DNA of 64,000 nucleotides from Synergistaceae bacterium (GCA_017439345.1 JAFSJJ010000010.1:10442-74441); one strand, 5' to 3'. Shown: positions 1 to 64,000, numbered from the stretch's first letter. Numbers and translations: made by a program. The notes: a model not told the origin generated them from the letters alone.

Positions 1-777
1 AAGAGACATATTCAAAGCTGCAACGTTATAGCCTTCTTCGACCAAATCTATAACGTATTCAACGCCTTCCATTATGTCGTCAAGAGTTCCTGAACCGTCC
101 GCATTCATTGTCTTGATGGGAATGATTTTAACGTTCCAGTTGACTCCGGTTACGCCTTTAGAGTTATTGCCCCTTGCTCCGATTATGCCTGCAACGTGAG
201 TCCCGTGTCCGTTGTCGTCAAGAGCTGATGAAGTGCCACTCACGAAAGTTTTTGCGAGGTCTTGAGCAACATTAGGCTCTAAGTCCGGATTAGTCCAGTC
301 AACTCCGGTGTCGATTACAGCAACGTAAATATTATCGCTTCCCGTTGCAACGTCCCATGCATCAGGAGCGTTAATATAATCCAAGCCCCATAATTCGCTA
401 TACATAGGGTCATTAGGAGTCGCAGATATTCTTGCTATATAGTTCGGGGACGCTGCAATTACGTCAGGATTGTTTAATAATTCTTGTGCGAGTTCATCAG
501 CTTTTTTTGTGTCAGAATGAATTAACCCGAATATATTATTAGACTTGGCTGATAATTTCTTGTAGCTGCTGACAACGTAGGCTCCTGATTGAGATGCAAC
601 TGAAGCGAGTCTTAACGAGTCAACACCTATGCCGCTAAGTGAAGACACGGAGACTTGAGAACTTCCCGGCTTCAACACGACAATGACATCACCGGGCTTA
701 TATTCACTTGCATGGAGACATGAAGCAAACGCGCATATAATAATGAAACATGTGATCAATAATTTTTTTGTTTTCAT
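1..777 (-). CDS. Subtilisin-family serine peptidase (S8), N-terminal 259 codons; the rest lies outside the window
   Basis: Not in the ORF track because it runs off the edge. Hand translation from ATG 777..775 gives MKTKKLLITCFIIICAFASC (signal peptide), then AVIDTGVDWTNPDL (catalytic Asp box) and DDNGHGTHVAGIIGA (catalytic His box). The frame is open to position 1. Confidence 0.85.
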   Translation of the reverse strand, partial: MKTKKLLITCFIIICAFASCLHASEYKPGDVIVVLKPGSSQVSVSSLSGIGVDSLRLASVASQSGAYVVSSYKKLSAKSNNIFGLIHSDTKKADELAQELLNNPDVIAASPNYIARISATPNDPMYSELWGLDYINAPDAWDVATGSDNIYVAVIDTGVDWTNPDLEPNVAQDLAKTFVSGTSSALDDNGHGTHVAGIIGARGNNSKGVTGVNWNVKIIPIKTMNADGSGTLDDIMEGVEYVIDLVEEGYNVAALNMSL

Positions 778-868
778 GATTGAAACATTCTCTCCCTATA
801 AAAGAATTTATTATGACTAAGAATTATATAACAGCATGTATAATTTTTATGGAGGTGTGAAATTACTA

Positions 869-2407
869 ATGCACGAAAATATTATTATTATAAATTGCGG
901 TTCTCAGTTCACGCAGTTAATAGCACGAAGACTCCGTGAAATGAAAATACACAGCGTTATTCTTAACTGGGATGTTAAAGCCTCTGAAGTGTTAAAGCTC
1001 TCCCCCAAAGGCATAATTATCTCAGGAGGCCCCGACAGCGTTAATGAACCTGACGCAATTAATATAGACTCTGAAATATTAAGCGCAGGCTGTCCTGTTC
1101 TTGGAATTTGTTACGGAATGCAGTTAATCACGAAATTAACCGGCGGTGAAGTTAGCTCCGGCAATGCACCTGAATACGGAGTTACGCAAATCACAAAGCA
1201 AAATGATTCGGACTCGTTATTACTCGATAAAAATATTCCTGAAGAGTTCAAGGCTTTAATGAGTCACGGCGATAATGTCTCGAGATTACCTGAAGGCTTC
1301 GTTATCACTTCAAAGACTCAATCAGGAGTCATAGCTTCGATCGAGAATGCTCACAAAAAGTTTTTCGGACTCCAGTTTCATCCTGAAGTCATTCACACTG
1401 AACACGGAGATAAAATCATTCATAACTTCGCGTTTAATGTATGCAAGTGTTCGGGCGACTGGGACTTAACGGACTGGGTGAACACATCAGTTAATAATAT
1501 TCGTAATGCAGTAGGCGATTCAAAAGTAGTGTGCGGTTTATCCGGAGGCGTTGACTCGAGCGTCTGTGCAGTACTCGTTAATAAAGCGATAGGTCAGAAT
1601 CTTCACTGTGTGTTCGTCAATCACGGCTTAATGAGGCTCAATGAACCCGAAGCAGTCATGGCTCAGTATAAAGCACTCGGCCTTAATGTAATTTACGTTG
1701 ATGCAAGCGAAAGATTCTTAGAAGCACTCAAGGGAGTAACTGATCCTGAGAAAAAGCGGCACATAATCGGACATTTATTTATTGATGTGTTCGAGGAGGA
1801 AGCAAAGAAGATTCAGGGCACAGAGTATTTATTACAGGGAACTATTTATCCTGATGTCATAGAGAGCGGCAGCAAGAAGGGAGCAGCGTTAATCAAGTCT
1901 CATCACAACGTAGGCGGCCTGCCTGAGAAAATGAACTTGAAATTGTTAGAGCCTCTTAGAGATTTATTCAAAGATGAAGTGCGTAAACTTGGGAAAATAA
2001 TCAACATGCCTGAGTCAATTATTAACCGTCAGCCTTTCCCTGGACCCGGCCTCGCTGTCAGGTGTCTGGGAGAAATCACCAAAGCAAGACTTGATACTCT
2101 CAGGGCAGCAGATGCAATTTTCAGGACGGAATTGCAAAGAGCTAATCTGTATCAGGATATATGGCAGGCTTTCTGTGTGTTATTACCCGTTAAGAGCGTC
2201 GGCGTTATGGGAGACAGCAGGACATACAGCGAAGTTATAGCACTAAGGGCAATCAATTCACAGGACGCAATGACCGCAGAATTCACCCGAATAGATTATG
2301 ATGTTCTTGACAGAGTCGCAAAACGTATCTGCAACGAAGTCCCCGGAGTAAATAGAATAGTGTTAGATGTTACGTCAAAGCCTCCTGCAACGATTGAATG
2401 GGAGTAA
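869..2407 (+). CDS. guaA: GMP synthase (glutamine-hydrolysing)
   Basis: From ORF 836..2407; start moved to ATG 869 with GGAGGTG 9 nt upstream. It has an N-terminal class-I amidotransferase (GICYGMQ, FHPE), the ATP-PPase loop SGGVDSS, and a C-terminal GMP-synthase domain ending TIEWE. Confidence 0.95.
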   Translation: MHENIIIINCGSQFTQLIARRLREMKIHSVILNWDVKASEVLKLSPKGIIISGGPDSVNEPDAINIDSEILSAGCPVLGICYGMQLITKLTGGEVSSGNAPEYGVTQITKQNDSDSLLLDKNIPEEFKALMSHGDNVSRLPEGFVITSKTQSGVIASIENAHKKFFGLQFHPEVIHTEHGDKIIHNFAFNVCKCSGDWDLTDWVNTSVNNIRNAVGDSKVVCGLSGGVDSSVCAVLVNKAIGQNLHCVFVNHGLMRLNEPEAVMAQYKALGLNVIYVDASERFLEALKGVTDPEKKRHIIGHLFIDVFEEEAKKIQGTEYLLQGTIYPDVIESGSKKGAALIKSHHNVGGLPEKMNLKLLEPLRDLFKDEVRKLGKIINMPESIINRQPFPGPGLAVRCLGEITKARLDTLRAADAIFRTELQRANLYQDIWQAFCVLLPVKSVGVMGDSRTYSEVIALRAINSQDAMTAEFTRIDYDVLDRVAKRICNEVPGVNRIVLDVTSKPPATIEWE

Positions 2408-2410
2408 ATT

Positions 2411-3139
2411 TTAGTTCGTAGTCCTGTATAAATCCTGTATATCAATACGGGACTGCATATTTTCTCTCAAGGATCTGCGCGATGAATTATTATTATTTGC
2501 CTGAGTCGTATTCTTTGCACCTGCACCCTGTCCACTGAGTGAGTAGACGAAATTACGCTTCTCATAGCTCAAAGTTACGCTGTCCCTGTTTATGGCTGTT
2601 ATTCGACCTAAACCGCCGGGCAGCTTATTTCCCCTTTTGACTATTAAGCCCGTATTATTCGGAGTGTTTATCACAGCGAGTCTGTTTTTGCCTGTTAACA
2701 TGACTGCTTTGACTTCAATTTCAGGAGGAGTTATCTCTTGAATGACAGGGACTTCGGGTATATTAAGATTTCCGTTTTCAGCAAGAGTTATATTATCTGT
2801 TCCGTTAATATTTTCTATGTCAGTGTTAAATAATCTCCTGTTCATGGCAGTCATAGAACCTGCAAGAATGCTCCCGTCCTCGCGTTTATGTTTTACAAGA
2901 TTGATGCGCTCTATGAGTTTGTTAATATTTACGTCATTTCTTGAACGCCTGGTTACTATTGGTGAGTCCGGAGAAATTTCCGAAAGCTCCTCAGATTTCA
3001 AGTAATTCATGACAGCCCAAACACTGCCCATAATCAGGACAGAAAAATATATTAGCCTGAGAATTTTTGATCTCTCGCCGATCTGAATTCCTGAAAGATT
3101 TTCCCATAAAAATATAAACGCGCTTTTTAGATTTCCCAT
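2411..3139 (-). CDS. Membrane-anchored hypothetical protein, possible PilP/GspC-type beta domain
   Basis: Has an N-terminal TM helix (LIYFSVLIMGSVWAVM). The C-terminal beta-rich segment AVMLTGKNRLAVINTP...GNKLPGGLGRITAINRDSVTLSY resembles PilP/GspC domains by eye only. The tail is Asn-rich. Confidence 0.5.
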   Translation of the reverse strand: MGNLKSAFIFLWENLSGIQIGERSKILRLIYFSVLIMGSVWAVMNYLKSEELSEISPDSPIVTRRSRNDVNINKLIERINLVKHKREDGSILAGSMTAMNRRLFNTDIENINGTDNITLAENGNLNIPEVPVIQEITPPEIEVKAVMLTGKNRLAVINTPNNTGLIVKRGNKLPGGLGRITAINRDSVTLSYEKRNFVYSLSGQGAGAKNTTQANNNNSSRRSLRENMQSRIDIQDLYRTTN

Positions 3140-3154
3140 TTTAATTATTTCCTG

Positions 3155-3688
3155 TTAATTATTATTATTATTTTTATTATTTTCACTAGTTTCGTTCATG
3201 AGAGCTGCAAGAGTTACATCAGCCGTAACGAAAAGCGATGGAGCATCTTTGTCCCTCTGAATCTTTATACTCGTAATCTTTCCTGCTGTAGACATTGCCC
3301 GCCAGTCTGCTATTAAGTGCATTAAGCTGTAATATCCGCCCCTGAGATTCATAGTTATAGAACTGCTGCTTTGTCTGGTAGTAATTATATTTACCCCGTT
3401 ATTCTCTGCTGCCTGTCTGACGTAAGCATAAAATTCTACTATATCTGAAGCCGGCCTGATATTTTTAGGAGTTGATGCTTCGACCTTCCGAAGATTGTCC
3501 TGGACAATCGAAAAATTTTCAACTGTAAGAACTAAATCTGCCCGTTCGTTTTCAAGCGAGTCATACTCTTCACGCATTACTTCAAGCAAATGAACAGGAT
3601 ACCATGTTATTACGCATATAAGAATGCAAATTCCTGATAATACTCCTGCAAGAGCTAGAACTAATCTTTGATCAACGTCTGAATTCAT
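3155..3688 (-). CDS. Membrane-anchored hypothetical protein, PilO/GspM-like architecture
   Basis: Architecture is an N-terminal TM helix (LVLALAGVLSGICILICVITW), a coiled-coil stretch, then a small alpha/beta domain (GGYYSLMHLIADWRAMSTAGKITSIKIQRD). It ends in a poly-Asn tail. The family call is by architecture only. Confidence 0.5.
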   Translation of the reverse strand: MNSDVDQRLVLALAGVLSGICILICVITWYPVHLLEVMREEYDSLENERADLVLTVENFSIVQDNLRKVEASTPKNIRPASDIVEFYAYVRQAAENNGVNIITTRQSSSSITMNLRGGYYSLMHLIADWRAMSTAGKITSIKIQRDKDAPSLFVTADVTLAALMNETSENNKNNNNN

Positions 3689-3691
3689 GAT

Positions 3692-4300
3692 TTAATTACG
3701 GGATTTGTAAGCCAGACCCGTTATAGCTGTAACTGATTTAACCGGAGTCATCATCATAGAGCGAGTTACAGATAATCCGATTCTCTTATGTGCATTTAAT
3801 ATCATAATTATGTCCTCGATTACGCTTAGATTTAAATCACCGTAGCCGGGGCTGAATCTCGATGTCATGAATTCGCCCTCATGAAGTTCCGGAGCAATTT
3901 CTGATTTCATGAACTGGTCAATAAATGCGTCAATCCTGACCGAAGCACACGCATCAAGAGCAAGACCGTCAAGCATATTCTTTTGCTGAGAGATGGTTAT
4001 CTGCCTGTCGACCTCAAGGCCAAGAGTAGCCGCAAGTAAAATGCAGTCCCTAGACCTTGAAGTCAGGCGTTCAATATCTTCACTGTAGATATATGCTCCT
4101 GCAACTTCTATGCCTCCGTCAAAGCGAATAACAGGGAACCTGGCCCATACACATCTAGGCTGAATGAATGTCTCTAGTCTCTCGAAAGCGTTTTTCACAG
4201 TCTTGATTAACTCCTCGTCATGTATACTTGAAGGCACACGCATATAACGCAGGGCATCAGTGATTAATTTGTCAGTTATATTAGTTATGAGAAATTTCAT
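3692..4300 (-). CDS. Methionine synthase activation (AdoMet-binding) domain protein, stand-alone
   Basis: From ORF 3692..4336; start moved to ATG 4300 (MKFLITN). It carries ALRYMRVP near the N-terminus and the characteristic FSPGYGDLNL...IGLSVTRSMMMTPVKSVTAITG C-terminal motif. It overlaps the metF stop, so the two are likely coupled. Confidence 0.75.
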   Translation of the reverse strand: MKFLITNITDKLITDALRYMRVPSSIHDEELIKTVKNAFERLETFIQPRCVWARFPVIRFDGGIEVAGAYIYSEDIERLTSRSRDCILLAATLGLEVDRQITISQQKNMLDGLALDACASVRIDAFIDQFMKSEIAPELHEGEFMTSRFSPGYGDLNLSVIEDIIMILNAHKRIGLSVTRSMMMTPVKSVTAITGLAYKSRN

Positions 4301-5168
4301 AACGCTTTGTGTATAACACCGAACGAATTCCTGCATCGATTCGGCGCACTGTATCAGCTTGATTCATAGTATATAAGTGAATTCCTTCAACGTCTCTTGC
4401 AAGAAGGTCTATTATCTGCTCAGCTGCGTAGGCAATACCGGCTTCCTTAACTGCTCCTGCGTGATGGCCGTATGCGTTCACGAATCTCCTGACTCTTTCG
4501 GGCACAGAAGCTCCGCACATCTCTACAACTTTGCTGATCTGGGCGGCACTGGTTATGGGCATTATTCCGGCTATAATAGGCTGAGTTATTCCCATGTCCC
4601 TGACTCGTTCTTTCCAGTTCGAGAAAATATCATTATCAAAGAATAATTGCGATATAAGAGCTTTGACTCCCAGCTTGCATTTTTCCTTGAGGTGCTTCAA
4701 GTCGTCTTCAACTGAATCAGCCTCCGGGTGTTTCTCAGGGTAACATGCAGCGAACACATCAAAATCATCGCCGTACTCGCCCTTAATGAACTCGATTAAC
4801 TCAGAAGCATGGTGAAATTCTCCTAAGTCTGACTCGTCTTTAAGATCGCCCCTGAGAGCAAGAATATTTTTAACGTTATTTGCCTTGAGCTGTTCGAGGA
4901 TTCCCCGAATATTTTCGCGAGTGCTGCCTACGCATGTTAAGTGAGCTACTCCGCAGACGTGATATTTATTCTGGATTCCTGAAGCAATTTCTACGGTGTT
5001 ATCGCGGCTTGAACCTCCTGCCCCGTAAGTTACGCTGATTAAGTCCGGGTTAAAACTTACTAGACTGTCTATGACTGCATAAGTTCCCTCGAGGCTTTTA
5101 TTGCCCTTAGGAGGAAATATCTCAAAAGTGTAGCTTGGTGCAGGTTTAGTAAAAAAGTTCTCCATCAT
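4281..5168 (-). CDS. metF: 5,10-methylenetetrahydrofolate reductase
   Basis: 295 aa with FEIFPPK, SVTYGAGGS and HLTCVG motifs typical of the MetF TIM barrel. Confidence 0.9.
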   Translation of the reverse strand: MMENFFTKPAPSYTFEIFPPKGNKSLEGTYAVIDSLVSFNPDLISVTYGAGGSSRDNTVEIASGIQNKYHVCGVAHLTCVGSTRENIRGILEQLKANNVKNILALRGDLKDESDLGEFHHASELIEFIKGEYGDDFDVFAACYPEKHPEADSVEDDLKHLKEKCKLGVKALISQLFFDNDIFSNWKERVRDMGITQPIIAGIMPITSAAQISKVVEMCGASVPERVRRFVNAYGHHAGAVKEAGIAYAAEQIIDLLARDVEGIHLYTMNQADTVRRIDAGIRSVLYTKRYEISHN

Positions 5169-5258
5169 GATATTAAAAAAGTTTTTCTCCCTCGTAAAAA
5201 ATAAAAAAGTTAATTGCTGTATGTTATCTGATAAACAAAATTTTTCAAGCTGAATTAT

Positions 5259-6218
5259 TTATTTACCCTGAGCAAACAGCCAGTCCCTTAACGCCTGAAT
5301 TCTATACGCGTAATCAAATGAGCTCATGTGTTCAGAATATTGAACTTGGCCTTCAGTTAAAGCTGGTAAAGTGCTGCCCTGCCTGAAAGTTATAAACGTG
5401 TGAGCCTGTGATTTATTAAGTGTTAAGTCCGGATTCTTAGCGTCAACGTTACTGAACGAGTCAAATTTAATATTATCCCGCCTGAACATGTCCATAACTT
5501 CGCGCTGACCTGCTGAGGCTTTATCATCACCAGCTGAAGTGATATAAATAAATTTCTGAGACTCAAGCCCGTTTAATTCTTTAATATCCCATTGACCGGA
5601 CACGAATAAACATGCCGTGAACAAATCAGGGTTATTCGCTGCCAGTAAAAGCAGTGTCATACAGCCCATTGACTGTCCTGTTGCGTAAACTCTTGATTTA
5701 TCTATGCTGTAGTGATTAATTGCATGAGTAATAAATCTTTTTGTCAAGTTCACATAATCACTGACTTTAAAGCCGTTATGATCGCCAAGTATAACTTCAG
5801 GATAAAACGGAACTATAACAACGCATTTATATTTTTCCCAAACAAGTGCGCCGTAACCCTGCCTTATAGAGAAATCTGAAGGTTTGCCTGCTGCGCTTGC
5901 GTCTGCGATAAAGAATATCACGGGAAATTTTTTATCAGTCGAATAATCATCAGGGAAGCAAATATTATACTGAATGCTTTTGCCTGTTATATCATCGCTG
6001 AAAGTCTTAACCTGAAATTTATTTATTGACTCGTTTATGAGCGTATTTAACTCTTCATCGCTTGATTTATCAGGACGAAATATTTTAGCGCGTGCCTGAG
6101 TATCTGACTTTGACTTCGAGTGAAAATTTTCGTCAGCACTTCCTGCCCATGAAGCAAGAGAATAAGCAAGAATAATAATTGCCGCAAGAAAAATTTTTGC
6201 TGTCTTAATCTTAATCAT
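5259..6218 (-). CDS. Secreted alpha/beta-hydrolase esterase
   Basis: Has a signal peptide (KIFLAAIIILAYSLASWA) and the nucleophile elbow GQSMGC. It has a 4-nt overlap with the upstream speD. Confidence 0.7.
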   Translation of the reverse strand: MIKIKTAKIFLAAIIILAYSLASWAGSADENFHSKSKSDTQARAKIFRPDKSSDEELNTLINESINKFQVKTFSDDITGKSIQYNICFPDDYSTDKKFPVIFFIADASAAGKPSDFSIRQGYGALVWEKYKCVVIVPFYPEVILGDHNGFKVSDYVNLTKRFITHAINHYSIDKSRVYATGQSMGCMTLLLLAANNPDLFTACLFVSGQWDIKELNGLESQKFIYITSAGDDKASAGQREVMDMFRRDNIKFDSFSNVDAKNPDLTLNKSQAHTFITFRQGSTLPALTEGQVQYSEHMSSFDYAYRIQALRDWLFAQGK

Positions 6219-6631
6219 GACTGCTTTGCACCGTTAATCCTGTCTTCTTCCCAAGTTATGAACGAGTGATAATATTTCTGGTCATCATCATCAAGTCCGC
6301 GGCTTATTTCAGTTATGTGAATATGTGAAGCGTGAACTTGTTCTAATACATAATCAACGGCTAACATAGGCTCAGTGTGTTCACCGCAAGTGTAAATATC
6401 CAGAGCCATATAATTAACTTCCGGCCACGTATGAACAGAAAGATGCGACTCGCTGATGACGACTACTCCGCTTACTCCGCTAGGGGGGAATTTGTGAAAA
6501 GATACCGACCATACTTGAGCGTGTGCTCTTCTGGCAGCTTCAGTTAATATATCCTGAAGTTTTGATACGTTAGTGATAGTGTCATCACAGCCAGAAACTT
6601 CGACGATATAATGAACACCCTTAGGGGACAA
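6215..6631 (-). CDS. speD: S-adenosylmethionine decarboxylase proenzyme (pyruvoyl type)
   Basis: 138 aa with VVVISESHLSVHTWPE, the self-cleavage (E-S) motif of class-1 AdoMetDC. Confidence 0.85.
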   Translation of the reverse strand: MSPKGVHYIVEVSGCDDTITNVSKLQDILTEAARRAHAQVWSVSFHKFPPSGVSGVVVISESHLSVHTWPEVNYMALDIYTCGEHTEPMLAVDYVLEQVHASHIHITEISRGLDDDDQKYYHSFITWEEDRINGAKQS

Positions 6632-6704
6632 AATTAATCAGCCTCCTGAATAAAAAAATTAAAGAATATATTAATGAAAACTAAAAAATTTTATCACATA
6701 ACGC

Positions 6705-6737
6705 AAAAAAAACAGCAGACCCGTAATGAGTCCGCTG
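6705..6737 (-). terminator. Rho-independent terminator after the S9 peptidase gene
   Basis: On the minus strand: CAGCGGAC - 9-nt loop - GTCTGCTG (8 bp including one G-U), followed by T8. Confidence 0.6.
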
Positions 6738-6757
6738 CCCTGTGAGCAAAATAATAA

Positions 6758-8650
6758 TTAACGGGAGCCTAAATGCTTTCTGAAAAATTCCTCAAGCTGC
6801 CTGTAAAAATCGAATCTGTTCTCCTCGTTAGAAAATCCGTGTCCTTCGTTATCTTTGACCAGATAGACGACATCTTTACCTGCTTTTCTTACTGCTTCGA
6901 CTATCTGATCTGACTCTGCTTTATTAACTCTAGGATCATTTGCACCCTGAGCTACGAACAACGGAATATTAATTTTATCAGCGTGAAATACCGGCGAGAC
7001 TTCTTCGAGTAATGCTTTGTCTTTGCTTGGATCTCCTATCATCTCATACTCCATCTCGAGAAAAGGCTTCCAGTAAGGGGGAATGCTCTCTAACAACGTG
7101 AAAATATTTGACGGACCGACATAGCTCACTGCACACGCATATAAATCAGGAGTGAAGACTGCTCCTGCGAGTGCTGCATAACCGCCGTAACTGCCTCCGT
7201 AGATTGCAAGTTTATTCTTGTCTGCTATGTCCTGAGATACTGCCCAGAGTACACCGTCCGTTATATCATCCTGCATTTTCCTGCCCCACTGCTTGAAACC
7301 TGCCTGCCAGAAATTTTTGCCGTAACCAGTTGAACCCCTGTAATTAACCTGCAAGACTGCTATGCCCCTATTTGCCAAGAACTGAGCTTCAGAGTCAAAG
7401 CCCCAGCCGTCTCTAGCACTTGGCCCCCCGTGAGGAATGACGACTAAAGGCAATTTAACCGGATTAATTCCAACAGGAAGAGTCAAATAGCCGTGAATTA
7501 ATAAGCCGTCCCGAGCATTAAAACTTATTGCTTTCATGGGAGCCATGTTCTCTTCTTTGAGCCATGGTGATAACTCAGCAAGTTTTGACATTGAATTATC
7601 TTTGCTGTCATATAGATAATATGTGCCTCTAGTTCTGTCGCTGTAAGTCCTGATTATGAATTTGCGTTCGTCGTCGTCCATATCTGCAATGCTGACTTCA
7701 TAATTTGGGAAAAATTCCTCAAGAGTTTTCTGCAATGCTTCTCTGTCAGCGTCAAAAAATTTGTAGTGCCTCTTGTCGGTCGTGTAAGTTACGCCTGTGA
7801 TAATTCTTTTTTTCTTAGAGTGAAGTATGCCTCCTGTGTCGACTTCAGGATGTTCAAATATTAAGTCAAGTAATTTGTTTTCGTCAGGATCGAATTTATA
7901 TATAGCAGTCTTGTCGTGGCTTAAATTGCTTGCAACGTACATGAATTTATTGTCATAGTCAAATAATACCGGAGCAAACTCTTCTTTAAAGTTAGTCGTG
8001 ATTAATTTCCTGAAAGGTTCTGACTCGTTAGCCCTGTATAAAAAACTTGTGTTGACTCCGTCAGTCTCCCAAGCACATCTTAATTTTCCGTTATGGTCAG
8101 TCATCCAGCCGGTGATATTTCCGGGATTCTCTGCTATTAAGACAAGCTCGCCTGTATTAATATCGCACCTGTAAATATCAAAGACTTCGGGATTATTTTT
8201 ATTCATGTCTATTAACATGTGATTAGGGTCATCTTCAAGATCGTCAAGAATGCCTGCTTTGACCTTCTCAAACGGAGTCAAGTCCCTGGCTTCAGAGCCT
8301 TTTATATCAGTGATATAGACGTGATAATTTTCATCGCCGCCCGAATCCTGAGCAAAAACTATTTTATCGCTGCCCTTCCAGAAAAAGCCTGCTATGTCGC
8401 GTTCAGTTGCTGAAGTTATGCGTTTCTCTATGCCTGTTGCAATTTCCCTGACATAAACATTCATTCTATGTTCCCAAGGCTTAAAGAAAGCTAATCTTGT
8501 CCCGTCCGGTGAGATTGAGAAGCCTGCGTTATCAGGATTCCTGAAAAAGTCTTCCATAGGCAATATGGGAGGCATGGCAGCAAGGGCTGAAGCTGCAGGT
8601 AAGAACATAAACATGAATAGTGCGATAAAAAATAATCTCGTCGTTATCAT
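6758..8650 (-). CDS. Secreted S9 family serine peptidase (prolyl oligopeptidase / dipeptidyl aminopeptidase type)
   Basis: Has a signal peptide, a beta-propeller-like N-terminal half, a C-terminal alpha/beta hydrolase with GGSYGGY, and a late GHGF His motif. Confidence 0.85.
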   Translation of the reverse strand: MITTRLFFIALFMFMFLPAASALAAMPPILPMEDFFRNPDNAGFSISPDGTRLAFFKPWEHRMNVYVREIATGIEKRITSATERDIAGFFWKGSDKIVFAQDSGGDENYHVYITDIKGSEARDLTPFEKVKAGILDDLEDDPNHMLIDMNKNNPEVFDIYRCDINTGELVLIAENPGNITGWMTDHNGKLRCAWETDGVNTSFLYRANESEPFRKLITTNFKEEFAPVLFDYDNKFMYVASNLSHDKTAIYKFDPDENKLLDLIFEHPEVDTGGILHSKKKRIITGVTYTTDKRHYKFFDADREALQKTLEEFFPNYEVSIADMDDDERKFIIRTYSDRTRGTYYLYDSKDNSMSKLAELSPWLKEENMAPMKAISFNARDGLLIHGYLTLPVGINPVKLPLVVIPHGGPSARDGWGFDSEAQFLANRGIAVLQVNYRGSTGYGKNFWQAGFKQWGRKMQDDITDGVLWAVSQDIADKNKLAIYGGSYGGYAALAGAVFTPDLYACAVSYVGPSNIFTLLESIPPYWKPFLEMEYEMIGDPSKDKALLEEVSPVFHADKINIPLFVAQGANDPRVNKAESDQIVEAVRKAGKDVVYLVKDNEGHGFSNEENRFDFYRQLEEFFRKHLGSR

Positions 8651-8765
8651 TGTGAACGAAGACTCCTTTCATTTATTTTATTTATATATTTATCTATCAG
8701 TGTGAATTTTGAATTATATCATGAGTAAATAAATATTAAAGTCTGCCATCGTCCAGCCTGCAAAG

Positions 8766-9701
8766 TTATTCAGTTATGCCCGTAGCTTGAGATGCAAGTT
8801 CCGGAGAAAAGCCCATTTCGAGCAGCTTTTGATAAATATTCCTGCTTGCCTCTGCTTTACCATCAAGCAAACCCTTAGCTATTCCTTCGCGTCTGCCTTC
8901 ACGCCTGCCTTTAGCTTCGCCTTTAGCTACCTGCCGTGAAAGAAAGTTATCCATTGTTACTTTGTCTCCTTTCTCGTAATCATAAAGAATTCTGTTTTGT
9001 GCATATTCAAAAGTTTTATCGCCTGTCAATGCCCTCATCAGCTTTAACAGGGAGTCAACGTGTTCAATCTCCCATTTTGAAGCCTTGTAGTTCTTAGTAA
9101 TTCTCTTCTGCCTGAAGTAATCTACGACGATCCTGAAATCACTCGTAAACTTCGCCGCTTGTTCGTCAGTGAGCCACGCAATTTCTATTATATTAAGTTT
9201 TGCATCGTTCACAAACGGCCTAAAGCTCTTGGGAATATCCAGACATTCAAAAAGTGTTCGGGGCTTCTTCCAGCATCTCATGCCGTAATATAACACGATT
9301 GTTACTACAGGATAAAATTTCGTGTTAAGAAGTCTTTTCACTTCCTCAGAGTCCTCTGCTTTCTTGGCTGCCTTTATATCATCATCGCGTCTGGTTATCT
9401 GTACCCGATAGTCTCCTCCCTCGTAACCTGCGACTCTGACCGGCATTGCTTTATCAATCGTGCTTTGGTTCTCAAGACCTAGAAGACAAAAAATTATTCC
9501 GCCCTTAGTCCATAATTTAACGGTGTCCCGTTCCTGCTCGTGTATCTCTCCTGATGACGAATAAACATTTCGAGTCCTGACATCCTGCAAGTCCTCAGGA
9601 GCTATTTTTTCATCAAGAGGCAGCAAACCGTTAATAATATCTGCAAAGACATCGTTATAATCTTCAAGTTTTTTCTCAAGTATATCTTTATCGTGAGTCA
9701 T
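8766..9701 (-). CDS. Rpn/YhgA-family recombination-promoting nuclease (putative transposase-like PD-(D/E)XK)
   Basis: 311 aa with an N-terminal DVFADIINGLL region and the family-typical C-terminal KGxxEG-type repeats (GEAKGRREGRREGIAKGLLDG). Confidence 0.7.
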   Translation of the reverse strand: MTHDKDILEKKLEDYNDVFADIINGLLPLDEKIAPEDLQDVRTRNVYSSSGEIHEQERDTVKLWTKGGIIFCLLGLENQSTIDKAMPVRVAGYEGGDYRVQITRRDDDIKAAKKAEDSEEVKRLLNTKFYPVVTIVLYYGMRCWKKPRTLFECLDIPKSFRPFVNDAKLNIIEIAWLTDEQAAKFTSDFRIVVDYFRQKRITKNYKASKWEIEHVDSLLKLMRALTGDKTFEYAQNRILYDYEKGDKVTMDNFLSRQVAKGEAKGRREGRREGIAKGLLDGKAEASRNIYQKLLEMGFSPELASQATGITE

Positions 9702-9766
9702 AATGTGATAAATTTAGCGTGATATTAAATTTTTTGCTATTCGTAATTTTATGGAGGACTCTTAAC

Positions 9767-10948
9767 GTGAACATTTACCCGTTGAATATATCATCACAGC
9801 AGGACATCAATAACATATGCGCAAAGATTCAGACGGACTCAAGGGCATTGGCTTACTTGTCGCCTAAATATAAAATTCTGCACTTCTACGCTGAGAACAT
9901 AGACTACAGGGCAGCGGCTTTTCTCAAGCAGGAATTATTATCACGCGGCGGAGACACTATAGTTACTAAGCACGTAATAGACGGCAAAAGCTCATCAAGC
10001 AATATATTACTCATGGGAACAAGCTCGCAGATTAAGAGCCTGATTCAAAAATTATCTTCAATGGACTGCTGGGGACTGAAAGATTTACGCGAGAGTCTTT
10101 CACGTTCATTCACGAATATAAATATTAACAAATGGCACATCAACAGCAAAATAACTCTCGACAACGATAACACTAAATTAATGGCAATTATAAATCTTAC
10201 TCCGGACTCATTCTACGAGGGCAGCAGAGTCAACGAGTCTCAAATAATCAACACTGCACAGAAATTCTTGAACGAGGGCGCATATATTCTTGACATCGGG
10301 GCAGAGTCGACGCGTCCCGGAGCAGCTCAGGTTGACTCAGAAGAGGAAATTTCGCGGTTAATCCCTGCACTGAAAATTTTACGGCGTGAGTTTGGTGATA
10401 AATTAATAATTTCAGTCGACACTTACAAAGCACTCACAGCACGGTCAGCAATTGACTCAGGAGCAGACATAATTAACGACATAAGCGGCTTCTCACTTGA
10501 TAGGGACATGCTAACTACAATCGCAAAGTTAAACGTCCCGTATATACTCTCTCACATTGAAGGCACTCCATCTAACATGAAAGAATTTGAAGGCCATGAA
10601 GATATTATTAATACCCTGCAAGTTTACTTCACTGATAAAATAAACGCTCTCGAACAGGCAGGACTCAGACGTGAGAATATTATTCTTGATCCGGGCTTAG
10701 GCTTTGCTAAGTCAGAACACGACAACTTCATGATAATAAAGCATATCGAATCGCTAAAAGTTTTCGGGCTGCCAATCATGACAGGACACTCAAGAAAGAG
10801 ATTCACAGGTGATAAAAACGAAATTGCAGGGACTCTTGCCGTGAGTTCATTATTGGCTGGACGGGTGAGTCTCCTGCGTGTTCATGATGTCAGAGAAAAT
10901 TTGCTTGCTGTCTCAGTGAGTCAAAGTATTCATGAATCACAGTTTTGA
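9767..10948 (+). CDS. folP: Dihydropteroate synthase with an uncharacterised ~135-aa N-terminal extension
   Basis: From ORF 9719..10948; the likely start is GTG 9767 with GGAGGA 8 nt upstream. The pterin-binding domain begins near LMAIINLTPDSFYEGSR, followed by DIGAESTRPGA, DTYK, INDISG and GHSRK. Confidence 0.9.
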   Translation: MNIYPLNISSQQDINNICAKIQTDSRALAYLSPKYKILHFYAENIDYRAAAFLKQELLSRGGDTIVTKHVIDGKSSSSNILLMGTSSQIKSLIQKLSSMDCWGLKDLRESLSRSFTNININKWHINSKITLDNDNTKLMAIINLTPDSFYEGSRVNESQIINTAQKFLNEGAYILDIGAESTRPGAAQVDSEEEISRLIPALKILRREFGDKLIISVDTYKALTARSAIDSGADIINDISGFSLDRDMLTTIAKLNVPYILSHIEGTPSNMKEFEGHEDIINTLQVYFTDKINALEQAGLRRENIILDPGLGFAKSEHDNFMIIKHIESLKVFGLPIMTGHSRKRFTGDKNEIAGTLAVSSLLAGRVSLLRVHDVRENLLAVSVSQSIHESQF

Positions 10949-10952
10949 TTTA

Positions 10953-12091
10953 TTAATGTGAGAACTTGTGCCTAATCCAGAACCAAGTATATTTAATCAA
11001 GTTAAGAACTGGTATTTTATTTATGACCCGATACTTAAATGATGCAAAGATTCTCTGAAGCAAAGGCTTGTTTAAACGTTCGGTTAATAAATCTATATTA
11101 GCTGTCGTCTTATCTGCAAGAATGTCTATTAATTCACTGTGAGTTATATCTCTTCCCCATTCAGCTGCGAGAAATGTATTCCAGTATAATTTTTCGTGTG
11201 CTGCTCCTGTGAAGACTTTCCACGGCTTGGGGACTGCGTACATATGCATTATGCAATGTGATAAATCTAGGTCTTTATTAAGAAGGTCATAGACATTGAA
11301 TCTGGGATCAATAAATTTTTTATCGCTTTCGAAAACAGAATTAATTGCATCCTGGTCCGGGAAGAGCGGCATATGACGATAATACATAAGCCATTCAAGG
11401 ATAATTTTGCTGAAATCTCCTCTTTCGCGAATTTTTTTGAGATTCATAACAGTTACTCCGGAATTAATATATTGTGTTCTGTTGCAGCCTAAAAATTCTA
11501 CATGCAGTGATAATTCTGATAAAAATTTCTGGCTGTGAACCCTGTCTAATACGCCGGCAATGCTTTTATTCTCAAGATCGATGCTCCAGAGTTCGTTAAT
11601 ATCAAGATTTACGATTATGTCGCAGTCAATATAGATTATTTTGTCAAGTGCAGGCAAAGCTTCAGGGATAAACATTCTGTAAAGAGCTCCGACCGTCCAT
11701 TGTCCTGAAATATGCTTTATTGATTCGCTGATTCTTTTTTCATGCTCTGTTATGTCGATAAACTCTAAAGTCTGTGAAAAATTTTCTGCTGTCTTGATTA
11801 ATTTATTGCGGTTGTCCTGTGTTAAAGTCTCATCATGCAGAATATGAATTGTAACAGGATTATGAGTGTGCTGAAAAATTGAAGTGATTACTACGCCTGC
11901 ATTCTGTGAATAATTTCCTGAAGGGTCATAGAGTGCTAATGCTACGTGTATGCGTTCAAGTGTTTCATTAGGCTTTAAGGCACAATAACAGCGTTGGGCG
12001 TTGGGCGTTGGGCGTTGGGCGTTGGGCGTTGGGCGTTGGGCGTTGGGCGTTGGGCGTTGGGCGTTGGGCGAATTGTAAAGTTATTTTGCAT
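10953..12091 (-). pseudogene. GT8-family glycosyltransferase with no usable in-frame start (phase-OFF or frameshifted)
   Basis: The listed ORF 10953..11675 (DCDIIV, GT8 C-terminal half) continues open upstream to 12080, encoding ...NETLERIHVALALYDPSGNYSQNAGVVITS (the GT8 N-terminus). That stretch has no ATG/GTG/TTG. The upstream ATGs at 12091 and 11968 are both in the wrong frame. Confidence 0.7.
11991..12070. repeat. Perfect heptanucleotide tandem repeat, (GCGTTGG)x11 plus GCG
   Basis: Read directly from the sequence: 80 nt with an exact 7-nt period. The ORF-track entry 11994..12197 (GVGRWAL repeats) is its translation. Confidence 0.97.
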
Positions 12092-12100
12092 TCCTGTCAA
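12072..12100 (-). promoter_or_regulatory. Sigma70-type promoter, TTGACA-17 nt-TACAAT, facing the GT8 gene
   Basis: On the minus strand the -35 TTGACA is at 12100..12095 and the -10 TACAAT is at 12077..12072, with a 17-nt spacer. The same architecture is conserved in the paralogous copy at 17198..17226. Confidence 0.5.
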
Positions 12101-12158
12101 GCTCCCTGTTAATAATTTGCGTTTTTGTAATTACAACATAAAGCATTCATGCACTATT

Positions 12159-12269
12159 ATAAAAACGAAATTGCAGGGACTCTTGCTGGACGTGTGAGTC
12201 TCCTGCGTGTTCATGATGTCAAAGCTAATATGATTGCCGTCTCAGTGAGTAAAAGTATTCATGAATCAC
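12159..12269 (+). pseudogene. Relic duplicate of the folP 3' end (last ~37 codons, in-frame 18-nt deletion)
   Basis: Aligns with 10812..10940 with about 8 substitutions and one 18-nt gap. It translates as KNEIAGTLAGRVSLLRVHDVKANMIAVSVSKSIHESLF*, compared with KNEIAGTLAVSSLLAGRVSLLRVHDVRENLLAVSVSQSIHESQF* for folP. Confidence 0.85.
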
Positions 12270-12614
12270 TTTTCTAATTGACTCGCATTCTGACTCGGTC
12301 AATCTTGAGTCATTATTCTCGTCAAACATTTTATTGATTCCGCCTATGATTTCTTCAGCGAGTGAAGCAACTAAATCACTATCACCGGACATGCTTAATA
12401 TTTTTATGCCGTAATCGAAATCGCGTTTCAGGTTATCGAATTTTTCAGGGGTCGCAACAACTCTGCATTCATTCAGGGAGGATTCACGGACTCCGGGCTT
12501 CATGAGTTCCCATTTAAATTTTGCCTGAGGGTCAAAGCGGTTTGCAAGCTCCATTAATTCTTTGGCTCCTGATGAGATTTTCTTCTTGAACGTGTTAATT
12601 ATGTTCGCTGCCAT
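12225..12614 (-). CDS. Hypothetical small soluble protein (129 aa), last gene of the GTPase operon
   Basis: The ORF overlaps the upstream gene by 20 nt. I recognise no motif. Its final 15 codons are antisense to the folP-tail relic. Confidence 0.6.
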   Translation of the reverse strand: MAANIINTFKKKISSGAKELMELANRFDPQAKFKWELMKPGVRESSLNECRVVATPEKFDNLKRDFDYGIKILSMSGDSDLVASLAEEIIGGINKMFDENNDSRLTESECESIRKVIHEYFYSLRRQSY

Positions 12615-13449
12615 GTGATAAAGTTTTGTCTATTGACGGCGATACTACATCGTATTTTAAGACGCTGGAGTCTCTCGATGAAAAATGACGTTCCGGAAGT
12701 GCTTTCTTAATATCTTCTGTGAGTCCGTTGATAACTTCTCGGCGGTTGACCTCTTGAGCCTTCTGAATCTCTTGAGCCTTATCCCTGCCTCCAAAGACAT
12801 AACAGCCCGCGATAAAAACTCCTACAAGTACTGCAACACCTACTGTAACTGCTGCAATCTTCTTTACTTTACCTGAAGAGTTATCTTTATCATCATCAGC
12901 AAATGACTCTGTTTCTGTTATGTCAAAGACCCTGCCAATATTAATATATTGCTCCTCACCGTTACGCTTCGTCCACTTCAGAACTTTGCCTTTATGAAGC
13001 CAGCCGTTGTCCTCGAAATCTCCGCCGTCAGACTGAAGCCAGCTCATGAAAGCAGACTCGTCAAGTTTAACGCCTTCTGCTTCAGTGCCTTCGTTAATGT
13101 CTTGAAGATTATTACTCAGCCAATTTTCAACGTCCTCCCAGTGATCGCTAATCTTAATGAACGCTGAAGCTGCTTTGCTAATCTCTTCAATCGGGAAAAT
13201 TTCACAGAACGAGAATCTTATTGCTCGTCCCCTCTCGTCTCGTTTATGGCGGTCAAGACCTGAAGCTACGAGATAAATTTTTGCATTCTCAATGAACGAA
13301 CATACGCACTCTTCGCCTTCAAGAATGCTGCATTTCTGACGCAGGGGCCTGAAACCTTCATAATTGCTGACAGTACCTGAGCCTCCGTTGATAAAGACCC
13401 TGTAATCTACAAATCTTGTGCGCGTTACGAATCTGAAATTATCACTCAT
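12595..13449 (-). CDS. Hypothetical single-pass membrane protein (284 aa)
   Basis: Has GGGGGTG 8 nt upstream of the ATG. It has a ~195-aa N-terminal domain, one TM helix (IAAVTVGVAVLVGVFIAGCYVF) and a ~65-aa charged C-terminal tail. Confidence 0.7.
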   Translation of the reverse strand: MSDNFRFVTRTRFVDYRVFINGGSGTVSNYEGFRPLRQKCSILEGEECVCSFIENAKIYLVASGLDRHKRDERGRAIRFSFCEIFPIEEISKAASAFIKISDHWEDVENWLSNNLQDINEGTEAEGVKLDESAFMSWLQSDGGDFEDNGWLHKGKVLKWTKRNGEEQYINIGRVFDITETESFADDDKDNSSGKVKKIAAVTVGVAVLVGVFIAGCYVFGGRDKAQEIQKAQEVNRREVINGLTEDIKKALPERHFSSRDSSVLKYDVVSPSIDKTLSHGSEHN

Positions 13450-13453
13450 AGTT

Positions 13454-14437
13454 TTACACCCCCATTAATTCTTTTCCGCAGATTATTTCATTTCTGCTGC
13501 TTCCGGAAGATATTCCGCTGCGGACATATTTTGCGATGTCAGGCATGTTGTCAGGCGAGAAAAATTCCCAGTCCCAAACGCAAACAAAGTGAAACATTTT
13601 GCGCCATATACTTTTGCTGCGTTTCTGCTGCTTCCTGAACTGCTCGAATAAGAAGCTCATTGCGAATCTCAAAGGCTGGTCGGTGTATTCGGGACTAAAA
13701 GTTTTGCCGTTGACTTTCATGAAAACCTGCTCTACTGCTCTGCCGCCTGCTGTCTTTAAATAGCTGAATTTGACATTGCCCATCGTGTTAATCGGGACTA
13801 TTGCAATTGCCAGCTTGCCTTTATAAGTTTCCTGTCCCATTTTGATTGTGTCATGAAAAGCATTCTTGACTGCCTGCTTCAATGCCTGCTGAGAGCTCCA
13901 GCTTTCCATATACTTTTCGCACTTAATCGGCACGAGCAGAATTAATCTCTCCTGCTTGTCTGATTCTCCGATTACTTCTTTTATCATGAGTTCGACATCT
14001 CTAATAGCTGCCTGCTCTGCATATTTCCCGCCTTGTTCCATTAAGTAGGGTGTATCGACTGCGACTATAAACACCAAAGACTGCTTCATTAACTTGATGA
14101 CTTGATTATAGTCTTGATCTGCTGCACTGCGAGCTATCCATCTTCCGGGGAAATCAAAGAATCTCACGGGCATAATGTTTTTATTACCCTTAATCTTGAA
14201 ATCGAAGGAAGTCATGTCTTCAGTATTCTTGACTTCACTGATATTCAATGTGCTAGGGTTTGCTGATTCCTTGAGTCTCTGATAAGCGTCCTCAAGAATG
14301 CCAAATGTCCTTCTGTCAGGGTAAAACGTTCCGGGTATCATGCTCTCAAGCTCTCTGTTCATGCAGGCAAGCATTGAAGTTTTGCCCGAACCCGAAGGCC
14401 CAAGCATTGTGAATATTAACGGTTTTGTCTCTGCCAT
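13454..14437 (-). CDS. P-loop GTPase-like protein (327 aa, TRAFAC-type motifs)
   Basis: Walker A/G1 is MLGPSGSGKTSML and G3/Walker B is RFFDFPGRW. There is no canonical NKxD; LVPIKCEKY is a possible G4 variant. Confidence 0.8.
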   Translation of the reverse strand: MAETKPLIFTMLGPSGSGKTSMLACMNRELESMIPGTFYPDRRTFGILEDAYQRLKESANPSTLNISEVKNTEDMTSFDFKIKGNKNIMPVRFFDFPGRWIARSAADQDYNQVIKLMKQSLVFIVAVDTPYLMEQGGKYAEQAAIRDVELMIKEVIGESDKQERLILLVPIKCEKYMESWSSQQALKQAVKNAFHDTIKMGQETYKGKLAIAIVPINTMGNVKFSYLKTAGGRAVEQVFMKVNGKTFSPEYTDQPLRFAMSFLFEQFRKQQKRSKSIWRKMFHFVCVWDWEFFSPDNMPDIAKYVRSGISSGSSRNEIICGKELMGV

Positions 14438-14479
14438 AACGTTAACTCCTTTGTTAGTAGAATCTTTTCGCTGAGATAA

Positions 14480-14647
14480 TTACTTGCTTTGTTTAAGTAT
14501 CCAAGCAATGACAAAAGCTGTTACTGCTGAAGCTAGTGCTGAGGCCAAGAGCCACATCACTTTTTCTAAATTGCCTAAACTATTTTCCGCAAGCAAAACA
14601 AACCAAGAAGTCCCGCATAGAAGAAAAATAATACACACACAATCCAT
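14480..14647 (-). CDS. Possible small hydrophobic protein (55 aa); an alternative 25-aa ORF runs from ATG 14652
   Basis: Below the ORF-track cutoff. Hand translation gives MDCVCIIFLLCGTSWFVLLAENSLGNLEKVMWLLASALASAVTAFVIAWILKQSK. It fills the only gap in the operon. GGGGG lies 10-15 nt upstream of the two ATGs. Confidence 0.3.
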   Translation of the reverse strand: MDCVCIIFLLCGTSWFVLLAENSLGNLEKVMWLLASALASAVTAFVIAWILKQSK

Positions 14648-14659
14648 TTCATATTGTAT

Positions 14660-16933
14660 TTACCCCCTGAACATAAAATTAGATGAACTCAATAACGCAG
14701 CAATCTCACTCAACGGAGCGCGTAAAGCTGCACATAATTCATTTCGTCTTTGTGAAGCCCCGTACTCTTCAGGCCACACTTTCCCCCTGATTGACCGGTA
14801 AAATCTCCGCCACTGATTTTGAAGACTCTTGCCTTCAAGTTGATTTGATCTGATGACTATATCTTTGAATTCTTCGGCCGCTGCAAAAGCTGCCTTGTTA
14901 GGTTCCGAGTATATATCTGCAAATGTCCTGTAAATCTCGTTAATCGTTTCGTAATAAAGAGCCTCAAGCAGTGTTATTGTCTCGCCGATGTCTGACAAGG
15001 GAACAACGTATTCTTGTGACGCTTTGTCTAACGGGTCAAGCCTGTTGAGCGAACTTCTGAGCCTGTGCTGAATAAAGCTCCTGTAATTCATTGAGTAGCC
15101 GAATAACAGGTTAAAGCCTTCAATGAGGGCGGGGACATCGTCTTTGAATTCTGATTTATCAAGGAAATTTATAATCTCGTTGAGCAGTCTGTAATCTCTG
15201 ACTCCGAAAGCCTTTTCAAGTCTGCCGGTATCTGCAAGAATCTCGCATATTTTATTCTTCATGTCGAGCAGCACAGCATTTAATGTAACGTCTAAATTTT
15301 CCTGAAGCTGTGAACTTAATTCCGTCCTGAGCAGGTGCATTGCATTTTCACGGGCCGTCTGAAGTCCTCCTGCCATGTTTGAAGTTTCCTTGATGTAGCT
15401 AGTGTAGTTTGCAGCCAAATCAAATTCTTCTGCCGACTTTAGAATCTCCATGATCTTTTCTTTAAATGGTATGCAGTCATCATCGCGCTTGACTCTTAAT
15501 TCTGAACCTTCGCCGACAACTTCTTGAAGCTTCATCCGCAGTTTGTTCCATAAGTCGTCCCAGAGGTCGTCAAATTTTCCGCTGTCCCTCTCTGAGTTAG
15601 AGTCATCACGCAAGAGCCACATAGCTTTATCCGTAATATCTTTGATGTCTGATAACAGCTTGTTCAAGAGTTCCTGAAGATTTTTCGCGTACTCTAAATC
15701 ATTGCGTTCAATATTGGCTGCGAGAAACTCTAATGCCTTATCAATTAATTTCTGTGAGACTTCATCAGGATTAGTGCAGTCTACGATAACAGAGTCAGAC
15801 ACTTTGATTTGAGCACTTGACATGTACTTTTGCATTAACTCGCACTGAGGCATATTCTCCGCTCCAGGTCTTGAGTCGTGGTTGAATACCCAGAATGACC
15901 AGCGTTCTATAGGAAGTTTTTCACCGAGCGCACGTTTTGCCTGACTATATAAATGAATCTCGTTATCCTGCCAGGCTGCTCCGGTATTTGAGGGCTTTGA
16001 CAGAAAGAAGACTAAATCAACCTGATCGCTCAATGCAGATACGACTCTTTTAACGTCTCCGATTCGAGTGTCTCCGAGTCCCGGCAGGTCTATTAATCTC
16101 AATGCGTTTACGTCAGTGTTAGGGAACTTGCAGAAAATTTCTACCCGGTCAACTGCTGCGTGTTTGAAAAATACTCTTTCACCCTTTGCGTTATCTTGAG
16201 CTACGTATTCGCGTATTTGTTCCCGTGATATTCTTAGCGGCGGCTTGTCTAAGTACTCCTGATACTGGCTCAAGTGGTCTTGTAAGTCCTTCAGGTGTTC
16301 TAAGTGCAGATTCATTTGAGTTATATATTCAGGGCTTGCCTTCAACGTTCCAGGCTCAGGGATATTTTGAGTCTTGAACTCTGCAACGCTTGACGGAGGG
16401 AATAAATCAATTTTATGCTGCTGAAGGTCTGCAAAGTAAGGCTCGATGTTCTCAGATATAAAGCGTCTCTCAGTCAGAAAATTTACTACTGCATAGGCTT
16501 CACTTGCTGAAGGGTCGTTAATTATATCGCTTCGGACTCCTGTGCAGAATGCCAAATTTCCGTCCGGTATCTCCTGAGCACTTAGTCCCGTTATCGTCTG
16601 TAAGAGTCTGCTCTTGCCCTGTCTAGCTCTGCCGATTACTGCGATGTTAAGGGTTCTGCGTGAGAGTCTTGCTGCTATGTTGTGCAAGTCCGCCGTTAAC
16701 CAGCTGCCTTCGTTGATTATGTGTTCCGATGAGTTCACTGTCTTGAAGAGTTCCGCAAGGTTTCCTGATTCTGAGTCTGACTCTGAGTCTATGTCCCTGT
16801 TATATTTCCTGCATAAGTTCGAGAATTCCTCAAACTTTGAGAGTACCCGCGATAATTTCTCTCTTGACTGGGTAATCTTCTCTGCAAGAGGCGCGCGCTG
16901 ATTGATAATGCTCTCGATGAAGTCCTGTCTCAT
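14660..16933 (-). CDS. Dynamin-family large GTPase (bacterial dynamin-like protein, 757 aa)
   Basis: G1 is IAVIGRARQGKSRLLQTITG and G3 is LRLIDLPGLGDT. It has a long helical C-terminal half (~400 aa) and an N-terminal acidic/Ser stretch, DIDSESDSESG. Confidence 0.85.
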   Translation of the reverse strand: MRQDFIESIINQRAPLAEKITQSREKLSRVLSKFEEFSNLCRKYNRDIDSESDSESGNLAELFKTVNSSEHIINEGSWLTADLHNIAARLSRRTLNIAVIGRARQGKSRLLQTITGLSAQEIPDGNLAFCTGVRSDIINDPSASEAYAVVNFLTERRFISENIEPYFADLQQHKIDLFPPSSVAEFKTQNIPEPGTLKASPEYITQMNLHLEHLKDLQDHLSQYQEYLDKPPLRISREQIREYVAQDNAKGERVFFKHAAVDRVEIFCKFPNTDVNALRLIDLPGLGDTRIGDVKRVVSALSDQVDLVFFLSKPSNTGAAWQDNEIHLYSQAKRALGEKLPIERWSFWVFNHDSRPGAENMPQCELMQKYMSSAQIKVSDSVIVDCTNPDEVSQKLIDKALEFLAANIERNDLEYAKNLQELLNKLLSDIKDITDKAMWLLRDDSNSERDSGKFDDLWDDLWNKLRMKLQEVVGEGSELRVKRDDDCIPFKEKIMEILKSAEEFDLAANYTSYIKETSNMAGGLQTARENAMHLLRTELSSQLQENLDVTLNAVLLDMKNKICEILADTGRLEKAFGVRDYRLLNEIINFLDKSEFKDDVPALIEGFNLLFGYSMNYRSFIQHRLRSSLNRLDPLDKASQEYVVPLSDIGETITLLEALYYETINEIYRTFADIYSEPNKAAFAAAEEFKDIVIRSNQLEGKSLQNQWRRFYRSIRGKVWPEEYGASQRRNELCAALRAPLSEIAALLSSSNFMFRG

Positions 16934-17166
16934 GATAAATAAATCAATCCTTTCATGTTATGTGTGTGATGAGTGAATTAATGATCTCGAAATGTTCACA
17001 GCGAATCAAATGCATCTGGGTTAATGCATAAAATCAAATGTGAGCAGCCTTGTATTTCGTGAATGTAAATGTAAATTTGAATCGTGAAGAGCGTGTTAAT
17101 ATAAATACTGGTGTGAAAAATTTATTTTTATTTCGTTGAGTGTGATTTAATTCGTTTGAGTTCTCA

Positions 17167-17246
17167 GGCGTTAAGGCACAATAATAGCGTTGAGCAAAAT
17201 GTAAAATTATTCTGCATCCTTGTCAAGTTCTCCTTCATTAATGATT
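17167..17246. repeat. Direct repeat copy B of the promoter/leader element (single degenerate heptamer unit)
   Basis: GGCGTTAAGGCACAATAATAGCGTTGAGCAAAATGTAAAATTATTCTGCATCCTTGTCAAGTTCTCCTTCATTAATGATT aligns with copy A at 11971..12118. Confidence 0.8.
17198..17226 (-). promoter_or_regulatory. Sigma70-type promoter, TTGACA-17 nt-TACATT, facing the dynamin-like operon
   Basis: On the minus strand the -35 is at 17226..17221 and the -10 is at 17203..17198. This implies a leader of about 255 nt before ATG 16933. Confidence 0.5.
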
Positions 17247-17401
17247 AATAAATAATTTTCATTCAGTTTATTGAGTGATTATAACAAAAAATTTTTCTGC
17301 GTGAATGTTTTTATTTTTTCGTGAACGTTTATTAAAGCCCCTGTAAATTTGCTCTTACTTCTGAAATAATTATTATAGGATTTAATATTTAATCTGGAGG
17401 T

Positions 17402-18721
17402 ATGAGTCTTGTGTATAACTTGATCGTTTCCAAATTCGGCGGCAGTATAACGTGCAGTGCTGAGAAAATAAAACACTCTGTAGAAATCATCAGGTCAAAC
17501 CCTGCCCGGCGTTACATGATTGCTTCAGCTCCCGGAACAAATCCCCCTAATCATGGAATAACTGATTTGCTTTTCATGTCTCATTCGAGATTCTCAGACA
17601 ATAAAGATTATGAAGGACTGCTCGCGGAAATTGCAGATAGTTACAGAGCAATAATTGACGGTCTCGAGATAAATTTTGACATCGACTCTGAAATAGAGAA
17701 GCTGAGACAAGATTTGCTTGCAGGCCGTGAACTCGCTTATATAGGCAGCCGCGGCGAGTACATAATGGGTAAAATTCTAGCTGAGTTATTAGGCTGGACG
17801 TTTGTAGATGCAGCAGAGTTAATTTTCTTCAACGATGACGGTACGTTAAACGAGCCCAAGACATTTAGAACTGCAAACGAGAGACTCAAAAATATAGAAC
17901 ATGCAGTTATACCGGGTTTTTATGGCTCAATGCCTGACGGAAAAATTAAGACGTTCCCGCGCGGTGACGGCGATTCTTCAGGCGCTGTTATTGCCCGTGC
18001 AGTCAATGCAGATTTATTCGAGAAGTGGAGCGAAGTCAACAAAGTTTTTGCTATAGATACTGACGTGATTCCTGAGTCAAGACTCGTTAAATACATAACG
18101 TACAACGAGATTATAGAATTAAATTACATCAGGAAAACTATAATCCGTGACAGCGTTATATTCATGTTAAGAGAAGCAAATATCCCGATGAGAGTCAGCA
18201 GTATTTATGACGATGAAGGGACGTTGATAGGCTCAAGCATTCCAGAAGGCACAAGGAGCAGTACAGCAGCATGTATCAGCGGACGCAGAAATTTCAAGAT
18301 AATTCATATCGAGAAATATGGGCTTAACGAAATATTTGGGTTCGGTGAAAAATTGCTTGGAATATTCGCAAAGTACGGCGCAGCATGTGAACATTGTCTC
18401 TCAGGAGTTCATAAAATTGCTCTGGTAGTCAAAAATCCCATTTTCGACTTGAGATGCAATGCAATTATTGACGAGATAAAACGAGTCATCCAGCCTGATA
18501 CAATAAGACTCGATAAAGATTTATCACTCATTACAGTAATCGGCGAAGGCATGGGAACTGTCAGCGGCAAATTTGAGAAGATATTTCTTGCCCTGTGGAA
18601 GCCTAAAATCAACGTCAAAATGTTAGATCAGGGAGCGGACGACACTAATATAATTCTCGGAGTGTCTGATAAAGATTACGAGAACGCAATGAAGGCTTTA
18701 TATGACACGATTATAAAGTAA
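17402..18721 (+). CDS. lysC: Aspartate kinase
   Basis: 439 aa with IVSKFGGS at the N-terminus, an amino-acid kinase fold, and a C-terminal ACT-like pair (LITVIGEGM...). GGAGG lies just upstream of the ATG. Confidence 0.88.
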   Translation: MSLVYNLIVSKFGGSITCSAEKIKHSVEIIRSNPARRYMIASAPGTNPPNHGITDLLFMSHSRFSDNKDYEGLLAEIADSYRAIIDGLEINFDIDSEIEKLRQDLLAGRELAYIGSRGEYIMGKILAELLGWTFVDAAELIFFNDDGTLNEPKTFRTANERLKNIEHAVIPGFYGSMPDGKIKTFPRGDGDSSGAVIARAVNADLFEKWSEVNKVFAIDTDVIPESRLVKYITYNEIIELNYIRKTIIRDSVIFMLREANIPMRVSSIYDDEGTLIGSSIPEGTRSSTAACISGRRNFKIIHIEKYGLNEIFGFGEKLLGIFAKYGAACEHCLSGVHKIALVVKNPIFDLRCNAIIDEIKRVIQPDTIRLDKDLSLITVIGEGMGTVSGKFEKIFLALWKPKINVKMLDQGADDTNIILGVSDKDYENAMKALYDTIIK

Positions 18722-18956
18722 CGCTTTTATTATCATCATTATCATCATTGACTCAAGCCTCTGTGATTTTGATTTTCATGCTTTAATGAATTTCTTAATT
18801 CAGGAGGCATTTTTTATTTGCCTGTTAATGCGAAAGTTTTATTGAGTAGCTCTAACATAAAGTATTCATGCTAAAATTATTCATTCATATAATCATATAA
18901 TTAATAATTAAGTAGTACGCTACAAAAAATTTTGAGAGGAGAACAAATTCTTTCTT

Positions 18957-21578
18957 ATGTCAGACGAAAATTTAAACCAGCCTATTCAGCAAGAAATCAC
19001 AAACCCTGACGAGGCAGGAAGAATAATATCACTTCCACTAGTTGGAGAAATAAAGACAAGTTATCTTAATTACGCTATGAGTGTCATTGTCGGCAGAGCT
19101 TTACCTGATGCAAGAGACGGACTCAAACCTGTTCAGCGAAGAGTACTCTATGCAATGTCAGAACTTGGCCTGAAACATAACACAGCGTACAAGAAATCAG
19201 CTCGTATAGTCGGTGAAACTATGGGTAAGTATCACCCTCACGGAGACAGCGCAATCTATGACACCATGGTACGACTTGCTCAGAATTGGAACTTGAGATA
19301 CTGCCTTGTTGACGGTCAAGGAAATTTCGGCTCAGTCGACGGAGACAGCGCGGCGGCCATGCGTTACACTGAAGCGAGACTCAGCTGGCCGGGTGAAATA
19401 ATGTTAGCTAATCTCGACGAAGACACTGTTGACTGGGGACAAAACTTTGACGAGTCTCTCAAGGAACCTTTAACTCTGCCGTCTATACTGCCAAATCTTT
19501 TAGTCAACGGCTCAACGGGTATAGCTGTCGGAATGGCTACGAACATGCCCCCTCATAACTTGAATGAAGTTGCAGAAGTGTTATGCTGGCTCATTGAGAA
19601 TAATATAGAACCTGAAGACGCAGACTTACGCGAAATCATGAAGATTATGCCGGGCCCGGACTTCCCTACAGGAGGCGAAATCTTGGGACGTGCAGGAATT
19701 CACGAGGCTTACTCAACAGGACGAGGCAAGATAACTATTCGAGGCAAAATGCACGCTGAACAGTCAAAGCGGGGCAAGAACAGAATAATCATTACTGAGA
19801 TTCCGTTTAACGTGAATAAAACTATGCTGCTTGAAGCTATGGTCAGTGCTGTACAGGATAAGCAGATCGAAGGCATTACTGAAATCCGGGACGAGTCAGA
19901 CCGTGACGGCTTAAGAATAGTAGTCGAAATTGCAAGGGATATTGACTCGGACTTGATAATCAGACAGCTTTACAAACATACTCAGCTTCAGGCAACTTAC
20001 GGAGTTATTAATCTCGCTCTAGTTAATCAGCACCCCGAAATTTTGCCGATTAAAAATTTACTCAGCATTTATCTTAACTACAGGCGCGATGTTGTCAGAC
20101 GCAGAACTGAATTCAGGCTCAGGCAGGCTCAGGCAAGAGAGCATATCATCGAAGGCTTGAAGAAGGCTCTTGAGAATATCGAACAGGTAATAAAGATTAT
20201 TCGAGGCACTAATTCCGCAGGTGAAGCAAAAGAGAGCTTGCAGACTCAATTAGAGTTCTCGGACGTTCAGGCACAGGCAATACTTGATATGAGGCTCCAG
20301 AGACTCACAGGACTTGAACGCAATAGACTTGATGACGAACAAACTAAATTGCTTGGTGATATAGAGTCATATAATCACATTCTCAGCGACAAGAAGACTC
20401 TTGATAACGTTATTCGCGATGAACTCAGAGAGATTGCTTCACGCTTCGGAGACAAGAGACGAACTGAAATTATCGATAATTATGAAGAAGTCTCAGATGA
20501 AGACATGATTCAAGAGTCAGATATAGTGATTACCCTTTCACAAGATGGCTTCATTAAGCGTCAGCCGGTCGAGTTCTACAAGTTACAGGCCAAAGGAGGC
20601 AAGGGACGCAAGGGAGCTAACATTCAAGATGATGACAGCATTTCTCTTGTCAGCGTAACTCATACTCACAAGCATATTTACTTCTTTACGAATATGGGAC
20701 GAGTCATGACGGTCAAAGGCTACGAAATTCCAGAGACTAAATCAGGCAAAGGGAAACCCGTTAATAAAACTCTGCCGCTTTATGAGAATGAACGAATTGT
20801 CAATATCGCAAGTGATGACGACACAGGAAGCAAGTATTTATTCTTTATTACCAGATTGGGAATTGCGAAAAGAGTCAGCCTTGACGAAATGAAAGCCAGC
20901 AATAGACCTCGAAAAGCTATGAATATCGATGAAGGAGACGAGATCGCTCAAGTCAGACTCACTAACGGAGAAAATAATTTGCTTATCGTAACAGCTAAAG
21001 GCCAAGCCCTCAGGGTATCAGAACAGGAATTCAGGCAGATGGGCAGGACTGCACGAGGCGTTAAGGCTATAAATCTCAAGAACGGCGATAAAGTTTTGAG
21101 CTGCGATGTTGTCGATGATTCACGGACTATCTTATTAATCAGCGAACACGGTATAGGCAAACGCACAGATTTTGAAGCGTTCACTCCTCATCATAGAGCT
21201 ACGGCAGGAATCAAGATAATGAATCTCAATCACAGGACAGGAAAGCTCGCAGGCTGTTTATCAGTCAAAGATAATGACGAAATGTTAATAATCACGTCAA
21301 AAGGCATGATGATTAGACTTGAAACTAACAGCGTATCGAAATTATCACGAGTTGCAACAGGAACGATTATATTGCGTCTTAACGAAGGCGACACCGTTGC
21401 AGATTGCAGCCTCATCAAAGCACCTGAAGAGAGCAATGAACCTAAGTCAGAAAATTTGATTATGTTCAATGCCCCTGAAGACTTCAACGAGCAAGAGACT
21501 ATCACATTCAATGACTATGATTATGATAGTGATAACCAGGAGGACTCTGACAATGACAACGAAGATGAAAATAGCTAG
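18957..21578 (+). CDS. gyrA: DNA gyrase subunit A with an acidic C-terminal tail
   Basis: Has the [28 protein letters not shown] and HPHGD motifs and the active-site region [10 protein letters not shown]. The C-terminal beta-pinwheel is followed by [22 protein letters not shown]. Confidence 0.97.
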
Positions 21579-22185
21579 GGACGGTATAGCAATAATAACG
21601 TTCTTGATTCTATGCACAATAGCTTTTGCCTTTATCTCGATTATTCCTGCTGTAATAATGGGAGTTCTTGCAGTGTTCGTTATATGGTTCTTTCGAGACC
21701 CTGAGAGAAACGCAAATTATCAGGACGGATATTTTTTCTCACCAGCTGACGGCAACATCGTCGAAATCTCAGAGGCTGAACACCCATTCACAGGCCGGGC
21801 TCTCAAAGTCGGGATATTCATGAACGTTTTTAGTGTCCACGTTAATAGAGCTCCCTGCACAGGACGTGTTGATTATCTTGAATATATTCCAGGCAAGAAA
21901 ATTGCAGCGTTCTCACCTAAAGCAAGCGAAATAAATGAACGCAACATAGTAGGCTTGTCTACTCAGTGGGGACCGGTAATGATGACTCAGATAGCAGGGT
22001 TAATAGCGCGTCGAATAGTATGCAGATTAAGACGGGGCGACATTCTCGAAGCGGGGCAGCGTTACGGAATGATAAAGCTTGGCTCCCGTGTTGATTTATA
22101 TCTGCCTCGTGATACAGTATTGAAAGTTAATAAAGGCGACCGGGTCAAAGCCGGTATAACTTGTATAGGAGTGAAAGAAGAGTGA
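21553..22185 (+). CDS. psd: Phosphatidylserine decarboxylase proenzyme (short form)
   Basis: From ORF 21469..22185; start moved to ATG 21553 with GGAGGA 8 nt upstream. It has an N-terminal TM segment and the LGSRVD self-cleavage motif. It overlaps the end of gyrA. Confidence 0.85.
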
Positions 22186-22961
22186 ATTTAAGAATACGAA
22201 AATTTTTGCAGAGACGAAGGAAGCTCGGCAGAATAACTAAGAAACCCGTTGAGTTCAGGCAGTTAGCCCCTAACATGGTAACCAGCGGCAATTTATTATG
22301 CGGTATATTCTCGTTAATGCTGGTGTTACATGGTAGATTTATTCCTGCTGCATGGATGATATTCTTTGCTGTGATATTCGACGGCTTCGACGGCAAAGTT
22401 GCCAGGATGCTCGGAGGAGGCTCTCAATTTGGACTCGAGTTCGACAGCTTGGCAGATCTAGTCAGCTTCGGTGTAGCTCCGTCAATATTGCTTTATCAAG
22501 TTTTCGTGAAAGAGCTTTATCTCATCGGCGCAGTATCGTCATGCTTCTTTGCGTTGTGTGTAGCTTTGAGGCTTGCGAGATTTAATATAGTTCATGTTCC
22601 CGGACCGTTTCAGGGTCTGCCTTGTCCTGCAGGAGGGTTATTCGTGGCTTCGTTCATAATTGCGAAAATTAATCTGCCCTCGTGGGTTATGGCTCTAATT
22701 CTGGTATTAACGGGCTTCCTTATGATCTCGAGTATTCCATATGCTAACATGAAGAAATTAACTAAGAAGACTGCTGACAAGACTAAATTCTTTGCTTTGT
22801 TATCGCTTATTGCAGTATCGTTTATCTTCCTGAAGAGTGCTGCTCCGTTATTCTTGTTCGCGTTGTATATAATAAGCGGCTTGATTAAATTCGACTGGGG
22901 AAGCTGGTTATTGAGACCTGAAGCAAGAGATGAAGCTCTGAGTACTTCACATAAGAAATAA
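22182..22961 (+). CDS. pssA: CDP-diacylglycerol--serine O-phosphatidyltransferase
   Basis: Has the CDP-alcohol phosphatidyltransferase motif DGFDGKVARMLGGGSQFGLEFDSLAD. The likely start is GTG 22182, which overlaps the psd stop as GTGA. The ORF-track TTG 22161 is an alternative. Confidence 0.85.
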   Translation: MNLRIRKFLQRRRKLGRITKKPVEFRQLAPNMVTSGNLLCGIFSLMLVLHGRFIPAAWMIFFAVIFDGFDGKVARMLGGGSQFGLEFDSLADLVSFGVAPSILLYQVFVKELYLIGAVSSCFFALCVALRLARFNIVHVPGPFQGLPCPAGGLFVASFIIAKINLPSWVMALILVLTGFLMISSIPYANMKKLTKKTADKTKFFALLSLIAVSFIFLKSAAPLFLFALYIISGLIKFDWGSWLLRPEARDEALSTSHKK

Positions 22962-22985
22962 TATTATATTTACTCAAAAAAAATT

Positions 22986-23025
22986 GCAGGCTCGAGAGAA
23001 ATTTTAATCCCCCGAACCTGCTTTT
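22986..23025. terminator. Bidirectional hairpin terminator between pssA and the convergent STAS gene
   Basis: GCAGGCTCG - 18-nt loop - CGAACCTGC (one mismatch), flanked by A8 upstream and TTTTATT downstream. Confidence 0.5.
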
Positions 23026-23039
23026 ATTGTGTGTGTTAA

Positions 23040-23339
23040 TTACTGAACGTTGAGAATTTCATCAAATCCTGTTGTCTCAAAAATCTTCATGACTTCCGGT
23101 ACAGCGTTCTTGATTACCATAGTTCCCTGCTGTGAATTCATGTACTTCTGAGCCTTCAGTAAAACTCTTAGTCCTGCCGATGAGACATAAGCTAGCTTTG
23201 ACATATCAACAACAAAATTCTTTACGCCCTTGAGATTAGTGCTTAAATCCTTTTCGAGCTGGTCTGCCGTTACTGCACTCAGCTTCTTATCGAGCGTCAA
23301 TGTAAGGTCTTGGCCGTTATCTGACTTGTCGAATATCAT
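23040..23339 (-). CDS. STAS-domain protein (SpoIIAA/RsbV-like anti-sigma-factor antagonist fold), 99 aa
   Basis: Contains DMSKLAYVSSAGLRVLLKAQK, with the conserved Ser-containing loop, and a C-terminal FETTGFDEILNV. Confidence 0.85.
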   Translation of the reverse strand: MIFDKSDNGQDLTLTLDKKLSAVTADQLEKDLSTNLKGVKNFVVDMSKLAYVSSAGLRVLLKAQKYMNSQQGTMVIKNAVPEVMKIFETTGFDEILNVQ

Positions 23340-23363
23340 ATTATGCCTCCTGCTTAATCACTC

Positions 23364-23657
23364 TTACTCAATGTTGAGCAGTTCATCGAAGCCCGTAACT
23401 TCGAATATTTCCCGTATCTCCTGACTTATATTCTTGACCGTCATGCTGCCCTGCTTGTTCATGATTTTCTGAGCCTTAAGTAAAACTCTCAATCCTGCTG
23501 ATGAGATATAAACAAGTTTGCTCATGTCCATAACTAGAGCTTTTACGCCCGCAAGTCCGCCGAGTTCAGCCTCAAGTTCAGGAGCTGTCGTGGTGTCAAG
23601 TCTGCCGTCAAGTGAAATTGTTAATTCGTCTCCGTTAGTTGTTTTGTTGATTAACAT
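23364..23657 (-). CDS. STAS-domain protein, 97 aa (tandem paralog)
   Basis: Contains DMSKLVYISSAGLRVLLKAQK and FEVTGFDELLNI. It is a clear paralog of 23040..23339. Confidence 0.85.
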   Translation of the reverse strand: MLINKTTNGDELTISLDGRLDTTTAPELEAELGGLAGVKALVMDMSKLVYISSAGLRVLLKAQKIMNKQGSMTVKNISQEIREIFEVTGFDELLNIE

Positions 23658-23661
23658 GTTT

Positions 23662-25524
23662 TTATTTGCCTCCAGATTTTAATAATTTTATTTTGTTAGC
23701 TGCGTCTGCTTTTAGACCCTTGAGATCTATTTTGCCGCTCCCAAGTACCGGAAGTTTATTATACACAATAAAGTATGAAGGTATCTTAAACTTCGATAAA
23801 TGTTTTGCTAATTCAGAACGTATGAATTTCTCATCGAATTTAGCTCCGTCCTTAAGCGTTATACATGCACAGACCTCTTCACCGAAAAATTCACTGGGAA
23901 CTCCGACAACTTTCACTTCTGAGATAATATCACTAAGTAAAGTTATTGCATTCTCAACTTCAATCGGAGTGATGTTCTCGCCGCCCCTGATGATTAACTC
24001 TTTCAATCTGCCTGATAATCTCAAGTAGCCGTCAGCGTCAATCATGCCTAAGTCTCCTGTGTGAAGCCAGCCTTCTGCGTCAATTGACTGGTCATCAATC
24101 GGAACTTTGTAATAGCCGAGCATTAAATTGCTGCCCTGAACGAGAATTTCTCCCTGCTGATTTATATCACAGTCTTGATTTGTCTCGATATTGCGTATCT
24201 TGATTTCGAGTATCCCGAACGGAAGCCCTACAGTGTGCAGAATATGATCTTGACTGTCATCTGCCTTAGTGAGTGAAACCGGAGCCATCTCGCTTAGTCC
24301 GTATGCTGACATGAAATGATTTGCGGGCATATTCTTCTGGAACATCTCAATCTGAGCCGGTGTTGCTGCTGCTGCTGATATTATCGTTCGTCTTAAGCTG
24401 GCGGCTTTATCAGGAGTGAAATTCTTGTTATTCACAAGAGCTATTAACATCGCCGGAACTGAGTGAAATATCGTGCATTGATGCTTCGAGATAAGCTCTA
24501 ATATCGTATCAGTTCTTATATTCTCAGGGAAATAAACGCTTGAATTCACGATCAAACTTGATAATAAATTCGCTACAAGTCCGAATATGTGAAATAACGG
24601 AGCAATTATGCAGCTTCTATCGCTTTCAGTTATGTTCATGCGCTTTGTGTTCTCAACTGAAGCGTTCATCAAGTTAAAATACGAGAGCAATACACCTTTG
24701 GGACGGCCTGATGAACCTGACGTAAATATTACAACTGCAGGATCGTCAGCTTCAAAGTCGTGCTGGTATTTATCTTTGATTGCGTCATATTCGCCGATAC
24801 GGGACTTGTAATTAATATCTTTCGCAAATGAGTACGTCTTAACGCCTTCAAGAGCAATATTTTTCTCGACTGCCTCGCCTATGCATAGATAATCAGTGTC
24901 AGAGATTTTCATAAACATAGACAATTCGCTTGCATTGAGATTAAAGTTTAACAACACTGCGATTGCCCCTAATTTCTGAAGTGCAAAGAACGTTAATACC
25001 CAGTTTGCAGAGTTTGCCCCGAGTATGCCTACATGAGAGCCTTTGTGAATTCCCAGCTTGCTTAAGTCATCGGCTATAACGTGAGAACATTGTTCTATTT
25101 CCTGCCAAGTATAAGAGTCAATTGCATCAAATAAAATTTTCCTGTATCCTGACTCATAAACGCTCTTAGCAAGAAATTTCTTGAAGTTAAAGTGTATCAG
25201 CTCGTCTAGCTTGCTCTCTGAATCATGCTTGATTAATTCAACGTTCAAAATCTGGTCAAAGCCGGTAGTCTCGAATATATCAAAGACTTCTTGAGTAACG
25301 TTTATAATCTTGAATTTATCCTTGAATCTCTTGGCACAGATTAATAATTCTCTAAGTCCGCTCGATGAGATATAAGGCACGTCCTTTAAGTCAAATATCA
25401 AAGCGTCTGCATCATCAGGGATTTTTGCAGCATTAAGCCTCAATTCAGGAGAACTAGCCGTATCTATTCTGCCGGAAAGTTTGGCCAGAAAGTTTTTGTT
25501 ATCCTGCTGAACCTGAAACTGCAT
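23662..25524 (-). CDS. N-terminal STAS domain fused to an ANL-superfamily acyl-AMP/CoA ligase
   Basis: Residues 1-~100 form a STAS domain (DLKDVPYISSSGLRELL, FETTGFDQILNV). These are followed by the AMP-binding motifs IFTSGSSGRPKGV, YGLSE, HTGDLG, IIRGGENI and GSGKIDLKGLK. Confidence 0.85.
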   Translation of the reverse strand: MQFQVQQDNKNFLAKLSGRIDTASSPELRLNAAKIPDDADALIFDLKDVPYISSSGLRELLICAKRFKDKFKIINVTQEVFDIFETTGFDQILNVELIKHDSESKLDELIHFNFKKFLAKSVYESGYRKILFDAIDSYTWQEIEQCSHVIADDLSKLGIHKGSHVGILGANSANWVLTFFALQKLGAIAVLLNFNLNASELSMFMKISDTDYLCIGEAVEKNIALEGVKTYSFAKDINYKSRIGEYDAIKDKYQHDFEADDPAVVIFTSGSSGRPKGVLLSYFNLMNASVENTKRMNITESDRSCIIAPLFHIFGLVANLLSSLIVNSSVYFPENIRTDTILELISKHQCTIFHSVPAMLIALVNNKNFTPDKAASLRRTIISAAAATPAQIEMFQKNMPANHFMSAYGLSEMAPVSLTKADDSQDHILHTVGLPFGILEIKIRNIETNQDCDINQQGEILVQGSNLMLGYYKVPIDDQSIDAEGWLHTGDLGMIDADGYLRLSGRLKELIIRGGENITPIEVENAITLLSDIISEVKVVGVPSEFFGEEVCACITLKDGAKFDEKFIRSELAKHLSKFKIPSYFIVYNKLPVLGSGKIDLKGLKADAANKIKLLKSGGK

Positions 25525-26396
25525 TATTGATTTAACTCCTTGTTGACGACATCGAGAATAACTGCGCGTAATTCAGGGTCTTCCAGTGCTAACTGGACAT
25601 TTGCCGAGAGCCAGCCTTTTTGAGTTCCGCAGTCAAATCTGCGTCCTTTGAAGACTACTCCCCATACTGGTTCTTGAGAGCATAATGTCTTGAGAGAGTC
25701 TGTGAGCTGAATTTCTCCGCCGGTGCCTGCCTGCTGGTTGTGCAATAACTCAAATATCTTAGGCGATAATACATAGCGTCCCATGATTGCTAAGTTGCTG
25801 GGTGCTTCCTCAAGCAAGGGCTTCTCTACCATGTCAACGATCTTGTGAATTCCTGGTTCAACTTCGAACTGAGATTTCACTATTCCATAGCGCGAGACGT
25901 TCTGAGGCTCGACCTCTTCAAGGGCTATGACACTGCCGCCCATCTTCTCATGAACGCGGATTAACTGGGCAATAACAGGGTCTTCAGGGTTAATAAATAC
26001 GTCATCGGGCAAAGCTACTGCAAAGAACTCATTCTTGCACATAGGCTCGGCACATAATACAGCGTGGCCAAGTCCTAGAGGCTGTCTCTGCCTGACAAAT
26101 AATATCTCGGCCATGTTCGCTATCTTGAGCATCTTCTCATAAAGTGCTACTTTGCCTCGTGATTTCAGCATTTCCTCGAGTTCAAACGACCGGTCAAAAT
26201 AGTCCTCAATTGAACGCTTGGCACGTCCTGTTATCATTATAATCTCGTTACAGCCTGAAGCTACTGCTTCTTCGACACCATACGAAATTATCGGACGATT
26301 GACAAGGGGAAGCATTTCCTTCGCAAGTTCCTTCGTTACAGGCAAAAAACGAGTCCCTAAACCAGCAACAGGAAATACACATTTCGTAATCTTCAT
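25524..26396 (-). CDS. galU: UTP--glucose-1-phosphate uridylyltransferase
   Basis: Has KCVFPVAGLGTRFLPVTKELAKEMLP at the N-terminus and VEKP. The stop overlaps the downstream ATG by 1 nt. Confidence 0.9.
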   Translation of the reverse strand: MKITKCVFPVAGLGTRFLPVTKELAKEMLPLVNRPIISYGVEEAVASGCNEIIMITGRAKRSIEDYFDRSFELEEMLKSRGKVALYEKMLKIANMAEILFVRQRQPLGLGHAVLCAEPMCKNEFFAVALPDDVFINPEDPVIAQLIRVHEKMGGSVIALEEVEPQNVSRYGIVKSQFEVEPGIHKIVDMVEKPLLEEAPSNLAIMGRYVLSPKIFELLHNQQAGTGGEIQLTDSLKTLCSQEPVWGVVFKGRRFDCGTQKGWLSANVQLALEDPELRAVILDVVNKELNQ

Positions 26397-26414
26397 GATA
26401 AATAAATTACCTCC

Positions 26415-28166
26415 TTAAAAATTTTGAGCAAACTGACTGTTATACAAATCCGCATAAAGTCCGTTCTTCGCTAATAATTCATCGTGAGTCCCGGCTTCAC
26501 AGACATCGCCGTTGTTCATGACTAGAATTAAATCAGCGTTCTTTATCGTCGATAACCTGTGAGCTATTACAAATGACGTTCGACCCTTCATTAAGTTATC
26601 AAGGGCTGACTGTATTATTTTCTCTGTCCTAGTATCTACGTTCGATGTAGCTTCGTCAAGTATCAATACAGGCGAGTTCTTTATCATTGCTCGTGCTATA
26701 GTGATTAACTGCTTCTGACCTGATGAAAGACTTGATATGTCATTTATAATCGTGTCTACGCCTTCGGGTAATGCCTTCACCGAGTAATCAAGACCTGATG
26801 CTTTTAATACGTCATTCAAGTTCTGATCTGAAATATTCTTGCTGGAATAAATAATATTATCTTTAACAGAACCTTCAAACGTCCATATATCCTGAGGCAC
26901 TAAGCCTATAAAGTCATGAAGCCTTTCACGCGATATTGTGCTGATGTCTACTCCGTCAAAGTATATTTTGCCGTCATTCAGGTCATAAAAACGCATTAAT
27001 AAATTCATCATCGTTGACTTGCCTGCGCCGGTCGGCCCTACGATTGCTACTTTCTGGCCGGATTTAATATCTGCGCTGAAATCATGAATTATAATCTGTC
27101 CGGGAACATAGCCGAATTTAACATGTGAGAATTTTACGTCTCCCATGATTTTATTATTATTATTCTCTTTCTCTGGTGAAGTTATTTCGCTGATTTCAGG
27201 CTCCTCGAGAAGCTCAAATATTCTCTCTGCTGAGGCCATCGCAGGCTGCAAGAACGATATGAACTGCGAGATATTTATCAACATCTGAGAAAATATATTC
27301 GAGTACGTCATAAATGCTACCATGACACCTAGTGTTACGCCTTCGGATTTCGAGAGAATTAAATTAGACGTTACAAATACTATCAAGAACTGCGCTATTA
27401 ACCCTCCTGCTGTCATTATGGGCTGCATTATTCCTGATACGAACTGCGATAACCTGGAGCTTTCATATAATTCATCATTGCCGGCTTCGAATAAGGCTTT
27501 AATTCTGTCCTCGTTGTTAAATGCCTTTATTACTGAATGACCGTTGAAGGCTTCTTCTGCAAGAGAATTCACTTTGCCTAACAACATCTGCTGCTTGATA
27601 AAATACGGCTGGGATCTGCCCATCAGGAATTTATTTATATTCAGGAATATAATACTCGTAATCACAGTAACAAGAGCTAATATCACATTCATATAGAGCA
27701 TTATGCACGATGCGCAGATTAATACTACTATTGACGTAACTATTGCGCTTAAATTATTCGTCAAGGCATTAACCATTATGTCTATATCAGTAGTTATCCG
27801 GCTCATAATATCTCCGGTCTGGCGGGTATCAAAATATGACAGGGGTATTCTATCAAGTTTGGCATTTATCTCAGTTCGTAAATCACGGCCCATTAACTGT
27901 GAGACATGAACAAGCATTATATTCTGAATGAACGTTAATAAACTTCCTCCGGCAAGAAATATCACAGCAAGTCCGGAATAATATAACACTTGATTAATAT
28001 TCATAGGCTTAGAAATTCCTGACGCTATCTCATCAGTGATTAGCTTGACTAACTGTGGCAGTACTATCGAAGCTATCGTCCCGATTAATGCAAGTATTAA
28101 CGAGATAAAAATTTTTGCGCTGTATATCTTGAGACGTGAATATATTTTTGCAATTAGTCTTAGCAT
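26415..28166 (-). CDS. ABC exporter subunit (TMD-NBD), consensus ATPase site
   Basis: Six-helix TMD. Walker A is GPTGAGKST, the signature is LSSGQKQL, Walker B is LILDEATSNVD and the H-loop is IAHRLST. Confidence 0.9.
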   Translation of the reverse strand: MLRLIAKIYSRLKIYSAKIFISLILALIGTIASIVLPQLVKLITDEIASGISKPMNINQVLYYSGLAVIFLAGGSLLTFIQNIMLVHVSQLMGRDLRTEINAKLDRIPLSYFDTRQTGDIMSRITTDIDIMVNALTNNLSAIVTSIVVLICASCIMLYMNVILALVTVITSIIFLNINKFLMGRSQPYFIKQQMLLGKVNSLAEEAFNGHSVIKAFNNEDRIKALFEAGNDELYESSRLSQFVSGIMQPIMTAGGLIAQFLIVFVTSNLILSKSEGVTLGVMVAFMTYSNIFSQMLINISQFISFLQPAMASAERIFELLEEPEISEITSPEKENNNNKIMGDVKFSHVKFGYVPGQIIIHDFSADIKSGQKVAIVGPTGAGKSTMMNLLMRFYDLNDGKIYFDGVDISTISRERLHDFIGLVPQDIWTFEGSVKDNIIYSSKNISDQNLNDVLKASGLDYSVKALPEGVDTIINDISSLSSGQKQLITIARAMIKNSPVLILDEATSNVDTRTEKIIQSALDNLMKGRTSFVIAHRLSTIKNADLILVMNNGDVCEAGTHDELLAKNGLYADLYNSQFAQNF

Positions 28167-28168
28167 GA

Positions 28169-29899
28169 TTAATCCTGTCCTGTCTGCGATTTCGCTATTT
28201 CCTGATAGAGTGGGCAGCTTTGCATTAACTCCGAATGAGTACCTTCACCGACTATGCGCCCTTTGTCTATCACTATGATTTTATCAGCGTTAATTATAGT
28301 GCTGATTCTCTGGGCTGCTATCAAGATCGTTGCGTCCTGAAATTCTTCTCGTAAGGCTTGGCGTAACTTCTTGTCAGTAACTAAATCAAGTGCCGAAAAC
28401 GAGTCATCGAATAAATATATCTCAGCAGATTTACTTACTGCGCGCGCGATTGTCAATCTCTGCCTCTGGCCTCCTGAAAAATTACCGCCCCCGTGTTCGA
28501 CTTGAGAATTATAGCTGTCAGGTCTGGCCTCGATAAAGTCTTTAGCCTGTGCAATTTCCGAAGCTCTCTCAAGATTATTATTATTCCCTGAGAAATTTAT
28601 ATTATCTGCTATAGTACCTGTGAACAAAATATTTTTCTGGGGGACATAGCCTATTCTTGAGCGTAAATCAGCAAGATTGAAGTCTTTAACGTCAACGCCG
28701 TCTACTAGAATTCTGCCCTCTGAAGCGTCATATAATCTGGGAATTAAATTCAAGAGCGAACTCTTTCCGCACCCTGTAGGCCCGATAAATGCTACTGTCT
28801 GACCTCGTGAAACACTAAATGATATATCATCAAGAGAATTTGCTCCTGCTCCGGGATACTTGAAGCTGACGTGATTGAATTCTATAGTTCCGGACTTCGC
28901 AATTTCGCCTGAATAATTACCGTCCTGAATGCTCACGGGAGAATTAATTACTTCATTCACGCGGCCTGAACATACTAATAATCTTGGGAGCTGAATAAGC
29001 ATTAACGTTATAATCATGAAAGCATTGATGACTATTCCGCTGTAGAAAAATGCTACCAGCATATCAGAAAACAGAGCAAGTTTCGCTGATGAGTCAGCAA
29101 GAGACATTATCATATATGCTCCGGTTACATAAATAATTATTCCCGGTATGCTCTGAAAGAACGTTAAAACAGGATACATCGCTGACATTCGGGAATTGAC
29201 ATATATATTAGTGTCAGTCAACGGCGCGTTTACGTCATTAAATCTCTTGGCCTGATAATCATAAGCGTTGTAGGCGTGAATTACTCTTATACCTGATATA
29301 TGCTCGAACGAAACTTGATTTAGCTTGTCAGTTAATTTATTTACTATTTTCATTCGGGGCGTTAATGACGTTATCAAGAATATCACGAATATTATTATAA
29401 TCAGGACTATCGAAGCTATTACACCAGTCCAGATATAATTTTGCTTTGATAAATTTATCACGGCTAGAATTCCGGTCAACGGAGCACGAATTATGATCAT
29501 AGGCAGCATTGATATAAACATTTGAATTTGCGTTATATCAAGTGTACAGCGCGTTAATAAGCTCGGCACTGTGAACTCGTTGACTTCCTTCAATGAGAAA
29601 TCTATAACTTTGTCAAATGTCCGTGTCCGTAATCTTTTAGCTATGATGCTTGCTAGTTTTGCCGTGAAATATACGCTTCCTACACCGCATAACAAATTAG
29701 CCCCCGCACAGGCTAACATCGCTAAACATAAAGGCACTATTGCACTGAACGGGGTATTATTATTCTGTAATAAAAGCGTTATATTCTTGATATATTCCGG
29801 GAATAACAAATCAAGTCTGGCCTGACATGCTATTAATACAAGAGCAATAACAAGCCAGATATATTCACGGGCTTTGATTTGACGAAATATATTTTTCAC
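28169..29899 (-). CDS. ABC exporter subunit (TMD-NBD), degenerate ATPase site
   Basis: Walker A is GPTGCGKSS and the signature is FSGGQRQR. Walker B is YLFDDSFSALD (catalytic Glu replaced by Asp) and the H-loop is IAAQRIST (His replaced by Gln). Confidence 0.9.
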   Translation of the reverse strand: MKNIFRQIKAREYIWLVIALVLIACQARLDLLFPEYIKNITLLLQNNNTPFSAIVPLCLAMLACAGANLLCGVGSVYFTAKLASIIAKRLRTRTFDKVIDFSLKEVNEFTVPSLLTRCTLDITQIQMFISMLPMIIIRAPLTGILAVINLSKQNYIWTGVIASIVLIIIIFVIFLITSLTPRMKIVNKLTDKLNQVSFEHISGIRVIHAYNAYDYQAKRFNDVNAPLTDTNIYVNSRMSAMYPVLTFFQSIPGIIIYVTGAYMIMSLADSSAKLALFSDMLVAFFYSGIVINAFMIITLMLIQLPRLLVCSGRVNEVINSPVSIQDGNYSGEIAKSGTIEFNHVSFKYPGAGANSLDDISFSVSRGQTVAFIGPTGCGKSSLLNLIPRLYDASEGRILVDGVDVKDFNLADLRSRIGYVPQKNILFTGTIADNINFSGNNNNLERASEIAQAKDFIEARPDSYNSQVEHGGGNFSGGQRQRLTIARAVSKSAEIYLFDDSFSALDLVTDKKLRQALREEFQDATILIAAQRISTIINADKIIVIDKGRIVGEGTHSELMQSCPLYQEIAKSQTGQD

Positions 29900-29905
29900 G
29901 TTATA

Positions 29906-31045
29906 TTAACCTGCAAAGCCTTCCCATAAGTCTTTGAAATCATGTGTCTGCAAGTACTTAGGGTAATTCTTTCTCACTGTTTCCCATACTTTAGGGTCGC
30001 TTGTAATAGAAAGGCCGTCAACTATAGCCGGATAATTTCTGTGAAGTTCATAGAACAAGAATTCAACGTATTCTGCCTTGTCGCCGAACTCCTGAACAAA
30101 GAAATCATGAATAACATTATCGGCTCTCATACCGTCTTCGCCCATGTTCTGATAATCTATCCTGATAAAGCCGTCTTCTAAGCTCTTCATCATGTGAGCT
30201 AATACCAGCCAGAATTTTTCGGGATTGTCTCTGAAGTAGGCTATTTTCATAACTGAAGACTTCATGAGATTTAATCCGTTCAACTGTGATGATACTGCCT
30301 TTAATGTTCCCTTAGGGCTTCTTGTGCTGCGTGATAAAGACGTAAAACTCGGCCTGTATATATACCAACCTCCGGGGTTGACAACGTAATTCTTTGCATT
30401 GAACAGACACTCAAGCGAGAATATTAAATCTTCGGCTAACTTCATTTCACCGAACTTGATATTATGCGCGAGTAAAAATTCCCTCTTGTAAAGCTGGTTC
30501 CATACTGCCCAGTGATATTTATGCTTTAGCCAGCCGTCAAGACGTTCGTCCATATCATCATTAATTAACGTAACTTCCTGAGCAGGCTGAAAATCAAGAT
30601 GAACTACAAACGATAATACACTATCTTTATCCGTCATATCAACAGGGATATATTCGCCTTTAGCAGGTATAATCGGGTTTAAGCCTGTGTTATGAACTAC
30701 ATCTGCGTTAAATTTACTTGCAGCACTGAACATTTTCTCGAACATTTCGGGCTGAACTTGATCATCGCTGTCAACAAAACCTATATATTTGCCTCGTGCT
30801 TCCTGAATTCCCCGATTACGGGCTTCACCTGCTCCCATGTTTCTGGGCTGATTAATTAACTGTACACGTTCATTATTTCCGTAAAGTTCTTCGCATATCT
30901 TCATGCTGTTATCCGGTGTGCAGTCGTTCACAAGGACAACTTCAAGATTTGAGAGCGTCTGATTCAATATGCTGTCAACGCACACTTTGATATACTTTTC
31001 CACGCCGTAGACAGGCACTATAACTGATACATCGAAATTATTCAT
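29906..31045 (-). CDS. GT2-family glycosyltransferase
   Basis: Contains VSVIVPVYGVEKYIKVCVDSILNQT and FVDSDD. Start moved to the second ATG, 10 nt after AGGAG. Confidence 0.85.
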   Translation of the reverse strand: MNNFDVSVIVPVYGVEKYIKVCVDSILNQTLSNLEVVLVNDCTPDNSMKICEELYGNNERVQLINQPRNMGAGEARNRGIQEARGKYIGFVDSDDQVQPEMFEKMFSAASKFNADVVHNTGLNPIIPAKGEYIPVDMTDKDSVLSFVVHLDFQPAQEVTLINDDMDERLDGWLKHKYHWAVWNQLYKREFLLAHNIKFGEMKLAEDLIFSLECLFNAKNYVVNPGGWYIYRPSFTSLSRSTRSPKGTLKAVSSQLNGLNLMKSSVMKIAYFRDNPEKFWLVLAHMMKSLEDGFIRIDYQNMGEDGMRADNVIHDFFVQEFGDKAEYVEFLFYELHRNYPAIVDGLSITSDPKVWETVRKNYPKYLQTHDFKDLWEGFAG

Positions 31046-31076
31046 GTAAATCATCTCCTGGATTAAATCGATTAAA

Positions 31077-31901
31077 TCAAATCAAATCAAAATTTTTCAG
31101 GGCGTTATATATTCCATCGTGATCTATGTCATCTGTTATATAATCCCCGTATTCTTTGGCTGCGTTTGAACCGTTGCCCATAACTATGCCGGTTCCTGAA
31201 GAGTTCAGCATTTCCAAATCATTAACGCTGTCTCCGAATGCATAAGTATCGCTCACTGACAAGCCGAGTTTCTCACAAAGCCTGCGAATTCCTGAACCCT
31301 TGCTCATGCCCTCAGGGACTATTTCGAAGACATCAAGGCGTTCACGATTTATAAATATGGGCTGCTGAATCAGGACATCATAATATTCTGACATGAGATT
31401 TAGAAATTTCACCCTGTCCCACTTGTCAGCTTCACTGCCTGCTACACATGTTGCCTTGCTGATTATTAATTCGCTGTCAACGTCAATATCGTTAATTGAA
31501 AGCAGATTATCGCCTACAGATTTTCTCAACGTGTCAACTTGTCCTGGAGGGTTAAAGCCTTCGGGGTCGAAATAAAGATTATAACGACCCTCGTAGACTG
31601 CACCGAACTTGTATTTACGAATGGCATTCAGTGTCTGAACAGCAAGCTCATGGGAAAGCTCATAATAAAATAACGTATTATTATCGTGTTCTATCAAAGT
31701 TCCGCAGCCGGATATTATTCCGCTGAAGCCTAGATTTATAACTTGAGACGGGATATTAACTTTCGTTCGTCCTGTGCAGATAAATGCAAGATTGCCTTTT
31801 TCCTGAAGCATTTTGATTGAATCACGTGTACTTTCAGGGATAAAGCCTTTGCTGGTCATTAAAGTCCCGTCTATATCAAAGAAAGCCGCTTTCCTGTTCA
31901 T
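31077..31901 (-). CDS. HAD-IIB (Cof-type) sugar-phosphate phosphatase
   Basis: Contains AAFFDIDGTLM, CTGR and the C-terminal GDSVNDLEM. Confidence 0.85.
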   Translation of the reverse strand: MNRKAAFFDIDGTLMTSKGFIPESTRDSIKMLQEKGNLAFICTGRTKVNIPSQVINLGFSGIISGCGTLIEHDNNTLFYYELSHELAVQTLNAIRKYKFGAVYEGRYNLYFDPEGFNPPGQVDTLRKSVGDNLLSINDIDVDSELIISKATCVAGSEADKWDRVKFLNLMSEYYDVLIQQPIFINRERLDVFEIVPEGMSKGSGIRRLCEKLGLSVSDTYAFGDSVNDLEMLNSSGTGIVMGNGSNAAKEYGDYITDDIDHDGIYNALKNFDLI

Positions 31902-31904
31902 GAT

Positions 31905-33221
31905 TTATTCATGAATTAAACGTTCGACTAACATTTTCTCACAGCTGATAATTCCGACATCGTTAATATAATTATCTATTCCGGCCTCACTAAATCTGCG
32001 TGAAATGCTCTGTACGAGTTTGTCGCTGTCAAATCTCTGCGTTAATCTGAACGTTATATCTTCCTCGTTAGCTCCAACGAAAATATAAAATCCGTCCGTC
32101 GTTGCATGAGGTTCCATTTGAACGCGTTCGACAAGCTGATAATATTCCGGCCTCAAAGTTACGCGTCCTGGATAAGTTATAACGTAAGTATCAGGATTTG
32201 AGCCTTCGTTTGAGTGTGCATTAGAATTCTCGCGTTCAATCTCTTCAATTGACTTAGTGCCGTTCTCAAAGCCTTTAACCGTATTAACTTTTCGTGCTAC
32301 GACAGAGCCGTAATTCTCTTTGTGCAGCTGTGCTTTCATGAAACCTGATAATTCAGTGCATATTTCCGGAAGACTCTTAACGCGTAATTCAGGAGTTATA
32401 GGCAGAATAAAGCTCTCTGAACAGTTCTCGTCAGTCCAGATATTATATAAGTGCCTCAAGTCAACAGGAATTTTCGCAATAATAGTCTGGTCTTCGGGTT
32501 TATACGTGTCATAGACGGCTAAAGTAGTGCATGTTACTAACAAGGGAACAAATGAGACGCCTAACTCTTTAGTCTTTGCTATGAACTGCTTTAGATTTAA
32601 CATGATTTCATAGCTGTGCATCTGGTCGCGTTCTTCAGGGTAAATATCTTCGACTTCAGGGGTCATGTGAAATAAATTCTCAGCCTTAAACTTCCATGAC
32701 GGCGCAATACTTTCATCGGCTAATACTGCATAAGGATTTACGAGGCCTTCTGCTTCGGGGCTGGCATGTAATCTAACGTCTTCATCGGGCTGAACGTCAA
32801 AGCCTTCAAGTTTCGCGTAGTGATATAAAAGCGTCTTCCAAATCGGCCATGATCCTTTGAAGTCCGTCATTCCGTGAAAGAATAATACTGAGAAAGACTT
32901 TTCACCGGTAATAAGAAAATAAAATAAATACCCGTTAGTGTCATCTGTGCCGTAATAGTGCCTTACATCAGGGTCATCAAAGAACGCTATTTCTTTATCA
33001 GAATTATCGATCTTCCAGACCTTATTATCTTTTATTACGGGTCTGAATGCAAAGTTAGGGTATGCCTCAAAAGTTTTCTTGGCTGCAAGTTTCAGATGTT
33101 CGAGATTAACAGGCCTGGTAAGCGTGAAGCTCATTCGGTTGCTGAATGTCGTTGAATGTCCTGCTCCCCTGTAGAACATCATTTTGTTAGAGTAACCTAG
33201 TTCCCTAAGTTCCATATTCAT
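31905..33221 (-). CDS. Condensation/CAT-superfamily-like acyltransferase (HxxxD = HGMTD)
   Basis: Start moved to ATG 33221, 12 nt after AGGAGTG. Contains FFHGMTDFKGSWP. It is a paralog of 37800..39095 along its full length. Confidence 0.65.
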   Translation of the reverse strand: MNMELRELGYSNKMMFYRGAGHSTTFSNRMSFTLTRPVNLEHLKLAAKKTFEAYPNFAFRPVIKDNKVWKIDNSDKEIAFFDDPDVRHYYGTDDTNGYLFYFLITGEKSFSVLFFHGMTDFKGSWPIWKTLLYHYAKLEGFDVQPDEDVRLHASPEAEGLVNPYAVLADESIAPSWKFKAENLFHMTPEVEDIYPEERDQMHSYEIMLNLKQFIAKTKELGVSFVPLLVTCTTLAVYDTYKPEDQTIIAKIPVDLRHLYNIWTDENCSESFILPITPELRVKSLPEICTELSGFMKAQLHKENYGSVVARKVNTVKGFENGTKSIEEIERENSNAHSNEGSNPDTYVITYPGRVTLRPEYYQLVERVQMEPHATTDGFYIFVGANEEDITFRLTQRFDSDKLVQSISRRFSEAGIDNYINDVGIISCEKMLVERLIHE

Positions 33222-33262
33222 GATAAATAAAATCACTCCTTAATAAATTTAAGAAAAAATAC

Positions 33263-35827
33263 TTATCTAGCGCACACACTCTGAATTATACGCGACTTGA
33301 AAAATTTTATTGCTTTTGGACTGTCCGTAACGTGAACGGGGTCTATTGCATCAGGTAAAACATTACGCTTATACTGGAGAATATCACGATATAATATATG
33401 CGTCTTTGGCTCGTTGAACATGATTTTGACTTCACGGGACAGCATTCTTGATACAAGATTTTCTGCACGTGAAATTTTTTCCTTATCGAGTTTTACGCCT
33501 TCATAATACGGAAGCTCCAGAATTAGGCAGTAAGTCTCATCGTCCTTGAAAAATACGAAATCACGGACTTCAATATTTATCTCGCGCTCGCACAATATTG
33601 CAGATTCGTACATATCATCTTCGCTTATTCCCCCGTAAATAGCATAACGCCTTCCTGGAGCTGAGAATATTAAATTCTTATCCGTGAGTTCTTCTGCCTT
33701 GATTATAAGTTCTGTCCTGTATCTATAAAGCCCTGCCAATGTCGATACTATCAGCCTGTAAGACCTGCCCGGTTCTAACTGGTGAGCGTAATACATTCTG
33801 CCGTCATCAAGAGCTTCGAATTCATAAAATGCTGATGTCAAACACAACTTGAACATGTCATGAGAATACACGCTGCCTGCAAAGACTTCTTCTGAGGCAA
33901 TTCCGGCATTCTCTACTGGAATATTCTTTACATATAATTTCAGGTGATGAGCATGTATCTTGAACGCTCCTGAAGTGTTGCATATGAATTTCTCAAGCTC
34001 TGGCCATATCTGACTTATTGCATCGTCTGCATAGAAATCTACTGTCCTGAGTTCTTCGGCCCGTGCCTTATCCGGTGAAATTCTCTTGTTCAGAGCTTCC
34101 CTTAAGCTGTCGGGGAGACCTTCTCTATCACTGATACAGCCTGCTTCTATGTCATTGCAAAGTTCCTGCCAGTGTTCGAACATAAACTCAAGATTATCAA
34201 TCAGTATCCATGCATTAGGCGCGAAAATAACGTCAAGGCCTCGTTCCTTGAGTGCAAAGAATAACCGTGCGTAATCGGCATTCAATATCTCATTCGGGAA
34301 CATCAGCTCAACAGGATTTATCAAATTCAGCCTGTTATTCAGTTCAGTCAAATTGTTCGAGTATAATTCTGACAATATCAAGCCCAGCAAAGTATTTGTA
34401 TACGTGTTGTCCAAGTCAAGACCGGATGAGTGATACGGCAGACTTTCAAGCATCAGGAAAATTTTACGCCCTGCAATCAGCTTCCGAAACTCATCAACGT
34501 AATATTTCAAGTGCCTCTGTGTAAACGGAAGCCTTCTCGCTTTACCCATTATGCCGTGAGTCAGGGCATACGATGTTATGTCGCTGTCTGTGAATATTCC
34601 TGTCTCTGCTATTCTTGCTGTAAGTCTTATCATAGGCTCGTAAGTGTCATAATCAGTCAAGGGCAGCCGCGAAGAATAACCTTCCATTGTCATTATATTC
34701 TCGAACTGATAGCGTTTTCCGTAATCAGAGTGTTCACCGTTCTCAAGAATATTCTTCAATATTTGAGCCTGACAATCTTTCACAGTTATGGGCATTGGCT
34801 GTCTTCGATACGAGATAAAGCTCCGGCTTGAGTCTAATTCTCCCTCATTGATTATAACCTGAGGAAGTGTCAAAAGCTCTTTGCGCCTCTGGTCAGAATA
34901 TAATTTTGTCGCAGGCAGAGGAGTCAGCATTCTCACATATGGTTCAAGAATTTCACGTATTTCATTGCGCGTCTCTTTAGTAATAACAGTGCTTGAGAGT
35001 ATCAGCATTGCCTCATGGGTCAACAAATTATGCATGACATCATTCATATTGAACCCGAAACTCAGACCGGTATCAAATATTTTCTTGAAGCCTAGTGCAT
35101 ACGATATTAACTTCTCATTCGAAAGATCCGTTGCCTGTACAAGCGAGGCACTGTTCACAAAATACACATAGCCAATTAACTGAGGCAGCAAACATACATT
35201 ATCAGCATAACCATACGCCTTGACGTTGAAAGCAAAATCCTCTGCAAAGAATATATCTTCGTCAAAACGCAGATTATGTTCATCGAGAAATTTACGCCTG
35301 TACAGCTTTGAAGTTACCATGCCCCATATTACGTTAAAAATTTTCTTGTCGTCCCAGTTATGCCTGTTCACTACAATGCGTTCTTGAGTCTGATCCCACA
35401 AAACTTTTTCGTTCAAGATTAAGTGCGACTCAGCCTCTAACTCAATCTCACGCCGGAACGCGCATATATCAGAGTTCGTGTTGATTATATTATTCAACGC
35501 AGATTTTATACACTCAGGGGTATATTTATCATCGCCGTCAAGAAATCCTACATAATCGCCCGATGCATGTTCAAGCGCGTAATTTCTGGGACTTGAAGGG
35601 GTGTGATAATCATTATCAAGAATGCATATTTTCACGTTGTCATAACCTGCAAGCATTGTCCGTATACTGTCTTGATAGTCTTTAGGCGAATTGTGAACCG
35701 CCACTACCCACTCAATATCAGCAAAGCCGAACGTCTGAGCCTTCATTGACTCAAACGCCCGTGCGAAGATATTTAAATCTACGTTGTGAAGAGGTGTTAT
35801 TACAGAAATTTTATAATAATCTCTCAT
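33263..35827 (-). CDS. Fusion protein: N-terminal GT2 glycosyltransferase plus C-terminal GH3-like (acyl-acid amido synthetase type) adenylating domain
   Basis: GT2 part: ISVITPLHNV...FLDGDD. From about residue 345 it shows the GH3 pattern AQILKNILENGEHSDYGKRYQFENI...RLPLTDYDTYEPMIRL...SYALTHGIMGKARRLPFT. Confidence 0.7.
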   Translation of the reverse strand: MRDYYKISVITPLHNVDLNIFARAFESMKAQTFGFADIEWVVAVHNSPKDYQDSIRTMLAGYDNVKICILDNDYHTPSSPRNYALEHASGDYVGFLDGDDKYTPECIKSALNNIINTNSDICAFRREIELEAESHLILNEKVLWDQTQERIVVNRHNWDDKKIFNVIWGMVTSKLYRRKFLDEHNLRFDEDIFFAEDFAFNVKAYGYADNVCLLPQLIGYVYFVNSASLVQATDLSNEKLISYALGFKKIFDTGLSFGFNMNDVMHNLLTHEAMLILSSTVITKETRNEIREILEPYVRMLTPLPATKLYSDQRRKELLTLPQVIINEGELDSSRSFISYRRQPMPITVKDCQAQILKNILENGEHSDYGKRYQFENIMTMEGYSSRLPLTDYDTYEPMIRLTARIAETGIFTDSDITSYALTHGIMGKARRLPFTQRHLKYYVDEFRKLIAGRKIFLMLESLPYHSSGLDLDNTYTNTLLGLILSELYSNNLTELNNRLNLINPVELMFPNEILNADYARLFFALKERGLDVIFAPNAWILIDNLEFMFEHWQELCNDIEAGCISDREGLPDSLREALNKRISPDKARAEELRTVDFYADDAISQIWPELEKFICNTSGAFKIHAHHLKLYVKNIPVENAGIASEEVFAGSVYSHDMFKLCLTSAFYEFEALDDGRMYYAHQLEPGRSYRLIVSTLAGLYRYRTELIIKAEELTDKNLIFSAPGRRYAIYGGISEDDMYESAILCEREINIEVRDFVFFKDDETYCLILELPYYEGVKLDKEKISRAENLVSRMLSREVKIMFNEPKTHILYRDILQYKRNVLPDAIDPVHVTDSPKAIKFFKSRIIQSVCAR

Positions 35828-37796
35828 GAGTTGCTAAGAAATTCTTTATATCAAAATCCGTGCTGAACAGGAAATCAAGGTTGTAATTATTATGCCCGTC
35901 CTTGTCTTTGGTTATTGACATGTCATCTGATGCAAACGCAATAATCTTTGCGCTCTCAGAAGTCTTGCGCTGTTTCTCGAAATCATAAGGCTGGCCGGAA
36001 TCTTTGAACGTAAGCCTGAGGTAATCACTAAAGCATACTAGATCTAAGTGAATATCGCCTACGTCATCAAATGCGTTCATAATGCGCTCGATAAGCATTT
36101 CTTCTGAAGCAAGACGGATTCTGCGCGCCTTTCTGACATCAAAGCCGAACTGCATTGCATAGCCTTCTATCATCGAAATTAACGGGTCTATAGCATATGA
36201 AGTGTTCTTGACTACAACACTGCTGACTTCAACGCCCTTCTTGAGTTCGCCTTCAAGTTCAAGGGTTCTCAGCTTCATTAACATATCGACATGCAGTTTT
36301 CTCTGGTCAATTTTGCCTGTAGCATTCAGCGGGAACTTGTCATATATAAAGAAATACGCAGGGACTTTGAACGAGCCTACAGTTTCCTTAAGATGCTTGC
36401 GTAATGCGTCCTCATCAAATTTTGCGCCTTCCTTGAGAGTTATGCACGCACCCAAGTTCTCACCGTAAAGCCTGTCTTTGAAGCCGAATATACGACATTC
36501 CTTAATGCCTTCTAAGCTGATTGCCTGAGCCTCGATTTCGCCGGGGGTGATATTCTCTCCGCCCTTGATAATAATATCTTTAATGCGTCCTGCGATTCTT
36601 ACGTTGCCGTCTTCGTCCATAACGCCTAAATCTCCGGTATGGAACCAGCCGTTTTCGTCAATAGCCTGTTTCTCCGGAGGCAGCTTGTAATATCCGTTCT
36701 TAACATGGAAGCCTCGAGTTACAAGTTCGCCGACTTCTCCAGCAGGAAGCAGCTGATTATTTTCACCGCAAATGCCTATCTCGACTTCAGGTATTCTGCG
36801 TCCTATTGTGTTATGCCTCACTGAAATATTATCTTCAGGCCGTGCCATAATGAAAACTGTAGCTGTCTCAGTCATTCCGAACATATTCAAGAACGTTGCG
36901 TTATTCAATGCCGTCTCAAACCTCACGAACTGAACAGGTGACGTATAACTTCCTGCTATTCCGCACATCCTGACATACGGCGCGCATTTGGCTGTAGCGT
37001 CTTTGCTGTCTATTATAGACTGATATACTGCTGCTACTGACCATAAGTCGCTTACATGCTCTCTATTTACTATATCGGCTATAGCGTCAGCTTTCACTTT
37101 CTCAGGAATATATACAGTTCCGCCAAGACATAAATATATGCACGGGATACTCAATCCAAACGCATGGAACAGGGGAAGTGCTACACATGCCTTAGTGCCT
37201 CGAATTGACTTGAACTCATCGGCAAATATCAGCGAACAGTTAATCATCGAGTACTGTGAAGTCAATACAGCCTTAGGAAATGAAGTAGTCCCTGAAGTGT
37301 AAATAATATATGCATCGTCCTTAATGTCCCATTTTGAGTCATCAACAGCAATTTTCTCACATGAAGCAAAATCCGTCTCAAGATACGAGAACACTTTATC
37401 TTGAGGAAGCTCAAAGGATTTAGCTAGCATTTCAGCCTCTGAAGCAACACCTTTAGTATCATGAGTAGCTCCGTAAAGGACATATTTAGAATCTGCAAAT
37501 GTTACTAACGGGGTTACATCATTGATAGAATAATTCGAGTTAAGGCACACTGCAACACCGCCGGCGTGAACAATGCCGTAATAAGTGCAGAGCCATTCAG
37601 GTGAAGGACTTCCCCATATTACAACATGGTCATTTTTCTTGACACCGTGCTTGACTAGATACGATGATACAGCGTCAATATTCTCAATCAGCTGCTTGTA
37701 AGTAACCCGCTTATCTCCCATTACAACAGCGTCTTTGTCAGGGTGCAGGGCTGCCTGCTCGGTGAATATCTGATAATACGTCTTGTTTGTGAACAT
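35811..37796 (-). CDS. ANL-superfamily acyl-AMP/CoA ligase with a C-terminal RsbW/SpoIIAB-like domain
   Basis: AMP-binding motifs are IIYTSGTTSFPKAV, FGMTET, HTGDLG, IIKGGENI and ATGKIDQRKL. An extra ~140 aa follows (residues ~520-661), containing RRIRLASEEMLIERIMNAF...GDIHLDLVCFSDYLRLTFKDSGQPYDF. Confidence 0.8.
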   Translation of the reverse strand: MFTNKTYYQIFTEQAALHPDKDAVVMGDKRVTYKQLIENIDAVSSYLVKHGVKKNDHVVIWGSPSPEWLCTYYGIVHAGGVAVCLNSNYSINDVTPLVTFADSKYVLYGATHDTKGVASEAEMLAKSFELPQDKVFSYLETDFASCEKIAVDDSKWDIKDDAYIIYTSGTTSFPKAVLTSQYSMINCSLIFADEFKSIRGTKACVALPLFHAFGLSIPCIYLCLGGTVYIPEKVKADAIADIVNREHVSDLWSVAAVYQSIIDSKDATAKCAPYVRMCGIAGSYTSPVQFVRFETALNNATFLNMFGMTETATVFIMARPEDNISVRHNTIGRRIPEVEIGICGENNQLLPAGEVGELVTRGFHVKNGYYKLPPEKQAIDENGWFHTGDLGVMDEDGNVRIAGRIKDIIIKGGENITPGEIEAQAISLEGIKECRIFGFKDRLYGENLGACITLKEGAKFDEDALRKHLKETVGSFKVPAYFFIYDKFPLNATGKIDQRKLHVDMLMKLRTLELEGELKKGVEVSSVVVKNTSYAIDPLISMIEGYAMQFGFDVRKARRIRLASEEMLIERIMNAFDDVGDIHLDLVCFSDYLRLTFKDSGQPYDFEKQRKTSESAKIIAFASDDMSITKDKDGHNNYNLDFLFSTDFDIKNFLATHERLL

Positions 37797-37799
37797 GTT

Positions 37800-39095
37800 T
37801 TATTCAACCTTTCTTAATTTTTCTAAGTCTACTATATTATGACTTATACGGCCTCTATCCGTGAATTCAGTCTTGAAGCCTGCTTTGATCAGCTCAGAGT
37901 TCATCGCACGCGCTAATTTATCATCATCAAATCTCTGAATTGACGTAACGTTCAGAATATCTCTAAACGTAGTTATAATGAAATACGACAAAGCAAACGG
38001 AGCATCAACGAAAATATTCTCGAACAGGTCATTAACTGCGCCGGGCATATCCATAATGCCAAGATAACTTGTACCGTAAGTTACTCCGCCGGGAACTGAT
38101 GACGTAAGCTCTTTACTCTTTGATATAATATCCTCTTTCTCGAACTCCCGAACCGCACAAGCCTTGTTGTATAACGATTTAGCGTAATTCTCAGGCTTCC
38201 TTTGAAGATTAATGACGTTCTTAATATAAGCGCAGAAATCTTCATCATTCATTGCAAGCTCTTGACTTGACACAGGGATAAACACAGCGTCTGAGAAATT
38301 CACTATGCTTGAACACTTGAACACAGCACGAAGATCAACGGGCAGGGCAGTTAATATATTCCGTGAGCCGATATCATAATTATTATTTACAGCTTTTACC
38401 ATAAGACTTATCATCAACGGCATAAAACTTGTATGCATTGACTTTGAAGCCTTCAGAAATTCACTCAGGCTCAGGGTAATTCTATAGTGATGAGAGTACG
38501 TTTCAGCAGGATTATAGAACTCAACTGGAAGCGGGTAATAATTCGCGAAGTCCGGCACAAACGACGGCTCTATGTCCTTATCAGCAAAAGTATTATACGG
38601 GTCAAGATTTTCAGGAGTATCCCAGTTTTCAGGCTCTTTAGTCCTTATTTCGGCCTTAGCAAGTTCTTCAGGTGAGAGTTCAATCTTTGCGTAATAATAC
38701 AATGCTGTCTTGAGAAAACTGCTCAGACCCCGCCAGTCAGATATTCCGTGATACATCGAGATAATAACATGCTTATCATCTTCAGAGTCCTGAATAATTG
38801 CCATCAAGTACCCGTTAGTCTCATCTGAACCGAGATTAATTATACGGTCATGTCTGATTACTTTCACAGGTGCATTATTGCTCTCAAAGAAAATTTTGCC
38901 TTCTTTAATTACAGGTCTGTAAGCGAACTCCGGGAAAAGCGATAAAGCCTTCTCGAGACCTGCTCTCAGCGCGTCAACATCAACTTTGGACTTGAAATAA
39001 AGATTAACTCGAACGTCCATAGTTGCACCACTACCCGAAGCTGTATAGTAAAAATATTTGTCAGAAGCTCCGGGAACACGTAAATTACTATTCAT
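37800..39095 (-). CDS. Condensation/CAT-superfamily-like acyltransferase (HxxxD = HGISD)
   Basis: Contains SMYHGISDWRGLSSF. It is a paralog of 31905..33221 (shared ETNGYL, YYYAK and LPVDLR blocks). Confidence 0.65.
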   Translation of the reverse strand: MNSNLRVPGASDKYFYYTASGSGATMDVRVNLYFKSKVDVDALRAGLEKALSLFPEFAYRPVIKEGKIFFESNNAPVKVIRHDRIINLGSDETNGYLMAIIQDSEDDKHVIISMYHGISDWRGLSSFLKTALYYYAKIELSPEELAKAEIRTKEPENWDTPENLDPYNTFADKDIEPSFVPDFANYYPLPVEFYNPAETYSHHYRITLSLSEFLKASKSMHTSFMPLMISLMVKAVNNNYDIGSRNILTALPVDLRAVFKCSSIVNFSDAVFIPVSSQELAMNDEDFCAYIKNVINLQRKPENYAKSLYNKACAVREFEKEDIISKSKELTSSVPGGVTYGTSYLGIMDMPGAVNDLFENIFVDAPFALSYFIITTFRDILNVTSIQRFDDDKLARAMNSELIKAGFKTEFTDRGRISHNIVDLEKLRKVE

Positions 39096-40590
39096 GATAT
39101 TTTCTGCTCCATAAAGTTAATTTTTCGGGTGTGAAATCTTTATACGGCTCGAATATATCTGCATCGAACCTGTACATTTTATTCCTTTCCCAGTCTGAAC
39201 CGGGGTTGCCTGTCTTGGCGAAATTTACTGCACGTTCAAAGAATTTATCACCGGTTACGAAATCTGCTTCAGTCCAGTAATCTTTTCTCAAGTCCGAATA
39301 GTGCTTGAATAAATACGCCAGCTCCGAAGAGTGGAAAGAACCCCATATATTTGACTCAGGTCCCGGCATAACGTGTTCAAAGCGCAGCAGCCATGTATTA
39401 TTATTTCCTGTCTTAGAGCGTGCATTAGCGAATAAAACATTTTCTGCTGATAAGAAATCCTGCTGCATAACAGCCAGCGAACCGGGAAATTTATCAGGCG
39501 GGTAAATCGCCATAGCTTGAGAGAATAACTCATCACCGAAGAATTTTCTTGCTGAATTTATATAATCCTGCTCGTTCTCGGCTTCAATGAACGGGAAAAG
39601 TAAATAATCATTGGCAACAAAACTTGCTATATAGTCATAATCATTAGTCAAGCCCTGAATTACTCCGTCATGAAAAGTTTTGTCAAGCACGTAACTATCA
39701 AGACAATACGGCAGATACTGTTTAGGCAGCTTTAATAAATCATCAGCCGGAATACTGCGCATTTGTTCTGCATCGAGCGAACCTAATAATTCATCACCAA
39801 GTGCTTCACAGTGCTTCAAAGGCTCATAAATAAAAACTTTGTCGAAACCTTTACCAGTCTTACTCGGAACGTTTGAAGCAGGCAGATGAAACGTTGTATG
39901 ACTCATTGCGAAAACACGCTTGAACAGTCCCTTAGCCAGCGGTGAGACAGCAAGAGTATTGACCGCAGCAGCCCCCGAAGATTGTCCTGCAATAGTGATA
40001 TTGTCAGGATTCCCTCCGAAAGCCTTTATGTTGGCTCGAACCCATTTTAACGCCTTAATCTGGTCTAACAGCTGATAATTTCCTGAAACGTGTTTATCAT
40101 TTTCAGAGCTTAAAGCAGAACTTGCCAGCAGTCCGAGAATTCCTTCTCTGAAATTAACGCTGACGAATATAACTCCTGAGCGTGCAAGATTTTCACCGTC
40201 ATAGACTTCACACGATGAGCCTCCTGAAATGAAGTTGCCTCCGTGAAAGTAGACGATAACAGGTTTATTATCTGCATTATCGTTAGGAGACCATATATTG
40301 AGATACAAGCAGTCTTCTGAATAGCCTTTAGTAGTGTCGATAATGAACTCGCTACTCCACATCAAGAATGCTTCCTGCTTAGCCTGAATTGCACTCTTTG
40401 CCCATGAAGTACAGTCTCTAACGCCGTCCCATTGAATTACGTCCTGAGGGGCTTTCCATCTCAAATTTCCAACAGGAGGGGCAGCATATGGAATTCCCTT
40501 GAAGATATTAACGGCTTTGTCGCTGGTCATACAGCCCGAGATATTTCCGCCTTCAACGCTGAATACGCCAGTGCTCAATAAATTTTGCAT
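39088..40590 (-). CDS. Type-B carboxylesterase (para-nitrobenzyl-esterase-like), no signal peptide
   Basis: Contains FKGIPYAAPPVGNLRWKAP, EDCLYLNIWSP, VYFHGGNF and the nucleophile GQSSGA. AAGGGAG lies 12 nt upstream of the ATG. Confidence 0.88.
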   Translation of the reverse strand: MQNLLSTGVFSVEGGNISGCMTSDKAVNIFKGIPYAAPPVGNLRWKAPQDVIQWDGVRDCTSWAKSAIQAKQEAFLMWSSEFIIDTTKGYSEDCLYLNIWSPNDNADNKPVIVYFHGGNFISGGSSCEVYDGENLARSGVIFVSVNFREGILGLLASSALSSENDKHVSGNYQLLDQIKALKWVRANIKAFGGNPDNITIAGQSSGAAAVNTLAVSPLAKGLFKRVFAMSHTTFHLPASNVPSKTGKGFDKVFIYEPLKHCEALGDELLGSLDAEQMRSIPADDLLKLPKQYLPYCLDSYVLDKTFHDGVIQGLTNDYDYIASFVANDYLLFPFIEAENEQDYINSARKFFGDELFSQAMAIYPPDKFPGSLAVMQQDFLSAENVLFANARSKTGNNNTWLLRFEHVMPGPESNIWGSFHSSELAYLFKHYSDLRKDYWTEADFVTGDKFFERAVNFAKTGNPGSDWERNKMYRFDADIFEPYKDFTPEKLTLWSRKYHE

Positions 40591-40737
40591 ATCGCCGATA
40601 AACTCCCTTCGTGAATTTAAGGTTTTAATTTATAAAATTGTAACACGAATTTTTATTTTATTTACATCTTCAAGCATATTGTTCAAATGCTATAATTAAT
40701 AAATTTTATTTTTATTCTGGAGGCTTCTCTAAATATC

Positions 40738-41406
40738 ATGAAAACGAAAAAATATTTTTACCTGCTGATACTTGCTTTAATGTTCAGTGCTTTTGCTTCA
40801 GGAGGCTGCGGCGGCAGTTCCGATGGTTTCGTCTATACGCAGCCTGCCACAGAGTCGCTTCTTAACGGTGAATGGCGTATTGTTTCCGGGCATGTAGAGA
40901 TTTACAACATGGAAGTATCTGGAGACTATATTATCCCCAGTTTTGACGAGCTACCCTTATACACAGAATTTTCTGTTACAGTCAGCGAAAACGGCAGCAA
41001 TGATAAATATACAATTACACTTAAAGGCGGCGGTGTTTACGCACAGGACAATACGACTTCAGTGTTTGGGCAGTTTTACCCTAAGTACTTCTCAAACTAT
41101 GATACAGATCAGCAGAAGATTGCATTAACTTTTGATTCATTGCCCATAGTTCTTGGCACCCCGTTTTACACGCAGCTTGATGCTGAAAACTTTACCAGCG
41201 AAGATTTAAGCGAAGGTCTTACTGACAACGTTAACATGGACATAATCAGCGAGTATCTGCCAGAAGAGCCTATAGAAATTTACTCATGGGAGATAGCACC
41301 GGAACATCTATCTTTGTTCTGGATTGAGAGCGGTGACATCGATACACTTTACTGGGAATCTGTAGGCAACACAAATTATTATATAAAAATGGAGCGTCAA
41401 GATTAG
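40738..41406 (+). CDS. Lipoprotein of unknown function
   Basis: Has a signal peptide with the lipobox FASGGC. GGAGG lies upstream. Confidence 0.7.
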   Translation: MKTKKYFYLLILALMFSAFASGGCGGSSDGFVYTQPATESLLNGEWRIVSGHVEIYNMEVSGDYIIPSFDELPLYTEFSVTVSENGSNDKYTITLKGGGVYAQDNTTSVFGQFYPKYFSNYDTDQQKIALTFDSLPIVLGTPFYTQLDAENFTSEDLSEGLTDNVNMDIISEYLPEEPIEIYSWEIAPEHLSLFWIESGDIDTLYWESVGNTNYYIKMERQD

Positions 41407-41411
41407 ACTAT

Positions 41412-41446
41412 AAAAAAAAAATAAGGGGGTCGCTTTGACCTCCTTT
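41412..41446. terminator. Hairpin terminator, strong for the minus-strand efflux operon and weaker for the plus-strand lipoprotein gene
   Basis: AAGGGGGTC - GCTTT - GACCTCCTT (9 bp including one G-U), with an A9 run on the plus side that reads as a U-run on the minus strand. Confidence 0.65.
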
Positions 41447-41455
41447 ATGTTATCT

Positions 41456-42892
41456 CTACATCATTGGCTGCCATCCTCCGCCCAGAGCCTTAAAGAGTGT
41501 TATCAAGTTCAGCATTCGTTGACCGTTGCTTGAAGCTAAATCGTTCTCGATAGAATTAACGCTTTCCATAGCATTTAAGACGCTGTTAAAGTCCGTAAGT
41601 CCCTGTTCATATTTATCTCTTGCAGTGTTCAAAGCGTCATGAGCGGAATTCAATGCACTCTGCAAACTCTGATTTCTGATTTCCTCCTGAACATTCGACG
41701 TTAAAGCATTCCTGACTTCTGATACTGCACTTAATACAGTTTTCTCATAGGCGGCAAGCATTTGCTCTTCTCTAGCTGTCTGAACCTTAATATTCTTTCT
41801 GATTTGACCTCCGTTAAATATAGGCCAGGATAATCTAGGCAAAAACGTTGAACCTATGCTGTGTCCCTCGAAAATAGTACTTGAATGCAGGCTGTCAAGA
41901 CCTATAGAGCCCGTTAATGTGATAGTCGGATAATAATCTTTCTGAGCGGCTTTCTTTCTTGAACGCTGGGCGGCTAAATTTCTTTCAGCGGCAATAATAT
42001 CCGGCCTCTGTCTTATAGTCTCTGCGGGAATACCGTTAAGCCTGTTTACGTCAACTTCAGGAAAAGAATTATTGTTATTTAACAGCTCGTTAATGCTTCC
42101 CGGAACTTCACCGGTTAATATAGCTAATGCATTCATGATTTCTTCAATCTGCTGCCTCAATGCCGGCAAAGTCGATTTAGTGCGCTCAAGGGTATATCTT
42201 GACTGTTTGACAGCGAGTTCATCTTTCAAGCCTGCGTCAAACTGTGATTGAGTAAGATTTAGCATATCCTGTTGAAGATTAATATTATTCTCGGCTATCT
42301 TGATACGTTCCTGAAAAGTTCTGAGATTAATATAATTTCCTGCGACTTCAGCAGAAAGACTTACCCAAGCATTATGAAGCGAGGCATATTCGGCTTCGTA
42401 GGCTGCTTTAGAGGCGTTGATGTTATCCTGTTTCTTGCCCCACAAGTCAAGCTCCCATGAAGCATCAAATCCTAAGTGATAATTATTCGAGCTTCCTGCA
42501 TTGGGAATATTTTTAGACGGCTCTGAATGCGTCCATGTCCCTGAACCGTCAACTCTAGGGGAAGCATCAGCCATTGAGAGACCTAATTGAGCGCGTGCTT
42601 CCTGAACTTTGGCTCTTGATGTCTGAATATCTTTGTTATTCGCAAATGCCCTGCCGATTAATTCTGTCAAAGTCGGATCATTGAAAGTCTCCCACCATTG
42701 AGCAAGAATGTTTATATTCTTGTCTTTACGTCCTGAGCTTTCGTTGATTAACTTATCCCATTTTGAGGGTGCAAAGTTAATTTTATCTGCACTTGTATAT
42801 TTCTGAACGAGTTCGAGCCAGTCATCTGCATATACAGTGTGTGTGTTCAATGTAAGTAAAATTACTAATGCTAAGATTGCTTTATTCGTCAT
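41456..42892 (-). CDS. Outer-membrane efflux factor (TolC/NodT family)
   Basis: From ORF 41456..42949; start moved to the Met before TNKAILALVILLTLNTHTVYA (signal peptide). It has two OEP repeats with coiled-coil segments. Confidence 0.85.
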   Translation of the reverse strand: MTNKAILALVILLTLNTHTVYADDWLELVQKYTSADKINFAPSKWDKLINESSGRKDKNINILAQWWETFNDPTLTELIGRAFANNKDIQTSRAKVQEARAQLGLSMADASPRVDGSGTWTHSEPSKNIPNAGSSNNYHLGFDASWELDLWGKKQDNINASKAAYEAEYASLHNAWVSLSAEVAGNYINLRTFQERIKIAENNINLQQDMLNLTQSQFDAGLKDELAVKQSRYTLERTKSTLPALRQQIEEIMNALAILTGEVPGSINELLNNNNSFPEVDVNRLNGIPAETIRQRPDIIAAERNLAAQRSRKKAAQKDYYPTITLTGSIGLDSLHSSTIFEGHSIGSTFLPRLSWPIFNGGQIRKNIKVQTAREEQMLAAYEKTVLSAVSEVRNALTSNVQEEIRNQSLQSALNSAHDALNTARDKYEQGLTDFNSVLNAMESVNSIENDLASSNGQRMLNLITLFKALGGGWQPMM

Positions 42893-45800
42893 CATCATCG
42901 TCATCATCTCCTTCGTCGTCATCGTCATAATTATAATCATAATCATCATGGCCGAACATTCGCGCTAATCCTGCCTTTAATTTCTCTCTGAAAGTCTGCA
43001 TCAACACGAATAATCCGGGAATTAGGAACACTCCGAACACTGTTGCTACAGTCATTCCGAACACCATAGTAGTACCGACATGAAGACGGCTTGCGGCACC
43101 TGCTCCAGTAGCAAATATCATAGGCAATGCACCCAAAACGCATGTAAAAGCAGTCATAAGGACGGATCTAAATCTTTCACGGGCAGCTTCGGCAGCAGCA
43201 TTCAAGATAGTTTGACCTCTTAATTCTCGTTCTTCTTTTGCAAATTCGATGATTAATATAGCGTTCTTGCTTGCGAGACCTACCAGAAGCAATAATCCTA
43301 ACTGAGTATATACGCTGATAGTGATACCCATTACGTAAATTCCGGCTAGTGCGCCTAAAATAGCTACAGGAAGCGAAAGCATAACTGCAAACGGAATGCT
43401 CCAGCTTTCGTATTGAGCAACGAGAAATAGAAATCCGAATAAGACTGCGGCTGTAATGACTATTATAAATTGACTGCCTTCTCTTTGTTCCTGGTAAGTC
43501 TGTCCTGACCACTGATAGGCATAACCTGCGGGAAGTGTTTTAGATAATTCCTGAATTTTTGCGATACCCTGACCGCTTGAATATCCAGGATTTAATGTAA
43601 TCATGACATCTGCGCAGGGATATAGATTAAATCTTGATACAGCTCTTGGTGCAGTTATTTCGCGAAGAGTTACGACACTGCTTACTGGAACCTGCTCGCC
43701 CCATATGTTCGGAATTGGAAGCCTGCCTATGTCGTCAACTGTATTTCTAAATGCCCAGTCGGCTTGAAGCATAACCCTGTTAATCTGCGAGCCTAAGTTA
43801 ATATCATTGACGTAAAGTGTTCCCAGATACATATATAACGTATCGAAAATAGTTCCTGTATTAACGCCCATACTTTCGGCCTTAGCTCTGTCAACGTCAA
43901 GAAATATATGCGGTGTGCTGGCATTGTAAGTCGAGAAAGCATACATGAATTCAGGAGCAGCGTTAATCTGCATAATGAAGTTCTGCAAAACTTTTTCGAG
44001 TTCCAGAGGGTCAAATCTTCCTACAGCCTGCAGCTTCATTTCAAGACCGTTCATCATGCCCAGACCAGGAACTCCTCCTTGAGCGAATATATTAACCTGA
44101 GCTTGAGGGAACTTGCTTGTTATCGCATTAGCCTGAGCCATTATAGAACTCTGTGATAATTCAGGAGTTTTTCTCTCGTCCCAGTCCTTCAGAGTCAAAG
44201 AGAATGCACCGGTATTTTCGCCTGCACCGCCTACAAAGCTGAAACCTTCAATGCCCATGTTATTCTTAACGCCGTCAATCTTTGCCAGAGCCGGAACGAT
44301 TTCGCTTACAAATTTAGAAGTCCTTGCTCCCGATGCACCTTCAGGAAGCTGTATAACTCCCATCAATGAGCCTTGATCTTCCTGAGGGATAAATTCTGAC
44401 GGAGTTATATCCATAATGTAATAAGATGCCCAGCCTACCAGAGCCAGAGATAATATAATTACTATCATACTTCTTGCGATTAACACAGAGATTTTCACGA
44501 ATATATTCGTACTGACATTCAATATAGCATTGAACCATGCAAGAGGCCCTCTAGTCTTAGGCTTTATATTAGTCAGCATATGGGCGCACATTGCAGGACT
44601 CAAAGTAAATGCAACTGTCGTAGAACATACTACGGCGAATGACATAGTAACTCCGAATTGTTTATAAATCTCGCTGGTAATTCCTCCCATGAAGGCAACA
44701 GGAACAAATATAGCCATGAATACCAAAGTAGTAGCAATCATAGGCCCGGAAACGTCAATCATTGCCCGTTCAGTAGCTGCCTTAGCGTCAAGCCCTTCAT
44801 GTTCCATTATGTAAAGCACTCTTTCAACAACGACAATAGCGTCATCAACGACAGTGCCTATGACCAGAACTAAGCCGAACAGGGTAAAAGTATTAATGCT
44901 GTAGTCCAGAACCGCAAGACTTATGAACGTAGCCAATAACGAGACAGGAATAGCAGCCGCCGGTACAAGAGTAACTCTCCAGTCCTGTAAAAATATATAG
45001 CAGACTAACACGACAAGAAAGAATGTTAATGCAAGGGTCTCTAATATTTCCTGAATAGATATTCTGACAAAATCTGTGCTGTCGTAAATTATCTCGAACG
45101 CAGTATCAGAAGGCATAGAATTTTTTGTTTCTTCCATGAACTTTTTAACGCCGTCCATAACGTCAAGAGCATTTGCGTCAGCTCCCTGAGACAAGAATAA
45201 AACAGTACATTCATCGCCGTTGTAAGTCGAATTCACTGAATATGACTCAGAGCCTAACTCAACCCTCGCTACATCTTTGAGCCTGACTACAGCACCTGTA
45301 TTACTGCGCTTTACTATTATATCCTCGAACTCTTCAGCAGCATTTAATCTGCCTTTAGCCACGAGTGAATAAACTATCGGGGTATTATTATCATATCTGG
45401 GACTTGAACCGATTGAACCCAGGGCAGCCTGCTTGTTCTGACTTTGAATAGCCGCACTGACATCTACAGGCGACATGTTCATACTTGATAATTTATCAGG
45501 GTCGAGCCATATTCTGACGCTGTACTTAGCTCCCATGACGTTGACGCTTCCCATACCGGGAATACGCTTTAACGAGTTCACAACGTTATTAACGGCATAA
45601 TCACTCAGGAATAATGCATCACGAGTTTTATTAGGTGAAATAACTGCAACGAAAGCCAGCATGTTCGAGAATGAGACCATAGCAGTTATACCCATTTGAT
45701 TAACTATTGCGGGAAGCTGAGCCGTAGCCTGATGAATTTTGTTCTGAACTTTGACAAGAGCCATATCTGAATTAGTGCCGGTCTCGAACGTTACGACAAG

Positions 45801-46070
45801 ATTATATGCGCCGTTGTTGCTTGATGTAGAATTCATATAAATCATGCCTTCAACGCCGTTGATAGCTTCTTCTAATGGAATTCCTACAGTATTTGCGACG
45901 GTCTGGGCATCTGCGCCGGGGTAATTAGCCATGACCATAATTTGAGGCGGTGCAATATTCGGGTATTGCTTAATAGGCAGTCTGTGAGCGCACAATATAC
46001 CTGCTATCATCAGGATACATGAAATAACTACAGCAAATCTCGGCCTTTGTATAAAAAATTTCGAGAACAT
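42882..46070 (-). CDS. RND-family inner-membrane efflux permease (AcrB-like) with an acidic C-terminal tail
   Basis: 1062 aa starting MFSKFFIQRPRFAVV, with a 12-TM / two-large-loop architecture. The tail is GHDDYDYNYDDDDEGDDDDDDDE. Confidence 0.93.
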   Translation of the reverse strand: MFSKFFIQRPRFAVVISCILMIAGILCAHRLPIKQYPNIAPPQIMVMANYPGADAQTVANTVGIPLEEAINGVEGMIYMNSTSSNNGAYNLVVTFETGTNSDMALVKVQNKIHQATAQLPAIVNQMGITAMVSFSNMLAFVAVISPNKTRDALFLSDYAVNNVVNSLKRIPGMGSVNVMGAKYSVRIWLDPDKLSSMNMSPVDVSAAIQSQNKQAALGSIGSSPRYDNNTPIVYSLVAKGRLNAAEEFEDIIVKRSNTGAVVRLKDVARVELGSESYSVNSTYNGDECTVLFLSQGADANALDVMDGVKKFMEETKNSMPSDTAFEIIYDSTDFVRISIQEILETLALTFFLVVLVCYIFLQDWRVTLVPAAAIPVSLLATFISLAVLDYSINTFTLFGLVLVIGTVVDDAIVVVERVLYIMEHEGLDAKAATERAMIDVSGPMIATTLVFMAIFVPVAFMGGITSEIYKQFGVTMSFAVVCSTTVAFTLSPAMCAHMLTNIKPKTRGPLAWFNAILNVSTNIFVKISVLIARSMIVIILSLALVGWASYYIMDITPSEFIPQEDQGSLMGVIQLPEGASGARTSKFVSEIVPALAKIDGVKNNMGIEGFSFVGGAGENTGAFSLTLKDWDERKTPELSQSSIMAQANAITSKFPQAQVNIFAQGGVPGLGMMNGLEMKLQAVGRFDPLELEKVLQNFIMQINAAPEFMYAFSTYNASTPHIFLDVDRAKAESMGVNTGTIFDTLYMYLGTLYVNDINLGSQINRVMLQADWAFRNTVDDIGRLPIPNIWGEQVPVSSVVTLREITAPRAVSRFNLYPCADVMITLNPGYSSGQGIAKIQELSKTLPAGYAYQWSGQTYQEQREGSQFIIVITAAVLFGFLFLVAQYESWSIPFAVMLSLPVAILGALAGIYVMGITISVYTQLGLLLLVGLASKNAILIIEFAKEERELRGQTILNAAAEAARERFRSVLMTAFTCVLGALPMIFATGAGAASRLHVGTTMVFGMTVATVFGVFLIPGLFVLMQTFREKLKAGLARMFGHDDYDYNYDDDDEGDDDDDDDE

Positions 46071-46076
46071 AATTAA

Positions 46077-47123
46077 TTACTCCTGAATTTGAACCGGTGC
46101 ATTGTCAAATAATTTCTGAATGCCTTCGACGACAACCAAATCACCCGTGTTAATGCCTGTAACAGCGGACATTCCGTCATCAGTGTCTGCTTTAACTGTA
46201 ATTTTCGTGTAGTGAGCCTTATTATTCTTTATGACATACACATAATTTGCGTTATTAGCACTTATCTTTGCCGCTTGTGGAATTAACACGCCCTTTTCTG
46301 GTATCTTGGGGGACAGCAAAACATGAACGCCGGCACCTGATATTAAATTATTATCGGGATTATCGAACAGCCACCATGTTTTTATAGTCCCTGTTGACGA
46401 AGCTATATAGTTATCATCAAATTCATGTTCACCGGAAAGATTATAGCCCTGAATTTCTGCCTTGTAGTCATTATTTTTTATTTCAAGATAATCGCTGTCA
46501 GGAATATCAATAGCTGCCCTGATTGGATCTGACTGAACTATTGTTGCAAGAGTCGAACTCGGCCCGACGTAATTGCCTTTTGTGAATTCAGCGCGTCCTA
46601 TAATGCCTGAAATAGGAGCAGTAATTCTTGTACGTCCTGCATCAATCTGAGCAATCTGCAAACTTGCCTTAGCCTGAGCTACATTCGCCTGACCCTGTTT
46701 GACATTAGCGTCTGCTGTGTCCATATCTGAAGCCGGTACTGAGCGTTTATCTGCTGCCTTGAGCCTCTGCAAATATTTTCTGGCACGTTCTAAATTAGCT
46801 TCAGCGTTCTGTAATTCTGCTTTTCTTAATGCTACAGTTGCGTTGAACTGTGAACTTTCGAGAGTGAATAGAGTTTGGCCTGCTTTGACGTACGAACCTT
46901 CTTTGAAGTGGACTTTGTTGATCTTAGCTGATACTTCAGGTTTTATCTGCACTGACTGGACTGCCTGAATGAAGCCCGTATATTCGTGTTTAACGTGAAT
47001 ATCGCCGTAAACAGCTTTACTGACTTTGACTATAACACCATCAGCAGCAAAACTTTTCGTCTCTGTCTGCAATAACAGCAACAACAACAGAAACGTAACC
47101 GCTGAAAAAATTTTTTCTCTCAT
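46077..47123 (-). CDS. RND periplasmic adaptor (membrane fusion protein)
   Basis: Has a signal peptide, a lipoyl/alpha-hairpin region (KAELQNAEANLERARKYLQRLK) and a beta-barrel. Confidence 0.88.
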   Translation of the reverse strand: MREKIFSAVTFLLLLLLLQTETKSFAADGVIVKVSKAVYGDIHVKHEYTGFIQAVQSVQIKPEVSAKINKVHFKEGSYVKAGQTLFTLESSQFNATVALRKAELQNAEANLERARKYLQRLKAADKRSVPASDMDTADANVKQGQANVAQAKASLQIAQIDAGRTRITAPISGIIGRAEFTKGNYVGPSSTLATIVQSDPIRAAIDIPDSDYLEIKNNDYKAEIQGYNLSGEHEFDDNYIASSTGTIKTWWLFDNPDNNLISGAGVHVLLSPKIPEKGVLIPQAAKISANNANYVYVIKNNKAHYTKITVKADTDDGMSAVTGINTGDLVVVEGIQKLFDNAPVQIQE

Positions 47124-47231
47124 GTAACAAAAATCTCCCCGATAACGTTATAATATTCTTAATGAAAGTTCGTAAATTATACTACGTTGAATAGAGCTTG
47201 AATAAAATTTATTTTGGGAAGATATTATTAC

Positions 47232-47477
47232 TTATTGCGGCTTGTAAATTCTTTTAGCACGTTCTGCTTTCTTTCTGGCTTCCTCTCGTTTATAGGCATT
47301 CTCAAGGACTCTGACAATCTCGCTCCATTTCTTACTCCAGGCTAATTCGGCTTTACTAGGCTCATCAAGTCCGGGCTTATCAGGAGCGTCAATATCTTTA
47401 GGTGATTTATACACAGTGAAATTTTCACCGTCAAACGACACTGATGAACCGTCATTGAACGGGATATACACTCTCAC
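47232..47477 (-). CDS. Hypothetical 81-aa protein
   Basis: The ORF has a 4-nt overlap with the upstream GNAT gene. It has a basic C-terminal tail and no recognised motif. Confidence 0.5.
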   Translation of the reverse strand: MRVYIPFNDGSSVSFDGENFTVYKSPKDIDAPDKPGLDEPSKAELAWSKKWSEIVRVLENAYKREEARKKAERAKRIYKPQ

Positions 47478-47953
47478 GGCCTGACACCCTGAACTAACGG
47501 CAGCTTTGCACTCATGACGATAGCGTCTTCACCGTTGGAATAATAACCCTGACGAATTTTCTCGCTCTTGAACTTCATGCTTGAATATAAAGCTATAGCA
47601 GCAATATTAGATTTCCTGACACGAAGCATTAATCTTCGCATATTTAAATACTCTGCACAGTCGCTGACGGCTAATAATAACTGCGAGCCTATTCCCTTTC
47701 TGTGAAAATGTTTGTCGACTAACAGAGCCATCAACACCCCTGAACGTTTCTCGCGTCCCAGAACTGCATAGCCTAATAAAGGAGCTTCCGGAGTTGTAGC
47801 GAAAGCCCCTATATAAGTCGTCTCAGTGCCTGAATCCTGACCCAAGTCCGATTTAATAACTTCTTCAGGCCACGACCAGCTCAAACCGGCATTAATTCGC
47901 AATATACCGGGAAGGTCATTAAGGGTCAAGAAATTAATCTCAGGCACGAACAA
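47474..47953 (-). CDS. rimI: GNAT N-acetyltransferase, RimI-like
   Basis: 159 aa with the acetyl-CoA loop HRKGIGSQLL. Its size and layout match ribosomal-protein-alanine acetyltransferases. Confidence 0.6.
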   Translation of the reverse strand: MFVPEINFLTLNDLPGILRINAGLSWSWPEEVIKSDLGQDSGTETTYIGAFATTPEAPLLGYAVLGREKRSGVLMALLVDKHFHRKGIGSQLLLAVSDCAEYLNMRRLMLRVRKSNIAAIALYSSMKFKSEKIRQGYYSNGEDAIVMSAKLPLVQGVRP

Positions 47954-47959
47954 TATAAA

Positions 47960-49252
47960 TTACATTCCTTTATTAATCGTCTGGTTTCTGTCAGCACCGA
48001 CACCAATTAAGCCTACCTGAACGCCTAGTGCTTCTTCGATATATTTCACGTAAGATTTTGCATTCTCGGGAAGCTCATCAAAGCTCTTGCAGTGGGTAAT
48101 GTCATCGTCCCAGCCCGGCAGGGTCTCATAAACGGGCTTTAACTCGCTCAGAATTCTTGTATCAGTCGGCCATGAAGTAATTTTCTCGCCGTCAAGTTCA
48201 TAGCTTGTGCAGACTTTAATATCTCCCATTCCGGTTAAGACATCAAGTTTTGTCAATGCGATTATGCTTGCTCCGTTCAGTTCAGTCGAATATTTCAAGC
48301 CGGGAATATCGAGCCATCCGCAGCGTCTCGGCCGTCCTGTAGTAGCTCCGAATTCTCCGCCGTTAGCTCTTAACTTCTCGCCTGCTTCCGTGAAATCTTC
48401 AGTTGGAAAAGGTCCTTCGCCTACTCTCGTAGTATATGCCTTTACGACTGAAATAACGCGTGTTAAATCACTGGGTGCAAGTCCTGTACCTGTGAAAGCT
48501 CCTGAAGCGGAAGTGCTTGAACTCGTTACATATGGATATGTCCCGTGATCTATATCGAGCAATGCAGCCTGAGCGCCTTCGAGTAAAATATGTTTGCCTT
48601 CATCAACTGCTTTGCGTAAAAGTGCGCGTGTATCATCAACGTACGGAGCAATAGCCTCGCCCCATTTTCTAGCGGGTTCATAGACTTCATCGAACGGCAT
48701 AGGCTTTTGATTATATAATTTCGTGAAGATTAAATTTTTCTCTTCAAGTATATAAGTCAATCTTTCGCGCAGTAAATCAGGGTTGATTAAATCCTCAATT
48801 CTCAAGCCGGAACGCGAATATTTATCAACGTAACAAGGACCTATGCCCCTGCCTGTAGTGCCTATTTTACGGCCTTTGCCTCTAGCTTCTTCCTGTAACT
48901 TATCAAGCATCTTGTGATACGGCATAACGACATGAGCATGAGGACTTACGGCTAATCTTGCTCTGTCCTGACCGCGTGCGAATAATTCTCCTGTCTCATT
49001 TAAGAACTGCTCAGGGTCAATAACGAGTCCATTACCCAGAACACATAATTTTCCGGGATAAAGCATACCTGAAGGCAGCAGGTGAAACACTACTTTTTGA
49101 CCGTCCGCAACGACAGTGTGTCCTGCATTAGCTCCGCCCTGATAGCGTACAAACACGTCAACTTCAGAGCCAAGCATATCGACTACTTTGCCTTTACCTT
49201 CATCGCCCCATTGAGCTCCGACTAACAAATCAACATTTTTATTATTACTCAA
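47960..49252 (-). CDS. purA: Adenylosuccinate synthetase
   Basis: Contains GAQWGDEGKGK, GGANAGHT, TTGRGIGP and GATTGRPRRCGW. Confidence 0.96.
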   Translation of the reverse strand: MSNNKNVDLLVGAQWGDEGKGKVVDMLGSEVDVFVRYQGGANAGHTVVADGQKVVFHLLPSGMLYPGKLCVLGNGLVIDPEQFLNETGELFARGQDRARLAVSPHAHVVMPYHKMLDKLQEEARGKGRKIGTTGRGIGPCYVDKYSRSGLRIEDLINPDLLRERLTYILEEKNLIFTKLYNQKPMPFDEVYEPARKWGEAIAPYVDDTRALLRKAVDEGKHILLEGAQAALLDIDHGTYPYVTSSSTSASGAFTGTGLAPSDLTRVISVVKAYTTRVGEGPFPTEDFTEAGEKLRANGGEFGATTGRPRRCGWLDIPGLKYSTELNGASIIALTKLDVLTGMGDIKVCTSYELDGEKITSWPTDTRILSELKPVYETLPGWDDDITHCKSFDELPENAKSYVKYIEEALGVQVGLIGVGADRNQTINKGM

Positions 49253-49300
49253 AATTTTATTGCCTCCTGTAATATATATATATTATATAAGTGTGTGTGT

Positions 49301-50572
49301 TTATTTCCTGCGCATAGATTTCTTGATTTCACTCATTGCCGCAAGTAACTGGGCATCTTTATTAACGTCTCTGTCAGGTTCGCCCTTGACTTCTATATCA
49401 GGAGTTAAGCCTACATGATCTATAACTTTTCCTGAAGGTGTGTAATATCTTGCAATAGTTACATAAACACCGCTTCCGTCAGTCAATGGGAACAGAGTTT
49501 GAACGCTTCCTTTACCGAAAGACTTTTCACCGAGCAATTTAGCCCTTCCCCTGTCGTTCAAAGCACCTGCAACAATTTCGCTTGCACTGGCACTGCCTCC
49601 GTTAATCAAGACTATCATCGGCATATCTGTCATGAAGGTTTTCTTGTCAACGTAATATTTCTCGTTAGCACGTTCCGAACGTCCTTTAGTCTCGACTACG
49701 AGACCATTTTTCAGAAACATGCTCGCTATTTTCACGCTTACGTCAAGCAGTCCGCCTCCGTTGTTGCGCAAGTCAAGAATCAGAGCTTTTGCACCCTGCT
49801 TTATTAAGTCTTTTAGAGCAGTCTTTGCTTCGTCATCAGTCTTGTGCTTGAACTGAGTTAATTTGATATAGCCTATATCATCCGAGAGCATTTGAGAACG
49901 TACACTCTTGAGCTTGATTATTTCTCTGGTAATCTCGAAACTTAATAATTCATCTTCCCCTTCACGCCTGACCCAGACAGTAACTTTTGTATCAGGTTCG
50001 CCTCTCAATTTCTGGACAACTCTATCAGAAGTCCAGCCTACGACAACTTCATTATCGACTTTGACTATTTGATCTTTGGCCTTAAGTCCTGCACGTTCAG
50101 CCGGTGAGTCTTCCATAGGTGCAATGACGAGAATAGCACCGTCTCTGTCTCCTACGTACATGCCCAAGCCTCCGTAACGTCCTTCGAGTTCAATTTCTTC
50201 GTCTTTGAGCTGAGTAGGCGACACAAAGCGTGTATATGGGTCTTTCCATGCCTCGACCATGCCTTTAGCTGCACCGTGAAGCAAATCTTCTTCTTTGGCC
50301 GGTTTAGTTTCTGCATCGACTTGATAGCTTTCTATAATATATCTCACTTGACGCAGAAGCCACAATGAACGAACATTAAACGGCGATATTCTGTTAAAGT
50401 CCTGTTCTGAGAAATCGGCGGCTCGAATTTCATTAATTTTTAATACATGACCACAAAAGAAGCCTATTGACGCGAAGACTATAAAAATCAGGATATATAT
50501 TTTTTTGCTATTTTTCACTTTGCTATACGCACCTGCCTTGAAAAAATTATAATGCCCTGAATTATACAGCAT
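49301..50572 (-). CDS. ctpA: Carboxy-terminal processing protease (S41) with a PDZ domain
   Basis: Has an N-terminal TM segment, a PDZ domain (SPAERAGLKAKDQIVKVD) and the S41 core (LRNNGGG, GGSASASEI, GEKSFGKG). Confidence 0.88.
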   Translation of the reverse strand: MLYNSGHYNFFKAGAYSKVKNSKKIYILIFIVFASIGFFCGHVLKINEIRAADFSEQDFNRISPFNVRSLWLLRQVRYIIESYQVDAETKPAKEEDLLHGAAKGMVEAWKDPYTRFVSPTQLKDEEIELEGRYGGLGMYVGDRDGAILVIAPMEDSPAERAGLKAKDQIVKVDNEVVVGWTSDRVVQKLRGEPDTKVTVWVRREGEDELLSFEITREIIKLKSVRSQMLSDDIGYIKLTQFKHKTDDEAKTALKDLIKQGAKALILDLRNNGGGLLDVSVKIASMFLKNGLVVETKGRSERANEKYYVDKKTFMTDMPMIVLINGGSASASEIVAGALNDRGRAKLLGEKSFGKGSVQTLFPLTDGSGVYVTIARYYTPSGKVIDHVGLTPDIEVKGEPDRDVNKDAQLLAAMSEIKKSMRRK

Positions 50573-50593
50573 TCACGAATAAATATTATTTTC

Positions 50594-51868
50594 TCAGCGT
50601 AAGTAATTCATGGGGTTTTGCGCACTTCCTCCTTTTCTGACCTCAAAATGAAGCCCGTACTCCGAGTCAGTCCCAGTGTTGCCTACCGTTCCTATGACTG
50701 CACCCTTCTGAACTGAGGCACCTTCACGCACTGAAGCACCGCCTAAATGAGCATACACTGTAGATAAATCACCGCCGTGATCTATAATAACAACTTGACC
50801 GAAGCCCCTAAGCCAGCCTTGATAAAGAACTTCCCCCGGACCTGCTGCCTTAACTGGAGTCCCTGCCGCTGCCCTGATGTCTATTCCTGAATTAAATATT
50901 TTAGTCTTGAACGTAGGGTGAACTCGATTGCCATACTGCATAGTTACAGTTCCCCGAACCGGCCATGATAAAGCCCCTGTATATCTTGCAGGTGAAGGAC
51001 TTGAAGGCGGAGGAGTCTGCTTAGTTCTTGCAGGAGTAGGAGTCTGAGCCGGAGCCGCTTTACTTGATTTATTCTGAGTCTGAGGTGCAGGAGTCTGAGT
51101 CTTCTTTGCTTGAGCTGTTCTCTTTTGCTGTTTCTGTTTCATGAGAGAGTTTATTTTATTACCTACTGCACGTTGAGCGTTCTCAAGTTCTCTAGCTGCT
51201 GACTCTGCCTTTTTCTGTTCGCTCTGAACGTCTCTTAATAACGAGTCAGTTTTCTTTATAGAGCTGTCATATTCAGAACGTTTCTTTCTTAATTCGCCTG
51301 CCTGAGCTTCGAGCTGTTTTTGATTGTCTTCAAGCTGTTTCTTTGATGCCGTCAATTCCTGCTGCTGATTATATAATTTTTCGATTAGTGCTGTATCCTG
51401 CCTTGCGAATCGTCTAAGCATATACGCTGTATTAACTGCCTCATGAGGTCCTTCTGAAGCGAACAGAATACTCAAATTATTTTCTTCAGGAGTAAATTTA
51501 TATATATCAACGAGTCTTGCACGCAAAGTTTTCATTACGTTCTCTATAGAGTTATTCAGGTCTTGAATTTTCTTGTTAATCTCATTTGATAAATTCTTAA
51601 GCCTTGAAATTTCCTTTTCTATATTTTGCATTTGCTCTTGTGAGTTATTTGCATTTTGCTTTAATCTTGACAGCTGACTCAATAAATTTCTTGACTCCTG
51701 AGATTTTTTCTTTGCGAGTTCATTATACTGTTTAATTTTTTTGCGCATATCTTCTTGATTCTTCTGCTGGGTCTTTATCTGAGTATCTATATTTGCTGCT
51801 TGTGTCTTATCTTGAGTATGTGCAAGTAATATTATGCTGATTAATATGACTATAAAAGATTTTTTCAT
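50594..51868 (-). CDS. EnvC-like coiled-coil protein with a degenerate M23/LytM domain
   Basis: Has a signal peptide, a long coiled coil and a Pro/Thr/Gln linker. In the LytM domain HxxxD reads NSGID and HxH reads GLH. Confidence 0.8.
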   Translation of the reverse strand: MKKSFIVILISIILLAHTQDKTQAANIDTQIKTQQKNQEDMRKKIKQYNELAKKKSQESRNLLSQLSRLKQNANNSQEQMQNIEKEISRLKNLSNEINKKIQDLNNSIENVMKTLRARLVDIYKFTPEENNLSILFASEGPHEAVNTAYMLRRFARQDTALIEKLYNQQQELTASKKQLEDNQKQLEAQAGELRKKRSEYDSSIKKTDSLLRDVQSEQKKAESAARELENAQRAVGNKINSLMKQKQQKRTAQAKKTQTPAPQTQNKSSKAAPAQTPTPARTKQTPPPSSPSPARYTGALSWPVRGTVTMQYGNRVHPTFKTKIFNSGIDIRAAAGTPVKAAGPGEVLYQGWLRGFGQVVIIDHGGDLSTVYAHLGGASVREGASVQKGAVIGTVGNTGTDSEYGLHFEVRKGGSAQNPMNYLR

Positions 51869-51886
51869 GATTAATTCACCTTCAAG

Positions 51887-53056
51887 CTATTTCTTGAGAT
51901 AATCCAAAGGGTTCTGAACGTAGCTGCCTTTTCTGACTTCAAAGTGTAAATGATAGCCTGTAACGTTGCCTGTTTTGCCTACGCGGGCTATAGTTGCTCC
52001 TGCCCTGACGACCTGGCCTTCTTTAACGAGACTTGATGACAAGTGAGCATATAACGTTGAGTAATCTCTGCCGTGATCAAGAATAACGACTCTGCCGTAA
52101 CCCCTAAGCCATCCGTCAAATAACACTTCACCTGCTGCGGCTGCTTTAACAGGAGTCCCGTTTGGAGCTGCTATGTCGATTCCAGTGTGTAATATTTTGC
52201 GCTTTAGAATAGGGTGAATTCTGTAACCGTAATTACTCGAAATTTTGCCTCGTACAGGCCAGTCGAACATTGAGCCTCTGCCCTTGCCTGCGAGATAATC
52301 ATTTTTCTTGAGGGCATCTTTTTTCTTGCGTAACATGACTATCATATCGCCTGCTGCTTTCTGAGCCTGTTCTGCCTCGAGAGCTGCTTTCTCTGCCAAA
52401 GCCTTTTGTCTCCTTAGAGAGTTTATAAAGCTGTTAGTATCTTTAATGCTCTTCTTGTATCTGTCTCTCTGAGTCTGTACCTGTTCAGTTTTCTCTCTGA
52501 GTCTGGCCTGCTGGTCGTCCATAGTGATTCTAGACAGCTCCATATTCTGGACTCGTGCCTGAAGCTGGCTCAATATTGCCTCGTCTCGTTGATTAACGAG
52601 TCTCAAAAGGTGCGCTGTTTCCACTGCCTCAAAGACGCTCCGTGAAGCAAAAAGGGTTCTCATAGCTTCGGCTTCTCTGTATTTGTACATGTCCACGAGT
52701 CTGCCTTTAATCTGCTCTGAGAGTTCATTAATCTTAATCTGCTCTTCCTGCATGTTAGTATTCAGAGTCTCTATATTATCTTGAATTTTCTGATTCTGAA
52801 GCTCTAGAACCGTAAGCTCTTGACGCGCAAAATTTTCGTCCTGCTGAAGCGTATTTACTTTAGTCAACAAGCCTTCGACCTTAACGCCCATCTCGCGGAT
52901 CTGTTTTTTATAGTCAGCAATTTGTCTCGTTAAATCCGAACGTTTTTTCTCTTCAGCAGCAATCTGAGCATCAAGACCTTGTTTACTTGCAGCACTCACG
53001 AGGCCGGGAGCCAGCATTAATATTAATATAAATCCTGCAAATAATCGCTTAATCAT
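51887..53056 (-). CDS. Coiled-coil M23 metallopeptidase with intact catalytic motifs
   Basis: Has a signal peptide and a coiled coil. The HTGID (HxxxD), YAHL and HLHFE (HxH) motifs are all present. Confidence 0.85.
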   Translation of the reverse strand: MIKRLFAGFILILMLAPGLVSAASKQGLDAQIAAEEKKRSDLTRQIADYKKQIREMGVKVEGLLTKVNTLQQDENFARQELTVLELQNQKIQDNIETLNTNMQEEQIKINELSEQIKGRLVDMYKYREAEAMRTLFASRSVFEAVETAHLLRLVNQRDEAILSQLQARVQNMELSRITMDDQQARLREKTEQVQTQRDRYKKSIKDTNSFINSLRRQKALAEKAALEAEQAQKAAGDMIVMLRKKKDALKKNDYLAGKGRGSMFDWPVRGKISSNYGYRIHPILKRKILHTGIDIAAPNGTPVKAAAAGEVLFDGWLRGYGRVVILDHGRDYSTLYAHLSSSLVKEGQVVRAGATIARVGKTGNVTGYHLHFEVRKGSYVQNPLDYLKK

Positions 53057-53058
53057 AA

Positions 53059-53955
53059 TTATTCAGGCCTGGTTATGGCATTAATAAATCTCGCAACGAC
53101 AAGATAACTGCATACCCATCCCAGAGTCGCCCCGAACCCTGCAAGAAGCGCACAGAACCTCCAGATAACTGCATTATCAGATAATAAACTCGAACTCAAG
53201 AACGGCATATTTTCATGAATCAATCTCACAGCAGGAATATATACGGCTATAATTCCCCCTCCAGCAGCCAATGCACCGAGCAACGCTAATAATGTCCCTT
53301 CAAGAACAAACGGTGTTGCTATATAAGAACGTGTTGCGCCTACAAGATACATTATGCCTATCTCATCACGCCTTGAGTAAAGCGAAATATGAATCGTGTT
53401 ATATACGACTAAAGCCGTAATTATTACTGATAATATAAACATTGCGAGTGCTGCTCTTGATGAAATCTGCGACAATGCATTAATCCTCTTGACGACTAGA
53501 CCGGCATAGACTATATCTTCAATTTCGGGCATAGTCTTTAACTCGCTGACTAGGGGCTCAACATCACTTGCGGCGTTCACATGGATCTCGAAATTATAGG
53601 GAATGGGATTATCTCCTATCATGTCAAGTGCTTTTGACTGAGAACCCATTTTTTCCTGTAATTTTGCCAGTGAATCCGAAGGCGAATATATTTTCATAGC
53701 GTGGACGTATTCAAGAGACTGAATTTTTGCTGCAATCTCCTCAACGTTAAGAGTATTATCTTTGACTAAGTAAGCCTGAACGACTAATTCACTTTCGAGA
53801 CGCGATAATAAATTTTCCATGTTGAGCGAAAACAAAGTAGTTATGCCCAGAATCCAGAACATAACTCCTGCCGTAATTAAAGTTAAGAGACCTAATACCC
53901 AGTGATTTATAGTCAACCGCCACATATCGCGCAGGATATATTTAAACGTAGTCAA
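53059..53955 (-). CDS. ftsX: Cell-division ABC transporter permease FtsX
   Basis: 298 aa with 4 TM segments and a large first extracytoplasmic loop. It lies immediately downstream of ftsE. Confidence 0.85.
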   Translation of the reverse strand: MTTFKYILRDMWRLTINHWVLGLLTLITAGVMFWILGITTLFSLNMENLLSRLESELVVQAYLVKDNTLNVEEIAAKIQSLEYVHAMKIYSPSDSLAKLQEKMGSQSKALDMIGDNPIPYNFEIHVNAASDVEPLVSELKTMPEIEDIVYAGLVVKRINALSQISSRAALAMFILSVIITALVVYNTIHISLYSRRDEIGIMYLVGATRSYIATPFVLEGTLLALLGALAAGGGIIAVYIPAVRLIHENMPFLSSSLLSDNAVIWRFCALLAGFGATLGWVCSYLVVARFINAITRPE

Positions 53956-54633
53956 TTAATAGCCTCCTCCCTTCTCATCGCGGATTAATTTGCCTGATTC
54001 AAGCTCTAAAACTCTCTGCCTTGCCGAGTTCACTATATTTTGATTATGAGTGCTCATTACGACCGTAACACCTGCTGCATTAATAGCGAACAAAATTTTC
54101 ATGACTTCAGCTGAAGTGTGAAAGTCAAGATTTCCTGTAGGCTCATCGGCAATAAATAACGACGGCGAGTTTGCCAGGGCTCTTGCAATTGCGACTCTCT
54201 GCTGTTCTCCTCCTGAGAGCTGGGCAGGCTTGAAGTTTCTCCGTCTCCACAGACCGACTTGGTTAATAACGTCTTTGGCTCGTTCTTCGACTATTTTCTT
54301 TGGAACTGACATAGCTTCCATGACGAACGCAACGTTTTCATATACGGTCAAACTTGATATTAATCTGAAATCCTGAGCTACGAGACCTACATCACGCCGA
54401 TAATACGGGACATCAGCACTTCGCATTCTCCGCAGGTCAAAGCCTCCGACGGCAACGACACCTTTAGAAGGCATAAGTTCTCTTGTAATTAATCTTAACA
54501 GCGTAGATTTCCCGGAACCTGTCTGACCGATTACGTAAACAAATTCGCCCTGTTCGATATTAAAATTTACGTCTACCAGAGCAGCTATATCAGGCTCAAA
54601 AATTTTGCTTACTCCTGAAAACGAAATATTCAT
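53956..54633 (-). CDS. ftsE: Cell-division ABC ATPase FtsE
   Basis: Contains [24 protein letters not shown] and [11 protein letters not shown]. It is 225 aa. Confidence 0.9.
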
Positions 54634-54685
54634 GTTATAAAATCATCATCTCCATATGCATTTAGGGTGCGCATGTTATTATTTA

Positions 54686-55594
54686 TCATTGTTTATATTT
54701 ATCACGTTCTGCAACTGCTTCAAGAGTGTCATAATATCCCCATATTGCATTAACGATTTCATTGACGGGCATTTTGCGGACTTCTCTCAGGACGTTCCAG
54801 AGTTCATGATTCAGATATACCCACACGAAAAATATAGCTTCAGATAAATTTAAATTGCTTGAGCTGCTTTTTCTGCCGAACCTGCCGTGAATGAGCCACC
54901 CGCTTTTGGGATTATAGACGACTACGGGCGATATATTCTGCGCGCTGATTTTCTGGAGTTCCATTTTTGTGAACGAATAATTTTCTTCAAGTTCTTTGAG
55001 AGATTCTTTATCCGGTAAATCAGTCAATGAGAAATATATTTTTGCCTCATGTTCACTCTTGTCGAAATTTTCCGGGCCTGCCCTGAGCCATGCTTTTATT
55101 CTGGTAACTTCTTCGAGTTCGCTTCGGGACAATGCAAATCTCAGAGTCCAATATGCTTTATATAATCTTGAATCTTTCTGCATCTCTAGTGCGAAAATAT
55201 TCTCGTCAAGATAATCTATATTTTCATTAACGAACGCAGGATGATACTTCAAGAAAGTCTTTAATAACATAACTGTTGCAGTATGCTGCCCCGGAGGCTC
55301 ACAAATCATGAATAACTCTTTGCGCAGCTCATTCACAGTCTGGGCAGAAATTATTATCGGTCTTGTATCTTGATTTGCCAGAGCTAATTTCGTATCGTCA
55401 TATAGAAACACTTCCTGAGCATGATTAGCAGCATTTAAATCCGAGTAAATCCATTTATCGAACGTACCCAGTAAATATTTATTATGAGGGAGCAGCACCA
55501 TCACTGCGGGTTCATCTGGTAATTTCACACCGTCAGGGACATATTCAGACGGCAGCTTGGCCAGATTTCCGTTAGACATTAATTCAAGCAGCAA
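54686..55594 (-). CDS. Hypothetical soluble protein (302 aa)
   Basis: A long ORF in the gene-dense minus-strand run. I recognise no motif. Confidence 0.55.
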   Translation of the reverse strand: MLLELMSNGNLAKLPSEYVPDGVKLPDEPAVMVLLPHNKYLLGTFDKWIYSDLNAANHAQEVFLYDDTKLALANQDTRPIIISAQTVNELRKELFMICEPPGQHTATVMLLKTFLKYHPAFVNENIDYLDENIFALEMQKDSRLYKAYWTLRFALSRSELEEVTRIKAWLRAGPENFDKSEHEAKIYFSLTDLPDKESLKELEENYSFTKMELQKISAQNISPVVVYNPKSGWLIHGRFGRKSSSSNLNLSEAIFFVWVYLNHELWNVLREVRKMPVNEIVNAIWGYYDTLEAVAERDKYKQ

Positions 55595-55615
55595 ATTTTT
55601 TCTCTCCTCTCATGA

Positions 55616-56533
55616 TTAATTTTCATACTCCCGCAATAATAAACCGTGCCTCAAACCGTTAATACTGACTATGCATTTATCAGCGTTTAACACTTTCAGA
55701 GCTTCATATGCTATGCAGGCACTTCCCAGAATAACATCAGCCCTTGAAGCGGGAAGTCCTATTATATTTTCACGTTCACTCAGCGTTAATGAGGCATAAA
55801 TTCTAATCTGAAGGCTTATATCACGAAGAGTTAATATAGAACCGTGCAGCTTTGACGGCATAAAGTTTTCGCAGGCATTCTTAACGCTTGACATTGCTGC
55901 GACTCCGCCTCCTACTCCGATTATGTGAGAATTATTATTAATTAACGAGAATGAAGCTGTATCATATTCACTAAATAAATTTTTTACGAATTCTAATGCT
56001 TTATCACATGAAGATTTGCTGAAAGGTTTATTATGTTCGTTAAAGAATTTCTCGCAGAGATTAACTGCACCGACCGGGACGCTTATAACTTTTTCAACGC
56101 CCTGAGCTACATTGCCCGAAACAAATTCAGTGCTGCCTCCTCCTGAATCAAACATGATTATATTTCCTGACAAGTCAAAGCCGTCAACAGCTCCCAGCCA
56201 TGAATATTTAGCCTCGTCAATTCCTGATAACACATGAACTTCAAGACCTGTAGAATCTTTCACGAGCTTTAAGAACTCATCAGCATTCTTTGCAGTTCTC
56301 AAGGCCATAGTACCAGCTATGAATATATCGCCTTTAGCATGTTTTATCATTCTACAGACTGCATCACAGGATTTCTTCATACTTTCGGGGCTTAACAATC
56401 CCGTTGAACTCATTCCGCGAGACAATCTTACGACTTCAGTTTCATCATGTATAATGCTGACTTTATTATTATATATTCTCGCAGTCCTCATCTTGATTGA
56501 GTTGCTTCCGATGTCTATTACAGTCCTAATCAT
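55616..56533 (-). CDS. Ppx/GppA-family phosphatase (ASKHA-fold N-terminal module only)
   Basis: Contains IDIGSNSIKM and FDSGGGSTEF. At 305 aa it lacks the HD-type C-terminal domain. Confidence 0.8.
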   Translation of the reverse strand: MIRTVIDIGSNSIKMRTARIYNNKVSIIHDETEVVRLSRGMSSTGLLSPESMKKSCDAVCRMIKHAKGDIFIAGTMALRTAKNADEFLKLVKDSTGLEVHVLSGIDEAKYSWLGAVDGFDLSGNIIMFDSGGGSTEFVSGNVAQGVEKVISVPVGAVNLCEKFFNEHNKPFSKSSCDKALEFVKNLFSEYDTASFSLINNNSHIIGVGGGVAAMSSVKNACENFMPSKLHGSILTLRDISLQIRIYASLTLSERENIIGLPASRADVILGSACIAYEALKVLNADKCIVSINGLRHGLLLREYEN

Positions 56534-57650
56534 TATGCCTTCTCAAGCCTTCTTGAAACACGAAACAGAACGCTGTAGCCGGTATAGTGAACAACAAGCC
56601 CAGGGTACCTGCCACACCTTGAACTATTTCCTGAGCAATATACGGATCATTAAGAACCCCTGAGAGTTCAACGCCCGCAGAGCATATTAACACCGCCATA
56701 GGGAGCGAACTTCCCATGTAAGCAAGTATTAACGTATTAATCATGCTTCCCAGAACTTCAGAGCCTACGTTCAAGCCAGCAAGCAATAATCTATCTAACG
56801 GGATATTTTCATCATAGTCAACGAATTCGGACATTGAAGCAGTAACTGACACACCGACATCAAGAACTGCACCGATTGAGCCTATTAACACACTTGCAAG
56901 CAGCAAGCCCCTCATGTTAAGTTCAGGAATAGTCGAAGCTAACAGCGCAGCCCCTTCACCTGCAAGACCTGATAACTGCCAGATATAGACCATCAAAGCA
57001 CCTGACAGGAAACCGCATAGAACTCCGCCAAGACTTCCCAGCAAAGCAACGAGCATATATCTAAAGTGTCTGACAACGCATAATATAGTTACAGTAGAGA
57101 TTATGAACACCGAAGCCATAGCCAGCCATACAGGAGACCAGCCTTGAGTAATTAACGGAATCATAGTGAAGATTAACACAGCGATTGAAGCTCCGAGTCC
57201 TAATAAAGCAAGAAGCCCCCTTGTTCCTGTAAGAGCAATGAGGATTAAGCAAACTCCCATAACGAAGCCTGCAACATGTGAGACTCTAAATGCGTCAGAG
57301 ATTGAATATTGAGTCCTGCCGTCGTCGAACATGTCCCATACAAGTAAATAACGCCTTCCGGGGATAACTTCCAAGCCGCTCCCTGCAAGCCTTACTGTTT
57401 TGACTGTCATTAACTCTTTATTATGACTGCCTGATAAAATCTGAAGGGTCAACGTGCGTTCAAGGGTCTCATAATTGTCTTCGTCTTCGTTGATATTTTC
57501 ATGTTTAGCTACACTTTCCGGGCCTGCCTCGATGACTTTTACGATTAATGACTCGTTGTTGTTCCAGTTCTTGACAGCGAGATAATCTACAGCGAAATAG
57601 AAGCCTATAGAAATTAACAGAGCAATAAATATTTTCATAAAGAACTTCAT
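56526..57650 (-). CDS. YibE/F-like multi-pass membrane protein
   Basis: Has an N-terminal TM helix plus an extracytoplasmic domain, followed by about 7 TM helices. The family call is by architecture. Confidence 0.55.
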   Translation of the reverse strand: MKFFMKIFIALLISIGFYFAVDYLAVKNWNNNESLIVKVIEAGPESVAKHENINEDEDNYETLERTLTLQILSGSHNKELMTVKTVRLAGSGLEVIPGRRYLLVWDMFDDGRTQYSISDAFRVSHVAGFVMGVCLILIALTGTRGLLALLGLGASIAVLIFTMIPLITQGWSPVWLAMASVFIISTVTILCVVRHFRYMLVALLGSLGGVLCGFLSGALMVYIWQLSGLAGEGAALLASTIPELNMRGLLLASVLIGSIGAVLDVGVSVTASMSEFVDYDENIPLDRLLLAGLNVGSEVLGSMINTLILAYMGSSLPMAVLICSAGVELSGVLNDPYIAQEIVQGVAGTLGLLFTIPATAFCFVFQEGLRRHND

Positions 57651-57652
57651 GA

Positions 57653-58591
57653 TTATAAATCGACCTCCCAGCCTCTTGCTTGTATAAATATTTTCATGTC
57701 TTCAGGTATCGGAGCAGTAAATTTTCTGCCTGCTATTTCACTCAATGAGTCATTAACTTTTTCGGGGAACTCAAGCTGCCATGCATGTAACAACGGACGA
57801 GTTATATTCTTGTTCTCTCGATTAGCAGAGAATGAGCCGTATTTCCTGTCGCCTAAGATAGGATGCTTAATATATGCCATGTGAACGCGTGCTTGATGAG
57901 TCCTTCCCGTCAATAATTCAAGTTTAACGAGTGAAAAATTTTTGTCTCCTGCAATGAATTCGCATTTAGTCATAGCTTTTACGCCTGCATTATCATCAAC
58001 GCGGACTAAATTATTATCAGGATCTTTCACCAATGGAGCGTCAATCAACACATTATCAGGAGCGCGCCCCGTAACTATGGCGAGATAGAATTTGCGAATC
58101 AATCTTTGCTTGAATAACTCTTCCATAGCCCTTAACGAGTCCCCGTGCAATGCAACCGCAAGAACTCCTGTAGTGTTGCGATCAAGTCTGTGAACTGCTG
58201 CAGGTGTCTTAGTTCCTAACACTCCCCATACACGTGAAATAACGCTGTCTCCTCCCGGCTCATCGGGCTGAACGAGCATACCAGAAGGCTTATCGAGAAT
58301 TAAGACGTTATCGCCTTGAAATAAAATTTTTATCTTACCCCATGAAGAGTGCCTGAAGACTCTAGACTCTTTATCAGAATTATTATTATTCAGAGGCCAT
58401 ATGACGCTCAACTCATCGCCTGTGTTTAAGTGAGTCCCCGGTTCCCGCACCCTTTTAGAGTTAATGCGAACATCACCCTTGCGAATAGCCTTCATGATCT
58501 CGCCAAGAGTTACCCATTTGAATAACGAGCGTAAAGTTCTGTCGAGTCTTCTGCCGTCGTTATCCTGATTAATTTTTATAATATAGCTCAC
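57653..58591 (-). CDS. RluA-family pseudouridine synthase with an N-terminal S4 domain
   Basis: Contains RLDRTLRSL...GDVRINSKR (S4 domain), the catalytic HRLDRNTTG motif, and TGRTHQARVH. Confidence 0.88.
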   Translation of the reverse strand: MSYIIKINQDNDGRRLDRTLRSLFKWVTLGEIMKAIRKGDVRINSKRVREPGTHLNTGDELSVIWPLNNNNSDKESRVFRHSSWGKIKILFQGDNVLILDKPSGMLVQPDEPGGDSVISRVWGVLGTKTPAAVHRLDRNTTGVLAVALHGDSLRAMEELFKQRLIRKFYLAIVTGRAPDNVLIDAPLVKDPDNNLVRVDDNAGVKAMTKCEFIAGDKNFSLVKLELLTGRTHQARVHMAYIKHPILGDRKYGSFSANRENKNITRPLLHAWQLEFPEKVNDSLSEIAGRKFTAPIPEDMKIFIQARGWEVDL

Positions 58592-59631
58592 TGAATATCA
58601 ACTCCGCGCCATAGTCTCCGGTCAACGAAGCTCAAATAGTCCGTGAATTCGCTTTGAGTTCCCATAGCGTCAATCTGCGATTTCCAGTAATTTAACTTGA
58701 AGTCCAAATCATCAGCAGCACTTACAATCATAGCTTCAGGAGTGGCAGGCAGGACAGGTGAGCCGAATTCTCTTAATCCGTGATGACTGACTATAATATG
58801 AGCTATTGCGTTAGTTATATTCTCGTCAAGATTTTCACCTTCAGCAAATTTCAGAAACATATTTGAACCCAAAACTATATGTTCCATTATGTTGCCTTTG
58901 ACAGTATTTCTCGGAGTCGTATCAATCGAGTAGCTTTCGAGTTTGCCTATATCATGAAGCAGTGCACCAGCTATGACTATGTTCATGTTGACAGGGACTT
59001 GAAATGCCTCATAGTGTTTAGCAATATCGCGCGCACCTATTGCGACTGAGACGGAATGCTCTAACAATCCTCCGACATAAGCATGATGAAGCAGAGTAGC
59101 AGCCGGCCAAATCTTGAACTTTTCCCAAAGATTATATTTAGTGAAGAAGACTGACAACAGGAAATCATGAATTTCTTTGTGCTTAACTTGTGCGATTAAG
59201 TCTCTGAATTGATCTTCAAGATAAGCTGCATTAACCGGAGAAGTCTTAATAAAACCGCTCGGAGGATACTGCTCTTGATCAAGATAATATACTTCATTGA
59301 AATTATATTGCATTAGGTCTCTGTACTGTCCGACTTTGCCGGCAATGCCTATGCTTTTGCCCTCGAATGTGAGTCCGCAGTTATCCGGGTCAACAGGGAA
59401 CGAGTCTCCGCCCTGCCTGTTAATCCAGCTTGAGTTAGTCCAAATTTTGCCGTCTAAATCTCCTGTCTTGTCGCTTAAAGTCATTTCCCAGAAAGGATTA
59501 TTATTACGGTCAACGCGTCTGGATAATCTTGAAGCCACACCCATAACGTAAAATTCTGCGTCTATTGGAAGCAGCTTCACCTCTCGAATATTAAGAAGTT
59601 TTTTGCTCATGGAAGAAAATTTGCCTTTCAT
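58588..59631 (-). CDS. YhaM-like 3'-5' exoribonuclease (OB fold + HD domain)
   Basis: Has an N-terminal OB-fold region and the HD motifs HHAYVGGLLEHS and LLHDIGK. Confidence 0.75.
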   Translation of the reverse strand: MKGKFSSMSKKLLNIREVKLLPIDAEFYVMGVASRLSRRVDRNNNPFWEMTLSDKTGDLDGKIWTNSSWINRQGGDSFPVDPDNCGLTFEGKSIGIAGKVGQYRDLMQYNFNEVYYLDQEQYPPSGFIKTSPVNAAYLEDQFRDLIAQVKHKEIHDFLLSVFFTKYNLWEKFKIWPAATLLHHAYVGGLLEHSVSVAIGARDIAKHYEAFQVPVNMNIVIAGALLHDIGKLESYSIDTTPRNTVKGNIMEHIVLGSNMFLKFAEGENLDENITNAIAHIIVSHHGLREFGSPVLPATPEAMIVSAADDLDFKLNYWKSQIDAMGTQSEFTDYLSFVDRRLWRGVDIQ

Positions 59632-59740
59632 ATTTTTTGAGTTAATATTATATCAGTGAGTTAATCTGTGATAATGTATTAATATAAAGATATGAATTAC
59701 TAATACAATTACTAATACACAAAGAGAGGCTCAACACGCA

Positions 59741-60262
59741 TTGATACTTTCAGGACTCGAGATACTCAATCACATAGGACGCGAGATTATTATAGACCCT
59801 TTCGACGAGAAGAGACTCAATCCCAACAGCTATAATTTATCGTTACACAATGAATTAATCACATACACCTGCGATGAACTTGACATGAGACACGACAACC
59901 CTACTCAGAGAATATTAATACCGTCTGAAGGCTTTGTGCTGATGCCGGGTAAATTATATCTTGGCCGGACTTGTGAATACACTCGGACTGAAGGTTATAT
60001 CCCAATGTTAGAAGGACGCTCATCAATTGGAAGATTAGGAATATGCATTCATGTTACGGCAGGTTTTGGCGATGTAGGCTTTGCGGGTTACTGGACGCTT
60101 GAATTATTTTGCGTTCAGCCTGTGAGAATTTATGCAGGAGTCCAGATAGCGCAGATCTATTATCACACCATAACAGAGCCTTACGAGAATTATACTAACG
60201 GCAAGTACCAGAACAACACGGGCATTCAAGCGAGCATGTTATATAAAGAATTCCTGCTATAA
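59741..60262 (+). CDS. dcd: dCTP deaminase
   Basis: Uses a TTG start with AGAGAGG upstream. Contains LEGRSSIGRLGI and AGYWTLEL. It is 173 aa. Confidence 0.85.
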   Translation: MILSGLEILNHIGREIIIDPFDEKRLNPNSYNLSLHNELITYTCDELDMRHDNPTQRILIPSEGFVLMPGKLYLGRTCEYTRTEGYIPMLEGRSSIGRLGICIHVTAGFGDVGFAGYWTLELFCVQPVRIYAGVQIAQIYYHTITEPYENYTNGKYQNNTGIQASMLYKEFLL

Positions 60263-60274
60263 TCTTAAGCCATC

Positions 60275-61141
60275 ATGAAAGCAAAAGAACTCGGAATGAT
60301 AGTTAATTTACGCAAGCCCGAAGCTGTCAACACTGCACGGCGTTTACTTGACTGGGGACAGAAGAATAAATGCCCCTTCATGCTGCCTCATCAGGAAGCC
60401 AGCGCACTGACTACAGCAGGACTTGACGATGAACAATGGCTCAAGACGGTAAAACTTGCGCTCGTAGTTGGAGGCGACGGAACTTTTTTACGTGCAGCAA
60501 GATTCGTAATGGGTACAGATATTATTTTGCACGGCGTTAATCTTGGTCATCTTGGATTTCTTGCATCGAGCAGACCTGAAGGAGTCGAACAGGATTTAGA
60601 AAATATATTACATGACAATTTTGATGTCCTCGAACGCAGAGTCTTAACATGTACACTCAAGCACGATAACTCTGCCTCACACAAAATCTACGCTCTTAAT
60701 GATATAGTCTTGAGCTCAAATGCAATAGCAAGGCTTCTTCAAGTCGAGATAAGATTTAACGATAAATTTTTCTGTGTGTTACCAGCTGACGGAGCAATAA
60801 TCTCATCACCTACAGGTTCAACAGCATATGCTCTCTCAGCAGGAGGCCCTATCATTCCCCCTCACATGAATGCAATGTTACTTGTACCAATGTGCGCTCA
60901 CACGTTATATTCAAGACCGTTAATAGCTTCTGATAACGACACTATAACCCTAATCCCCTGCGGAGTGTCTCGAGACTTAATATTGACTCAGGACGGCCAG
61001 CTCGCTTATGAAGTCTTACCTGGCGATAGAATCGATATAAGGCTCTCACGGACAAAGAAGATCAGAACTGTAAATCTAGCAGGCAAAAACTTTCTTGACA
61101 TAGTTCGCGAGAAATTAGGCTGGGGAGTAGCGTTCAGATAA
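60275..61141 (+). CDS. nadK: NAD kinase
   Basis: Contains VVGGDGTFLRAAR, NLGHLGFL, DGAIISSPTGSTAYALSAGGPI. Confidence 0.92.
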   Translation: MKAKELGMIVNLRKPEAVNTARRLLDWGQKNKCPFMLPHQEASALTTAGLDDEQWLKTVKLALVVGGDGTFLRAARFVMGTDIILHGVNLGHLGFLASSRPEGVEQDLENILHDNFDVLERRVLTCTLKHDNSASHKIYALNDIVLSSNAIARLLQVEIRFNDKFFCVLPADGAIISSPTGSTAYALSAGGPIIPPHMNAMLLVPMCAHTLYSRPLIASDNDTITLIPCGVSRDLILTQDGQLAYEVLPGDRIDIRLSRTKKIRTVNLAGKNFLDIVREKLGWGVAFR

Positions 61142-61147
61142 TAAATA

Positions 61148-62722
61148 ATGTTAGAGAAATTATTAATTCACAACATAGGCGGACTTCGTGAAGCTGAACT
61201 TGAATTCACACCGGGACTAAATATAATCACAGGTGAGAGCGGTGCAGGAAAATCAAGCGTAATCAAAGCACTTGAACTCTTAACGGGAAGTCGTGGAGGA
61301 GCGAAATTTATTCGTGCAGGTGAAGAACGCGGCCAAGTCGAAGCAAGATTTACAGGCAGCATAATAACCCGTGAAATTCTCAATACAGGACGCAGCAAAT
61401 CAAAATTAGGAAGCATTAATATCGGCTTGAACGAATGCTCTAAAATCGTGAATGAGTTAATCAGGATTCAGAATCAGTTTGCCCAGATTGAATTACTCGA
61501 CAGCGACAGGCAGCTTGCAATGCTTGACTCATGCATTGATGACCATACTATATTTGAAGAGTTTCATGAAGCCTTTGAACGCGCTAAGACCAGCTCAGGA
61601 GAATTACAAGCCATGAAGAAGCGCAGAGCCGAAATTGAGAAGCAGTACTCTAACGCGAAAGAAATTTTTGATTTGGTCAAGACTGCGAAACCTGAACCTG
61701 GACTCGAAATAAGACTCGAAAATTTATTATCAGATATAACTCACAGGACATCAGAACGCAAACGGGCGAAAACTTCACTTGATTCATTAACAGGCGGACT
61801 GTCAGAACACGGACTAATCGAGAACGCTAAAACATGCTTTGAGAATTTATATGCTTTCATGAACGAAGATGACATTTCACAGGTAAGAGACTCGCTTGAA
61901 AATATAGATAACGTAATGAGAAATATTTCTATCGATGACGAAGAGGGCGGGCTTGCATTACGTGAAGAGACTGAATCAAGACTCGGAGCGTTGCGAAAAT
62001 TAAAGCGTATGAGCAATATTCTTGATGAGAACGAGTTATTAAACTACTGCGATGAAATATCTAATGCCCTTGAATGGCTCGAGAAGAGTTATAGCGAGCT
62101 TGAAAATTTATCAGCACGTTCACTTGATGACAGAAAAGAGGCTCAGGCCCTCGCAATGAGGATCAGGGAATCAAGACAGCATGAAGCCGACATGTTAGCG
62201 CAGAGAGTCAATAATATCCTGTGTGAACTCGCAATGCCGGGAATAAAGTTTATTATCAAGTTGAATTCACTGCAAAAATTAAATCATAACGGAGCAGATG
62301 AGATTGAATTTATATTGCAGGACTCTACTCGTTTGGGTAAGATCGAGAACATAGCTTCAGGCGGTGAACTCAGCAGGCTGTTATTAGCGTTGCAGTTATC
62401 TTTACCTGATGACTTGCTCCCACCTACGATAATATTTGACGAAGCAGCGGCAGGACTCGGGGGACGTGCAGCCACGTTGACGGGGTTGCAGCTCAAGAAG
62501 TTATCGCGAAAGTGTCAAGTTATTCTTGTAACTCATGAGGCTTCAATTGCAGCGTTGGGAGACTCGCATATACTCATTCAGCGCAGTGAATCAGAAACTT
62601 TCATGAAGAATATATCAGGAAATGAAAGAGTCCGGGAGATCGCAAGAATGTTATCAGGGTCGCCGGACTTGAACGAGGCACTTGAACACGCAAGAATTTT
62701 GTTGAAATTACCCCCTGAATGA
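61148..62722 (+). CDS. recN: DNA repair protein RecN (short form, 524 aa)
   Basis: The N-terminal Walker A is ITGESGAGKS. It has a long coiled coil, the C-terminal signature ASGGELSRLLLAL, and the Walker B FDEAAAGLGG. Confidence 0.85.
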   Translation: MLEKLLIHNIGGLREAELEFTPGLNIITGESGAGKSSVIKALELLTGSRGGAKFIRAGEERGQVEARFTGSIITREILNTGRSKSKLGSINIGLNECSKIVNELIRIQNQFAQIELLDSDRQLAMLDSCIDDHTIFEEFHEAFERAKTSSGELQAMKKRRAEIEKQYSNAKEIFDLVKTAKPEPGLEIRLENLLSDITHRTSERKRAKTSLDSLTGGLSEHGLIENAKTCFENLYAFMNEDDISQVRDSLENIDNVMRNISIDDEEGGLALREETESRLGALRKLKRMSNILDENELLNYCDEISNALEWLEKSYSELENLSARSLDDRKEAQALAMRIRESRQHEADMLAQRVNNILCELAMPGIKFIIKLNSLQKLNHNGADEIEFILQDSTRLGKIENIASGGELSRLLLALQLSLPDDLLPPTIIFDEAAAGLGGRAATLTGLQLKKLSRKCQVILVTHEASIAALGDSHILIQRSESETFMKNISGNERVREIARMLSGSPDLNEALEHARILLKLPPE

Positions 62723-62758
62723 AAATTTTTATCTCACACAAGGGGAATTGATTACGTC

Positions 62759-63970
62759 CTAAATTAATTCGTCAGCGAGTTTCATAGCAAGTTCAACGAC
62801 TAAATCAGAGTTATAGTGCTGATGTTCTCCCCAGCGGCCAAGACCGTAGAAATTTTTGCTTCTGCACCATGTCAATAAGTCTTTCATTATTCGGGGCTTG
62901 TCAAGCGTATTCAACGGGTAAGCGTACTTAATCGAGAAGCCTTCGTTATCATTATGACTCAATCTTGCTTCGTTGGTCTCTGTCCAGACTCCATGACTGC
63001 CGAGTAAAACATTATGACGCACGAATATTCTATGATAGTCAAGAGTTAAATCAGGCAAGTAAATCCATTGAGCCGAAGTGTCAATATTTTCTGGTATATA
63101 TTTAACTCTGACTGAAGTATGACGCAAATTTTGAATCGATTCTTTGAGAGCTTCAGGCATAGCTTTTATCCCGCGAAATTCTCTATAAGGTATCGTGTTA
63201 ATAATTATGCTGCCTTGATACTCCGAGCCTTCAAGAGTCCTGACGCATAATGAGTCAAAGTCAATATAATTAACGTGCTGGTTATAAATTATTTTGTCAT
63301 CGAGGGAGCGTGCCATCCTGAGCCATACTTCACCGTAGCCGTAATCTTTAGGGTAAAAGAATTCAGCATGACCGGGCTGCTTAGCGTGGGCTTTTCTCTC
63401 GAGGCATGAACGCAAAGTATCTTCAAAGCTGACTTCGGGCAACTTTTCAAGCCAATACGTGCCTAAGTTATCAAGCTCTTCACCGAACATTTTTATGTTG
63501 TAAGGTATCATGTAATCATTTGCGATTGAGTCTCCAAGTTTCCAGCGAATCCAGTCCGTGAACTTCTCAGGTTTTGGCTTACCGGTGATGCAGCCTGCCT
63601 TTGAGATTGAGCTTAAATATTTTATTTGGTTCTCTAAGTCAAGCTGCCATATATTAGCCTCGAAAGGATGCGAGATTACTTGACCGTTAATATGTATCGT
63701 TGTATCTCGTGTGAAGTGATTCCACTCAGAACGCGGCATGAATTCAAACAGGAATTTCACAACTTCGGGTCTTCTAACGTCGAGAATATGACCGCCTCCG
63801 ATGTCAAGGGCTGAACCGTCAACATTAACAGATCTGCATAAACCGCCTGCTTCGTGTTCAGCTTCGAGAATAATAAAATCGTGTTCGTTATGATTAAGCA
63901 ATCTATGGGCAAATGACAGACCAGAGGGGCCGGCACCGAGAATTAAGTATTTTGCGTTCATGAATTTCAC
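62759..63970 (-). CDS. FAD/NAD(P)-binding oxidoreductase (amine-oxidase / UDP-galactopyranose-mutase-like fold)
   Basis: Has the N-terminal dinucleotide-binding motif YLILGAGPSGLSFAHRL...ILEAEHEAGG. The substrate is unknown. Confidence 0.7.
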   Translation of the reverse strand: MKFMNAKYLILGAGPSGLSFAHRLLNHNEHDFIILEAEHEAGGLCRSVNVDGSALDIGGGHILDVRRPEVVKFLFEFMPRSEWNHFTRDTTIHINGQVISHPFEANIWQLDLENQIKYLSSISKAGCITGKPKPEKFTDWIRWKLGDSIANDYMIPYNIKMFGEELDNLGTYWLEKLPEVSFEDTLRSCLERKAHAKQPGHAEFFYPKDYGYGEVWLRMARSLDDKIIYNQHVNYIDFDSLCVRTLEGSEYQGSIIINTIPYREFRGIKAMPEALKESIQNLRHTSVRVKYIPENIDTSAQWIYLPDLTLDYHRIFVRHNVLLGSHGVWTETNEARLSHNDNEGFSIKYAYPLNTLDKPRIMKDLLTWCRSKNFYGLGRWGEHQHYNSDLVVELAMKLADELI

Positions 63971-64000
63971 CCTATAGCATTAAAGAATAGAATTACAGGA

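Follow-up and report, generated by a model that had tools for sequence, protein, structure and literature searches.

A glycosyltransferase-GH3 fusion protein with divergent adenylation motifs in a putative glycolipid operon of a Synergistaceae bacterium

An ORF in a 64,000-nucleotide stretch of DNA from a rumen Synergistaceae bacterium (GCA_017439345.1 JAFSJJ010000010.1:10442-74441; "the window") was predicted from its sequence to encode a family 2 glycosyltransferase (GT2) covalently fused to a GH3 domain with a divergent phosphate-binding loop. Such a protein raises three questions: whether the two halves truly form one protein, whether the GH3 half still adenylates, and which enzymes would supply the ligation if it does not.

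The fusion gene and its two halves

The original prediction gave the exact limits of the ORF (Table 1) and was silent on its strand. The gene lies on the minus strand, where translation opens with an ATG; a plus-strand reading was rejected, its frame being full of stops. All peptides quoted in that prediction (ISVITPLHNV, FLDGDD, AQILKNILENGEHSDYGKRYQFENI, RLPLTDYDTYEPMIRL and LTHGIMGKARRLPFT) occur in the product, P0001, the N-terminus of which lines up with the N-termini of all homologues. The expected Glycos_transf_2 plus GH3 architecture was found far above chance by a Pfam search: Glycos_transf_2 (PF00535; residues 8-149, E-value = 3.2e-16, 60.1 bits for a cut-off of 23.3), the GH3 N-terminal domain (PF03321; residues 349-638, E-value = 8.9e-41, 140.5 bits for a cut-off of 23.6) and GH3_M (PF23571; residues 661-713, E-value = 2.9e-9, 37.3 bits for a cut-off of 23.6), all three exceeding the gathering cut-offs. 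PF23572 (GH3_C) is not matched by P0001 itself in this search. The AlphaFold (AF2) model (pLDDT 91, pTM 0.85) resembles TarP, TarS and RmlT in its first half and plant GH3 structures in its second (Foldseek), and the linker between them, EGELDSSRSFISYRRQP, varies in sequence and length among family members. P0001 is a two-part fusion in both architecture and fold. Membrane localisation was considered and rejected: the maximum Kyte-Doolittle 19-residue window is 1.38 and there is no transmembrane segment.

Table 1. Features of the fusion gene and its operon (window coordinates)
Feature	Coordinates	Strand	Basis or remark
GT2-GH3 fusion gene, protein P0001	33263..35827	(-)	854 aa + stop; ORF list, translation
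GT-A catalytic core, residues 1-235	35123..35827	(-)	PF00535; phmmer; Foldseek
SPRN (S79-N82), GT2 nucleotide-binding motif	35582..35593	(-)	alignment
DGDD metal/NDP-sugar motif, D97, D99, D100	35528..35539	(-)	invariant, 100 homologues
E196-D197	35237..35242	(-)	D197 presumed catalytic base, inverting GT-A
Helical subdomain, residues 236-327	34847..35122	(-)	AF2 model, Foldseek
Disordered interdomain linker, residues 328-344	34796..34846	(-)	pLDDT <50
GH3 N-terminal domain, residues 345-640	33908..34795	(-)	PF03321, family profile, Foldseek
Motif 1 (P-loop), T423-H-G-I-M-G-K-A-R431 for (S/T)SGT(S/T)xGxxK	34535..34561	(-)	alignments, coordinates checked
GH3 central domain, residues 641-715	33683..33907	(-)	PF23571, 2.9e-9
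Motif 2, I643-A-S-E-E647 for Y(A/G)SSE	33887..33901	(-)	alignments
Motif 3, G699-L-Y-R-Y-R-T-E-L707 for GLYRYRxGD	33707..33733	(-)	alignments
GH3 C-terminal subdomain, residues 716-854	33266..33682	(-)	family profile of that part
D829, position of the conserved C-terminal Lys	33341..33343	(-)	PDAIDP here, canonical PDQIKP
Type-B carboxylesterase, first gene of the operon	39088..40590	(-)	Pfam COesterase 2.8e-82
HxxxD acyltransferase P0122, CoA-dependent acyltransferase/condensation fold	37800..39095	(-)	AF2 pLDDT 87.5, Foldseek
ANL (fatty-acyl-CoA-ligase-like) enzyme, upstream neighbour, ~160-aa C-terminal extension	35811..37796	(-)	Pfam AMP-binding 2.4e-66
Second HxxxD acyltransferase, paralogue P0123, downstream neighbour	31905..33236	(-)	same similarity cluster as P0122
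Rest of operon	23040..31901	(-)	Pfam, NCBIfam, STAS cluster
Cof-type HAD phosphatase	31077-31901	(-)	NCBIfam Cof subfamily match
Second GT2	29906-31054	(-)	Pfam
Two ABC half-transporters	28169-29899, 26415-28166	(-)	Pfam
GalU	25524-26396	(-)	NCBIfam TIGR01099 galU, 352 bits, cut-off 326.8
STAS-ANL ligase	23662-25524	(-)	Pfam, STAS cluster
Two small STAS proteins	23364-23657, 23040-23339	(-)	Pfam, STAS cluster

The GT2 half aligns to TarS (5tze), RmlT (8bz4) and 3bcv by phmmer, and to TarP (6h4m) and RmlT by Foldseek (TMt 0.70-0.75, E-value = 1e-16). Within the family, conservation is highest in the GT-A core, with a mean identity of 52% and 49 of 234 columns at least 90% conserved. DGDD aligns with DSDD of TarS and DHDD of RmlT, and SPRN with KPRN of TarS; P80, R81 and N82 are invariant among 100 homologues, S79 in a 27-sequence set. 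E196-D197 aligns with AED of TarS and WED of RmlT, E196 being invariant in the 100 homologues and D197 at least 90% conserved; by counting along the sequence, the RmlT position matching D197 is the residue mutated in the 'D198A variant' 8bz8. The subsequent subdomain shows four long helices in the AF2 model and falls inside the Foldseek alignments (about 340 columns) to TarP and RmlT. P0001 exhibits the family match, GT-A fold, DxD and catalytic acidic base of a GT2 enzyme, and its GT2 motifs are intact.

Pfam and plant GH3 structures both match the C-terminal half, for which a GH3 pattern had been proposed. A family profile matches ten plant GH3 crystal structures (E-values from 1e-44 to 1e-50, the best 9.5e-51); Foldseek aligns the half to 4epl (E-value = 7.8e-30) and the model to 29 GH3 chains with probability 1.00 and TMt up to 0.78. 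The C-terminal subdomain is the fastest-evolving part of the protein (mean identity 28%). A profile of this part matches GH3.12, VvGH3-1 and JAR1 at an E-value of 1e-15, and the C-terminal 145 residues of P0001 alone give only chance matches in the PDB.

The divergent phosphate-binding loop, too, is a real departure from the GH3 consensus when aligned to GH3 structures: HMMER reproduces the proposed alignment, with 'altHGIm.GKARRlPFT' facing 'ltSSGTSaGERKLMPT' in VvGH3-1 and 'slSSGTsQGRPKFIPFT' in JAR1. Motif 1 keeps only two glycines and a basic residue at the lysine position; across the family, its second serine is kept in 13% and its threonine in 9%. The P-loop of P0001 is, moreover, only one among four decayed adenylation signatures. 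Motif 2 has lost its tyrosine and second serine, one serine and the glutamate remaining. In motif 3, where G699 and R702 are invariant, Leu707 replaces the ribose-binding aspartate, itself kept in only 22% of 100 homologues. The fourth signature, the lysine at the D829 position, is present in 12 of 13 canonical long fusions versus 9 of 32 decayed ones, and in all stand-alone relatives read. Since the C-terminal profile alignment ends before PDQIKP, we infer rather than observe that this lysine is that of plant 'QYKxPR' and of ANL motif A10. Across the four signatures, S is exchanged for H, T and Y each for I, D for L and K for D; in the closest stand-alone GH3s the corresponding motifs are TSGTxGxP(K/R), Y(A/S)SSE, GLYRYx(L/M)xD and DQIKP. 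P0001 is a GH3 protein by sequence models and fold, and lacks the canonical forms of nucleotide-binding motifs 1, 2 and 3.

Comparison with canonical relatives, together with the OlsH S115A result (PMC12493201), suggests that adenylation has most likely been lost and that the GH3 half is probably no longer a ligase. Within the clade of P0001, G428, K/R431, R432, P434 and T436 are conserved, and Glu706 stands one residue ahead of the lost motif 3 aspartate. Because these distal P-loop residues survive and Glu706 adjoins the lost position, the GH3 half may still bind some nucleotide or phosphate.

Distribution and motif decay in the family

GT2-GH3 fusions are present in at least 149 species genomes of GTDB and in at least 197 protein clusters. 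The genome loci were found by an alignment-based scan; a scan with the single P0001 sequence gave none. Their hosts are mostly rumen and gut anaerobes of five phyla, and the fusion is patchy even within the genus of the window organism. An assembly or frameshift artefact, with separate genes in relatives, was rejected, as 149 loci have both halves in one ORF of about 690-880 aa. The same holds for nearly all of the 120 protein clusters listed among the 197. The predicted covalent fusion is genuine, and nearly all relatives share its domain order and approximate length. No characterised GT2-GH3 fusion was found in the literature searched.

All four motifs are intact in stand-alone bacterial GH3s and in some of the fusions. 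Classified by motif state, the 76 genome-derived fusions comprise 16 canonical and 58 decayed proteins. The C-terminal subdomain was scored absent in about one third of the set (29/76, a few of them cut at contig ends), and some of these 29 also carry P-loop deletions of 3-5 residues. In a tree of GH3 sequences alone, with typical GH3s of 570 aa as the root, the basal positions are taken by canonical proteins, both stand-alone and fused. P0001 falls in a clade marked 98* with 14 members, all decayed, nested in an all-decayed group of 23. At least 6-9 changes of motif state are needed on the tree, and 7-9 on the whole-protein tree. We read these changes as independent losses; the decay is repeated and extends across the family.

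Loss of the motifs has not released the domain from constraint. The dN/dS of decayed GH3 halves (0.07-0.31) is similar to that of canonical clades (0.08-0.42), and within P0001's clade conservation reaches 90% or more in 23% of GH3 columns. Purifying selection thus continues to act on the decayed GH3 half, which is presumably functional.

On the question of separate genes, the one GH3-only neighbour examined (P0054, locus L092) lies in a decayed locus, beside a truncated ANL gene and GT2 fragments.

The operon and a possible pathway

The start of the fusion gene overlaps the stop of the upstream ANL gene by 17 nt, an overlap by which the two are predicted to be translationally coupled. The ANL enzyme matches NCBIfam long-chain-fatty-acid-CoA ligase families; in Synergistaceae and Fretibacterium loci its homologues (70-73% identical) also stand directly upstream of the fusions, and the ANL-fusion order is kept across loci of Synergistaceae, Fretibacterium, Ruminococcus and Clostridia. 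The next gene upstream encodes P0122, in which H116 and D120 are invariant. No sequence match to P0122 was obtained in Pfam, NCBIfam or the PDB, even with a 10-sequence profile, so that its placement comes from structure prediction only. Its top Foldseek matches are the MEL acyltransferase 8jos, TRI101, PapA5, BAHD enzymes and NRPS C domains. The similarity cluster of P0122 and P0123 is present in 26 of 80 related loci and the carboxylesterase recurs in 15 of the 80. The Cof-type HAD phosphatase has no counterpart in these 80 loci, so a role for it as core partner (glucosylglycerate/Cj1435-type route) is not supported.

Genes recurrent beside the fusions encode ANL, HxxxD, COesterase and STAS proteins, and ABC or MatE-HATPase_c_2 exporters. 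STAS/RsbW-like domains are also seen fused to ligases, to exporters and, in one relative (P0128), to the GH3 itself. Among loci with enough flanking sequence, an ANL or ATP-grasp ligase lies within 8 kb of 0/8 canonical versus 15/38 decayed fusions (Fisher p = 0.04), and an HxxxD neighbour accompanies 0/8 versus 21/38 (p = 0.005). The association of decay with ligases is not significant given the phylogeny, which offers four independent contrasts, none of them opposite. An HxxxD gene also neighbours two near-canonical fusions of Selenomonas, and ATP-grasp ligases adjoin several decayed, C-terminally truncated fusions.

We consider it fairly probable that P0001 has an active glycosyltransferase half and a GH3 module that no longer adenylates, and that its operon serves the export of an acyl-glycoside or glycolipid. 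P0001 would be a cytoplasmic enzyme of two modules, encoded in a biosynthetic operon that is accessory and horizontally mobile. Its first module (residues 1-327), a catalytically intact inverting GT-A/GT2 of the TarS/TarP/RmlT type, would glycosylate a pathway intermediate, most likely with UDP-glucose supplied by the operon's GalU. Its second module (residues 345-854) has the complete GH3 fold, inherited from an active adenylating ancestor, but has lost the residues for ATP binding and adenylation catalysis. It may now bind the carboxylate or acyl part of the acceptor, or serve as a platform holding the glycosyltransferase with neighbouring enzymes. Activation and acyl transfer, once tasks of the ancestral fusion, would fall to the two ANL acyl-CoA-type ligases and the two CoA-dependent HxxxD acyltransferases. 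The pathway would yield an acylated glycoside or glycolipid, which the esterase trims or transacylates and the heterodimeric ABC exporter exports. The channelling originally envisaged, between sugar transfer and the formation of an amide or ester on one acceptor, is plausible for the canonical-motif relatives only; for P0001, the separate ANL ligases and HxxxD acyltransferases encoded in its operon are the likelier source of the ligation chemistry.

The operon might instead decorate a cell-envelope polymer (teichoic-acid-like, a secondary cell-wall glycopolymer or a lipid-linked glycan), with the GH3 module binding the polymer, and no small glycolipid would then be made. The GT2 half is indeed most similar to the wall-teichoic-acid enzymes TarS, TarP and RmlT; genes for polysaccharide pyruvyl transferases, Acyl_transf_3 O-acyltransferases and MatE/MOP-type exporters occur in related loci, as do extra GT2 genes; and the window organism is diderm, with TolC and AcrB nearby (41456-46070) and many surface-glycan GT genes in its genome. 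We nevertheless regard this reading as rather unlikely, since the operon lacks a priming phosphoglycosyltransferase, a polymerase, Wzx/Wzy and a TarGH-type ABC-2 transporter, its exporters are MsbA-type half-transporters, and its set of acyl-CoA ligase and BAHD/PapA5-like acyltransferases resembles small glycolipid pathways.

That the GH3 half still adenylates, forming amides or esters in an ATP-dependent reaction at an unorthodox nucleotide site, is unlikely too; P0001 would then be truly bifunctional, as originally proposed, glycosylating an acceptor and joining a carboxylate to one of its amines or alcohols. The existence of canonical fusions makes this combined chemistry the ancestral state. 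The GH3 fold, C-terminal subdomain included, is predicted complete with high confidence and is under purifying selection; acidic residues are left in motif 2 (E646, E647) and beside motif 3 (E706), and the distal P-loop pattern G..G..(K/R)R-L-P-x-T is conserved in P0001's clade. However, four signatures deviate simultaneously, two canonical ANL ligases are already present in the operon, and in close relatives from its decayed group the P-loop is shortened by deletions and the C-terminal subdomain is missing, features hard to reconcile with domain-alternation adenylation.

An ATP-independent GH3 reaction, such as the second half-reaction only, passing acyl from an acyl-CoA or acyl-AMP of the coupled ANL enzyme to a glycoside amine or hydroxyl, would fit the purifying selection, the tight predicted coupling to the ANL gene, the conserved ANL-fusion order in the four groups of loci and the conservation of residues outside the ATP motifs (E408, R589, W608, E669, Y690, R702), but is very improbable: to our knowledge a GH3 using an external activated acyl donor has no precedent, the conserved residues are mostly general GH3 fold signatures common to plant enzymes, and the two HxxxD acyltransferases already cover acyl transfer.

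Beyond the reading that we prefer for P0001, an active glycosyltransferase with a non-adenylating GH3 module, a more tentative proposal concerns the whole family. Its members might constitute uncharacterised, horizontally mobile glycoconjugate pathways of rumen and gut anaerobes (possibly for a glycosylated acyl-amino-acid or acyl-glycoside lipid), in which the GH3 half repeatedly became a pseudo-enzyme used for substrate holding or assembly, ANL or ATP-grasp ligases took over activation, and the pathway enzymes form an assembly controlled by STAS/RsbW-like partner switches.

Bacterial GH3 proteins are numerous. In the large family described here, which spans several phyla of rumen and gut bacteria, GH3 is welded to a glycosyltransferase. 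Its members form a natural series in which the adenylation site ranges from fully canonical to fully decayed, the decayed domain remaining under selection. The family makes testable what bacterial GH3s ligate when coupled to sugar transfer, and what an ANL-superfamily fold does once adenylation stops. The surrounding operons probably make new acylated glycoconjugates in abundant gut and rumen anaerobes, which could matter for envelope biology or host-microbe interactions. For annotation, 'GH3 family protein' should not be equated with 'active amido synthetase' for most members of the fusion family.

Comparison with known systems

Plant GH3s (AtGH3.11/JAR1, 4epl; AtGH3.12/PBS3, 4epm; VvGH3-1, 4b2g; AtGH3.15, 6avh) share with P0001 the fold of the N, central and C subdomains (TMt 0.77 and rmsd 3.5 A for AtGH3.15 by Foldseek) and the signatures GLYR, FxEF and WP. 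Identity is only 15-18%, however, the GH3 of P0001 sits behind a GT2, and all three plant nucleotide-binding motifs and the C-terminal lysine are replaced. There is no sign of the hormone-type substrates of plant GH3s for P0001.

In the searchable literature, the only bacterial GH3 with a biochemically characterised function is OlsH (2025), the lyso-ornithine-lipid (N-acyl-ornithine) synthetase of Singulisphaera acidiphila (PMC12493201; NCBIfam NF052613). OlsH is a stand-alone protein that keeps motifs 1-3 (TSGTTQGATK, TYPCSE, GMWSHLIGD; PMC12493201), whereas P0001 is a fusion with a histidine at the position of OlsH S115. P0001 matches NF052613 weakly (E-value = 1e-4, residues 347-395 only), and with 21 bits against an equivalog cut-off of 620 was rejected as an OlsH orthologue. 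OlsH partners the alpha/beta-hydrolase OlsI, and the P0001 operon also contains an alpha/beta-hydrolase, the carboxylesterase.

TarS, TarP and RmlT are, like P0001, soluble cytoplasmic enzymes, with the GT-A core, the subsequent helical region and the DxD, (P)RN and catalytic (E)D positions in common. Their identity to the P0001 GT2 is only 16-22%, and the GH3 module stands where they have C-terminal oligomerisation or carbohydrate-binding domains. The P0001 operon holds no tar/tag or ABC-2 TarGH genes, and the resemblance to wall-teichoic-acid glycosyltransferases is limited to fold and catalytic motifs.

A fusion of similar logic is Cj1438 of the Campylobacter jejuni HS:2 capsule locus, reportedly a glycosyltransferase fused to an ATP-grasp amidoligase amidating glucuronate, followed in that locus, according to the Raushel laboratory, by a HAD phosphatase. 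Cj1438 and the canonical GT2-GH3 relatives both join a sugar transferase to an ATP-dependent carboxylate-amine ligase in a glycoconjugate pathway, and the P0001 operon too has a HAD phosphatase. The ligase of Cj1438 is an ATP-grasp, whereas P0001 belongs to the ANL/GH3 superfamily and its ligase half is apparently inactive.

At the operon level, the closest analogies lie with the fungal mannosylerythritol-lipid (MEL) pathway (glycosyltransferase Emt1, acyltransferases Mac1/Mac2, exporter Mmf1) and the mycobacterial PapA/FadD acyl-trehalose pathways. The HxxxD neighbour has the MEL acyltransferase (8jos) and PapA5 (1q9j) among its best structural matches; the resemblance, at 11-13% identity, is one of fold only. 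The fungal and mycobacterial pathways are not known to have a GH3 module. They share with the P0001 operon one or more glycosyltransferases, a pair of CoA-dependent HxxxD acyltransferases, ligases that activate acyl groups and a dedicated exporter.

Domain architecture of the GT2-GH3 protein

The window encodes P0001, an 854-aa protein read as a single ORF in both the ORF list and the translation (see table). The original prediction placed here a GT2 glycosyltransferase fused to a GH3-like domain; all the peptides that it quoted are found in the minus-strand translation, and the strand itself had to be added, the plus-strand frame over the same interval exhibiting stops throughout. The start codon of P0001 lies in a 17-nt overlap with the stop of the upstream gene, and its N-terminus aligns in register with those of all homologues. 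The proposed architecture is recovered by a Pfam search, in which the Glycos_transf_2, GH3 and GH3_M matches are each well over the curated cut-off. An AlphaFold2 model built from a 100-sequence alignment (mean pLDDT 91, pTM 0.85) exhibits a sole disordered linker (residues 328-344), and no transmembrane segment was found in P0001. In Foldseek searches the C-terminal half (residues ~345-854), too, behaves as had been proposed, matching every plant GH3 structure (E-value down to 7.8e-30) with the best superposition on GH3.15/6avh (TMt 0.77-0.78, rmsd 3.5 A). For residues 1-~330 the structural matches are wall-teichoic-acid glycosyltransferases, namely TarP (TMt 0.70-0.75), RmlT and TarS. P0001 is a GT2 enzyme by every testable criterion. 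Sequence model and fold also place it in the GH3 family, yet none of the three nucleotide-binding motifs that define this family is matched.

Features of the window's operon and of P0001 (positions are those of the window unless residues are indicated)
Feature	Position	Strand	Remarks
Operon	40590 down to 23040	minus throughout	
1, type-B carboxylesterase		minus	
2, HxxxD protein P0122		minus	
3, ANL ligase with C-terminal extension		minus	
RsbW-like tail on ANL ligase	35811-36300		
4, GT2-GH3 fusion P0001	33263..35827	minus	854 aa
Glycos_transf_2	residues 8-149		Pfam E 3.2e-16
GH3 N-terminal domain	residues 349-638		Pfam E 8.9e-41
GH3_M	residues 661-713		Pfam E 2.9e-9
Motif 1 (P-loop)	T423-H-G-I-M-G-K-A-R431		canonical (S/T)SGT(S/T)xGxxK
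Motif 2	I643-A-S-E-E647		canonical Y(A/G)SSE
Motif 3	G699-L-Y-R-Y-R-T-E-L707		canonical GLYRYRxGD
C-terminal motif	PDAIDPVH (D829)		canonical PDQIKP(V/T)(R/H)
5, second HxxxD protein P0123		minus	
6, Cof-type HAD phosphatase		minus	
7, second GT2	29906-31054	minus	382 aa
8, two ABC half-transporters		minus	
9, GalU		minus	TIGR01099, 352 bits vs cut-off 326.8
10, STAS-ANL ligase		minus	
11, two small STAS proteins		minus	
STAS domains	23040-25524		
ORF divergent from the first gene	40738-41406	plus	222 aa

The GT2 half of P0001 is intact. D97, D99 and D100 (DGDD), P80-R81-N82 (from "SPRN"), R125, E196, Q216, Y220 and Y222 are invariant in 100 homologues, and D197 is at least 90% conserved. Pairwise HMMER alignments place DGDD on DSDD of TarS and DHDD of RmlT, the RN residues on the (P)RN nucleotide-binding motif, and E196-D197 on the catalytic-base motif ("AED" in TarS, "WED" in RmlT); by count of the alignment, the RmlT position opposite the presumed P0001 catalytic base would be the residue mutated in the "D198A variant" (PDB 8bz8). 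Conservation across the family is highest in the GT2 core (mean identity 52%, with conservation of 90% or more in 49/234 columns) and lower in the GH3 N-domain (36%, 23/289 columns) and GH3 C-subdomain (28%, 5/130 columns).

Distribution of the fusion

A search of 5.8 billion proteins through a word index gave 197 matches. Nearly all of the 120 listed are 690-905 aa long with both PF00535 and PF03321 in their precomputed Pfam annotation; the few available names are "GH3 auxin-responsive promoter family protein" or "GH3 family domain-containing protein", from Synergistaceae, Lachnospiraceae, Butyrivibrio and Atopobiaceae. When a single genome of each GTDB species was scanned with an alignment, 149 fusion loci were identified, 80 of which were retained for further comparison. 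Their hosts are Synergistota (Fretibacterium, Synergistaceae), Selenomonadaceae, Veillonellaceae, Lachnospiraceae, Ruminococcus, Eubacterium, Coriobacteriia, Prevotellaceae, Bacteroidaceae and Kiritimatiellia, nearly every genome being a rumen or gut MAG and some bearing two copies. With both halves joined in so many loci and proteins, the fusion is genuine and not an artefact.

A full copy is present in only about 5 of 36 genomes of the window's own genus, at just 37-47% identity; one more congener has a partial copy (residues 222-847, 34% identity), and no genome with a fusion was found in other families of the order. Because of this patchiness, low identity and absence, the fusion gene is considered accessory and horizontally exchanged. 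It is the one GH3 gene in the window's genome. Another congener (G021:C79:35938-37438) exhibits short open frames (67-149 aa) matching fusion residues 64-130, 357-404, 457-532 and 799-839, which look like a decayed pseudogene copy. On a metagenome contig (L092:918-5416), an AMP-binding gene shortened to 449 aa abuts an ORF of 529 aa that encodes GH3 only (52% identity to the GH3 half of P0001), and fragments of GT2 genes come next; the locus here has apparently been rearranged or is in decay.

Loss of the adenylation motifs

The GH3 nucleotide-binding motifs are, in AtGH3.11 numbering, S100SGTSQGRPK109, Y330GSSE334 and G397LYRYRLGD405 (PMC12493201). OlsH, the only characterised bacterial GH3 found in the literature searched, retains all three (TSGTTQGATK, TYPCSE and GMWSHLIGD; PMC12493201). 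P0001 is ruled out as an OlsH orthologue (21 bits vs a cut-off of 620). HMMER aligns the P0001 loop THGIMGKARRLPFT with "SSGTSaGERKLMPT" of VvGH3-1 and "SSGTsQGRPKFIPFT" of JAR1, the pairing originally proposed. The loop is divergent as predicted, and the loss extends to three further signatures: judged from its sequence, no adenylation signature is left intact in the GH3 half. Of 13 canonical long fusions (those keeping the GH3 motifs), 12 have the C-terminal motif lysine, as does every standalone relative read. We infer its equivalence to the lysines of plant "QYKxPR" and ANL A10, the profile alignment of the family's C-terminal part to plant structures ending just short of this motif.

Such decay is widespread. 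The second serine and the threonine of motif 1 are found in 13% and 9% of 100 homologues, the motif-2 tyrosine in 28% and the motif-3 aspartate in 22%. Among 76 fusions from GTDB genomes, 16 keep canonical motifs (e.g. TSGTSGAPK/FASSE/GLYRYATED/PDQIKPAH in Selenomonas ruminantium and SSGTAAGQK/YAASE/GLYRYRLGD/PDQIKPIR in Oribacterium) and 58 are decayed. The C-terminal subdomain scores as missing in 29 of the 76, a contig end being the cause for a few, and many of these exhibit P-loop deletions of 3-5 residues. With the GH3 half alone as query, HMMER found 2527 matches among 1.84 billion cluster representatives, all of which were searched. The nearest non-fused relatives are ~500-aa standalone GH3s (~33% identity), followed by typical ~570-aa bacterial GH3s, and those read of both kinds are canonical without exception.

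A whole-protein maximum-likelihood tree requires 7-9 motif-state changes. In a tree of the GH3 half with the 570-aa GH3s as root, no fewer than 6 changes are required by starred branches, and canonical standalone GH3s lie closest to the root together with a fusion clade that is partly canonical. P0001 falls in a clade (98*) of 14 members, all decayed (Synergistota, Ruminococcus, Eubacterium, Blautia and other Lachnospiraceae), nested in a group of 23, again all decayed. Since four canonical motifs are hardly likely to have arisen anew independently, the canonical state is ancestral, decay having occurred many times.

The decayed GH3 half is under constraint. Nei-Gojobori dN/dS over the GH3 N plus M region is 0.07-0.31 in decayed lineages (decayed pairs: Fretibacterium 0.14, Ruminococcus 0.14, Selenomonadaceae 0.12) and 0.08-0.42 in canonical ones; the window's sequence against a 75%-identical metagenomic relative gives 0.12, with dS saturated. 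Conservation reaches 90% or more in 23% of the GH3 columns of the window's clade, among them general GH3 signatures (E669, G699, R702, W608) and a P-loop remnant (G428, K/R431, R432, P434, T436). Thus, given the low dN/dS and the conserved columns, the module is maintained for a function that can do without the canonical ATP site. Residual nucleotide or phosphate binding is possible because the P-loop remnant is conserved.

Genomic context and proposed function

Both operon ANLs resemble fatty- or medium-chain acyl-CoA ligases. No sequence-family match was found for P0122; its AF2 model (pLDDT 87.5) resembles CoA-dependent acyltransferases and condensation domains, with the mannosylerythritol-lipid acyltransferase 8jos, TRI101 and PapA5 near the top of the structural matches. 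The second GT2 exhibits only 25% identity to the GT2 half of P0001 over ~250 residues and matches the same TuaG/PRK10073-type models more strongly; it is a distant paralogue and no recent duplicate. The divergently oriented 222-aa ORF, which lacks a Pfam match and has no equivalent in any of the 80 related loci, might be a regulator.

De novo clustering of ORFs across the 80 loci identified HxxxD proteins beside the fusion in 26, ABC exporter pairs in 23, APH-like, TIGR02172-related kinases in 22, ANL ligases in 20, MatE transporters fused to an RsbW-like HATPase_c_2 domain in 16, carboxylesterases in 15 and small STAS proteins in 8; Acyl_transf_3, ATP-grasp ligases, pyruvyl transferases and additional GT2s also recur. 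The MatE fusions, in which the RsbW-like domain is C-terminal (~580-610 aa, Pfam 9e-8; e.g. L015:8207-9958, L013, L018, L047, L060), parallel the RsbW-like ANL tail and STAS domains of the window. P0128, a 951-aa relative, joins in Pfam a STAS domain and an APH-type kinase to a canonical GH3 that has its N, M and C domains, a physical link between GH3 and the STAS/kinase genes recurring beside GT2-GH3 fusions. Polysaccharide pyruvyl transferase genes (PF04230) lie immediately upstream of the fusion or one gene away in L058, L060, L067 and L071; a pyruvate ketal, a sugar-borne carboxylate, is a conceivable GH3 substrate in canonical forms.

Canonical Selenomonadaceae fusions have a separate small context of GalU, a diaminopropionate-ammonia-lyase-family PLP enzyme and the fusion; in L004, L006, L020 and L028 the conserved order starts with RecR and, after the fusion, continues with a TAXI-type TRAP solute receptor and GltS. 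The active GH3 may receive its amine partner from this PLP enzyme. In loci with three or more genes on both sides of the fusion, an ANL or ATP-grasp ligase lies within 8 kb of 0/8 canonical vs 15/38 decayed fusions (Fisher p 0.04), and an HxxxD gene of 0/8 vs 21/38 (p 0.005). Phylogenetically independent contrasts number only four, none opposite in direction and too few to reach significance, and two near-canonical Selenomonas fusions have an HxxxD neighbour, both outside the 8-kb count; replacement of the lost GH3 activity by separate ligases is therefore merely suggestive. In L035, L041, L045 and L046 (Blautia, Pseudobutyrivibrio, Lachnospiraceae), a C-terminally truncated decayed fusion is directly followed by one or two ATP-grasp genes (ATP-grasp_3), which may be an alternative replacement.

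We consider it somewhat probable that a working GT2, a non-adenylating GH3 module and separate ligases and acyltransferases together yield an exported acylated glycoside or glycolipid. The GT2 would transfer a hexose, probably glucose from the product of the operon's GalU, to a pathway intermediate. The GH3 module, a former carboxylate-amine ligase, would now serve ligand binding or assembly. Acyl groups would be activated and attached by the ANL ligases and HxxxD acyltransferases, the esterase acting in trimming or transacylation and the ABC pair in export.

We regard as rather unlikely an operon-level reading, overlapping the others, in which an envelope polymer is decorated instead of a small glycolipid being made. 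That the GH3 half still adenylates with an unorthodox site, its P-loop remnant conserved and its four signatures lost, is unlikely. ATP-independent acyl transfer by the constrained GH3 module, beside which dedicated acyltransferase candidates are encoded, is quite improbable.

The family offers a natural series of ligase halves from active-looking to decayed, ties bacterial GH3s to glycoconjugate pathways, and calls for caution in the annotation of GH3 proteins. The GT2-GH3 domain combination is already visible in public annotation; no description or characterisation of such a fusion was found in the literature searched. The nearest known functional analogy for the canonical relatives is Cj1438 of Campylobacter jejuni, a glycosyltransferase fused to an ATP-grasp amidoligase.
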